A stretch of DNA of 64,000 nucleotides from Paragordius varius. Taxonomy: Eukaryota; Animalia; Nematomorpha. Below, one piece after another: positions 1 to 64,000 of this stretch. The stretch spans positions 12,524,001 through 12,588,000 of the forward strand of contig OZ176051.1 in assembly GCA_964247055.1 (NCBI GenBank), read 5' to 3'. The first letter of the stretch is position 1. Every line of letters starts with the position of its first letter. The position numbers and the translations under genes are program-made. Below the pieces are notes generated by a model. It was not told the origin of the DNA and did not search any database. It saw only the letters and a program-made list of their open reading frames with translations.

Positions 1-575
1 ATGTGAAATTGTTTAAACCAAAACTTATTATTGCAGGTTAGCAAAAACGTTATCAATAAGTTTAAAATTTATACCCTTGAAACAATGATAAAGCTAGAAT
101 GCTAAAATTGATTATACGGACGTATATATATATATATATATATGATTTTTTTTGACAATTTATCTATTATCATTAACTTTTTTAATAATTATAATATTCT
201 AAATGTAAATAGATTTAAAATATTGAATTTTTACCAAATTTTAATATATATTGCTAGGTGAAACCAAATACAAAATAGTTTTCGATGGATAATCTTAATT
301 TTACCGCTAACTTCAAATTTTTACAAATTTATAGTAGAGATGTTATGGTGATATTTATATATATATATGTTATTTAATTAGTTATTGCAGAAATAAAAAA
401 AAAATATTTTTTTAGTGTAAAAATTCCGTCTTAATTAAATTGAAAACATTAATTTAATTTTAGCCTGAATGACTAATAAAATAATTTATCTACCTTTTGA
501 ACAATGGAATCAACCATTATTAATATATTATTGGTTACAATAAATTTATAAAATATCCGCTCCTCCTTACCCTAG

Positions 576-3500
576 GTATCACCTGTTACAGTCGTCATTT
601 AGATTATCAGCGGTTTCGTCGGATTGCTGATTCTGTTGGGGCCATTCTAATGGCTGATATGGCTCACGTGTCTGGTCTCGTGGCTGGTGGTCACGTGCCT
701 GAAAGCCCATTTGCCTACGCTGATGTGGTTACCACGACAACGCACAAATCTTTGCGGGGTCCGCGGGCTGCACTTATCTTTTATCGCAGAGGTATTTTTT
801 CTGTTTATAAATAAATATATATATAGGTATAAATTGTGTGTATTGAACTAAAAAGAAAGTAATTCAAGACTGTTTAAGCGATTTGACAAAAACATTTTAT
901 CTTAACATTAGGCATATATTGTTATATGCAAGTTAAAAAGTATCATACAATTAATTTTATATATGTTGAAATTTTAAACTATTTTAAGAATAAAATTGAA
1001 AATCAGAACCATTAGGCTCTAAAACAATGAACTGGCTTTAAACCTATTAAGGAACATAAAATACGGTGTGTTATACTATACCTCATCATATATAAAACAT
1101 TTTGGTTTTTCGCTTATTTTCAAATTTTTTACTCTAATTAATGCATATACATAGGATTAAAGAATGTTAATGCCAAAGGTGACAAGGTGATGTATGATTA
1201 TGAAAAACTAATAAATGAAACTGTCTTTCCAGGACTCCAGGGGGGACCCCATAATAACTCTATTGCAAGTATATCAACCAATTTAACATCTGATACAAAG
1301 TTTTATATTAACATCATTTAGAACATTTTTACACAACATTAAAATTTAAAATAGGATCACATTCAAATATTAATTTTAAATTTAGATTGTGCAAATATAT
1401 TGCTATAATTTACATATACTTTGTGAACAAATTTTTTAATTGGAAAATGTAACATAACATAAAATATATATAATTGAACAATAATACAGTTCTAATTTGC
1501 AATTTAATCACAACATTGCATGGCGTGAAGTTAGTTGGACATCTCTAAATCATTTACCCTATTTATTATGTTTTACAGTTGAGTATGAATCTAAGTAATG
1601 AAACATAAAATCCTGAAATTTTGTTTCATTATATCGAATAAACTGGAACTATTGACTAATACGTACACATCTTTCACACACAACTATCTAAACTACTATT
1701 GTTTATCTTGTTATTTCATTTATCTTAATTTTTGCTTCCTTCCTTTAGCATTATAAAATACAATTTTCATTATTAGGTATTATATAAAATTCCTTCTAAT
1801 TTTTACTTTAATTATTGTGTGAATTAGTTTCTCGTTTGATTAGTGCTGGACAAAAAGGTCAACATTAATCCATTTTTTGCAGCCTAGCCATATAATATAT
1901 TTTAGGTATCGCAGTGGCGCTCAAACTGGCCTCTCAACCCGAATTCAAAGAGTATGGAAAGCAAATTCTTGCAAACGCAAAACAACTTAGTTCATCTCTT
2001 CAAGCTTTGGGATATGACATTGTCACTGGTAAAATGATATAGCCCAAACGCTTTTTTCGTTTAATTTTTATTTCTATCAAGTATATTCTAATGGCTAATT
2101 AAATATATCTAAAAGGAAATCAACCCCAAACATATGTATTTTTATGGCATAAACTTAGCTAATTAATTAACAACTCTTTAAATGATTAGTTCCCAACCTT
2201 TTTAGTTCACGGCCCACCAAATTGAAAATAATCAAAGGTAAAAATGTAAAATATATTATAATATTATAAAAATCCCAAAAATGAGATCCTGATATCTGCA
2301 TTTTTTGAAATATTTTTTCCATATCGGTGTGACAAATCTTGATAATCTGCACCTGAAATTTATCAGTTTGTTCAAGTTTTATTTTTTAATTAAATTTTCC
2401 AAATTTTCAGCTTCCCCTTCCCCCTTAGATTTTTCTATAAATTGGCGTTTCAAAATTGGATGTGTTTCCAACATTTCCAATATTAACATTTATTTTTTTA
2501 TTGGTTAATATCAGTCTGATCAGATATGGTGTTTAACATATTTTAACGCAATCATCCAGCATTAAATCACTTTTGTATTCCGTTATACGTACAGAATTGA
2601 ATTTTTAAATTACATTATATTATTTTTGTTTAATTTGTTGTACAGTAGCGTGTCTTATAAAACAAATTTTGTCCATAATTAAATAAAAAAGAAATTCAAT
2701 GCTGTAAAATAGGTAAAAAATGTTTAATTTTAACATTTTGTTGTTTTTTACTCATACACTACTGTGTTGCTGATTATCTGATTATAATGTGATATGGCCA
2801 GCATAAATGTGCATGCTGTGTATATAATATATTATGTTTTCAAAAGCAACATTTGTTCAACCAAAAGCACATTTTCGACCAAACGCAACATTTTTTAAGC
2901 AAAGTTAACTTAAAAAATGTTGCGTTTGATTGAAAAAAGTATTATATATATATTTCTTTAAAGGTGGAACAGACAATCATTTATTGCTTGTGGATTTGCG
3001 TTCAAAAGGTTTGGCCGGAAATAAGGCTGAACGCATGTTGGAACTCATTGGGATCGCTTGTAATAAAAACACGGTTCCTGGCGATCATTCAGCCCTAAAT
3101 CCTTCGGGAATCAGGTTGGGGACTCCGGCTGTAACATCGCGTGATATGAAGGAACAAGACATGAAAACCATTGCAAATTTCATTGATCAGGGTAATTTAT
3201 TATTGAAAAAAATAGTTAAATTATTTATTTTGAAAGTTTTGAAAGGCTAAATTTAACATCGTTTTTCGATATTGAATTGTTTACTTTTTCTAAATGAATA
3301 TACTCTACTGTATAATCAAAAAAAATCTTTCAACCTTTGTACTAACTTCATATATTTCTTTTTTTTGTTCTTAAGCTGAATATAAAATATGTTTTTTCTG
3401 AAACCAGGTAGTTTATGGGTGAAAGCTATGAAAATAATTGATAATTTTCATTGATAATGAACATCGTTACAATTTTACATATGACTGTCATCATTAAATC

Positions 3501-3602
3501 TTATATATATTATATATATAAAGTTAATGTGTTTGCTGACTACTCTGTGAGCAGTTTAAACCTTTAAATAAACTAAAAATCACATGTAATATTGTGATAT
3601 TT

Positions 3603-3658
<56 letters not shown>

Positions 3659-3962
3659 AAGATATGCCAATCCTCATTTCATATATGCTTTCATTATAAT
3701 AGCAATACAACTTGGTATGAGTATACAAGAGCATTTACTAACCTTAAATGGAAATAAGAACGGTCATGCCCCCACCCTTAAAGAATTTAATGCATTTCTC
3801 CAGGAATTTGTATTAGGGGGATTTGACAAAAATCTTGGCTCAATAAATAATGATTCTTCCCATGAATTTGGTCCAAAAATACGGGATACCCTTATGAATT
3901 TAAGTACTTGTGTAAAAACGTTTGCTCGAAAGTTTCCTTTACCGGGTTTTGAGAATTTTTGA
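576..3962 (+). CDS. SHMT: Serine hydroxymethyltransferase, 3' part (5 exons: 576-791, 1155-1268, 1906-2028, 2964-3191, 3703-3962; earlier exons lie upstream of the window)
   Basis: The spliced translation contains [10 protein letters not shown], the PLP-lysine motif [54 protein letters not shown] and the C-terminal [13 protein letters not shown]. All junctions are GT-AG and phase-1 consistent. Cytosolic versus mitochondrial isoform cannot be decided without the N-terminus. Confidence 0.96.
3607..3654. repeat. (TA)n microsatellite; similar tracts at about 15370-15408, 18117-18137, 25159-25197, 31422-31446, 52478-52516 and 57990-58026
   Basis: Directly visible perfect TA dinucleotide runs. Confidence 0.95.
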
Positions 3963-4891
3963 TTTTGTAACATATGTTCACATCTTACACAGTCGCCTAC
4001 AACACACAAATGAACCATGTTAGGTTTTTTATGTTATAAAAGTTTAGGTTTTTATCTATATATGCAATTTACATTACACATTTTATTATAACTTTGATTA
4101 TAGATATGTTTTGTTTTATTACATAAATTAATTCATTAATATTATGGGACTCACAAATCATGTCCAATTAAAATAAATAATTTGTGTAAAATTTATTTTT
4201 TTACAAAATTATTGAACCAACACTTGATCAAGGTTAAGTCTGACCTGTTTAGAATGCCTTCGTGATTATGGCATTTTTATAATAACTAGCCAAAAACTTT
4301 AATAATATAGCTTATTGAAATATCTAAAGTAAATATATATATTTATCATACAAGAAAACTTAGTAATAATAAATATATATTTTTCTTGATTTTTAATAAT
4401 ATTCCCGAATATATTTGTGTTACCAATTTCATTTCTTTATATTTAACCCAAACTCTAGAAATATAAAATTAATTATATTAGGCTTTTAACTATTTTTCGC
4501 TCTTTAAAATATTTTGAAATTTTATGTGCCAAATTTTGTTGATTGTTTCTTGTCATAATATAGTATACATTTTAATGGTGTATCGAAAAATGTAAAGAAA
4601 AGAATTATTCAACATTTCGTTATTTTTCCATATACGACTGTTGTGTTGCAAATTGCTCAACTATAGTGTGATATAAGCAACCATTAAAATGCGCATTGTA
4701 AAAGCCAATTATATTTATATTTACTTCTATCCAATACTTTTTTAATTTATAAGTGGTTTCAACACTCTATTATGATATGGTAGAATTTTTTTATTAATAT
4801 ATATAATATAAAGACACAATATTATTACATTAAGGGTTATTAGAGTATGTATAAAAATATGCCAATATACCAAAAACAATTAGACAATAAA

Positions 4892-7800
4892 TTAATAATT
4901 GATTTTCTGTTTCTTGTTTGATGTTGTTTCTAAAGCATTATTATTAACTCCGTTGTTTTTGCGGTTATAATAATATTTTAAACGCTGTTTTTGTTTTGAT
5001 AAAGCTACTCCCCCATTCATGATATAATTTCTCGTTGATGATTGTCGGGTCGAATTAAGCTTATTTTTACGTTTTTTAAAGGACAAATTTGATATGGGTT
5101 TGTGATTTATAATTTGGTTTATTTCATCGCTGTTAACAGGTAAAAAGGGGGCGTTTTTAAGATTTTGTAAGGTTTGAATAGGTACGTACACATAATGCAT
5201 AAGGAATGAGGATAAATGTGTCTCAATATATCTATATGATATTAATAAAATAAAGTTACAGATAAATCGGAAAATATATAGGATTTGGGTATAATAAAAA
5301 TTTTTTTGGTTTAATTCAGAATATTTATTACCTTTAATTTTTGATTATGTTATTTATTTGTAGGTATAATACTTTAAATAATTTTGATTGTAATCTCATA
5401 TATTTCAAATCTAATCCTATTTAAATTTTTTTTTGAAATTAATTAACATATTAATATAAATTATAAAATTAAATACTTGAGTAATAGATTAATTTGTTGC
5501 GCAAACACTATGGGGTATAGGAGATGGAAAGAAACTTCGTTCATGAGTTTCGGTAATATGCCTATATATATATATATTGTTATTTATTAATACAACAAAT
5601 TAAACTATATATTATAAAAAATACAACATTTTTTTAAGTAGTAAAAATGCAAAAAAACAATGTAAAATAATTTGATCAATAATTATTTTATTTACAGGAT
5701 GCAATGTAATAGTTGCTTGCTTATATCACACTATAGTAGGGCATAACTGTTTATTCAACATTTTGTTGTTTTTCACTACTGTGTTACGGATTGCCTTACT
5801 ATAATGTAATGAAATAAGCAACCATTAAAATGCATACTATATTATGGTGACATTATATCAACTGTAAACATATAAAGTTTTAAACAATATATATATTAAC
5901 TTTTAACCGAAGCTATTCAATTTTGACCCTAAGAAATAATATTTGAAAATTAATAACTAACTCTGTTAATTTTAAAAATAAAAATTGCATACTTAAAATA
6001 TATATAAAAGTTATTATACTGAGAAATCTTAGCAAGGGTATAATTCCAGTTTTGTGAGTATAGCTTTCAATGACATCAATATTGTGTGAATTGTAAGTAA
6101 TATTTGATTGATTCCTAATTTGGACCCTGGTTTTAATTGAGTTGTGATTTTCCGAATATAAAAATTTCGGTATAGAATTAACAGGTATTTGAGATTCTTC
6201 AATGGCAATATTTTCAGTATCCTTCTATCAAACAAAAATAATTATATTATTTAAAAAAACCATAGGGTAAAAATTATAATTTTCTTGTACTTTAGTTTTA
6301 AGTCTGTCAAGTATTTGAAATCGCCGATCCCATCTTAATATATTTTTTTAACCTCGAATTAATGTGATTTAAATTCATAGTTTTTACAGGCACTTTTAAG
6401 TTTATAACTAACAAATCATTTAATTAAATTATATTGAACTTGGAAAAATAATATTTTTTCATAAAAAAATAATCAAGATTGAATTATAAGTGCAAACACC
6501 ATAAATATGTCGAAAAATCTTAGTTTTATTTTTAAAAAACTAGACATACTTGACATTTTATAATTGTGACGTCAATTGATTCATTATTTTTCTGATGATT
6601 GGAAAAAAGTCCGTTTATTTGGGCTTTAGGGTTTGTTTTTTGGGGTGCGATTCTAATTTTTCTAGTCCTATATGTATATAAAGAAAATAAATATTTATAT
6701 CATGAGATTACATAAAAATAGCTAATATATATTTCCATAAGAAAACTGTTTATATAAAACCTAGTTTTTTCATTACATATAACACGTATGGTTTTAGGTA
6801 TAAAATGAGAAGATGTAAATCAGTAATACACTCAATTTTTATATACTCACTATATTTTTTGTCTTTGTAAATATATATCGAAAAAGCAGTTAAATATAGC
6901 TCATTATTTAGCTTCTTAATTTAATTTAGCATTAAAAATTGATTTATTATAACCTAAACGGATAAAAAATAATTTCAATAATAGTAACTCAAAACATAAA
7001 GAGAAAAAAGAATTAAAATTCTTTAATACTATTTATTGTAATCCATTTTAACAATATATACCTAAAAAACCGATTATAACCCCTAAAAATGTCAAGCGTG
7101 AATTAACAATATTTCCGAAAAAAAACGAAATTACTTTTGTATTGAATTGATATTTTTATGGTTTAGTTTATTGTCGTAAACTTCAGCTTGCTCTTTTTCA
7201 GACAGGTAAAGTAATCGATCTTCATAAATATGATTAAACCAAACAATCAATCCAGTCACAAATTCTTTCAGCATTGACTCACTACAAGATAAAATGACGA
7301 AATATTTACAGTGGGGTGATATTAACAAGGAGTTTTTAAACTCTAAATACCTATATGATTAATTATTTTTTTTCATATACCAAATATTTTTATACGTACG
7401 AACCCATATATACAGAGTGTATATTAAAATTTAAAAGACAAAACATAAATTCAAAACTCTGTTTTTAACGCCTATTTTAACCAAACATAATAACGTATCG
7501 TCTGATAATTCAAAACAGAAATAAAGATATAAGTAGACACACAATTTCACTTAAAACTCTATCATTTAGTTTATATTAAAAATGTTAAAAATTATATTCT
7601 TAAAAATATGTTAGTCGTTTACTTTTTATTTTTTGTTCTTTAAGTATAACTGTATTTGCAAAAAAATATTTTTAACCATAATTTAAAATTAAAAAAAACT
7701 GTTCAATTTTTTTTATAAAAACCATTAATCAGCATACTTTGTCACAGGATTAATCAGTTTTGCACAAGATATTAAGGATACTTTTTGCTGAAATTGAGGA

Positions 7801-9432
7801 GAAGGTTGGTTGTTCTTTGTAAAAGTATTATCATAATTATCATTATTGCAAACATAATTTTTTGTTGAGTTGGAAAAACTGGATTCATATGAATATTGAG
7901 CAAAATATTGTTGAAACATTAACGTTTGATTTGGGGTTGCTACATGGTAAGGCAAATTAGTATTAAAATTAGTGTTGTGGTGAACAATAGATGCGTGACT
8001 TTCAAACTGTTTCAAAATGTTGGCCACAGAAAAATTTTCGTGGGGAAGGTCGGCTTTGATATACAAAGGAAACTGTATATAATGAGAAAATGTCTAAAAG
8101 TGTGTGCATTTAAACGACGACTAAATTATTAACGGCGTGCATACGACATTTATATATGAATATAGAAAATAAAATAATCGTTTACATTGTTTAAAAAATG
8201 CTCAAATAAACATTTAATACCACAAATTAAACAGGTGATTAAAATTTTTTGCCTGGTCAAGGAAATTACAGTCGGAATTATAATTTAAATTTCACACCAG
8301 TGTTCTATTTCTAGAAAAAACATATCTCCAATTTATGCAGATTTTGGAGCTCAATTTTAAATGGGGTTTGCTTTTTAATTTCGAAAAAATGGGCAAAATA
8401 TTTGGATAATAAAATTACTATATTGTATAGTTAAACTTTTAGGTGTGAAAACAATTTCCTGTATTGAAATACAAATGATATTGGTTTCAATCGAATAATA
8501 AGGGTTTTAGGCCCTTCTTACTCAATAAAATATTCAAAAATGGATTGTTAAATCCTTGATTTCAGAACTTTAGGCGACCAATTAAAAATCGTGAAATTTT
8601 CGACCGCTTAACATACCTGATGACAAAATATATATTTGATTATAAAATTAAAAAAAGCATAAATGAGCATCAAATTTCTTTAATTATTTATTTGTTAATA
8701 TTTTGTTTGGACTTAATTTGGTTTTATATAGCTTTTAATATATATAAATATAATTCTACGAGTTCTTAATGAAGTTAGATTTTAGAAAAAAATTATATAT
8801 TATATAAAAACATATATAACAAAAGGTGTTAAATTTTTAATAAATAAAACAGCTGACCTTCTTTTCAGCAACAAGTTTTTCATCGATTTTTAAAACGGCT
8901 TTAACTTGAGTCGGAATACATATATCAGGTATTGGTATAACATTTATTGAATTAATAACTTGGGGTATATTAAAACCTAGCTGAATATTATAATTATTTG
9001 TTACTTCTTGTGGTTGAATAAAAATATTTTTATTAAAATTATTTGAATCTTTTTTCTTAATTATTGATGATCTAGCGTTATTCAAAATATTAAACTTTTT
9101 AACAATTCCGAGTTGAATGTCTATCTGTTTTTTTAATTGTCGGTTTTGGGGTGTGTCTTTTAATAAATATTTTTCCTCAACATGCCAATCCCATCTATTT
9201 TATAATCATTATTATTTACGAGTTTTTCCATCCCAAAAAATGAACCCAATAAATTGGAATTTGCATAACCTGTTCATTTTTATTAATGTTAACATGTTTT
9301 ATATTTTGTATCTAATAATATAATTTAATTATATACGCGTGCATTATAAAGTTTTTTAGCTAGCAAAGGGTCAGGTTCGTAACAAAGAACATTTTCACCG
9401 ATTTGAAAGAGAATTTCTGACTTTGTTTTCAT
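4892..9432 (-). CDS. MSL3: MSL3-like (male-specific lethal 3) chromo-barrel plus MRG domain protein, 584 aa, 9 exons: 9432-9337, 9311-9220, 9194-8858, 8072-7738, 7281-7135, 6667-6550, 6224-6020, 5561-5477, 5231-4892
   Basis: N-terminus reads MKTKSEILFQIGENVLCYEPDPLLAKKLYNAR-IQNIK...YWVHFLGWKNSWDWHVEEKYLLKDTPQNRQL. The EPDP motif is typical of MSL3 rather than MRG15, and the aromatic-cage Y/F/W/W residues are retained. MRG segments are ICIPTQVKAVLKIDEKLVAEKK..LP..FSVANILKQF, ESMLKEFVTGLIVWFNHIYEDRLLYLSEKEQ and TGIIPLLRFLSILPKLM..LLKYIETH. The exons sum to 1755 nt (585 codons) and all junctions are GT-AG and in phase. Confidence 0.87.
9195..9219 (-). other. 25-nt spliceosomal intron (MSL3 intron 2): GTAAATAATAATGATTATAAAATAG
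   Basis: Removing it joins GW KN TC|A TGG GAT TGG to give GWKNSWDW, the conserved chromo-barrel motif. Retaining it gives TCG TAA (stop). Confidence 0.85.
9312..9336 (-). other. 25-nt spliceosomal intron (MSL3 intron 1): GTATATAATTAAATTATATTATTAG
   Basis: Removing it joins LYNAR|IQNIK in phase 0. Retaining it gives an in-frame TAA. Confidence 0.85.
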
Positions 9433-11804
9433 TAAAATTTGGACCTCTCATATCAATTTAAATTATTTGGTAGTTGATTTGTGCGCTTTATTTTAACATA
9501 TGATGCAATAATTTATATATAAAATCGGTCGAACGGCACCAAATCGAGACATCCAATTTTCGCATTAGGTATTTACTTAGAACACTAATAGTTGATTTAA
9601 AATATTTTTATAAATTATTTTTTAGATGTAAAGTCCTAAAATTTTGAATTTGCACGAGTCTAAGATAGATTAGTTTAAAATAAAGGCGAAAAGCCCGAAT
9701 TGTGTTATAAAAATTATATATATATATATAATAATTTTGATATCAAATAAAGTTTTCCACAAAAAAATTTAACTTTAAATTTGATGAAAAACAAATATTT
9801 AAATTAAATAAAAAGATAAAATGCTCAGAATCATCAAATATACAAAAAGTGTTATTATAATTCTCATAGTGCTTTTATAGTGTTCCCATCATGCTTCAAA
9901 ATATATAGTTCGCTTTACCGAAATTTTGCTACAGATTTAATTTTAACATTTTTTTGGAAAAGACTTTTATTAAAGTCAGAATCAAGCATATATTTGAATT
10001 TGTATTTTGCTATTGCGGTTTTCGACTATAGAACTTGCCGATTTTATATCGATCCCAAATCGGAGACTTCTGGCTCTCACATCCAAAATTAATATTTTAT
10101 GAAATGTTGTTCTGCTTATACTTGTTAAATACTTTACAATATTTAGTGATATTGGAATAAAACAATTCACCAAAAAAATCTATACAGCAAAATGGCAAAT
10201 TTTGCCATCTTCTGAAAGCAGTCACAACAAAACTGGAAATACATATATATCACCCTTATGAATCGATATATCCTATCAGTAATATATTTCATCAGATTAT
10301 TCTTTTATAATTCCGATTTTGGATGATACTGTAAGGATGTGGATTATACACCTCAATTTTCATTATGTATATGTTTCAAGAAAATGATAATTTTTAAACT
10401 TTCTAAACGAAAAATGGATTAAAAATATAGCACATCAGCAAAATCGAGTTTATTTTGTGGACTCTTACCGTTTCCATATAGTATAACGCTTTAAAATTAT
10501 TTTTTTAAGCAATTGCATTTTCCCAATATAATTTTTTTGTTCTCATGGCCCTGCTAAAAATTGGATAACGAAAATTTGGCTTAAGACTTAAATACAACAC
10601 ATTCTCTTCAGTCATCCGATTCAAATTAGGGTTTTTAGGGCACTGTTTAAAATCAAATATTTCTAAAAATACGGAACAAATCGAAACCGTTACAAAAGTG
10701 CGCTTATACATTGAAGCACCGAAGTATATAAAAAAAGATTTGTTTCTATGAATAGATATTTATTAGGGATAAACCTGAAGGTAAAAATTTAGTCAACATA
10801 ACGTGTGTGCATTACTCAAATATAAATATAACACAAAATAAATCACTTTCTTTTTCTGTTTATATTAATGTTAAATGTGATTTAAATAAAAAAATTAACT
10901 TTGATAGCGTTAGAATTAAATAAACGATATTTTGCAATATTGCAATATAAAATTGGGGTCGAAGTAGCTTGACATCAATCATTTTCAAAACAAAATTTTA
11001 TTTGGATATTTTGGCGTATTTATATAATTTTAATAGGACAGAAGCAAATTTGAATGGAAATCGTTTCTTTTACTAGTTTTTATTATATCAATTTAAATAT
11101 AGTTGGGGTCCCTAACACCTCATATTAAATCGAAGTGTTAAAATTGAAAATTTCTGGTGTTAAAAAATTAATTTTTGAGCCCTATCTAAAAATAAAAATT
11201 TTATATTAAAAATATTATACATTTTCATGTTTACCTGATATATGTAAAAAATATTTGGGAATAACGTGGTTTTCACCAAAAAATAATTTTTCATTATGGC
11301 GTTAATTTCGCTTTGGATATGGCCTAATTAGCACACATATATTTCATGAATAGCCCGCAATCAATACCAAAAGCAATAAAAAATCATTTGTCAGTTTATA
11401 TAATCAGGGTATTTTAAATCCCCTAATTTTTTGGAGTGCCATATAAGTGCGACCCACAACTTAAGCGATTCCGGCTTAGGCTCATTACAAGCCAATCTTT
11501 GCTACACATCTCATGATACTAAAATTATTTACGACAATTTAATTAAAAGCGATCCTTTAATATGGAGTCAAGTCTATTATTTTTAACTGAACGCTTTAAA
11601 AAGAATTTCGATATTTAGCGAATGTTTCATTTTTATTATATGATATTTAATTTAAAAAAAAGCTGTTGTATTTACTATTTCTATCTATAGTATTCAATTC
11701 GTAAAAATTAAAAACATTGGATAACTTTTTTAAACAAATTAAATTAAAGGGCATTTTAATAAAAGAAAGAGTTAAAAAATTGATAATAATACCTATTTAT
11801 ATTA

Positions 11805-12003
11805 CAGTCATGTATCCTTTATTTTATCACAAATATATTATTTGGTAAAGAATGAAAAATCAAGAGCTCTATGGTAATTCTTATATTTTTTGATGAATAT
11901 GATATTGAAACCATAGAGCTCTTGTTTTTTCCATTCTTTGCTAAATATTTATACCCATTTAACGAAAAAAATTTTTTTTGATAAAATAAAGGATACATGA
12001 CTG
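11805..12003. mobile_element. MITE of about 200 bp with TIR CAGTCATGTATCCTTTATTTTATC and TA target
   Basis: The termini are inverted copies of each other and are flanked by TA. A related copy lies at 15450-15685. Confidence 0.8.
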
Positions 12004-12219
12004 TATAGCATTATTTTAATTTAGAAAAAAGGCAATTATGCAAATGCAATGAAAAATCGGCCTACCGATAATCATAAATGTTGACGATCTCTGTTTAATA
12101 TTAACAAATTGCACCTATCCGAAAATTTTTTTGGAATATACAATATATATTATAAAGATAATTCATTTATTATAATGTCATAAAAAATGAGTGCATATTC
12201 AATATAGGTATATATAGAT

Positions 12220-13547
12220 TAATGTGACCAGATAGGCTGTTTTTCGCAGTACAGTACTGGGTTTTCAGAAAAAAACTGCGCCTGTACTGCGCCCACTTTT
12301 GTACTGCTTTTTGAAATTAAAAAAATTTAATTTTTTATAATTAAATATTAATTACCTTTAATTTATTCAAAAAAATTATTTTAGAATTTAATATAGTACC
12401 TCTGCAAAATAACCCCATAATTTGTAAAAAAATGGTTCATTTTTAGGTAAAAAAACTAAGATTGGCCTGTTTTTAATTGGTTAATATATTTTTCGGCAAG
12501 AAATATACATATAATTGGGATTTAAATCGGTAAAACCGCTTATGATTGCAGCCTTTCGCGCTAAGCGAAACTATATCACAAAGATTCAAACTAATGGATT
12601 TTTAATCAGGGCTTCCGCAAAAAGAGGTGCCTCAAAATTTAATACCAACATTAATTTATGATATTTTCATAAATGTTTGATCTTTAAAGTTCATTTTTTG
12701 ATATAATTATCAAACGGAAAATTATATAGAAAATTGTATTCCCATATATTATTTAAAATTTATTATATATGGCACATGATTGCTAAATAATCTGTTTTTG
12801 TATTAAGTTAAAGTTTTTTTAAGCTTTCTATACTCATTAGGTGGAAGTATGATATTTCTTAATTTTTTCCCTAAACTTTAATTTTTTTAGTTTTATTATT
12901 TTTTTGCATACACAAATTTGAGATATTTTGTTGAAGCGTACTTCAAACTATTTTGAAGCAGATGGAAACAATATAACGCTTTAAGAAATAATAAAACCCT
13001 TTTTAAACGATGTTGAACTACCATTGGAGAACTTTAATTCAAAGGTTTGTTTGCTTGCAAATTTTGGTGAATTTATGTAAAAAACACATTAATGCTGAGT
13101 GAGAAAAACGTATGGCATTATCGAATTATATATGTGTTAAACGGCAAAATTTTGATAAAAATTAAATTTTTGAAAGTATGCACTTATTTAGAATATTTAG
13201 TTGATATCATTTAGCATATATTTAGAATTATTGCACAATGTCGGAGTTTTTGTGTTTTCTTTAAGAGAACAATCCATTAAGGCCAAAAAATTTATCTAAC
13301 AATTTAAAATTTTTACAATTATTATTTTATAGCACCTACCACAAAAGTGTAAATAACTTTCTTTATAACTCGTAAAGGTTAAACAAAAACAACATGATAA
13401 TCCTGATATTTTCCTATCAGAATATAAATTCTTTATCATGATATTTTTTGTGAAAACTGTGTAATATTCCACACCGATGGTGTAAAAACGGGAAATGGAT
13501 GTTTTGATTTTGTACTGCGTCAGAGTTTAAAAAATCTGGTCACATTA
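12220..13547. mobile_element. Non-autonomous hAT DNA transposon, 1328 bp
   Basis: TIR TAATGTGACCAGAT...ATCTGGTCACATTA with an exact 8-bp target-site duplication ATATAGAT (12212-12219 and 13548-13555). It carries subterminal GTACTGCG repeats and has no long ORF. Confidence 0.88.
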
Positions 13548-14048
13548 ATATAGATATATTTTGATTTTTTTCTATATACATACATAATGTTTCTCAAAAT
13601 ATATATTTGCAATCATAAAAACAATTTATATAAAAAAATGTATTTCAAATATGGCGTTATAGAGACATATCATTGGTTCTAAGACGGTGGTTTTATATAG
13701 ATAAAATATATGTTCAATGCTAAATATTGATGATAAAACATATTACATATAAATAATAGCATATCCTAAAAAATAGTATTGATAGAAGTTCATACAAAAC
13801 AAAATTTTATTGCGTTGGATAGAAAAGTGACTTTAAAAACTTTAATTTTGTGATTTGAGTTTATAGAGTCTGTCGGGAGAGCCAAAAAGCACTGCTTGAG
13901 TAAATGCCAATTAATTTGCGCGCATTTACGGTGATTGAACATTAGTTTATTTACAAGAGCGTTCGTTTTATATTATTTTTTTTTCGGTGTTGAATATATA
14001 GAGATTCAAATAAATGGTTTGAAAAATGTTAGCGATTGCAGATTATTA

Positions 14049-15367
14049 TTATTTGATATGTAATTTGTTTGATTTTACTGAATTAGAGGTGGAATTTTCA
14101 GTTTCTTCCGTTTCAGAGGAACTGCTCCTCTCATCTTTTTCAACCTATAGATATACAGCATAAAAATAAAATGGGATATCCCCCCTCTATATTGTTAGTT
14201 GTTGGAAAGTTTAAAGACTTACAATGATTGGAAATGTATTTTCGCGAAAGCATATATATCAAAATATTAAAAATCAACCAATAACACCCATTTAGACATC
14301 AAAATCACCCTAAAAATTAATTAACTTACGAAAAAGAATTTTGTGGCAAAGTATATTATTTTTATGTTTTATGTTTCAAGTTTACAAAAAATTTAATTTT
14401 ATTAAAAAATATATCAAAAAATACATGTATTTTTGGATATATTAAAAAAACATTATTTATTGGGTGGTATATACGAATTGGTCAAGGGCGATTTGCGTTG
14501 CAAATGATATACACACATATATATATATATATATATCTTATAAAACACTTACAATCTAGTACAGTCATGTATGTTTATAAATGTTAAACATACGTTTTTA
14601 ATTGATTTTACTTTGTTTTTAATTGTGTTTACAATAAATAGGCTATATTATTATTTTAATAGGCTTCTTAAAAATGCGCATGTTGAAAGTTGATATATCA
14701 AACATCATCATAACAATTAGAAAAAACAACAAAGTAAAAAATCAATTAAAAACGTATGTTTGACATATGTATAAAAATTCATGACTTTAATATATATAAA
14801 CTTACATGTCCATGCCGGAGTGATTTAACCGCAATCTTGAGTATGAAAATGAACCAAAAAACGTGCAAGAAATAGAGTAGAATAAGGAGGGCATTGTACA
14901 AATAGTATGCGGCAAAAAAGGAATCCATATTCAAGCTGGCAATAAACAGGGTAGGATAAATGACTCGATAGGGATAAAGCACCAAACGCGTAACAAACCA
15001 AATGGCGGTAAACAAGGAAAAAATGATATTACACGTCCGATGCATTTTACAGTAATTGGCCATTTTAGCTGCCTATTATAAGGAAATATTGTTACGAATT
15101 GCAATTATATAATGATTCAGCTAAAATTATAAGCAATTTTTATTGGATGAATTTTTGATCATTACTAAGAAATCTTTGTCAAACGTAAAAAATAAAATTA
15201 AAATATATACATAAAAAATTAAAGTATAAAGCAAAAATATTTAATGAGATATGAAAGTAAAAAAACATGTGTTTAATTTATTTCAATAGTTATTAATAAA
15301 TGATGATGTATAAAACTAATAATTTTACAGTGATTAACATTATGTTCAAAAAGTAAATTTTTACATG

Positions 15368-15409
<42 letters not shown>

Positions 15410-18400
15410 TGGATTGAAAAAACAAAAACCACAAATAAACTATATATTACAATCGAGTTGTATCCTTTATTTTATCAAAAATTTATTTTTTTTTTCGTTA
15501 AATGGGTATAAATTTTTGTTAAAAAATAGAAAAAACAAGAGCTATATGGTAATAACTAATGTCATATTCATCAAAAAAGTATAAGAATTACCATAAAGCT
15601 TAGGTTCAATTCTTTACCAAATATGTATTTATACCCATTTAACAAAAAAAAATAAATTTTTGATAGAATAAAGGATACATGACTGTATATATAATGGCTC
15701 AATTTTATAAAAAAAATCACTAGTGTATTAAATATGCTGTACGACAAAACAGTTTAAACACTTCTAAGCTTAAATTGCAATATGTAGGCAAAAAAGTGGC
15801 TAAAAATGAGTCAAATTACAAAATTAGCACGCATGGAACGAGGTTTTTTAATTCCGAGTGAATTAATAGTTAGATTTTTTTCAAAAAAAATGTTTAAAAT
15901 AAAACAAAAGCCCCAAAAACATATATAATTATTTTAAAAAAAGGGAAAAAAACACGTCAAGTATATGAAAAGCAAATTAGTTCAAAAAAAAAATTCTTTT
16001 TTTTATACCTCCATCCAAAAATCGACGGCATCATGAATGACTAAAACTAGCGTTCCCATACGAACCATATTATCGATCCAGGAAAATGTCATGAGCGCAA
16101 GGGTGCACACATGATGGGTAAACATTTGCCAAAAATCCTAAAATATAAATATATACTATATATATATGGCATTTATTGATTAAAAATCATAGAAAGTTTT
16201 TAATTTTTGTGCCAAATAGCATATATATACACAACAAAGGGCAGCAGTATTATTGGCTTTTAGTTATAGTTTTTTCACTTTTTATCATTAAATTAGCTAA
16301 TAATAAATCCTCTTTGCTGCATATGCTATTTGGTAATAATTTAAAACTTTCTAGCAATATATACTTACTCATACTGGATATGTTATCCAAAATTTATATC
16401 GTTGAAAACATAATACATATTAAATAATAAGGTTGAATATAACAATGGCATAAAAACCAACTAAGTGCGAAAAATTAACTCATAAATATAGAAATAGGCC
16501 ATAAAAACATTATGATGAAGACAAGGCTAAAATTTTTTAAAATGTGTTTTGATCTCTGATTTAAATCTATCAAAAATCAATGCTAATTATATGAGTATCC
16601 AATTTACCCGAAACAGAAGGCTATTTGGTCATGGTTTAAAACATGGTTTTCCTAATCAAAAAAATATCCTAAAATAAATTTAACAGTATTAAAAATATTT
16701 TTTTACATTAAATATTATAGTAATTTAAGCTGTTGGACAAAGAACAAACTAAAATGTATTTATAAAGAAAAACTTTTCGTTTGACATCCTTGAATTGTGA
16801 AACCATAAGGGAACAGTAAAAGCCCATCTCAATCATATAATACCAATACATACCGGGTGTGATTGTCTATACATAGGACATAAGCAAAAATTAACAATGT
16901 ATTCATAAACAAAATATAATTACATAGTTGAATATCATTAGGGGTTTAAAAACATACAAAAACTTTCACAGCCTCTACTTTGAATTGTTATAATGAAAAA
17001 AATAAATAAAGCCTTATTCAATCAAATTAATTCATATATTTTTAATTGTTTTTAGAGATTTTAACATTCTTGTCCTCTGACATATGTATTAGTAAAATGA
17101 CAGAAAATCTATTAAAAAAGATGAATTTTCTAATAAGGGTTAAAATTGAAACAATAAAACATGTATTATTATTCTAATAGCATACCTGAAACGGGAAACC
17201 TATCCAACATTCATTGGAATCTGTAAACCATGATTTCTAACAAAAATTAAATAATATGATTAAATATTTATATATTTAGAAATTCTATAAGATTAAGGGA
17301 TTATGTAATCGTTTGTGAAGATTTCTTATAGCAAAGAGACTCAACTGACAGTTTTTTGAATAAAATCCAGCATATTTTTATATCTTGGGTTTTTAATAGC
17401 CGTATATGATTAGAATTCTCTGTAATTTACTTTAACCTTTTTTTATCGATAAATTACGTTCGTGTTATAAAAAAAGTTAAGAGAAAAAATTATTTTAAAT
17501 ATAAAAAATATAAAATGTATTATTTCGTTTAATATTAGAATAAGTAATATCTTACGTCCCAAAGAACCACAATCCCATATGTGAATGCCAATATGTAATA
17601 GGTAAATCTCCAACTATAACACATAAAACAATTACAATTAAAAAATATTATTGTTGATTATTAACCGAAAAATCTCAAAAATTATTCATATTTTTATGTT
17701 GAAAAATCGCTAATTGTAAAATTTAAATCTTATTGTTCAAGAAAATTTTTTATATATACCATTTACAGTTCAAATTCACCCTTGAACAATTCAAATTCAC
17801 CCTCGAACAATTCAAATTAACTCTTGAACAATTCAAATTCACCTTTGAACAATTCAAATTCACCCTAAAAATAAATTATGTTTTTTCGAACTAATATAAC
17901 TAATTATTAATATAAAATATATGTTTATGCTAGAGTTTATTATTTTTTCAGTATTATTTTAATTTAAAACATAATTTTTATATTTTAAAATATATAAAAT
18001 ATAGGTAATATTTAATCTTAAAAAACTTATATTTTATAGGGTGAATTTGAATTGTTCGAGGGTGTATTCGAATGGTTCAAGGGTGATTTCAAGGGTGAAA
18101 TTGAATTGTAAATGGTATATATATATATATATATATACCAGCTTTCAGAAAATTTTATTAATGGGCCCGGTTTATAGGTGGGTTTAGCTTTCCATTGCTT
18201 AAATCCTTGTACTAGGGGACATTGAGAACACATTCTTGCATTCCAAGCACATATCGCCGTTTGAAAACTTTTAAATTTGCCGTCATTGGCTTTTAGTGAT
18301 TTGTTTAGTAATAATAATTTTTTGGAATGATAATCAGTACTATGGTTGTGTCGGTGGATTTTTTCATCAATTGTATCACGACGTCCGCCACCATCATGGC

Positions 18401-19413
18401 CATTCGGGTGGTAACCATTCTTGTTGCCATGGTAACCGTTACTATGGTTACTGCTATGACCATTTGGAATAGTAGATGGCTTATTCTTGTTGTTTCTCAG
18501 CCTATTCTTTATACCATTACTGGAAACAATTGGGTCATTGCAGGTCTGAGGTGCCTGTGTATGATCAAATGTTTGAGAATAAATGCCGTTGCCATTAGCA
18601 ACGGGTTTTGGAATCGGTTTTTGTCCAATTTTATCATATGTGATGGAGTTTCGCTTTTGTCTTTTTTTAACGTAACGTGGTTTATCGCTCAAATCATAGT
18701 ATCGGCCCAAAGGATATGCGATATATCTTTACAATGTAAAATATATGAATGTACATTATTAAAATGATGTATAAAATAGCCCACGGCTAATTTTTAAAAA
18801 CACTTGTTAAACTATATCATTATTTAACTTTATTTGTAAAAAAACACCTAAAGCCATTTTATTTAATATAATGGATTTATAAAGCACATGAAACATTGTA
18901 AAACAAAAAATAATAAATATATAAATTCAAGGTCTTCTTGTGGCCATTATCCTACAAAAAAACAATATTATTAACATTCGGAAAAAAAATTAGCCATATT
19001 ATTATGTTGTAAAATAATCCACATTTCTATTTACACAGCTTGGAAAATAAAATGCTATCTAAAAATCAATAAACACCAAATTTATAATTGGATATACCAC
19101 AAATCATCGTGATTTAAAAATAAATATGAATGTCTTTTACGAAGTAAAAAGGTCTGGTAAATATATTTTTGGTTAAAAACATCATACTACGATATATCTG
19201 TATTATATACCTTTCGAAAAACCAACGAATGATTAATATGAAACAAGAAACGTATATTGGAGTCCATAAATCCCTTGATTCTGGGTAACGTAAGCCCTTG
19301 GCATAATCAGATTGAATATCTTGCCACTGTAAGTTGGGCGGTAACCAAAAATTAGGATTCCAAAACCATTGTGAAAAAGTTTTTTGTGTTTGTTGGTATG
19401 AGGAATAAAACAT
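14049..19413 (-). CDS. CERS: Ceramide synthase (LASS/CerS5/6-like, TLC domain), 494 aa, 8 exons: 19413-19211, 18726-18139, 17613-17556, 17236-17186, 16866-16774, 16137-16009, 15072-14806, 14144-14049
   Basis: Motifs are WFWNPNFWLPPNLQWQD, KFSESCWRFTYY, YWYYMIEMGFYCSL, the Lag1 motif KRKDFWQMFTHHVCT...LVIHDAVDFWMEAAKMANY, TRLVLYP and the acidic Ser tail EKDERSSSSETEE. The exons sum to 1485 nt and all junctions are GT-AG and in phase. Confidence 0.93.
14562..14787. mobile_element. MITE with CAGTCATG-type termini in the last CerS intron
   Basis: Inverted arms AAACATACGTTTTTAATTGATTTT / AAAATCAATTAAAAACGTATGTTT, with termini CAGTCATG / CATGACT. Confidence 0.65.
15450..15685. mobile_element. MITE, second copy of the 11805-12003 family
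   Basis: Shares the TATCCTTTATTTTATC / GATAGAATAAAGGATACATGACTG ends and the internal GAGCT..ATGGTAAT arms. Confidence 0.75.
17757..18117. mobile_element. MITE family A (TIR TACCATTTACA, subterminal 21-bp tandem unit TTGAACAATTCAAATTCACCC), TA target
   Basis: Inverted termini flanked by TA, with 21-bp units at both ends. Further copies lie at 27621-28040, 29968-30416, 33550-33880 and 44906-45150. Confidence 0.85.
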
Positions 19414-21481
19414 TATACATAAGTTATGGTTTTTAATTACAAGTGTTCAAAAACGTTTAAACAAAACCAAAAAAAAGAGAATGGACTTCAAAACTAGGTT
19501 AAGTTAAATCAAATAACATTTGTGAATAAATTATGACTATATAAACAGATTAATATTTACTATGTATATCATATTGTCTTGAATAAAATATTAATCATGC
19601 TTTAAAGAAAAGTAAAATTAGTATGCAAAAATTAAAAAGCAAAGAGTAGTCATACGGTATAAACGGCTTATATTGAAAATTGCCATATGCTTTGCACGCA
19701 TCCATATGAAAAAATCAAATTATAATTTTTAGAGGATGTTTTAAAAACTAAATATAAAGATTAAATTTCAAATAATACACTTACCGATCGCAAAAATGGG
19801 TGATTTTTGACCATTGTGAGAATTATGAATTTATAGAACAGATGTTTGAGCAATCAAAGGTGAGTTGAAGTAATATTGAAAATTAAGTAACACAAATAAA
19901 AAATAATTGTAATCATAATTTACGAATTATCATGACATAATTGTTGAGCGATATTTATTTGATGATTTTGAGATCTTTCAGCTGAATCGGTGCAAATATG
20001 GTTTCGTAACATTATTTTGTTTAAAGCCATGGATGAGTTGTGTAATTTATCATATTGAAATAGAGAGAAGCATAGATTGCCGAGTTATTTTTAGTTATAA
20101 ATATAATTTTTACAAGGTACAATTACATTCTACTCTTTAAATGAACGTAAATAACACATGCGATCACATTAAAAAGCAAAACATCTAAATTATAAATGTG
20201 TGGTATATCTACTATACACACACATACACATTAAAAAGGATTAAAATTTCTAAAGATAAATAACGTTCATTTCAGCAGATAGTATAGTATAAAGTATGTC
20301 CATAAATAAAACAAAGAAATGTTAAAACATTGAAAAAAATGTTTAATTTTCACCGTTCTTTGTTTGTTACTATACACCATCGTAAATACACTAATTTTAA
20401 TTATATATTCAGTATGGTGACAACTCAAAGAGGACCACATTACTTATGTTTACGTTTTCTAATGTACTTACTTATATACCTTTTTAATAAAATTCTTTTC
20501 AATATAAAATGTAAGGTTATGATTATGTCTTGAGCTGAATTATAAATATATTTATAATGTAATTTTAAATATACATTATTAGTCTTAATTAACATAAATT
20601 GAAAAGTAACAATAACAATAATAAAATTAAGTGTATTTAGTTTTATTTATGATAAAAATATTGTTAATTGAATGGCACGGTGACATAAACTATTTGTTAT
20701 TGAATATGTAAACTAAAAGCATTAATAGTTATGCTAAAAAAATATAAAAAACGAATCATTTGGATAATTCTAAACGTAGTATTAAGGTTTTATATTTTCC
20801 TAAAATACCTTTTTGACAAAAATCGCTTTTTGTGAAATATCACTATGAGCTACTTCGTTCAATTAAGCAACTAAAAATATGGTTCATTAAAGAAATAAAC
20901 ACAAAAAACTTGCGCATGGAAATTTTCCGGAAAACGTTTAAAGTTTTTTCAAACTCAATAGTAAAGATTCAAGTTGTGAGAGTGATTCTAGGTACTCCGA
21001 ATATAAGGCAAATAAACAGAATTTTTCTTTCCTTGGTAGGAAACCCCCTTTAAATGAATGCAAAGCCATATAAAAAACATGGAAAAGTAAATTTTGGAAA
21101 ATTCTATGAAACCATATTTGATTGTGTTATTATATATTGAATAAGCAAATTCAACCCACTTTATAAATAACCAGGGTTAATGCGTCGATATAACGTTAAA
21201 GCATTCTTTTAGATTCCCGCACAAAGGCAAAGTTTTATTTTACTGCTTTTAATATCGCTTAAGGCCCACGCTCTGTTTGTGCCACTATGTAAAAAGTGTG
21301 AAGCATAGGAAAAACTTATAATACCAAGTGGATTTATCCCGTAAAAGGCAAATATTTTGATCCGCTGGGTAGATCTCCATCTTCTGTAAAATATACCACC
21401 ATATAAGTATAATGTCGCTTTTAATCAATTTTAAAACCCATTACATATTAATTTAGTGAGTGTTTTAGGTTTAGGTATATA

Positions 21482-22990
21482 TAAGGTGACCAGACGTCCC
21501 GCTTTTTCACACTTTGTCCCGCGTCCCGCTACGTTTTTAAAATGTCCCGCTTTTTCACGATTATATAAAAGAATTTTTTTTAATACAAATAAAGTTTTTT
21601 TATCCGTTTAAATTTTTTATCATTAAATATCTTTAAAATCTATATAAATTTTAAACTAAATTTTTTTAATTTTTAAATAAAAATATTTATTTTTTTCGAA
21701 TTTATATCATATGATTATACACTTTCCTTCCTACTACTACTGTCATCATTATCAAAAACACAAATTTATACCACAAATCCGGTACCTTACACGTTTATTC
21801 CAGAAAATTAAGGTAACATAATATTTATTATACCAATTTTTTAGTTTTATTACTTCCCAACATTAGCCAAATTAATACCACAAATCGGTAGCTTATTAGA
21901 CAAATTGATACCACAAATCGGTACCTTACACGTTTATTCTAGAAAATTAAGGTAATATAATATTTATACTAATAGTTGTTTATAAATATGAGCACAAAAA
22001 GAGATTGTAACAACGATGAATTAATGAAAGATTTTCCTTTTATCAAAAAAACGAAGAATAAATCATCTGTTAAATGTCTTATATGTAAGGGGGAATTCAC
22101 CCTAGCATATGGCGGCAAGCATGATATTACAAAGCATATGGAAACACAGAAACATAAAAAATGTTTAGATATGGCGGCATCATTTTACAAAATGGCGATT
22201 TATATCGAAAAACCGCTTTTGGAGAAGAAGAAAAGAATGTGGCACTAGCTGAGGGTAGGTTATCTTTTCACGACGTTAATCACAATCATTCCTTTAGATC
22301 TATGGACTGTACCTCACAGGGATCCTTTAAAATCTTTTTTTATCGCAGGACAAATGTCATACAACTTTAACAATTTTTTTTAAAAGTGATTCTTCAAAAA
22401 TATGGTTAGAATTCTTACATAATCAAGCTTCTCTCTTTCAAAATGATATTAATATAGAAGGTGACAAAATTTCATCAATCGAAGTAGCCAATGAATTTAG
22501 TTACCTAAAATTCCAATGTCAAGAACGGTTAGAGAATAATTTTATACCATTAACCATTCGCAATATAATAAATAATTTAGAAAAACAAGGCTTAATAAAT
22601 CGCCAAGATATCCTGTACCATATAAAAATGTTTTATACAAACTAAAGATTATTTGACTGGACGACGCAATTCAATGAAATTGATCATTTTCATTGGATAA
22701 CATTAAAATCATAATTTAATTGGTGCGATGTTCAAAAATCATTTGATTATATTTGCTCCCAAAAATTCTCAAAAAGTAATCTTTCAGAAAATGATCTTTT
22801 TTCTGAAGTATCATTAGTTTAAAGATATATTAATAATGAAAAACTTATATAGACAAAAGAAAAATATACAGCAGAAAAGAAATGGTTGGAAATATTTCAT
22901 CATTTTGAAGCCAACTATATTACATACAATAATATTTTAAAAATTGTGGAATTCGCACTATCTTTACCTGGAACGAACGCTGCCCTGAAT
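21482..22990 (+). mobile_element. Internally deleted, decayed hAT transposon
   Basis: The left end is TAAGGTGACCAGA followed by GTCCCG subterminal repeats. Coding remnants are a BED-like finger (KCLICKGEFTL..GGKHDITKHMETQKH), AEGRLSFHDVNHNHSFRSMDCT in a shifted frame, and the dimerisation-domain fragment ILKIVEFALSLPGTNAA near 22935-22985. Only about 1 kb of coding remnant survives, with stops and frameshifts. Confidence 0.75.
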
Positions 22991-23229
22991 TGATTTTGTG
23001 TTTTTTAATATTTTGTGGCCGCTTTTGCGGAAGTCCTGAGTTAAAGGGCCGTTAGCCCTAAATATCACCGCCGAAAAAAATATAATTCCGCCATGCACTA
23101 TTGCCTAAGCGGTTTTACCGGTCCAAAACCCGATTCAATGTATAACTCGAAATTAAAAATATGCCAATCATAGTAGTTAAGTAGGTAATTCCTTTCGAGT
23201 TTGATCCCTTGGAAATTAAAATGACTAGT

Positions 23230-23335
23230 TCTCTCTACTTGTCTTTTTCCCATGGTATTTCTTTTAATTCTTTTATGCATCTACCATATTCCTTTTTACA
23301 GTATCCAGCCATCTTAACATAGGTCTTTCTTTTTT
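23230..23335 (-). mobile_element. Possible 3' fragment of an RTE-like LINE
   Basis: Minus-strand translation RPMLRWLDTVKRNM resembles the RP..RW.D.V..DM motif at the end of RTE-clade ORF2. The match is very short. Confidence 0.35.
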
Positions 23336-23339
23336 TTCA

Positions 23340-23438
23340 AATATTTTAAAAGCAGTACAAAAGTCATGGCAGTACAGGCGCAGTTTATTTCGAAAACTGA
23401 GTACTCTACTGCGAAAAACAGCCAATCTGGTCACATTA
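23340..23438. mobile_element. Isolated hAT end of the 12220-13547 family
   Basis: Reverse complement of the left end of the 12220 element, ending ATCTGGTCACATTA. There is no matching TSD with the 21482 end. Confidence 0.7.
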
Positions 23439-24035
23439 AATTTATGGTTTTTGGGATAGTATCTCCCAGGGGCCGTTTACATAAATATCATAAAATATTT
23501 TTAGTGTTTCAAAATATGCTTCCGCTTTTTAACATACCAAAAAAGATTTTAAAATATTAAAATTGTATACTTCATCCAAACTTTTTCTCCGACATTTATC
23601 TTCTTTAAATAGTTAATAACAGCCAACAAAAAAATCTTCTGGATTATAAAATCCCAATGTTATTAAGTGTCAAGGATAGGTATCAGAATGGATCCCCTAT
23701 AACCGGAATCTTTTTCCGAACACTTAAATGACTACGGGATTACTCATAATCTATATTTAAGAACGAATTAGTATATTCAGTATTTAAGGCTATAGTGGTA
23801 AAAATATAAAAAAATATATCTTAAAACTAGATATCGCTGTAACAATTTTTTTAAAAAACTACATATTTATCTTATTTTAATTGGATACCTACTAAGCTTA
23901 AATAGTTATTAATCCAAATAAGGAGTGGTATAAATAACAATATTTGTTTTATAGTTTTGTAATTTTTTTCAAACCACTAAAAATTTGAACCCATTTATAC
24001 GTACAATCATTTATATATCTGATCCACCAGCTGAA

Positions 24036-25156
24036 ATGCGGAATGTTAATCGGGGGTTATTGGTTTTTTTCGGGCTTTTGGATATCGCAATTAATACTCT
24101 TTTTTATTGCCACGGAAGTAAAGCTTGCCCCCAAAACTTTTGGAATGTGAAGTATTTTGATATTTATCACGATATTTTTGACACATGGTTGATTAATTTT
24201 TTACGCGCTTGTTTATTATTGGGTTTTGGCTTATATTTATATTGCGGATCACCCACCATAAAATGCTTAAATATTTACAAAAATATTGTTATAATTGTAT
24301 GCCTATTATCCTATACTTACCTGATGATAAAATTGTTGGTCATGTCTGAGAAAATATTGAATTGGAAGAACCGGCCATATTTTTGGTGCCATTTTTCATG
24401 GTCTTTTGCATCCATCGTTATTACTTTTGTCCTGATTAATATCAAAATTAAACAACTTACAAAACAAGTACAGATCCTCAATCACAAACAAAAATTAAGT
24501 TTACGCAAGAAGAAGGATAATCATAAAACTAACGTTGCCGCATCCTCATATGTAACGCCGGCAACATCGGCTCGAAAAGATGTGTTAGTTCGTAAACCCA
24601 GTCCAGAACTCTCATTACTTCCAAACGAACATGTCAATTCACCTTCCAGTTTGCCGGAAGACGCCGCAACACTGAAAGCTAGTCCAGATGCAAATAACCC
24701 AACTAATGATAAGACTCTACCCCAAAAAACTACTACGGAACAGGAAGAGGAAAACGCTGATGAATATATTATTCCACCATCTACAAAACAGCTTGTGACT
24801 CCCATGCTTCGTATCATTAATTATGCCTTACCCGATTACGGGATATATAGTATAGCTTTCCTGTTTCTGTTTATAGCAGCCATTGCTGATATCTTTCAAC
24901 CCTATTACATGGGTAAAGTGATTGATGGCATAGTGATTGGTAAGAGTTATAAACAATTCTCCAATGCCATCCTCATCATGAGTATAATAAGTATCGTTTC
25001 AGCTTTTGCGGCTGGGGTGCGGGGTTGTTATTTTACCGTTTGCATTTCCCGCCTAAATTTACGTGTGAGGAAAACGTTGTTTGCATCTCTCTTGCACCAA
25101 GATATGGCTTTCTTTGATGAAGTCAAAACGGGAGAATTGACATCTAGGTAAGTTTT

Positions 25157-25201
<45 letters not shown>

Positions 25202-28200
25202 CTGTTTTTGGACCTTAAAGTTTTATCACAGTATTATTTTTGTCAAATAAGCCAGAGATTGCATTTTTTAATGTTAGCAGGCCATATTTGAATTTCAGGA
25301 GTAGGGTTGAATAATGTCATAAAATAACTTAAATTACTGATATGCTATTTATACCCTAGGAAATTGATTTCTCTTGCACCACCTACAATATTTTTAAAAA
25401 TGCGCTCTACACTATTAGGTGCCCTAAGTTTGCCCTTAATTCCATTTTTACATGACTAAATAGGAATTAACAATTTTTATCTTTTAAAGAACAAATTAAA
25501 ATAGTTTGTTTCTTTAATATATATATGATTACACCTTGACACACAGGATATCGGCAGATACCTCAACCCTGAGCGACCTGATTGGCGTCAATCTCAACAT
25601 GTTCCTCCGGAGTATAGTTAAGGGTGCTGGCGTTTGCATTTTCATGTTTACCATTAGTTGGCAACTTAGTATGATAACTGTGTTAGCATTGCCCCTGTTT
25701 ACTTACCTCTCCAAGGTCTATGGTAAATTCTATGAACGACTGAGTGAAAAAACGCAACACAGCTTAGCTAAATCGAATGAAACGACGCAAGAAACGCTCT
25801 CAAGCATACGAACCGTCAAAAGTTTTGCCGGAGAAAATAGTGAAATTCTACGGTACTCACGGGATCTCAAGAAAACTTATAGGCTTATGAAACGAGGTGC
25901 TATCCTATACGCTGGGTATATGTGGTCTTCCAAGGTATACTTACTTATTATGTCTGGTAAAAAATAGATGGCTAAAAGGGGGAATGTGTTTCTATTCATA
26001 TTTAAGCCACTAATATTGCTATTTTGGCGAATTTTTAATTAACTAGTTCAATTACTGAAATGATTTAAATAAACCAAACACATTATATTAAATAAACACC
26101 ATAACATTCCACGTTTCAAAGTTAGCTAATACTTTGTTTTGTTTAGTTTAGTTCTGCTGAATAATTCTTTACCCAATAATTTATTAATTAATCAATTAAT
26201 TGATTTCTTATTAAAATGTGTAAATATTTTTTTGACGCCAAATCAATTAATTTTCTTAGATTTTTCTTGGGTTTTACTTTAATTATCCTGGTATTATTTT
26301 TAATTTTTCTATATTTTATATATATTCTTTTACCCTTAAAAAATAACCTTCACATTGTTACCACGTTTTTTTTGAGGTATAACCACCCATGTATACATTT
26401 TTGCTAATATTTATTTATGTATTATTTTTTTTATCGATTTTTTACAAAATTAATATTTTTATATATAAACTAATATAATACTAATTTTTTTGAATGCACT
26501 TTGGTTTACTTAACCTGAATGAATACGTTTGCGCCGAAAAAATAATTTAATTTTGATAAAAAATATATTTTTTACAATAATAAATTAAAACATTAATTTT
26601 ATTTAATATGGCAAATTTTCCCTGAAAAATAGAATTATACCATTTGCACTTCAAGAGTGTCCTTGAACACTTCAAGTTGGTCCTTGAACAATTTTAGTTG
26701 GTCGTTGAACATTTCATAGTCCTTGAACACTTCAAGTTGGTCCTTAAAATTTATAAATTTTGATTTAGCCATAATTTTTGCAATTATAAACCTAATTTTC
26801 TTTATTTATTATATATTTAAAAATAAAATTTTTATTTTAAAACCACTTTTTTGTTTCAAACTATTTTTTTGTATTGAACAAAATTATTGACTTTTAAATG
26901 TTTTCAATGAAAAATTTTAATTACTAACCCAGAAAACTTATATATTTTGTCATTTCGTGTTGAAATCTTATAAATATCCAAAATTATTTTAAGAAATTAA
27001 TAAAGATATACAGTTTCTCAAAGATTAAAAGTTGATATCGATTTAAAATTTATTTCAAATAATGGAAAATAGGTTAAAAACGATAAAATAGATGAATAAT
27101 ACCTGATTTGATTGATAAATGTTAAAAACAAAACAAAAAAGTCAAAGGACCAACTTGAATTGTTCAACGCCCAACTTGAAGTGTTCAAGGACTAATTTGA
27201 ATTGTTCGAGGACCAACTTGAAATGTTCAAGGACCAACTTGAAGTCTTCAAGGACACTTTTGAAGTGTAAATGGTATATCCAGGGGGTGTGCTTTTTAAC
27301 CCTTACAGTTTTTTAAATATCTATTTTTTTGAATAGTATTAAAATAAAAGTTAATAACTTTGACTATTAACGTTTTTTTAAACTAGAATCGTTAAAATTA
27401 AATAAATTCCTTATCATAAATAAGTTAATTAATAGGTCATCATTGGATAAAATATAAAATATACTTTATATCCTCTACTATTATAAAAAATATTTTAACG
27501 TTTTTTATACGAATAATAATAAGATTATTAATTCCTTTTTTGTTTAAACTAGTTTTTGTAACACATAACTGCGGAAAAATTTGACAATCTCGTATAAACA
27601 CAATTATATAGGTGATAATATGCCATTTACTCTTAAACTATTCAAATTTACCCTTACAATTTAAATTCACCCTTGAACAATTCAAATTCACCCTTTAACA
27701 ATTCAAATTTACCCTTGAACAATTCAAATTTACCCTTAAACAATTCAAATTCACCCTAAAAATAAATTATGTGTTTTCGGTCTAATACCACCTATGATTA
27801 ATATGTTATATAATCTTATGGTATAGTTTATAATTTTTTCAGTGTTATATTATTTTTAAATGTAATTTCCCTTTTTTCAAATTATAAAAAAAATATAGGT
27901 ATGTTTTAATCTCAAAAAAGACATGATATATTTTAGGGTGTGCATTTGAATTGTATTGTTTAAAAAGGTAAATTTGAATTGTTCGAGGTTTGAACTGTAA
28001 ATTTGAATTGTTCGAGGGTGAATTTGAATTGTAATTGGTATATTATTATAAGAAATTAGTTTAGGTCAAATATTGTTAGAATCTATTATATGGTTGTAAT
28101 TTCAATAATATGCTAATTAAAAAGCGGTTAACATAAAACGTTTTACATGCTTGGTTAATATTATTGTTATAAATATATAGCTTATATTTTACAACTAATG

Positions 28201-31200
28201 TAGGCATATGAATTAGCTATCCTTATTCTCATACTGTATTACGGCGGTCATTTAGTCCTGAACAAAAGATTGTCTGGGGGCGCATTTGTTTCATTTCTAC
28301 TGTATCAATTACAGTTGGGGGAAGCGATAGCCAGTATTGGGAATGTTTTTACCGGTCTTATGCAGGCTATTGGTTCATCTAAAAAAGTTTTTTTTTTATT
28401 TTTTTTTTTTATGGTTTTAAAAGTTGTGTTCCGCTTTAAGAAGTCTATTTATTGGAATAACAGTTGTAAAATCCGTAATATAATAATAATATCGAAAATT
28501 AAATAGAAAATTAATTGAAAGAAGATAATTATTAACAGAAATTATAAACGATATGTGAAACTCTTTCGTATCAATAGTAATCGTAGACTAGTTTCGTGCG
28601 ACGAAAGGGTTTCACATATCGTTTATAATTTCTATTAATAATTATTTCTTCTTTCAATTAATTTTTTATTTAATTTTCGATTATCATTATTAAATTACGG
28701 ATTTTACAACTGTTATTACAAAACATAATTAATCCGTCATTTACCATTACTATTTATTGGAATCTTTGCATTAAAAAATCAAATCGTAAAAATATCTAAG
28801 GCCCATGTTTTTTTGTGCTAATGTGGCATTTCCGGTGGATTTTGAAATATGAAATAAAAATGTAATTATTTCTTTATAATGTATTTCATTATTTGGGTTA
28901 AAACGTAAATATTTTTGCTTTGCTAATATGCAATGCAGCTATTGTTTTGGGGTTGTTAATTAAAGAAATTAAAAATATATTATTTTTCATTAATGCCAAA
29001 AATTATTACAATTTGTTTGCAATTAAATGATTTTTCATCATTAGGTTTTTGAACTGATTTATCGAATACCAAATTTTAATATGGAGGCAGGACGCTACAT
29101 TCCCAAACAATTTGATGGGAAAATTACATTTTCTCACGTTTATTTTAGTTATCCAACACGGAAAAACGTTTTAACACTAAAGGTATATATCCCTTTAAAT
29201 TCTGAAATAATTCAATCACAAAAAACAGTAAAAACTGAAATTATACGGACAAAACGTAAAAATATAAAGACAAATATTTTTTTTTTGTAAAAGAGACAAC
29301 ACCATACTTTTTAAAACCTTAATTATTGCCATATAAAATATTAAATTACAATCGTAAACTACATAATTGATTGTGCTACCAATTTCATTTCTATATTATA
29401 ATTTGTAGTTTAAAACAGTGAGATATATTCAAAAAAATCAAGATTAAAAAAATATGGTTCTCTTTAACAAAAAAATATTTGTCGTTATCTTTTTACGTTT
29501 TGTCCGTTAAATTTCAATTTTTACTGTAATTAACCAATTAAAGACACACTTCTTTATTGTATGAAATTTGTATAATTACATTTTTAACCTTGTATTTATA
29601 TATATGTTTACCATTTCTAACATTCAAAAGAATTGGTATTTTAAGTTGTTTTTTATCACACTTGGTTATAATATTTTAATTACTTTATATATGTTATACA
29701 TATAAGTCGGGGGTAAACATATAATTTTAAATTTTGAGACACACAAAAAAGGTAAATCTTATATTATGATTATAAGAAGAAACACCCTATATATATGTAG
29801 ATTCTATTAAATAAAAATTAACCTCTAATGCTATTAAACCCATTATTATATAATTTTGCTTCAGACATTTAATTACCCTTTAGTTTTGGCATTTGAATAC
29901 TGTTAAATTAACCTTTTTTTGTTTGTATTAAGTATCTTTCGAATATGGGGTAGTAAATATTTTTATATACCATTTACAATTCAAATTCACCCTCGAACAT
30001 TTGAAATTCACCCTAAAAATAAATTATGTGTTTTTGGGCTAATATAACTCATCTTTATAATATGAAATATATTTTTACGACATAGTTTTTTTTAGGATTA
30101 TATTAATTTTAAACAGAATTTTATATTTTCCAAATATTAATAAATAAAGCCAATTTTTAATTGTAGAAAAACACATAATTTATTTTAGGGTGAATTGAAT
30201 AGTTCAAGGGTGAATTTGAATTGTTCAAGGGTGAATTTGATTTGTTCAAGAGTGATTTGAATTGTTCAAGGGTAAATTTGGTAAATGCAAGGGTGAATTA
30301 GAATTGTTCCAGGGTGAATTTGATTCAAGGGTAAATTTTAATTGTTCAAGGATGAATTTGAATTGTTTCAGGACGAATTTGAATTGTTCAAGGATGAATT
30401 TGAACTGTAAATGGTATATATATAAATTGCTAATTTTTTTGTTGTATGAAAAAAATAATTTATTTATAGGATGTTTCATTTGAAGTGAAACCGGGCGAAA
30501 TCGTAGCCATCGTAGGCCCCAGCGGTAGTGGAAAAAGTTCGTGCTTAGCCCTACTTCAAAATTTTTATCCCCCGGATCGAGGGACAGTCTGTATAGATGA
30601 TATCCCAGTCAGTGAATATGATTATACGTATTTGCATCAAAAGATGGCGCTTGTTTCCCAGGAACCTACGCTATTTGCTCGAACTATTCGAGTATTTACT
30701 TATTATACTACGCTTTTGAGTATTTCTGAATTATATAGGTTTTAGAGAGAGATAGATTTACAAATTATATATATTTATATGGGTCTTTTTTTTGAACGAC
30801 GACCCATTTTTATCTTTTTTTGGGGGGAAAATAACTTTCATGTAAGGATGGTAAGTAAAACATACCATTTTTTAAAGACCGTTTTTCTACACCTTTTCTT
30901 AAAAAACTTTTTTAACTTTTTTAGTTTTTTCTAAATCTTAATTAAATTGTTAAACAAATCAATATTGTTATTTATGATGGAATTATCAAAGATTATTTAT
31001 ATATTAGAGAAAAGTACCATAAATTTGTGTCTTGTATCTTATTTTTGCAGTTATTTATAATTAATATTCAATTGAGTGATTAGGATAATTTTAATTATAT
31101 AAAAACACTTGAACCGAATCATATACTTTGCAAAAATTACTATTGAACCCAAAACATTTTATCCTAGGTTAGTTTTTCACAAAAAATATGTAGAATTGGA

Positions 31201-34200
31201 TTTAATTGTTTTTCTGTTCTTTTTGTGTCCCTACCTTGACATATGAACGCCTTATAAATTGGCCCATTTCCGATATATCAATAAAAGAAAAAGTTTTTTT
31301 CATAATTATTTTTTATACAAAAATTTTAAAATTCATTTTTAATCCATCAATGCTGGCTAGTATTGTGAGGTAACTTTAAAATACATTTTTTGTGTAAGTT
31401 TTTTTTATGTACAAAAACGATTATATATATATATATATATATATATGGCATTTTAGGATAATATTTCGTACCCATTCATGCGTAAGAAATTTAACAAAAT
31501 TCTGGGTATTATTGGAGCGGCAAGCGCAGCCCTAAATCAGAAAATATCTGACATCAGCACCATGATACGAACTAAAGCTACGCGTTTAAGTGTAGTTGCC
31601 AGTAATATAGGTAACATACTATTTTAATTTTTTTTGGAATATGATTTTATATTTTTGCCTCTAAAGATTGGGAAAATAGGTTTATTCTCGATACGCAAAT
31701 ATCTGAGGGCCTAAAATACACTATATTGTTTATTTAATTTTTTAAATGGTTTATAGTTTAGTCCTAAAATATGATTTCAAAGAATATGGATTCATAAATA
31801 TTGTTTTTAATACTCTTTTGATTTCGGCTCTCTACACATTAACTAACTTATCTTGTTCGATTTTTATAGTTTTAACGAAAATAAATAAATAAATTTAATT
31901 TATTATTTGTGATATGAACACAAATAAAATATTAGTTGCGTGTAGACTGATAAAATGAGGTTAATATTATGAAAACGAATATATTATTTAATAAATTTGA
32001 ATTATCCTAAATTTAAAACCAATTATTCAGGAATTTCATTTTATTTTTATCCATTAATAAAAAGATTTATCTTTCATTCATCTGAATTCTATATATATAT
32101 AGTTTAATTTTCATTTTAAATTAATAAATTTTACCAGAATTCAAATTAAAAAGTTTTGTATGATTGAAAAATTGCTGGCTTAATGTACTATGTTTTATAC
32201 AATGTATATAAAGTTGATAAAAGTGGTGGTTTTGGTATGGCGTCCCCTACTCCATTAACACAAACCCATTCACCTACGACCTCCGAAGAAAATGTCACCC
32301 ACGTCCTAGAAACTCATGATTTATTGTTGGAAAATGAGGAGGAATCAACTAACCCAAGCGGCCGTAAAAAGGATTTGGGAGATGAAAGGTTTGATTGAGT
32401 TGTTTTGCTTTAACTTATCTTATAAACAAACTTTATTACGAACGACTTTTAATAAAAATCTACTAAACTATGGTTTTATATCTTTTTTAAACTTCCATAC
32501 ATTTCATTAGTATCTTTTTATAAATGAGATTTTTTAGTTATTTATTTTAAAAATAAATCAATATCTCTCATAATAGTACATTATTGTGTTTTTTGTTATC
32601 AAGTGTAACCACCTCATATACCATTTGCATTTCAAGAGTGTCTTTGAAACTTTCAAGTTGGTCCTTGAATAATTCAAGTTGTTCCTTGAACATTTCAAGT
32701 TGGTCCTTGAACACTTCAAGTTGGTCCTTGGACTTTTTTGTTTTGTTTTTAACTTTCATCAATCAAATCGTAAATAATTCATCTATTTTTTTGTTTTTAC
32801 CCTATTTTCTATTTTTAACATAATTTTTAAATCGATATCAACTTTTAATCTTTGACAAACCGTATATCTTCATTATTTCTTAAAATTTTGGATATTTATA
32901 AGATTTTATTACGAAATGAAAAAATATATAAATTTTCTGGGTTATTAATCAAAATTTTTCATTAAAAACATTTAAAAGTCAATAATTTTGTTCAATTGAA
33001 AAAAAATAGTTTGAAACAAAAAAAGTGGTTTTCAACAAAAAAATTTATTTTTAAATGAATAAATATATAAAAAATAAAGAAAATTAGGTTAAAAAATAAT
33101 AAAATAAAAAAATGCATCCAAAAATTTTGGTTAATCAAAATTTAAAATTTTTAAAGATCAATTTGAAGTGTTCAAGGACCAAGTTGAAGTGTTCAAGGAC
33201 CAATTTGAAGTGTTCAAGGATACTCTTGAAGTGCAAATGGTATATTATGATAAAAAATAGTTATAAAATTTTGTTCAATATATGGTTTGTTTAGAGATGA
33301 AGATTATTTGTTGGATAGTGAGGACATTAAACTCCTGACCATGGATAAAGGGGCCGAAGCCAGACACAATGAAGCCAAGCAACTTGTCAAGGCTAGGAAA
33401 AAAGCGAGGAAAAGGAAATCATTTTCAAGCCAACGAACGCATTACAATGGTAAAAAGGCTAAATTTAGAGGCGATAAAATAAAGTTTTTCTTCTCATACA
33501 TTGAGAAAGTGAATGGTTATGAACACAAACAAATTTTTGTCCAAATATATACCATATACAGTTCAAATTCACCCTTCAATTCTAATTCACCGGACAAGAT
33601 TTTAACACAAATAATAATATTTTGAACAATTCAAATCCACCCTTAAAAAAATAAATTATCTTTTTTTTCAGATTAAAAATTGCTTATATTTTTTTAAAAT
33701 AAAATTTTGTATTAAAATTTATTTAATATTGAAAAAATAATAAACCCTGACTTAAAAATATATATCATATTAATGATGGGTGGTTATATTAGCCCAAAAA
33801 CACATAATTTATTTTAGGGTGAATTTAAATTGTTTAAGGATTAATTTGAATTGTTTAAGGGTGAATTTGAATTATAAATTTTTTTTAGATGTTGAAGCAA
33901 AAAATGGTACACCTCTTTACATAACTAATGCACAAAAAAAGGTTAATGGAACTTTGCCTCCCAATCTAACAACTCATGATGATAATCGTTATAAATCTGA
34001 ATCCGATTTATCTAATTTCCCAGCCCAAAACGCTAAACATAATGACAGTTATAATTGGATGAAAGATCTAACTCCTGAGTACTGACCTTTTTTTTATTTT
34101 ATCGTTTTCACAAAAAAATGTTTGGACAGTTACTAGTTTTCTAATAAGTTGCCTTTAAATTTTATTCTGCCAAGTGTGAAACACGAAAAACTAAGCTTTT

Positions 34201-37200
34201 TTATCTATGTATATGGGTACAATGTTATTAAAAAATCATTTATCCGAAAAATCATGTTTATTTAGCTTTAAGTTTTCACATCATATCAATTGAAATTTTT
34301 TAAGGGGTTATTAACTCTTTTTTTCACATGTCCCAAATAGGCAAAAAAAGAAGATTGAACAAATTTTGACGGACCCACAAACGACTTATGTGAATTCACC
34401 GCTTGAACCTATAAGTGTAGAAACTATGAATCGAAAAGAAAATTTATTATCTAAACGCCTTGGTGGCATATTTTCCGATCCGAGGTATTATTGTAGCATA
34501 TCATTTATTTATCAATTCTAGTTAACCGATGGTATTAACCGATTAATTTTTGCACTTATATCAACATTCTAACTAAATATTTCATTTTCATGATTTTTTT
34601 TTAAAATCCTGCGAAAATACCCTTAAAACTAAAGTTAACTGACTGGACATTAAAAATCTTAATTTTTCATTTATATTATGACCAATTCTTTTGATTATTG
34701 CTTTGCAAACAAAATTAACACACTGACTGCATGGAAAAATTGCAATTTAAACTGCAAATTTTTTTCCAAAGTTAAAAATTACTTTACCATTCATTATACA
34801 CTTCAAGTTTAATTAAATATGTTTGTATTATGGTTGAAAAAATATAGCAAAATTAACTAATTTACTTTTTCAATCCCACTTATATAAGAATTCGGATTAT
34901 ATTTAAAACTATAGGGTTTTTAAGGCATAAATTAATTAACCATTTTTTTTAAAAAAATTAATTATGATGATGTGAATAATTAGCCTTGTATTATGAATAT
35001 ATGAGAATATAATAAAATCTATTCTACATTGTCCGTAGTATTTGCATATAATTTACATATGCAATGTTTACCGGATTTGGTCATATTTGTGTTAGCTTGG
35101 ATAATTTTAGGAGCCTTTTTTCTCTAATATTAAAAGCCTCATCTTTGTTATCTATTAAACTAAAAAAAGTCGCGCCTAATGGCATACAAATAAAGGCACT
35201 AAATTTGAACATTATATATATTTGCAGATCAACTTAGCTGTAAACTACAAGTCTACTATTATTGGAATAAAAATATGATATCACCTATATGTGTTTAAAC
35301 ATGAACACTTTATTTTACATTACTTTTAACGACTTAGAAAGTATACTTTCATATCTATCAAATTTTATAATAATAATAAGGTTTTTGTGATTACAATAAA
35401 AAATATATATTCTTGTTACCTACCACAATATTAAGGTATCACACATCAATCCAACACTTGATTGATGCCGCAGCGCGAAGTCCCATAACTCGCGCCCAAT
35501 ATTACGCAAAATGTTTATGTTGCCGATCACCTGATGATCCCGTTCATCAAAGGCTTTCATCAACGGCTTCTACATACAGCAATCACAATCATGTTGTTAA
35601 TACTTCTCTCCATAATCCGCAAATTATAGTTGATGATCCAAATGTTAATAAGAAGAAAAACTCATTGAAAAGGCATTCCCTTTCCAAATCTAAAGATGAA
35701 AATCTCCACGACGAAAAGGCGGAAAGGAACGAGGATCGAAAAATTGTGGAAGCGGCTAAACTTGCGAATGCTCATCAATTTATTTTGGGTCAACCCGGGG
35801 GATATGGCATCAATATTGGGGAACGTGGTTCCATGCTCTCGGGTAAGCGATTTTATTTTATTTTTACCATCTGTAAGCAGGCGTGATGGTAAAGCCTTCA
35901 CATGTCCTTGGATACAAATTTAAGTCTCCTTACCTTTTACTAAAAAAAGGAAAAAAGAGACTCTAAATAAACTGTATATTTATTTATTTATTTTATAAGC
36001 AAATTTGGTAGTATGGCATGTGGAAGGAAATCGTCGTAGGTAGATTTGGTTCGGTCGGTTCGGTTTCCACTTATATTTTTTGGTGAGGAAATAAACGACG
36101 GTTTTCCATTCAATGTTTCATCTGTTATATTGGTGCGTTGGTCATATGTTAGCTTTTGTTATCGCTCCCATGTGGCAATTATTTTACTACAAACAAAATA
36201 AATTGTCAAAATGTATAAAGATTTTATTAATATAACAAAAATTATTATTGTGTAATACTCTATAAATTTCGAAAAAAATTAATATTAAAAATAAGTGAAA
36301 GCAGTGTTACATTTGTCAATGGTAATTCCACACTAGTTTTATGGCTTGTTAGCATTGCTCACTGCTATAAAACTGTTGAACTTGGCGTTTTCACACATTA
36401 TTTAACCAAAGTTTGAAATGTTCCTTTCCTCTTTAATAGTTTGAAATTTAGGGTAACCTAGGTATCAAATTTTCAACCTGACTTAATATAACATTACCGA
36501 CAACATTTATACCATATATAATACAAAGTTGGGGCATATACGGAATTTATAGCCTTGTATATAAGTTAACACGAAATTAATCACAAAAGCTTTTATATAT
36601 ATCTAGTTTATTTACATTAAATCAATCACTATATTGAACGAAACGTATATTATGATTCAGTATATTCATATTATATAATTGATTGATTAGGGGGTCAAAG
36701 ACAACGCATAGCTCTAGCCCGGGCTCTGGTTCGTGATCCATCTATTTTATTGTTGGATGAAGCCACATCAGCTTTAGATGCTGAAAGTGAATATTTGGTT
36801 CAAGAAGCAATCACCAAAAATTTGAAGGGAAAAACGGTCCTTATCATAGCACACCGGCTTAGTACGGTGCAATCTGTAAGTTTAAGCATGTAAACTTTGA
36901 GTCGGGTGATAAAAAATTTTTTTGACTTGACTTGCAAGTTTTTCAAGTCATGGCTTGCTTTCATGTGATAAAAAAAATTTAACATTACACGACTTAAGTC
37001 AAGCAAGAAAACTTGATAAGGAGGTGATAAAAAATCATATGTTCAAGTAAAACTTGGAAACTATTTATATACCAAATTTAGGTTTTATATGTAATTCACC
37101 TTTATTAATGCTATAAATTGTTAATTTGATAAATTTTGGCTAATTAATCTATTCATTGGGTGGATACAAAAAAGGATAAATTTATAGAAAAACTCTGCTA

Positions 37201-40200
37201 TTATTAAATAACATGGCACATAAAAATATGCTAAATATATCAATTCCGTTACCGCAAAAAAATGGATTCTCGAAAATTTCTTAAAATTAATAATTAAATA
37301 TTAATCTTGTAAAATTTCAATTCTTCGTTTATTAAAAGCAAAACTTCACTTTATCCAATGTAAAGAATTTATTTAATTATAAATTTATTTCGAATGTAAT
37401 GTTTATAATCAATTAAAAATAATTATGTTATATTGTATAAACATCTTCCCATTATATTTGCAACTGGACTCCAAACAAAATAAGTAGTGTGGTAAAATAA
37501 TGGAAAGTGTTTTAAAAGCGAATGGTTTCATCAATCTAAAAATTATTACCAGGCTCACAATTTAGAAAACTCTGGGTGGGGTGATAAAAAAGTCGCACTT
37601 GACTTGTAAGCCAAGCGTGGCAAGTTGAGCAAGATTACTTAAGCCAGCAAGTGTACACTTGAAGATTGGTGATAAAAAAAACACTTAAGTCAAGTCTTTT
37701 GCTTATGAATGTAACAGTTTTTTGCCACCCAATTCGAATTTTATGGAAACTTTTTTGATCATTTTCAGCTAAAATTTATGAAATAAGGCACAAAAAGATA
37801 AACAATAAATACAATATGCATTACTTGAAGTTTTTCAAACTCACTGGCACGTATCTTATTTTATATATAGAGCTTTTTAAATTGTGAGCCTGGTAATAAT
37901 TTTTAGATTGATGAAACCATTCGCCCTTAAAACACTTTTCATTATTTTAACACACTACTTATTTTGTTTGGACTCTAGTTGCAAATATAATGGGAAGATG
38001 TTTATACAATATAACATAATTATTTTTAATTGATTATAAACATTACTTTCGAAATAAATTTATGATGAAATAAATTCTTTACATTGGTTAATATTGAAGT
38101 TTTGCTTATAAACAAGATTTGAAATTTTACAAGATTAATATTTAATTATTAATTTTAAGAAATTTTTCAGAATTTTTTGCGGTCACGGATTTGATATATT
38201 TAGCATATTTTTATATGCCATGTTATTAAATATTAGCAATTTTTCTATAAATTTATCCTCTTTTATATCCACCCAATGAATAGATTAATTAGCCAAAGTT
38301 TATAAAATTAACAACTTATAGCATTAACATAGGTTTGATTTACATATAAAACCTAAATTTTATACATAAATAGTTTCCAAAATAATTTTAACCATATTTT
38401 TAAATCTGTCAAGTGTGCCCTACAACACACTTGCAAAATCTTTAAGTTTTCTTGATCATGTGATTTTTTATCACCTCCTTATCAAGTTTTCTTGCTTGAC
38501 TTAAGTCGTGTAATGTTAAATTTTTTTTATCACATGAAAGCAAGCCATGACTTGAAAAACTTGCAAGTCAAGTCAAAAAATTTTTTTTATCACCCGACCC
38601 TCTATAATATTATATAAGATACGTGCCAGTGAGTTTGAAAAACTTCAATAAATGCTTATTGTATTTATTGTTTATCTTTTTGTGCCTTATTTCATAAATT
38701 TTAGCTGAAAATGATAAAAAAAATTTCCATAAAATTCGAATTGGGTGGCAAAAAACTGTTACATTCTTAAGCAAAAGACTTGACTTAAGTGTTTTTTTTA
38801 TCACCGATCTTCAAGTGTACACTTGCTGGCTTAAGTAAACTTGCTCAACTTGCCACGCTTGGCTTACAAGTCAAGTGCGACTTTTTTATCACCCCACCCT
38901 ATATGTAGAATGTTGCAAATGCAATTAACTGATTGAAAACTTTAATATTATCACATTAGTTAAATTCAATCTCTATTATATATATATATATATATTATGT
39001 ACATACATACCTGTTGAAATTCAATATAATAAAAAACAAAATTAACTAACTAATATTGCTTTTCGTAGGGTTGACAATTTTAAAAAATAACTACTTTGCA
39101 AATTTTTTACAGAAAGTTTAAGTTTACCACTAATACATATATCACATACTAACGCTATTCTTCACCTTTAAATGGTCGAATTCCTAAAAAGGACCACATT
39201 CACTTTCATGAGTATAATCAATACCGACGTTTGGGTATTAGCACAACGGTTTTTTTTCAGGAAAATTTTATTCGTATTATTGGTTTGGCCTAGGGGAATA
39301 TAAAAATTACAATATTTTCTATTATTTTTATCAAGGCAATAAACCAAACTATGCGATTATAACTTTATGATGAATCCTATTTTAAAAACCCTAAAATTCC
39401 ATGATGATTAGCATGAACATTAGTTTATAAGCAGAGGGGGGGGGGGAGGGGCTCTTTATTATACAAGCGGCCTATTTTGAGTCTGGGTTTATGTTATATT
39501 AGGCAAATCGTATTCTTGTCATGTCAAACGGGGAACTTGTGGAACAGGGGACACATGCAGAGTTATTAGCCTTGGGTGGAGTTTATACTCATTTAGTTCA
39601 ACGCCAAATGCAAGGTTATACTACAAACACCCCCAACACTCAAGAACACGAAGACGATATTACTGAACAACACAAAAGTGGTATGAGAAAACTTGCTTTT
39701 TGTAAAATTTTTGACTTACTAATGAATTAATTAATTCTTAGTACACTGTGATGAAAATTTGGGTGCTGAAATTATTAAATGATAAAGTTAAAAGTCCTCA
39801 ACTTAAGTTTTAGTACTTAGTTTATAACTTAAACTATTTAATTGTTAAAAGATAGTCTCCTGTTTTTAATTTTCAATTATAGGATAATTTTGAATTAGTT
39901 TAATCTATAAATTGTATAAAATGATTCAATTGTGTTAAATACTATACATTGACTAAGTGTGTTTTAATGCAGTTTGAAAATTTAAAAAAAACATTATTTG
40001 AAAATTCCTATATACATTATATATATATATATATATATTAACCAACATTTGGAATATACTCAAAATTTTAATTTTGTTAAGAAAAATAATAAGATTATGG
40101 ACCTTCTTTATTTATTAATATTATTATATCGAAAATTAATGCTATTATCTGGCATTTATTTTAAAAAAAACGATATAATCTATTATAACGAATTTGATAT

Positions 40201-41791
40201 GTGAAAACGCCAAGTAGTCGAATTGTTGTGTCGTACTCATTAGTACTAACGTGCACGAAACTAACTACGATTACTATTGGCGAATGGTTTCACATATTAT
40301 TATAATTTCAGTTTATAAATATAATTTTCAAATAATTTTTCTATTTAATTTTCGTTTACGCATTTAATAACTGTTATTACAAAATTACTAAAAATCTTAT
40401 CAATTATTATTTCTTATTAGATAAATTTCTAGATCAAGAGAATGATGCAAATAATTATGATAAACATAGAAGAAGAGTCGAAAGTGATAATCCTTTGCAA
40501 TTTCAACCAATAACTGATCATTTGGATAGGTGAGCCTATTTTAAATTACTATACTACTTTTTCATATAAATAACATAAAAAGCAAGGTTTACACAATGTG
40601 TTGGGGATCCGCTCGTTTTTTTGAAATTTATCTCTGCTAGATATATGTGGCCAACACTAATGTTTTAATAAAAATTTGCTTATAACATGTAAAACAAGGT
40701 CTTATTTACTACCAAATATTTCTTTAAAAAATGTGAGAAACATTAATGCCTATCTTAAAATTTATATTATATAATTGGATGCTTTTATATTTTATAATTG
40801 GATGCTTTTCTATAGCTAGTTACGCTTTTATAGCGTAAAATAGTGTATAATAACTTTGACTCAAATATGTATAGTAAGACACGTCGTCCAGACACCACTG
40901 CACTCAGCAGTGGTAAAGAACATGGGCGTAAAAAATCCTTATCTGCGGCTGATATTGCACAAGACAAAACAGGTGCACCTGCTCTAATTGGTGGTGCGGG
41001 GACTGGGACCTTGAATTTTGATTCTAATGATACGACTCTCACGGCTCGAAACAAAATTTCAGCCGGTCCGTCTTACAAAACGAGAGCACCTGTTAGTGAT
41101 TTTTTTGGGTTACCGCCATCCCCTACCCATAAACACATTAGTGATAGTTATTTATCATCTACTAGCACGTCTCATCCGCAAAACAGTTATGCCATGGAGG
41201 GGAGAAATGATGGGCGGATTCATGACACTACATTACCCGATTCACGATATAGTTCTTCTAGTGGTATGACCTTTTTGTTTATACTCGGCTAGAGACTTAT
41301 TTATGCATATCTTCTTGTTGTACCTTTCTTGATTATTTTATATAGGTATCAGTGGACCGTCGCACAGCCCCATAGTCAGCAATATTTCTATGACACCTCG
41401 ACTGACTTCCAGTCGTTTTTCTACGATTGGATTTGGAGGAGCGACGGAAATGCCATCCGAACCTGACCTGAATATCAGTTCTCGGGGTGTATTACCTTCT
41501 CCCTTTTCTATGGGCGTTTCAAATACTACGAATTCATCGAATTTGTTGACAACAAATACTTTGTCACAAACATCCCATAATACTTTTGGTGAAGATCGTA
41601 GTACCTCAAACCTATCATCTCAACATTTATCACCCATTAGAGATGGGGAACGTTCTACTACTTTATCCGGCATAAATGAAAACCCTGATGCAAATGAGGA
41701 AAATAACCTTAATCCAAACAGAATAGAAAATAACGGTAATACCTCGTCTACAAGGCACATTTTAGAGTCGCAACACAGGGAAGATTTATAA
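24036..41791 (+). CDS. ABCB9: ABCB9/TAPL-like ABC half transporter, about 1520 aa, 16 exons: 24036-25147, 25547-25934, 28204-28386, 29045-29182, 30470-30691, 31457-31610, 32214-32388, 33295-33449, 33889-34078, 34341-34484, 35436-35842, 36691-36875, 39503-39680, 40433-40529, 40875-41263, 41346-41791
   Basis: TMD0-like N-terminus ([37 protein letters not shown]) and a TAP-type core TMD ([18 protein letters not shown]). NBD motifs are Walker [11 protein letters not shown]-loop VSQEP, signature LSGGQRQR, Walker [13 protein letters not shown] and H-loop IAHRL. The exons sum to 4563 nt with all junctions GT-AG and in phase. The low-complexity insertion and tail exons are less certain than the conserved exons. 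Confidence 0.88.
26638..27276. mobile_element. MITE family B (TIR TACCATTTGCACTTCAAGAGTGTCCTTGAA, 21-bp unit GGTCCTTGAACACTTCAAGTT), TA target
   Basis: Inverted termini flanked by TA, with 21-bp tandem units at both ends. Confidence 0.85.
27621..28040. mobile_element. MITE family A copy
   Basis: Same termini and 21-bp units as 17757-18117. Confidence 0.8.
28456..28717. repeat. Near-perfect palindromic element of about 260 bp (hairpin MITE); related inverted copy at about 40118-40380
   Basis: Arms such as AATAACAGTTGTAAAATCCGTAAT / ATTACGGATTTTACAACTGTTATT and AGAAATTATAAACGATATGTGAAAC / GTTTCACATATCGTTTATAATTTCT pair around a short loop. Confidence 0.8.
29968..30416. mobile_element. MITE family A copy with an expanded right-hand 21-bp array
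   Basis: Termini TACCATTTACA / TGTAAATGGTA, with about 2 units on the left and about 10-11 on the right. Confidence 0.85.
32619..33242. mobile_element. MITE family B copy, opposite orientation to 26638-27276
   Basis: Same TIRs and TA flanks. The internal sequence is the reverse complement of the 26638 copy (e.g. GACTTTTTTGTTTTGTTTTTAAC versus GTTAAAAACAAAACAAAAAAGTC). Confidence 0.85.
33550..33880. mobile_element. MITE family A copy with a degenerate right end abutting the exon 9 acceptor
   Basis: The left terminus is TACCATATACAGTTCAAATTCACCC. The right-hand GGGTGAATTTGAATT units run into the poly-T and AG acceptor at 33881-33888. Confidence 0.7.
36899..38899. mobile_element. MITE of about 1 kb (TIR GGGT(C/G)GGGTGATAAAAAA) with a second copy of the same family inserted into it in inverted orientation (inner copy 37574-38600)
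   Basis: Segment 36899-37573 pairs with 37871-38600, and 37574-37870 pairs with 38601-38899 (A-B-A'-B'). B+A' is one contiguous element, and A+B' rejoin to reproduce the junction seen intact in the inner copy. Confidence 0.8.
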
Positions 41792-42605
41792 AAAGAAAAA
41801 AAAATTTTATGTGTACATTTGATATACACAGTATTTAACCATTTTAAATTTGATTGACCAAATTTAGCAAATTATATGAATGTGACGCATCCATAAATAT
41901 TCTTGTTTAATCACGATTCTCAAAGATGGCATTAAACTGTAGATAACACGCAATTATAAATTATTTTAGCTAATTTTCTGGATAACCAAAGAAGATACAT
42001 TATAAATTTTGAGGAGAGAAAAAGGGATTATTATATATACGATAAATACTCTTTATAATCGCATATCCTTGTATAATACAATACCCTAACCTTATGAAAA
42101 CATTAGGGCAAACGATAGTTTTATTGTAGGCAGTTTATTATTTTTAAATGAAAGCTTACATTATTTTTATATAGAATTATCATAATAAAACTATTTTAAA
42201 TCAATTAAAAGAGGTCAGGTTTATAAATATTATTTTTGCTTATACAAATGAATTTAGTATCCTATCGCATCTTTAATTATTCCAAATATTTATGTGTGTA
42301 TCAAATGCAACCTTACATTATTATATTTATACTTTTTAATATATACGCAAATATTTGTTGAAAAATTTATATTTTTTTGCAATAAAGAGCCACATTATTG
42401 GATTAAAGGTCATTTAATTGCGCCCAAAATATTAACTTTATAATATTGTGTTTTATGCATAAAATGACATAGGCACTACTATTAAACATCTTTGATCCAA
42501 TTATAATGCTCTTAACTGTATATTTTATGGTAGATTAATATTTATGTCATGTGGTTATTTAAAAAATAAATTTGTACATTCATAAATTATATGGTATTAT
42601 ATATA

Positions 42606-44895
42606 CAGTGGCGTATGCAGTAAAAGATTGTTAGTGCAAAATAATCTTAATGAACACAAAACAGGGGGACAATTTTCATATATTAAAGTCCTATTTACAC
42701 AGTGTGCAACAAATTTACTCAAGATATCATACCTAGCTTAATATAACCGTTGTGACATATACATCTAAAAAATATAAGGATAAAAAAAATTGTCAATGTA
42801 GAAAACTTTTTTTTCACTTTTTCCATATATGGATATATTCGGAAAAAATCAATTTATTTGCATAATACTTGATCAAAAATTATAAAACTTAGATATCATA
42901 TAAATAATATTAAATAAATATTATTTGCAAATTTTGGCTCAATATGAATGGATAGATTTAAAATAAACGTCAATTTATTAAATCCAACTAAATTTAGCCC
43001 TTTATATTAGTAACATAAAAAATACTTGATGAAAATCAATATAATATGCGCCAAAATTTAAGTTAAACTTTATATTTTAATATAAATATTACTTATATAT
43101 AATAAAAAATAGATTTTAACTAAGTTAAAAACTTTTGAAATTTTTTATTTTACTTAAATAAAATTAAATTTTTTTAATATCAACTGTAATATAATCATAT
43201 CTAGTGATTACAAATATAACCATATGTATTTTTTTACCTGGATTTTTGAATAGTAGATGATATTGACTGTTGTACCCTGATATGATGGTATATTTTATAA
43301 TAATTATAGATAAATATTTTGGAATTCAGATTACCAAGATAACAATCAAAAACCAATGTAATCCATTGTGAAAATTATATTTTAAAGACAAACTTGCTAA
43401 TCACAAGCAAACATCCACCAGAAAATTATATTTTGATACATTATGTTCATTGTGTAATAAATCTATAATATATTTTTCTTAATCTAAAATTGTTTACTTG
43501 TTTTTGAACACCTTTTAATAGATTTAAATATAAGAATTTAAAGAAATGGTACTCAACAAAAAATTAAACGGGCTGCAAAATCTTGTCTCATGAACCGTGC
43601 AACATACTATAACTATAAAAACTTGCAGACATTTATATTAAAAATAAGTATAACATAAAATTTAATTCATAATTCAGGGCTATAAGCTTTTAGAGCCGAA
43701 GTTTTGGTAAAACTGATGTACACTTCGTTAACACTTTCTTTTGCCATAAACCGTTTTTTAAAAAATAATTGAAGAAAAAACTGGACGTATTCTGAAGATT
43801 TTTTTACATTTTTAATATGAAGAATTAACCTAAAATAATTGTGTGCCTGAATACCGGATAACTCAACATAACAAAAAATAGCAATCTATGGAGGAGTTTT
43901 ATTTACATTAGAATGGGTAATTTAAGAGAAACCAATTCTTAAACTCAACATTAAAACTAAAAATAGAAATCTTTGGAGGAGTTTTATTTTTGGCGCCCTT
44001 GCCAAAAACAAGTAAACAATTTTAGATTAAGAAAAAATATTATAGATTTATTACACAATGAACATAATGTATCAAAATATAATTTTCTGGTGGATGTCTG
44101 CTTGTGATTAGCAAGTTTGTCTTTAAAATTTGATTTTCACAATGGATTACATTGGTTTTTGATTGTTATCTTGGTAATCTGAATTCCAAAATATTTATCT
44201 ATAATTATTATAAAATATACCATCATATCAGGGTACAACAGTCAATATCATCTACTATTCAAAAATCCAGGTAAAAAAATACATATGGTTATATTTGTAA
44301 TCACTAGATATGATTATATTACAGTTGATATTAAAAAAATTTAATTTTATTTAAGTAAAATAAAAAATTTCAAAAGTTTTTAACTTAGTTAAAATCTATT
44401 TTTTATTATATATAAGTAATATTTATATTAAATTAAAAAGTTTAACTTAAATTTTGGCGCATATTATATTGATTTTCATCAAGTATTTTTTATGTTACTA
44501 ATATAAAGGGCTAAATTTAGTTGGATTTAATAAATTGACGTTTATTTTAAATCTATCCATTCATATTGAGCCAAAATTTGCAAATAATATTTATTTAATA
44601 TTATTTATATGATATCTAAGTTTTATAATTTTTGATCAAGTATTATGCAAATAAATTGATTTTTTCCGAATATATCCATATATGGAAAAAGTGAAAAAAA
44701 AGTTTTCTACATTGACAATTTTATTTATCCTTATATTTTTAGGATGTCTATGTCACAACGGTCATATTAAGCTTAATATGATATCCTGAGAAAAAAAATA
44801 TCCCCAATTTTGCACACTGTGTTTATAAACATATCCATAATATCCCCCTATTAAGATTATTTTGCACTAACAATCTTTTACTGCATACGCTACTG
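42606..44895. mobile_element. Foldback-like non-autonomous DNA element, 2290 bp, with inverted arms of about 900 bp and a spacer of about 500 bp
   Basis: Arms 42606-43506 and 44003-44895 are reverse complements. Termini are CAGTGGCGTATGCAG / CTGCATACGCTACTG, flanked by TATATATA on both sides. There is no ORF. Confidence 0.9.
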
Positions 44896-44905
44896 TATAT
44901 ATATA

Positions 44906-45150
44906 TACCATTAACATTTCAAATTCACCCTTGAAAAATTTATATTCACCCTTGAACAATTCAAATTCACCCAAATTTTTAAGATTAAAAATTACCTATA
45001 TTTTTTATATTTAAAAAAAAATGAAATTTCGTTTAAAATTAACATAATACTGAAAAAATAATAAACTATGCCATAAAAATATATTTCTTAATAATGATGA
45101 GTATATTAGCCCGAAAACATTTTTTAAGGGTGAATTTAAATTGTTTAAAG
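44906..45150. mobile_element. MITE family A copy (reverse orientation relative to 17757)
   Basis: TACCATTAACATTTCAAATTCACCC start, 21-bp units, and an internal sequence that is the reverse complement of the 17757 copy. Confidence 0.7.
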
Positions 45151-45899
45151 ATATAAGTGGCATTTATACATAAATATATATTAAAAGATTTTGGCAGAGA
45201 AAAAAACCTTATCGAAAAATTAAAATTAAATATACATTTTTATAAAAAAAGGCTATTAATAACAAAATAGGTTGGACGGTTTGAAATCAATCATGCCCGT
45301 TAAGCTTTAAAATAAATAAAACGTTTGAGCTGATATTTTAGTTTATAATAAATATTGGGGGTTCAAAATAAACATCTTCACAGCTGCTTGGACAATTTTT
45401 GGTTATTTTTTATTTTGAGCCCAATTTCGGGTGATGATATATATTTCTTATAATGGTAAATTTTTGATTGGAATCCATTTCATAACATTTCTTGGCGTTC
45501 ATTTCAAACTAAAGACTCGTAGCACCCTATAGGACCATGGCCCATCCAGCATGGCCCTTTTAATAAAAATATTTTCTGTTAAAGCATAATTAATCTTTAA
45601 CCACATATATTTTAAAAAAATTACTTTGGCTCATTTTGAGTGTTCCGCAATGCCTGATGGAAGATATACCTAAATTTTAATGATTATAAGTTAAAGTCTA
45701 AACGGGTGCATAATGAAGGAATTGTTTCAAAAAGCTCATTTGAGGGGATGGGGGTGAGTCTACTTTTTATGAGTTAAATTAAAAAAATTTTTGCACAATT
45801 GATTAACTAGTGAATTTTTTTGGCATTCTGGAAATTGCACAAAAACGCCATAAGAGAAAATAATTAAATCACATTTAATTCTTAAACAAATATTAATTT

Positions 45900-47150
45900 G
45901 TATAACATCAACCAAATCATAAATGGATTAGCATTCAATCAACATAGGCTTTAAATTGCCGCCAATAATGAAACAGTGACGATATTAACTCTGCATTTAA
46001 GCGTTAATTTATATCTGATATGGTGGGCGTTAGATTCAAGTAACCAACTATTATAGATAAACCCTTCAGGATGATTAATTTACAATACGCTATATTTGTG
46101 ATCGGCATTTTATTGGTTAATTGATGCTTAAAAAAGTTTTTTTGTTTGGATATAAGTTCCGATGTTTAATATACCAGGTGTGGTCATAAGTTATTACCTG
46201 TTTAACTAAGAGAAGATGTTAGCAGACGATTAATTTACTACAGGTGCCATTTAGCCAGAAACAAGAGGAGTTTCCCAACGATAGGATTATTTCTGCCATT
46301 CAATAAGCATAATTTAGTGCCTCGCATAGCTTTTCTTATTTCATCAGAATAAAAAGGCTGTTGAAAGTTTTTGATTATTGGAAGAAAAATATGGTGAAGA
46401 GGTATAAATTAAAACTTGTGAAACATGGTGTAAAAAATTTAAAAGTTGTGTAAAGTGAACGGTGGGTGCTCTACTACACACTGCCAGGCCCTAAAGTGCG
46501 AGCGTTATCGGATGACACGGACACTTACACAAAAAACAATCAATAGATATCTATTAGCAATGAGACAGACCAATAAAATTGGTTATGTGTTTCACATATT
46601 ACATATTGAATATCTACTTACGCCATTTTTCATCAAATTGTGACTGATGAGTAGTGGCTCTTTTCCGAAAATCCAAAGAGGAAAAATTGTAGCTTTCACC
46701 TTACTTTGCCGATCTATCAACATCAATCTAACAGCAAGAAGACCTTGAACTCTGTCTGGTTTTACCAGAGCGGTATTGTGCATTATTAATCCCAATAAAT
46801 CCGTTATTAAATGATTAATTTAAACCATGAATTTAATGGGCCAGATTAATTTTATAACAATGTTCCGTTTCACACAACCACATCAGTAAAATACACCTTA
46901 AAATCGCTTGGTCGGGAAATTTTTCCGCATCTGCCATACTTGCGTCATCTAACTACTACCGCGCCGTACACCCTGGCAAAGCAGCGCAATAATGTTGAAG
47001 ACTTGAAGGGCCTGACAAATGGGCGTAAAACACATTCAGTTTTTCTGTCATGGCATTTATATATATAACCTTAGTGTGTATAGAAGCCGATGGACATATT
47101 CTGAAATAAACATAAATAACAATACAGTTTGGAGTATTTTCCATTTTCAT
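45900..47150 (-). pseudogene. Heavily decayed non-LTR retrotransposon (endonuclease/RT) remnant
   Basis: Minus-strand fragments QPFYSDEIRKAMRG (PF..EEI.KA motif upstream of RT), MPITNIAYCKL (RPI.L.N..YK-like) and YDLVD (KAYD.V-like) occur in that order among many stops. The region has locally higher GC. Confidence 0.4.
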
Positions 47151-47442
47151 TAAATTAACAGTAATTTAGATGTGCTGTTGTTTTTATATCTAATATAAGA
47201 ACCTATTATGAAAATTTTGTTAAAATCAAATAGGTATCCCGGTTAGATTATTGCTTATAATATTTAATTAATTAAATATACCATATAAACCCTGGATTAT
47301 CGTATTTATTCAACATGATATATTTCAATGTTAAATTATAATAATGTAAAAATAACCATAAAAGATTTGAGGTATAACATGATTCAGCAAATGAGTAATA
47401 TTTTTGTTATGAGGGTGACTCTTTCCCAGTGCATAAATTTTG

Positions 47443-50400
47443 CTATGGATTCATTGCCTCGGTTTCGTCCGTTTCTAATTCGCGCGGATTCGTAAAACGA
47501 ATTCTATCACCAGATGATGAACCCTTCCATATGGTAGTAAATGTTTTAGGCCGGTTTAAATGTAACGTTTCCCGGAACCAATTCCATAACTGAAGTCTTT
47601 TGGATGTTCCTAACCGTGATAAAATAGCCACTAGTAGGAGACAGAGAGTAATACTAACCCCGAGTATTGCAATTTTGACATAATGAAGGCTCCTACCTTG
47701 CTTAGATTGAGGGCTAATCCAAGACTTTTCGATTCTATTGCTTTCATTTTTCGATTCCCCAGATAATATGAGTGAGTCTTTATTTCCACAAAATGGTTTA
47801 AGAGCCCTCAGTAGGAAATGACTAATTATTTGAATGGACGAAATATTATATTTGGGGTTTGTGCAAGCCCCATCTACCGGTGGAACTTTATCATTGGAGG
47901 TTTGGGCTATAGGGGATTCATAAAACCACCATTTATTGAGATTATACACATCACAATCACAAATAATCGGATTATCTAAATCATAATTTATAGTATTTAT
48001 TAGAAAACCTTTCACACAAGACTAAATTTTTTTATATATCTAAATTATTTAACATTTTATATGTTTTCATGTAAAAATCGCAACAAAGTGTCGTTTAGTT
48101 ATGAGACATTGCTCCTTTTAATTCTCTAATCATTGAGACAATTATTATAAATCGTGCCAAAATTGACAAAAAAATGATAATAATGAATTAGATTGGTGTA
48201 TATTTATATCTCAACTTCTACCTATTAAATTGTATATTTGCAAATGTTTTGTACCATGTTGCATACCAAATTATACTTAATTTTGAATAACATCAATCTG
48301 GCAGTTATTTTAATGCTGCTCCTTTCAGAATTTTTTAGGATGTTATTTTAAAATTTTTTTGGCACCATTGTACCAGAATCTAAAGTTGTTGCTTTATAAG
48401 TTTAATTCATAAATATATATCATTGGCTAAAAAATTCAAATAATTGGGCCAGGATTATTCAACGCCCGGTCCTCCGAATTATTTCTGAGTCCCACAAGAT
48501 TGTGTTCTTATTTAATCTTAGAACCTATTCCATATTTTTTTAAAATGCCCGACGATTGCGTCAAAAATGCGACCCGCAAAGTCATTTGTGTTGATTACCC
48601 CTGATCTAAGCCTTTATAAATGAATATTAAAGGAATCTATAAGATTACCGAGAAAGGTAAAAAAATATGGAATAGTGTGTGTGCATATAACACTTTACAA
48701 GACAGTACTGGGCAGGAAATGTACAACATATTCTTGTCAAAAAATTTAATCATAATTTTTTAAAAATAATCTTATCGGGTTATGGTTAAAAGTTTCAAAT
48801 TAAAATCGACATATTTGATGAAAGCCTTATAATAACATGAGTTGAATGAATATATTAAATAAATAATTGTTTAAATTTTAACCATAGTCGAAATAAAACA
48901 GTAACATTTTTCTCCTACATTAACGATATACATATTATAAAAATAATCCTATAATTATATTTATTTATCATTATAAGATTAATAAAAATTGCTTGGTCGT
49001 GAGGTCCGAACAAACGAAATTGTACAATTATGCGGTAAAAGATTGTATTTTGTAATTAGACATTATATAAAGATATAGAGTGTACCCATAACATTCCGTT
49101 TAAAAATAATTTAAACCTTATTATAAAAGATAATGTATGATCTAGATATAAAAATACTCTGATCGCAATTTTTGGTTGATTTTTTTATACCCAATATCAG
49201 AAATCAAAAAAGTGGCGCTAAAATATTTAATAACAATTTTTCAGTTAAAATAGCCCAAATATCCTGAGGAATTATCTTTTCCAGACAATATACGCAATAT
49301 TTAAATAAATTTAAATAATATATATATATATATATACCTTATAGGAATATGTATCAGGATTACGATTTGATTATGGTTTTGGCCCTTATGAGTGTGATAT
49401 ATGAAAGTTATTAACACTTTTGTGGTAAGTGGTGCACATCATAAAATGGTAAAATTATCGCACATTTTTTGAATATTTTTTTAGATGATAGTAAGCTTAA
49501 TCCAAAAATATTATCAGAATATATCATAATTTACATATAAAAAGCAAAACAATATTTTTAAAAAATTTAAAATTTTTAGATGTGCCACAAATTTTTGTTC
49601 GGGTTTAAAATGGGTTAATTTTTTTTAAATAACCATAAAATGCCGAGATTTGGCGATAAAAATTTTAAATATATCCTAAATTCTGATATTAAATAAAAAC
49701 ATTTTTTAAAAAATGCCTACTTTTTTAAAAATTTTATTACAAAATTTTGTTAAAGCGTACTTCTTACTTTTTTCATGAAGGAAACGGTATAAAAACGCTT
49801 TGAGTTATTATAAATATATAATTTAATGTTGATGAGATCTCTTCATTTTAAGTTAAAGGTTCGTATGCAAAATTTTGTTAAATCTTTGTTATAAAACACA
49901 ATTTATATTTAACAAATTTAAGACGTTCGGTCACATCTTTGATTAATTTGACTTAAATATTGTTTTGCTTTTTATATTTAGTTTATGATTTTAGTAATAT
50001 TTTTCGGAATGAAGCATTTAGTTTTTACAAAAAAAAATTTATTTAAGTGCGCAAATTTTACCATTTCCTGATACGGAACACTTGCCATAAAGTGTAATCA
50101 ACTTTCTTATATAACCAAAAACAAAAACATTAAGATAATTCTGATACATTTTTTATTAAAATATATATATATATATCATCAGGAGTTTATACACCCCGAT
50201 TTTAGACGCAGTGTGTATATTAAGGTTTGTAAAAGTATGTCCAACTATTTTGCAAATAACCCAATATATATAAAGCTTAGATCATTTAATTATGTTACAG
50301 ACGTGCTTTCCTTTTGCGAAAAGATTTTGACTAATAGAAATTATCACAGTTTTTTTTTATTAAACAAAAATATTTATATGCCCGCCGGTCCCAAACGGTT

Positions 50401-52474
50401 TTAAAAAAGCCAATGGTGTTAAATCAATTAATATAGCATTTATATAAATTTTCAGAACCGGTATGAGTAAATATTCATATAAATGATAGATACCTGATAA
50501 AGTAACCCTTATGTTTGAATTTATCATTAGAAGTTCTGATAAACCCTGGATTCCAGAAATTTGATTAGAAGCCAAATTGACTATTGTTAAATTTGTAAAA
50601 TCCAATAGGGAAGCAAAAGGAAAACTCTTCAATTGATTTTGGTAGACTCCTAAATGTGAAAGGGATTTTCGCATGTTTATATTTGGATTTAATTTAAAAT
50701 CTTTGAGTTTATTTGACCCGATATTCAATGCCACTAAGTTAGGGTTATTGGCAAACGTATTTTGTGGGAATATTTCTATTTTATTATTCCGCAAATTTAG
50801 ATGTGTTAGGTTATGGAGTTTTGATATCAATTGTGTTGGTACAACCTAATATGAGATTAAGCCGTTAAAATGTCTGTAAACTATTTAAAATCCAAAGTGC
50901 CAATCGTTATATTCTATACAAGTTGACATGAAAAACTAAATTGTATAAAAAAATAACGGTAATTTTAAATTCTATGTGATAAAACCGCTGTAACTTTTAA
51001 TCTATTTTTTATATAAGCCTCACTAAAATTACTCAATAACTAAATAATTAATTCTATTATACGGTGCGCACCCAAAATACATATTATCAATCATATATAT
51101 CATTCGACAACTTAAACAGAATGGTGGATATCGATCGAAACGATGAATGCAATTAAAATACTAAAAAAGTAATTTTAATCTATCAGCCGAAATAAATCAA
51201 ATACAGCCCTAAATAAATATTATTGGGGAATATGTGTAATAATAATAATTTTAATTATTATCGATATTTCAAGAAAAATATATTTTTTAAAATTGAATAA
51301 CATAATGATATAGAAATATACCCTTAGTAAAAAGGTTAATTAAATGTGTCAAAACAATATTTTTTCACCATTCAGTAATGAATTAATTAAAAATGCTAAC
51401 AAGTTTATCTTTTTCTCCCGATCTGGTTATAACCTGCATAATAACTTTCCAGCATATTTAATTTTAAATTGAAAAGAGTAAGAGCAAAAAATAAATCACG
51501 GATGGATTTAGCGCCAAGAAGTCATATATAAGAAATTGTTTTGTCCGATAATTGTTTTAAGTAAAAATAAAGTGATAAATTGCAAACATAATACACAGTG
51601 TATATATCCGGAAATATCAGTATTATTATATGGCTTTTGGTTTTAGCCCGAGTGAATAAGAAAGTTATTATAACTTTTGTAGTGACAAATGGCAAAATTC
51701 AGCACATTTTTTAAAATATTGTTTTTTGGTGAAACGAGGCTTCATTCCAAAAAATATCACTAAAATATATCAAATTGTACATAAAAAAATATTTTAATAT
51801 TTAGATGCGGGCTCAGAACGTTCCAAATTTCTAGAAATGCATTAATTCTTTTAAAATATGCGCAAAAATGCCAAGATTCAAAAAATATTTTAAATTAACG
51901 CTAAATTTTGATATCAAATAAAAATTATAAAAAAATTATTTTTCGGCAAAATTTTAGTAAGCATACTTCATACTATTGTGAGGCATAATGACGGTTTAAG
52001 ACCGGTTTTAAACAGGGGCATGTGGCCCTCCAAAAAATTTTTCCAGCTGCGAGAAATCTTAAATACAAAATTTTACGTTTAAATAAATTTGATTTTCTTA
52101 AAGTTTTCCGATTAAGTTTTTCCAAATTTTGGCAATGAACTAAAAATTGTTATAATAATCAATTGTATTTACATTATGTTTATAATCTAATAAAATATTT
52201 GCTATTGCCCATATATTTCGTGAATGCCACCCGTCAGATTTTTCGATCCAAAAAATGCGGCCCACTTAGCCATTTGTGTAGAACACCCCTGGTGTTGGTG
52301 TAAAATGTCAAAAAACACTTTATATGATCTAATAATTCTGGACATTTCCATCGCTTCCGATTTTTTAAAAGGTTCGTTTGCTTTCAAATTTTGGTATATT
52401 TTTGTAAAAAAAACACAATATATAGAAAAAATTTCAGACAAACGAATAATCGATATTGTCATATAAATAAATAA

Positions 52475-52520
<46 letters not shown>

Positions 52521-55076
52521 CCAGCATCATCAAATTATATTGAAAAAGTGTTTTTACAATATCTTAAACGTTTTTATACCGTTTTCATCATGCTCTAAAA
52601 TAGTATGAAGTATGCTTCACCAAATTTTTGCTGATCTTTGAAGTATGCATTTTTTTATAAATATTATAGTGATATCTTAGCATATATTTAAAAAAAATGG
52701 CGCGATCTCGGCATTTCCTGTATAAAAGAACTAGCCCATTTTAAAAAAGCGAAAAATTTGGGTCTTTCGGGCCCCATATTAAAAAATTAAAATATTCCAA
52801 TAATATTTTTTTGCTTTTTTATGTAATTTATCATATGTTTTAGTGATTTTGGAATGAAGCATATAGCTTTCACCAACAAAATTTGCGCATATTTTGCCGT
52901 TTTCTGATATGGAGCAGTTACTAGAAAAGTGATTTTAACTTTCTTGATCACCCTTAAAGGTTAACAAAAGCACCATGATAATTCTGATACATTTTCCTAT
53001 CAAAATATATATATATCACATCAGGATATTTTTTCATGACCTCCAGATTTGTACACTCTGAATATTCGTATTTAAGTTAAATAATATCGATTCAGTTATT
53101 AATAAATACCAACAAAGTTTCCTTTGAAGGCACAAATTTTGTATCACTCTGGATAACGTTAATGGTTTTAAACTTGATCTTTCATCAATCAAATTTGATG
53201 AAAAAAATAGCTCGGTTAGAAATATTTGAGAATTAACAACTTTAAGTTGTAATCCAAAATTAGTGCAGATATAAAACATTTAATAATTTTTTTTCTTTAA
53301 GAACTTCGAAAATAAAAAACAAAAATGTTTGAAAAAATATAATTGGCTAATGTAACTATATCTGCGCCACATTTTTCGAAGATATAAATTAACCTAATTT
53401 TTGCAAATCAAAAAATAAAGCACTTTGCGCCAAAAGGGGCCTAAAAAGAATATTTGAAATGCTGATGACATCTTAAACATACTACTTAAACAGGATAAAC
53501 AATAATATTTATGTGTTTATTATGTGAAAAGATTTCTCGCGCACGAAATCGACATTTGTGTTACCGCATATTTCTAATTAAAAATTCTTTCGTCCTTATT
53601 AAGTAATGAAAATTGTCCGTTTTGTAATCTAGTAAACTAGGAAGTCTTTTTTTTAAAAAATCTGATGGGATAGAAATGTTCAAGCATTATCAAAATGAAA
53701 AAAGTATTTTCATAAAAATAAGTCTTTATATGAATCTATTTTTCTAAAAGCAGAAAAATTCCTAATAAAGTAAGATTATCAAAACGGCATTCATAAAGCG
53801 TAATCCCATCATCGGTTTATTTATGGTTATTTGTGATCGGATTCTAAACTAAAAGTGCCTGTAATGCAATAAAACTATTAAAAATTTTAGTTGAATTTAC
53901 TTTCAAATTATTTTGCGCTAAATGAAGGTGTGCAAGGGATGTGCGTCGGTCATTATTCCCTAATAGCTTGATTGTACCATCTAATATATCCTGTGGGACA
54001 CCGCTTTCCAACATATTAGAATCTAACGCTAAACGTTCCAAATTAAAACAGGAACGAAGCACATTAGGATGCAAGTCCTCTGGTCTCAAATAATTGCCAG
54101 ATAAATCTAAAAATTTTAATTTAGTTTCCCCACCGTTAGTAATTGAACAAAAGGAAGGCAAAACTTTGAGTTGGTTATCATAAAGGTATAATTCTTTAAG
54201 ATTGGTTGTCTTGCGAAACGCAGTTGTTGGAATTCGTTCAATTTGAGTATTTGTTAAATGCAATGATTCCAAATTATTGGCATGGGCGAAGGTATCTACG
54301 TCAAGTATTTTAATTGCATTTGAAGAATATATAGCGTGTCGCAAATAAGAAATTTCTAATCCCTTTGTGTAAACATTTGGTAGCTTACTAATCAGGGAGA
54401 ATTCCGTTAGATTTAATTTATGGCTGGGAAAAGAAATTTTTTCCAAATTTCGCATATCCAAAGCCAAACTAGTCAATTTTGGGGCATTTACAAAGTGTGC
54501 CATATCTAGCTCACTGATCGTATGAAATCCGAGATCAAGTTGTTCCAGTTTTATGAGTGGCTTTAAGGCCTCAAGTAAACTTGCAATTTGGGGCGTATGC
54601 CAGACAGGGGAATATGAATGGTCAATCACGGATAAATTTTTTAGTGTAGTCCCCAAGGATTCGAACGCATCTAGAGAAACTTTGCCAACCTTCGAATAAA
54701 TGAGGAGAAATTGTGTAATATTTAGTTCAAATGGCTCAATATCTGGTGGTATAATGTAATTGAGTGTGTCGAGGCGACTATCATCTAAGCGGAATCTGAT
54801 ATCAAAGTTATAGGCATTAATGTTAGAAACATTCTTCTTTCGCAGAGTTACAAAAGAGCGCCAAATTTCATAAATTTCATCCATATTTTTGAGGTGTATG
54901 CATCGAATTTCATATACTATAGGGGTTCGTATATTCAATATTTTATTAGATGTGTCAATAACGTGACAACTGCAATCACTAATGGACAATGTTGGACAAT
55001 GAGGAAAAATTTGTCCTCTTACAAGATGATCAGGGAGAAATAGAATAATAGTAAAATATAACCCTGACCTTAACAT
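47443..55076 (-). CDS. Type I transmembrane leucine-rich-repeat protein, 686 aa, 3 exons: 55076-53901, 50845-50494, 47975-47443
   Basis: Signal-peptide-like MLRSGLYFTIILFLPDHLVRG and a Cys N-cap CPTLSISDCSC..IRC. Many LxxLxLxxNxL repeats continue across junction 1 (HLAQNNLK|VVPTQLISKLHNLTHLNLRNNKI), and the LRRCT crosses junction 2 (VTLS-D-NPIICDC). A TM helix IAILGVSITLCLLLVAIL precedes a short tail without a TIR domain. The exons sum to 2061 nt. Confidence 0.85.
52013..52291. mobile_element. Charlie-type hAT MITE remnant; related copy at about 57920-58738
   Basis: CAGGGG start and GCGGCCC...ACACCCCTG end. About 280 bp of similarity is shared with 58480-58738. No intact TSD. Confidence 0.55.
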
Positions 55077-55730
55077 TACGTAAAACAATCAATTTAACAT
55101 TCAAAGAAAAAGAAAAATTTAAACAAATGCTTCTTTTTTACCCATCTTGTGCTATCCGTAAATTAAATTAACTATAAATTTTTATTGCTGATAACAAAAG
55201 TATGTATACGTTAAGTTCTTAAAAAACACCAGATGGTTAATGAAAAATGTATATACATGGGAAAGAGAATACGGAGCTGGCTGAGTATTGCTGTATCATT
55301 TATATGTAAAAAAAAAGTAAGAACAATCACGGATGTTTATTGATCAAAGAACCGATTAACAATGCTAAAAGAGTATCGATCTCTATAAAATTGATTAACC
55401 GAATATAAAATATTTACGATTTTTAAATTTACATTATAATACAGTATATATTATATCGGCAAAATTAATATTACAATATACTTCATGTAAAAGACTCACA
55501 GACATTTAAGAAAGATGCTTTAGTATTACTAGTACCATAAAAGCAAAATACATAATAGTTTTTAAACAAAATATTTACTAAAAATATATTAATCATAATA
55601 TTTATCCATTGTGTACCGAAATTTTAATGGACCCGCTCAAATAAGATATATATAAAAGTAACAAGATTATTTTATATATGCTATTTGACATCAAAATAAA
55701 TTATTTTTTCAAAAATGAATACTTTGATTT

Positions 55731-57914
55731 CAGTGGCGTACCGAGCATTTGCGGCGGCCGGGGCATAAAACTCTTATGCCCCCTTCCCTCCACTTTTTGA
55801 AAGTCAATAAAACATTGCAACCTAAACACCATAGATAAGACAGCACAGTCTATAACATTTTAATCTATTATATATATATATGAAACTAAATTTATTCATA
55901 TTCAAATACATAGTTGTAAATATTCTAATAAATTCTATAATATGGTAATCATATTTATAAAAATAATATACATTGATTTTCGTTGCAGTTAAATTAATCT
56001 TATAATGGCGAACAATAATGATTTAAAAAATAATTGTAAATCTAGGCGAATTTTACAATACAGATTTTAACGAATTAAATGATAATTTATGTAATACAAT
56101 TTATTTAGTCCGTAAAATATTAATTTAAATGAGATTTTACTACTTGGAAAGGAAAGAGGCAACTAAGATAAATTTCTTTCATGGAAAAATTTTTCTGGCT
56201 TTTGTGATTGCAAAATTATAAATAAATGATATCAACCATTAAAATCTATCATATTAAATTTTTCTTTTTCCACACTCAACAATGTTAAATTATTCAAACG
56301 ATATCGTCGATCGCATTATGTTAAGATTAATTTCAATTTGCTGAATGACCTTTTAAAACTAGCGACTGACGTTGAAATAGTTAAAAGTATTTGAAGTACA
56401 ACCCTTAAATTGAGATATACATCTTCGCCGTATGAAATTATAAAGGTTAAGAGTTCTAACGGAGTTTTGGGTTCGACATCTTTGAGTAACATCCTACAAT
56501 CACAAATTAAAAAGGTCTGTTCCCTTATGTATTGTAAAATTCGCCTATGGATTTAATTATTTTTCAAATCATTATTACTATTGTAATTACAATAAATTTT
56601 CAAACTGAGTTACAAGTTTTAGTAAAGATAAGAGGTTTCCAGGATTCGGTGCTGAGTCATCAACATTAAACTTTCAACATGTCCTCGAAAAGGGAGATAT
56701 TGGGTAATTAGTAATTTTATGCAGGCCAATATTCGATGTAAAATATTTCGCCATTCCTTTTCCGGTTATGTGAGCTTCTAGAGCAGAATCAATTACTGTT
56801 TTATTTATTAATCTTCTTTCTGCCTCTTTCCAAGTAGTAAATGCTTTTCGATGATTGAGCCTATTTTCATGATGGATTAATTTATCTTTTTCCCTCCATT
56901 AAAACCATGCGATCGATCAAAAAGTAGGCAACAAAAACAATACGCAGATCTCTTCTTTGGTGAGTATAAAAGCCAAGACCTTCAACTTCAAACCCTTATT
57001 TTTTACCGACAAGTCGAAAAAACCAAGATTGGGGCATTGGACGATGATTTTTTGTTTCAAAGAGATTGCATTTATTTTACAATCCTTTAGATCCACGAAT
57101 AATCATTCTGTGCAAAGTTGATTAGATATTACGGGAACATTATTATTAGTAAATTTTAAAAAGGCGACATCATTAAACTCTATAGGCATAGCGCTTGGAA
57201 TTACTAATGGTATATTTGTAGTTTTCTCATCTCTAATTATTGAATCAATAACTAGGTTTCTGGTGTATTGAGGTACCGTTATGTTTTTGCATACACTTTT
57301 TTCAATATTATGGTCAGATATTTTCGTTAAATAAGATTTTGTACTCGTTCGCATTTTATTTGTTTAAATCTCTTCCCGGATTTTTCGTTTTTCGATTTGC
57401 GTAACCGCTGAGTTTAGGTATTGATATCTAATGAAAGGTATTATAAAAAATAAAAGGTTATATTAATAATAAAAACCTACCTTGTTAAAGATGGAACGTT
57501 GGGGAATTTAATAAAATTGGGTTATGAAATTAAATATGATTAAAATAAAAATGCAATTATAGAATAAGAGATAAGGTTTTGAACAGAGAGAGAGAAATAA
57601 TAATTTAATTAAAGGCAATAATATAATTAACAATAAGTGCGTGATAAAGAAGCGTTTTTAAAGCGAAAAAATAAGTTTGCAATGTTGAAAGAAGACCTAC
57701 GTGAAAGTTGTTTTTGGCTTAATGTTTGCTCTTGATCTCATTTATATAATTTTTGTATTATTTTATATTACGTAAATTCCTGAAAAATCTTGCTTGAAAG
57801 TTGTTATTATTTTTGCATAATTTAAATTTAATTTGAAAAAATCTTTTAGGCGCCCCTAAATAACGGCACCCGGGAAATGATGCACCCCCTTATCCCCCCA
57901 TCGGTACGACACTG
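55731..57914 (-). mobile_element. Internally deleted hAT transposon with a decayed ZMYM1/DUF4371-type transposase
   Basis: TIR CAGTGGCGTACCGA / TCGGTACGACACTG. Minus-strand remnants are the N-terminal ORF 57354-57103, SWLLYSPKK, PFRGH, and the dimerisation domain NLRVVLQILLTISTSVASFKRSFSKLKLI..LTLLSVEKE near 56250-56430, with stops and frameshifts. No 8-bp TSD survives. Confidence 0.8.
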
Positions 57915-57986
57915 GCTTTGGGGTTTTCAACACTAATGGCCTCGACCGCACTTTTGAGTGGAAAAATTCAACCGACCGCATTCGCA

Positions 57987-58030
<44 letters not shown>

Positions 58031-58871
58031 TTAAAAATTTTTTACTTTATAACCATAAGATAGTAAAAACTATTATTTATTTTAACAATTTTTGCTAGTT
58101 TGCCGAAATTCAAAATCTTTTTCAAAAAATTTGTTAAAGGAAATCAATTTTAATGACATTTTGGAAGATTTTGTATTTAAAATTTCTCGCCTCACGGGCT
58201 GCAAAAACATTTTGGAGAGCAGCATATTGGACTACCCTGCTCTAAATGGCAATATTGAAGCGTGTTTTAACTGATATTAGGCATGATGAAAACCAACTAT
58301 ATTTAATTACAATATTTTTCCATAAAGTTACATAAGTATTTGAATCAAATTTTTTTGCCTTAAACTATGAACTTTTATAATATCTACTCATCGAATAAAT
58401 CTTTAATTCATCTTCTTAGTTTGTTGAAAAAACGAATTGCGTAAAGTGTTAAGGCCTAAACATTACTCCGAAATATTTCTAAAGCCCGCAAGAAATTTAA
58501 AATACAAAATTTTACAAAATTCAATTAAAACAGATTTCTTTATACAAATTTTCCGAATTATTATTACAAATTCTGGCAATGAAATAGAAATTATTTTTTA
58601 AATCAATAGTAGTTAGTCTTATGTTTAAAAATTAAAAAATATCTGCTACTTAATGTCCATATATTTTGCGAATGCGACCTGTCGGATTTTTTGATCCAAT
58701 AATGCGGCCCGAGAAGCCATTTGTGTTGGACACCTCTGGTTTAAAGCAAGGATTAAATATTGCTTAATTTTAGAGTAACCCCGAAGGGCTCAATGAGACG
58801 TTAAATAGATACGTATAAAATACAGAATATTGATTTATAGTTTAAATATTTTTTATAATTATGTATAATAC

Positions 58872-59139
58872 TGTAAGGTTATAATATTCTATTTTGTTAA
58901 CACACTCAATTCATGTTGCATCAGTCATTTTGTATTTGAATATTATATATATATTTCGTGTTAAAGCTTATCTGTTGTTGAGAATAACCATTGTGTAACG
59001 TCTACGCAAATAAGGCATGCACACATAAAAAGAACTTGTGATATAATAGCAACTCACTTTTATATTTTGGTTTTCCTTTTTATCGCTCAACTCTATTTTA
59101 TTATACCATATTGCTATACGTGAATAAATCAACCTTACA
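58872..59139 (+). repeat. 5' LTR (268 bp)
   Basis: TGTAAGG...CCTTACA, with AATAAA near the 3' end. Confidence 0.95.
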
Positions 59140-59141
59140 TT

Positions 59142-59150
59142 TGGTGCCGT
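59142..59150 (+). promoter_or_regulatory. Primer-binding site TGGTGCCGT
   Basis: Starts 2 nt after the 5' LTR with TGG. The sequence resembles the complement of a tRNA-His 3' end; the tRNA assignment is from memory and tentative. Confidence 0.6.
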
Positions 59151-59161
59151 ATTAGCTTTCA

Positions 59162-59980
59162 ATGAGCCAAGCGTTGGACATTTCAAAACTGATTTTCCTG
59201 GTAGGTCTTGAAAATCCCAGAGTAGAACGCGAAATTCAATCCAAATATCCAGATGGCAAATAGGACGGGGGTCCGGTAACCCTTCAAGCGATTGTAGACA
59301 TCGCTTATTCCTATGAATTAGAAGATAAAAAGGTTCACAACATCAGAGATAATAATGATATGAACAATAATAATACCAGTGAACTTCCTTCAAGTATCCA
59401 ACCAGTTGTTAATGATAATAATACAATCAATCAAATAACCCGAAAGCTATGTAGTAATTGTGGGTATCGACATGGTTCCGCCACCTGTCCGGCAAAAGGA
59501 AAACGGTGTTTCAATTGCGACAAATGGAATCATTTCAGCACAGTATGCAAGGCAACGTTCCGACGGCCGTCAATCCGCACCATGACTAGCCCGAACAACA
59601 CCCCCCGGATTCAGGTATTAATAAATAATATACCAACAACGTTTATCTACGATACGGGCGCCGAGGTATCCGTTATTGGCAAGCGCACTTGGGTAAATAT
59701 TGGTCGACCTCGTTTGCTCCCAGCTCCAAATTTGCGAACCTACAATGATGGCCCGATAGAAGTACTCGGAAAATCAATGATTTCAGTGGTTTTGAACGAA
59801 GAGGAGAAGTGCCTGCCCTGCGTGGTGACGCAAACTAACCCGCCAGCCGTGTTCGGGATGAATTGGATGCGGGCGTTTCGGTTAGAATTCCCAAAAAATG
59901 TTTTTTCAGTTTTACATACGCAAGCACCTAATAATAAAATGTTATTGATTATTTTGACAAATTGTTTTCAGACGAGTTAG
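59162..59980 (+). pseudogene. Truncated gag plus aspartic protease
   Basis: ATG at 59162 and an in-frame TAG at 59261-59263. Only the C-terminal capsid remnant (LVGLENPRVEREI..VTLQAIVDIAYSYE) is present, followed by two Cys-His knuckles (CSNCGYRH..C; CFNCDKWNHFSTVC) and the protease FIYDTGAEVSVI. Confidence 0.85.
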
Positions 59981-62601
59981 GTACTTTCAAGGGGCCCCCA
60001 ATAAAATTATTTATCGACCCCGGGGCCAAACCTAAAGTTTTTCCTTGTCGTAGGGTACCTTTAACTCTAAAACCTTTAGTAGAAAATGAAATTGATAGAT
60101 TAGTTAAACTCAAAATACTCCGATCTATCGATCCGACCCAAACCCCAATAACATGGGCCTCTCCCACAGTAAATATAGTTAAAGGAAATGGAGAAATTAG
60201 GATATGTGCCGATTTCCGAATTAGTATCAACCGTTATTTAGCAAAAGATTCTCATCTGATACCTACTTTTGACGAGTTGGCCACCAAAGTGGCAAATGGG
60301 ATAATTTTTTCCACTTTAGACCTGAAAGATGCTTACTTACAATTTCCGATAGACCTGGCGTCACAGACGCTAGTAACCATCACAACTCACAAAGGGTTTT
60401 ATGCTTACCAGCGACTTCCATTCGGATTAACTTCAGCACCTATGATCTTTCAAAGATGCATGGACAATCTTTTAAAGGACATACCTGGTATTTGTGTGTA
60501 CCTGGATGATGTCTTAATTTCCGGAGCTACCAGGGAGGAACATGATCAAAGATTAAGGGAAGTATTTAGAAGGTTACAAGAGGCGGGATTACGATTGCGC
60601 CGAGACAAATTGCAAATTGGTATCTCACGAGTCAAATACATGGGGTACGTGATTTCTGACCAAGGTATTGAGCCGTCCAATGAAAAATTAGAGGCCATTA
60701 AAAATTGTCCGACACCTACAAACAAAACTGAGCTACGTTCGTTCTTAGGCTTAATAAATTTTCATGAGCGGTTTATACCAAACTGTCACCCACACCTAGC
60801 AACCTTACACAAGTTAAGTGGAAAGAATACACCTTGGCGGTGGACCCCGGCAGATGATAGTGAATTCGCGAAAGCAAAAAGCTTGCTAACCAGGCCCCCC
60901 GCTTTAATGCCATTTAACGACCGTTTTCCATTGTTGATCGAAACAGATTCCAACAAGGGGTTTGGGGCAATACTGTTTCATAAGACCCCACAGGGGAAAC
61001 GCCCAATTTTTTACGCGTCACGAACTTGTTCAATAGCAGAAAAGGGTTATTCCACGATCGAAAAAGAGGCCAAGGCCATAGTGTTTGCCCTAGAAAAATT
61101 TAAATACTTTATATATGGAAGACCTTTCGAGATATATACAGATCATAAACCGCTGGTGTCACTATTTGGGCGGAAGAGAGACATCAACAACATTAATAAT
61201 AGCAAACTGCTCAGGTGGATATCGAAGACCATCGGGTACGAGTATGAAATGTTTTACAAGAAAGGGGAAGAAAACTTAGCCGACGCGTTGTCGAGACTTC
61301 CCATAGAGCATAGCCAACCAGATGATGAAGATGACGCGGCCACCAAGCAGGTACGATTTTTGGCTCTAAAAACGCTGGATGTAAATAAGAAAGTGGTCGA
61401 AGAGGCAACGATCACTGACCAACGGTTATCAAAAGTTAAAAATGCTCTCAGGACAAACAGTTGGATCGACGAAGATCTGAAACCTTTTTTAAAACATAAA
61501 AACGACTTGGAGTGTTGTTATAATCTGTTATACCTGAATGATCGCTTAGTGATACCACAAGCGATGCAGGAAACGATATTGAAACTTCTGCATACGGGAC
61601 ACAGCGGGCTAAAAACAATGAAAGCCCAAGCCCGGTGTTCGGTATTTTGGCCCGAATTAGACACCGATCTAGAGAATTATGTGGAAAGGTGCGAGGCTTG
61701 CCAAACCTATCGACCTAACGCACCTGAAAATCTTCCCTATCGATGGAATTTTAACACTTTGACATGGGAAAGGTTACATATAGATGTTGCTGGACCGGTG
61801 GACGGATATTATTGGTTAGTGACTATCGATAGCGCCTCACGGTGGGTAGAGATAGATCTTCTTAAATCAATAACGAGTCAAAGCGTTTTAAATTGCCTGG
61901 AAAAACACATCGCACGATTTGGTTTTCCCCGCCAAATTGTGACCGATAACGCCACGTATTTTACTTCAAGAGAATTTACGACTCTCCTAAATCATATGAA
62001 TATAAAGCACATCTGTGCAGCACCCTATCACCCCAAAACAAACGGCCTAGTAGAGAGAGTAATAAAGACATTAAAAACGAAATACGCCGCTACTAAGACC
62101 CAACAAATGCATGCATATGAAGCTATCAACACGGTCCTTTATTCGTATCGAACTAGCATGCATTCTTCGCTAAAAGAAACGCCTTCCGCCATATTCCTAA
62201 AACGGCGTGTACACAATCCTATCTCTTGGGTAAAAACAACCCCTGTCGAATTTATAGAGCATGAAAATGAACCGAGACGTGAATTCCAACAAGACGATCC
62301 TGTCTATATTAAAAATGAAATGGCCGTAGGCTGGCGGCCAGGTCACATTCTGGAGAGAAGGGGGTTACTCTCGTATGAAGTGCAAGATGAGGAAGGGATT
62401 CGAAAACGTAAACATGCAGATCAGTTACGACGTAGGTCAGGAGGGAATTCATACGAAACTAATCCCTTAATAGAGCATAAATATCCCAGCGTCGAAAGTG
62501 TCCCGGGTCATGTCGAGGGAGCCCACTCCGAACAAACCTTCCATCCCACCTCGGAATCTCAAATAGTCCATGCCCCAACTCCTGCTCCCCAGAATCGCTG
62601 A
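59938..62601 (+). CDS. pol (reverse transcriptase, RNase H, integrase), open frame, -1 relative to gag-protease
   Basis: RT motifs LDLKDAY..YQRLPFGL..VYLDD; RNase H motifs ETD..EKEAKAI..TDHKPL..LADALSRL; integrase HHCC plus the catalytic D,D,E motifs HIDVAG..TDNA..GLVER. Confidence 0.92.
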   Translation, partial: NVIDYFDKLFSDELGTFKGPPIKLFIDPGAKPKVFPCRRVPLTLKPLVENEIDRLVKLKILRSIDPTQTPITWASPTVNIVKGNGEIRICADFRISINRYLAKDSHLIPTFDELATKVANGIIFSTLDLKDAYLQFPIDLASQTLVTITTHKGFYAYQRLPFGLTSAPMIFQRCMDNLLKDIPGICVYLDDVLISGATREEHDQRLREVFRRLQEAGLRLRRDKLQIGISRVKYMGYVISDQGIEPSNEKLEAIKNCPTPTNKTELRSFLGLINFHERFIPNCHPHLATLHKLSGKNTPWRWTPADDSEFAKAKSLLTRPPALMPFNDRFPLLIETDSNKGFGAILFHKTPQGKRPIFYASRTCSIAEKGYSTIEKEAKAIVFALEKFKYFIYGRPFEIYTDHKPLVSLFGRKRDINNINNSKLLRWISKTIGYEYEMFYKKGEENLADALSRLPIEHSQPDDEDDAATKQVRFLALKTLDVNKKVVEEATITDQRLSKVKNALRTNSWIDEDLKPFLKHKNDLECCYNLLYLNDRLVIPQAMQETILKLLHTGHSGLKTMKAQARCSVFWPELDTDLENYVERCEACQTYRPNAPENLPYRWNFNTLTWERLHIDVAGPVDGYYWLVTIDSASRWVEIDLLKSITSQSVLNCLEKHIARFGFPRQIVTDNATYFTSREFTTLLNHMNIKHICAAPYHPKTNGLVERVIKTLKTKYAATKTQQMHAYEAINTVLYSYRTSMHSSLKETPSAIFLKRRVHNPISWVKTTPVEFIEHENEPRREFQQDDPVYIKNEMAVGWRPGHILERRGLLSYEVQDEEGIRKRKHADQLRRRSGGNSYETNPLIEHKYPSVESVPGHVEGAHSEQTFHPTSESQIVHAPTPAPQNR

Positions 62602-62743
62602 CGCCTGTAGAGGCTACACCCGACGTGGTAAAGGAGGTTTCTGACCTATCCGAGCGTAGATATCCGCTAAGACGACGGCAGCCTCCCGATCGTTTAAACT
62701 TATAGGTATAATGTACGAACACGACAGCCCCCGTGGTTAACTT

Positions 62744-62753
62744 AGGGGGAGAG
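62744..62753 (+). promoter_or_regulatory. Polypurine tract AGGGGGAGAG
   Basis: Purine run 3 nt upstream of the 3' LTR. Confidence 0.8.
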
Positions 62754-62756
62754 TAA

Positions 62757-63024
62757 TGTAAGGTTATAATATTCTATTTTGTTAACACACTCAATTCATG
62801 TTGCATCAGTTATTTTGTATTTGAATATTATATATATATTTCGTGTTAAAGCTTATCTGTTGTTGAGAATAACCATTGTGTAACGTCTACGCAAATAAGG
62901 CATGCACACATAAAAAGAACTTGTGATATAATAGCAACTCACTTTTATATTTTGGTTTTCCTTTTTATCGCTCAACTCTATTTTATTATACCATATTGCT
63001 ATACGTGAATAAATCAACCTTACA
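62757..63024 (+). repeat. 3' LTR (268 bp)
   Basis: Identical to the 5' LTR except T at 62811 versus C at 58926. Confidence 0.95.
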
Positions 63025-63519
63025 AATACAAAGTATTTTTCAATTATATAATTTTTGGGAAAGAATTAATTTAGCGACTTTTCGTCCAATTAACACAAAA
63101 TCGAAATTGAATGGCTCATAAAAACCAATAGCGCCACCAAAATTTCTACACACTTTTTTAAATTAAAATACAGGGTATTTTTTTGGTATAATTCTTGACA
63201 AATTTGGTTCGCCTCATGACCTGCCAATCTTTGCCCATATGATCATCGGTTAAGCGAGCTCTGCATGCATTTTTGACAAACTTCATTTTTTATGCACGTG
63301 GTAAGTTGAGGGAAAAACAGTTAGGATAACCTGAGCACATTTTTTTATATTTCCATATTTATTTGGCACTTGTCAAAACTTTACGTATCTTTTTTCTCTA
63401 TGATTCTCCTTGAATATAGCCTCCAAATTGGAATCGTTTTTAAAATCTACGAATTTTTCAATGATATGCGCCTGATAAAAACCGGAATGCTCAAGTTGCT
63501 TAATATTGGATCCATATGC

Positions 63520-64000
63520 CATGGATTTTTAACGAGTTAAGTAATGTGGCAAAGGTCGGCTAATAAACACCATTTGTCACAATTAATTTCCTCGTCAAAC
63601 TTTCTGTTATCTTTTATGAATAATAGAATTTCATGTCTTAAAACAAAAAATATATTTAATACTTGTACTTTGCTAAGGCTTAGCTATCTCACAGCGGTGT
63701 ACAAAAAAATATCATCAAACCCACTGTGGATATCTTGCAGAAGGTTTTTAAATTTACGATGGTTGAATTCTCTGCCACGGATGTGGTTAACTATATCCAC
63801 AACCGTTTTTATTATTGAATTGAGTGATTCATCTTTTACAAAACCAAGTTTTGCTGATGAATAAAGCAGTGAAAGGATAAAAATTTTGCAACTCGTTTTC
63901 AAAAGAGGAATAAATCCCTTGTTTATTCCAATCATAGAGGGACAGCCATCTATGCAAATCGAAAACATTTTTTTCATAAATATACCATTATTATCGAAAA
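63520..64000 (-). pseudogene. Decayed Charlie/SPIN-type hAT transposase fragment (continues beyond the window)
   Basis: Fragments SICIDGCPSMIG..KG and NHRKF..LL..YTAVR*LS..VL..FF.LRHEI are present. The conserved RWLS tryptophan is a TAG stop, and the HC..H motif appears deleted. Confidence 0.75.

Follow-up and report, generated by a model that had tools for sequence, protein, structure and literature searches.

Does an ABCB-type exporter gene of the nematomorph Paragordius varius encode several hundred additional residues within its ATPase domain, at a loop that is short in its relatives? The question was raised by a preliminary description of the window analysed here (64,000 nucleotides of contig OZ176051.1, positions 12,524,001 to 12,588,000 of the forward strand, assembly GCA_964247055.1), in which an insertion of about 370 residues, carried by six exons, was proposed for the nucleotide-binding domain (NBD) of a transporter resembling ABCB9/TAPL. 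The features of the gene model are given below, with positions counted from the first letter of the window and the grounds in brackets.

24036-25147, forward strand: exon 1, opening with the start codon and encoding the four-helix TMD0, an additional polar linker (about 87 residues) and the first part of the core TM domain (ABCB9 alignment, ABC_membrane, donor TAG/gtaagt)
25547-25934, forward strand: exon 2, core TM domain (ABCB9 as best PDB match; splice sites)
28204-28386, forward strand: exon 3, end of the TM domain (ABC_membrane profile positions 237-271; splice borders)
29045-29182, forward strand: exon 4, first part of the NBD, covering the A-loop region (reading frame, splice sites)
30470-30691, forward strand: exon 5, Walker A and Q-loop, ending in phase 0 (ABC_tran E=1.4e-17; ABCB9 521-592)
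31457-31610, forward strand: exon 6, conserved DNISY, then an insert part of 46 residues with basic and hydrophobic character (donor TAG/gtaaca, phase 1)
31481-31483, forward strand: strong donor-like site TGC/gtaaga within exon 6; its use would end the exon at 31481 in phase 1 and could give a shorter form
32214-32388, forward strand: exon 7, acidic and Ser/Thr/Pro-rich, with one acidic dileucine motif (chain, GC, openness, make-up)
32616-33245, no strand: interspersed repeat in intron 7, about 620 bp long and bounded by inverted ends (dozens of copies among the matches listed, about 87-91% identity, at least 176 matches)
33295-33449, forward strand: exon 8, two acidic dileucine motifs and a basic cluster (chain, GC, openness)
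33543-33873, no strand: second repeated element, in intron 8 (repeat search)
33889-34078, forward strand: exon 9, polar, Asn/Thr-rich (chain, GC, openness, make-up)
34341-34484, forward strand: exon 10, polar, 144 nt, the sole insert exon that can be skipped alone in frame (chain, GC, openness)
35436-35842, forward strand: exon 11, 101 inserted residues with the Cys cluster CLCC among them, followed by the conserved helix and the X-loop as far as LSG (chain; searches)
35694-35696, forward strand: acceptor-like site within exon 11, ending in ccaaatctaaag/A; the exon would start at 35696 and, with the donor at 31481, give an 18-residue linker
36691-36875, forward strand: exon 12, completion of LSGGQ, Walker B, D-loop and H-loop (ABCB9 641-701; splice borders)
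39503-39730, forward strand: exon 13, last part of the NBD, then the C-terminal tail and the stop codon (reading frame, splice sites)

Judged by its sequence, the gene is an ABCB9/TAPL orthologue with a TMD0 and intact catalytic motifs, and the identity first proposed for it was borne out in both the TMD0 and the core TM domain. Residues 12-135 of exon 1 align to residues 13-135 of ABCB9 (38.9 bits, independent E=5e-9), and residues 256-371, which belong to the core, align to ABCB9 169-284 with 98.5 bits. The best PDB match of exon 2 was ABCB9 with 128 bits, compared with 80 bits for TAP1 and ABCB1, and in alignments to solved exporters the TMD0 and core were closer to ABCB9 than to TAP1, TAP2 or ABCB10. 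The Pfam family ABC_membrane was found in the TM exons and ABC_tran in exon 5 (E=1.4e-17). A single C-terminal NBD is present, and Walker A, Q-loop, LSGGQ, Walker B, D-loop and H-loop were all read intact on the two sides of the insertion, as had been claimed, with LSGGQ assembled across the junction of exons 11 and 12. Like human ABCB9/TAPL (PDB 7v5c), the predicted protein is a half-transporter with a TMD0, a six-helix core and a C-terminal NBD carrying all ATPase motifs; it would be about 1226 residues long, compared with 766 for human TAPL. TAPL is a lysosomal polypeptide transporter, and in the human protein the targeting signal lies in the TMD0 (PMC6199259); its C. elegans homologues HAF-4 and HAF-9 are located on intestinal granules (PMC4729119). 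When the genome itself was searched for paralogues with exon 2, the gene was the sole match, and a search with exon 12 matched an ABCC gene alone. Neither Rfam families nor tRNAs were detected in the gene. The hexamer CAGCTG, considered as an exon marker, occurs five times in the window (2.2 expected) and in none of the exons of this gene.

The exon chain was rebuilt independently from every GT and AG within the open stretches. A single phase-consistent chain linked the two halves of the NBD through all of the GC-rich stretches, with GT/AG borders and agreeing phases, and exons 6 to 11 were recovered as an in-phase chain of six exons. The insert of about 1110 nt was likewise reproduced, with 369 residues counted from DNISY (31457-31471) to the Lys at 35740; its end had been placed at 35742, which did not hold, with IVEAAK beginning at 35743. 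In human ABCB9 (7v5c_A), exon 5 corresponds to residues 521-592, the Lys to residue 607 and exon 12 to residues 641-701, which leaves a loop of 8 residues. The short loop assumed for TAP-family NBDs is therefore short indeed, although it measures 8 residues in ABCB9 and not 10-12. Where a compact linker would place about 8 residues after DNISY, as in human ABCB9, the proposed chain has 369. Among 219 other ABCB-type NBDs the modal spacing at this loop was 14 and the largest genuine one 41, compared with 375 here, and smaller additions at the same loop reached up to 27 residues. A cDNA that skips exons 6 to 10 and joins a short linker had been put forward as one refuting observation; as worded it does not apply, since exon 6 holds the conserved DNISY and the 818 nt of the five exons together are not divisible by three.

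The insertion site is the H3-H4 loop, directly after the Tyr equivalent to F508 of CFTR and to Y490 of P-glycoprotein. Deletion of F508 in CFTR wrecks folding. The insertion adjoins an aromatic through which the NBD docks with the TM domain, which makes the position structurally delicate and counts against the model. The preliminary description had located the insert in the structurally diverse region. This was not the case; that region comprises residues 526-547 of CFTR and F508 is held in the H3/H4 loop (PMC8946492), and the insert lies instead right after the F508-equivalent aromatic. Since the ends of the insert coincide with those of the canonical 8-residue loop, the fold and the catalytic motifs can stay intact.

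Several properties of the six stretches were those of coding exons. Their GC content is 0.33-0.47, compared with 0.10-0.28 for the flanking introns, and its edges are sharp at the splice sites. When openness was tested with first-order Markov sequences matching the composition of each piece, the joint probability for the six was about 1.6e-10 in the required frame and about 1e-7 in any frame. The pooled pieces had FYMINK and GARP values of 0.29 and 0.20, close to the 0.33 and 0.20 of the conserved exons, while 75 chance intronic ORFs gave 0.48 and 0.09; every piece lay in the extreme tail of these ORFs (0 to 4 of the 75 as extreme). Exons 6 and 11 are single open frames that run on from conserved NBD sequence. 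All six pieces are single copy, and the repeats found in this part of the gene fall in introns; interspersed repeat makes up much of two of the introns that had been called new. Further observations counted against the coding model. The acceptor of exon 7 (ataaag/T) is weak, a G at position +1 follows two of the five insert acceptors compared with all seven confirmed acceptors of the gene, and codon-usage log-odds, whether derived from the 745 codons of the gene's conserved exons or from every long ORF in 264 kb, were too weak to favour the proposed frame for exon 9 or the exon 11 insert; this score was not used as evidence. Overall, the results supported the view that the inserted stretches behave as genuine coding exons of the ABCB9/TAPL gene, while we infer their inclusion in the mature mRNA, the disorder of the insert and any function it may have.

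The reading that we prefer, with a probability of roughly 0.65, is that all six stretches truly code, as exons of an ABCB9/TAPL orthologue present in single copy, and together form a tolerated, largely disordered, polar H3-H4 loop of about 360 residues. In this model the first two helices of the helical subdomain, normally linked by a short loop, would be joined by the added residues, which would bulge into the cytosol with fold and motifs kept. The insert would most likely be a flexible polar loop, largely disordered, and one case of a genome that tolerates polar insertions in the loops of conserved proteins. It may also bear short linear motifs for sorting or regulation, namely three [DE]xxxL[LI] sequences, a polybasic patch, a Cys cluster and Ser/Thr-Pro sites.

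Alternative splicing is the first of the other explanations, and we regard it as rather unlikely. Here the pieces would be real, as cassette or extension exons of some transcripts, and the functional transporter would mostly be made with a short linker, as when joining 31481 to 35696 leaves 18 residues from DNISY to KIVEAAK. On paper, 38 shorter direct joins of exon 6 to exon 11 stay in frame. The donor at 31481 (GTAAGA), 25 nt into exon 6, shares GTAAG with three confirmed donors, the acceptor at 35696 is preceded by a pyrimidine-rich tract, and the three phase-1 donors of exon 6 are all compatible with the same downstream acceptors. The frame is also kept when exon 10 alone, exons 7 and 8, or exons 8 and 9 are skipped (multiples of three). 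However, the frame of exon 11 has no stop in the 101 codons that precede the conserved helix, and its make-up is exon-like, implying selection at the level of translation, and in AT-rich DNA the internal sites could be chance matches.

The composition of the insert bears on whether it serves a purpose of its own. It had been described as polar and low-complexity; polar it is, although the residue entropy of 3.7-3.9 bits per piece is not that of low-complexity sequence. Three acidic dileucine motifs matching the consensus [DE]xxxL[LI] were found, one in exon 7 and two in exon 8, compared with 0.49 expected (P=0.012 by shuffling), and the eight Ser/Thr-Pro sites were also enriched (P=0.008). Basophilic (PKA-type) kinase sites numbered 3, compared with 1.26 expected on shuffling (P=0.13). 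A polybasic run and the CLCC cluster are also present. Separate exon translations, rather than the joined spliced protein, were used as queries for searching and folding. Among 1.84 billion proteins, no relative was found for the 101 of the 369 inserted residues that lie in exon 11, and only the last 35 or so residues of this exon, which belong to the NBD, were matched; none of the 121 matches was ABCB9-like, so that they were unsuitable as orthologues. The exon 11 search returned no self match, so the library lacks the proteome or transcriptome of this species. No significant Pfam family was found in any insert piece, no look-alike of the exon 11 part in the ESM Atlas, and no relatives in metagenome scans with the exon 11 insert and with exon 2. 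Folded alone by single-sequence AlphaFold2, exon 11 had a mean pLDDT of 49.6, with the known NBD helix likewise low at 54-59, so that this model tells little about disorder.

The preliminary description suggested that the insert may be a regulatory or trafficking module loosely akin to the CFTR R region. The age that it read from five new introns within the insert found no support, as no relative came up in the searches with exon 11 and exon 2. In its full form this reading makes the insert an old, selected cytosolic domain that supplements the lysosomal targeting by the TMD0, and it appears doubtful to us. The three dileucines clustered in exons 7 and 8, the eight Ser/Thr-Pro sites, the polybasic run and CLCC hint at such a role, and the pieces have stayed in frame with a make-up like that of protein. 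The TMD0, which holds the targeting signal in human TAPL (PMC6199259), is kept here as well. On the other hand, short motifs are weak evidence, the excess of basophilic sites is not significant, and the exon 11 insert has neither a relative nor a known family or look-alike in the searches above. Like the regulatory segments of CFTR, the insert is a polar, probably flexible addition to an ABC ATPase with phosphorylatable Ser/Thr; unlike them, it shows no sequence similarity and no significant enrichment of the basophilic sites that are a hallmark of the R region. In CFTR, the R region follows NBD1 and precedes the second TM domain, and the regulatory insertion sits between the first strands of NBD1, whereas the insert here lies within the NBD, in the H3-H4 loop. 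Polar inserts occur elsewhere too, which makes a special purpose unneeded. Compared with human ABCB9, about 87 additional polar residues link the TMD0 to the core inside one uninterrupted exon, and the ABCC gene of the same genome has additional polar residues in its NBD1. A proteome-wide tendency to such inserts is no less probable than a module built for a purpose.

Another explanation is the nesting of a second gene: a same-strand gene within one large intron would supply exons 7 to 10, and the TAPL mRNA would splice exon 6 to exon 11. Exons 7 to 10 indeed lack ABC similarity or a known family, and a direct join with a linker of 18 to 166 residues is possible. We consider this very unlikely, since their chain is in phase with both flanking TAPL exons and has no in-frame stop until the NBD ends, and since the extensions of exons 6 and 11 are exon-like themselves. 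That no coding insert exists and one 3.8-kb intron merely happens to hold these ORFs is hardly credible, because, although this intron, in DNA of 25% GC, does by chance have several open stretches of 40-66 codons, the joint openness (P of about 1e-7 or less), the exon-like GC with sharp borders, the amino-acid make-up, the uniqueness of the pieces amid repeats and the phase-consistent splice sites throughout all speak against it.

Large inserts between the half with Walker A and Q-loop and the half with signature and Walker B, with catalysis kept, are found in SMC/Rad50 and ABCF proteins; there the inserted elements fold, as coiled coils or helical arms, and are conserved, and the proteins that carry them are soluble ABC ATPases rather than ABCB-type exporters. 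The insert here shares their position between the ATPase halves. Another parallel is Plasmodium falciparum, whose coding sequences carry inserted low-complexity regions (PMC11260460). Both genomes are very AT-rich and both place non-homologous polar segments in conserved proteins. The present insert differs in that it is neither low-complexity nor homopolymeric (entropy 3.7-3.9 bits, FYMINK 0.29 and GARP 0.20 as in ordinary exons), is split over six exons and belongs to an animal.

In the boldest reading, the insert would be a lineage-specific, selected tether in the NBD of a lysosomal peptide transporter, adaptor-binding and phospho-regulated, whose dileucine, polybasic and Cys motifs steer endolysosomal trafficking and whose F508-equivalent neighbourhood modulates NBD-TM coupling. 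We hold this to be improbable; if true, it would be a mode of regulation not described for ABCB-family exporters. The practical value of the finding is limited until RNA evidence is at hand. If translated, the insert exceeds about ninefold the largest genuine spacing among the 219 sampled ABCB-type NBDs at this loop, and a delicate loop of the F508 type can take hundreds of residues. The protein would then be a natural test case for the folding and coupling of an ABC exporter with a large tether at the NBD-TM interface, and the locus adds to the signs of an AT-rich animal genome that loads conserved proteins with polar inserts.

The stretch maps to G000:C2:12524001-12588000 (contig C2 of this genome assembly, which comprises 110.5 Mb in 44 contigs), and most of it has a GC content of 23-30%. 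The gene with the proposed insert is a single plus-strand locus at 24036-39730. Its exon 1, 371 residues counted from the first Met, showed two blocks of alignment with the human ABCB9/TAPL structure (7v5c): residues 12-135 pair with TMD0 (13-135) and residues 256-371 with the core (169-284). Exon 2 scored 128 bits against ABCB9 and about 80 against TAP1 and ABCB1. Pfam matches were ABC_membrane in exons 1-3 and ABC_tran in exons 5 and 12. E5 (30470-30691) carries Walker A and the Q-loop, LSGGQ is assembled over the E11/E12 junction, and E12 (36691-36875) carries Walker B, the D-loop and the H-loop. The ABCB9 alignments, the Pfam domains and the motifs of the ATPase domain (NBD) therefore identify the gene as an orthologue of TAPL whose catalytic motifs are intact, in line with the preliminary description.

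The exon chain was rebuilt from a phase-annotated list of every AG and GT of the open stretches, and the borders of the conserved exons were set from the sequence. A single chain linked E5 (phase 0) to E12 via all six GC-rich stretches.

Exons of the phase-consistent chain and repeats of the same region (window coordinates)
31457-31610, plus strand, exon E6
32214-32388, plus strand, exon E7
32616-33245, interspersed repeat of 620 bp with inverted ends of ~118 nt
33295-33449, plus strand, exon E8
33543-33873, second repeat
33889-34078, plus strand, exon E9
34341-34484, plus strand, exon E10
35436-35842, plus strand, exon E11
35877-35996, interspersed repeat of ~110 nt, directly 3' of the E11 donor

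From DNISY to the Lys preceding IVEAAK the chain codes for 369 residues, where human ABCB9 has 8 (in 7v5c, E5 corresponds to 521-592, this Lys to 607 and E12 to 641-701). The independent rebuild thus bears out the earlier claim of a multi-exon insert of about 370 residues in the NBD. The spacing from the end of the Q-loop exon to the conserved helix after the insert had a mode of 14 and a largest genuine value of 41 in 219 NBDs of 121 ABCB-type library proteins, compared with 375 in the P. varius gene. Three spacings above 41 among the 219 were discarded as mispairings or broken models.

In 90-nt windows, GC was 0.33-0.47 within each proposed exon versus 0.10-0.28 in the intron around it, and the steps coincided with the proposed splice sites; the only further rises in the E6-E11 stretch were the inverted ends of the 620-bp repeat. 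Each of the six pieces is single copy. Against Markov sequences with the composition of each piece, the joint probability of openness was 1.6e-10 in the needed frame and 1e-7 in any frame, and E6, like E11, forms one open frame that runs on into conserved NBD sequence. The share of residues with AT-rich codons (FYMINK) was 0.29 in the insert pieces and 0.33 in the gene's conserved exons versus 0.48 in 75 chance intronic ORFs, and that of residues with GC-rich codons (GARP) was 0.20, 0.20 and 0.09, respectively. Between 0 and 4 of the 75 chance ORFs were equally extreme in make-up for any one piece, which places the pieces in the extreme tail. This make-up, like that of the conserved exons and unlike that of chance ORFs, argues against a freshly exonised AT-rich intron. 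Points of weakness are that codon usage did not favour the frame proposed for E9 or for the E11 insert, that the E7 acceptor is poor, and that only 2 of the 5 insert acceptors have G at +1, versus all 7 confirmed ones.

E6 contains three phase-1 donors (31481, 31505 and 31610), and phase-1 acceptors occur at several places in E11; in theory, 38 direct E6-E11 joins would keep the frame. The most canonical-looking short join, from 31481 (TGC|gtaaga) to 35696, would leave 18 residues. These joins speak for the main rival to a translated insert, the predominance of a shorter splice form, which we consider unlikely. Lengths that are multiples of 3 were found for E10 alone, E7+E8 and E8+E9. Skipping of E6-E10 as a block, raised in the preliminary description as the case against the insert, is not viable because DNISY lies in E6 and the block measures 818 nt.

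We take the Tyr of DNISY to correspond to F508 of CFTR and Y490 of P-glycoprotein, as in standard ABC alignments, and the translated insert would therefore lie in the H3-H4 loop. It had been assigned instead to the structurally diverse region, which in CFTR comprises residues 526-547 (PMC8946492). The insert had also been called polar and low-complexity. The pieces are indeed polar, with mean hydropathies between -0.7 and -1.4; the exception is the E6 extension, a basic and hydrophobic stretch. The residue entropy of the pieces is normal (3.7-3.9 bits), however, and the insert is therefore not low-complexity. On shuffling within pieces, acidic dileucine motifs (3 versus 0.49, P=0.012; all within E7/E8) and Ser/Thr-Pro sites (8 versus 3.5, P=0.008) were in excess, whereas no clear excess emerged for CK2 sites, YxxPhi motifs or basophilic kinase sites (P=0.13). 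A dedicated role as a regulatory or trafficking module, as had been suggested, is possible but only hinted at. Targeting of human TAPL runs through TMD0 (PMC6199259), and since TMD0 is retained here, there is no need to invoke a new targeting module.

The large-library search covered E11, 101 of the 369 insert residues, and exons were searched singly. With HMMER, E11 matched among 1.84 billion representatives only in its last ~35 residues, with no match for its insert part; since there was no self hit, the library contains no proteins or transcripts of P. varius. Neither the E11 insert nor E2 had a match in metagenome scans, Pfam returned nothing for the insert pieces and the ESM Atlas nothing for the E11 part, and E11 folded alone with AlphaFold2 gave no informative model.

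The 620-bp repeat has dozens of copies of ~87-91% identity among the matches listed, and at least 176 matches genome-wide. It is made of short tandem units whose translation reads NLNCSR/LEVFKDQ, and comparable arrays of such units occur in more introns of the TAPL gene (27119-27313, 30203-30480 and 33820-33880). The 620-bp repeat resembles a foldback or MITE-type element by which introns are enlarged. For the ~110-nt repeat, at least 39 other copies were scored (82-89% identity, from 304 first-look candidates); neither it nor the GC-rich islands of intron 11 (~36025-36115 and ~36295-36385) matched Rfam or a tRNA. Elsewhere in the window are an LTR retrotransposon with long open frames for aspartyl protease, reverse transcriptase, RNase H and integrase (59264-62598, plus strand) and leucine-rich-repeat ORFs (47446-55088, minus strand), of which 53847-55088 and 50363-50845 match LRR_8/LRR_4. 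Outside the window, ~55-58 kb upstream, lies a non-LTR retrotransposon with an intact ORF of 1032 residues (L007:1880-4975, plus strand, in that stretch's own numbering). The ORF encodes endonuclease and reverse transcriptase and also matches a PHD finger weakly.

A repulsive-guidance-molecule (RGM) gene lies ~13-18 kb upstream of the window (L011:1840-3033 and L011:6303-7244, minus strand). Its RGM_N and RGM_C matches are separated by ~168 residues in one open frame, which may be another polar insert. In exon 1 of the TAPL gene, the linker from TMD0 to the core has ~120 residues versus 33 in ABCB9; the ~87 extra residues (24441-24800) are polar and certainly coding, because they lie inside one uninterrupted exon. 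The sole other strong match of E12 in the same genome was an ABCC-type gene on contig 1, a full transporter (L024:1302-1676 and L024:2077-2412; G000:C1, ~5.417 Mb). The H3-H4 loops of its NBD1 and NBD2 are canonical. In NBD1, however, additional polar residues separate the Walker A helix from the strand that precedes the Q-loop, a place at which rat ABCC2 (8rq3) runs on without a gap at residue 691; this second NBD insert of the genome is at a different site from that of the TAPL gene.

The most likely reading, to which we give a probability of about 65%, is that ~360 residues are genuinely inserted and translated within the H3-H4 loop of a TAPL orthologue. They are probably disordered, and the protein would tolerate them because the insert starts and finishes at the two ends of a short surface loop. 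Together, the exon 1 linker and the ABCC NBD1 insert suggest that polar inserts are generally tolerated in this genome.
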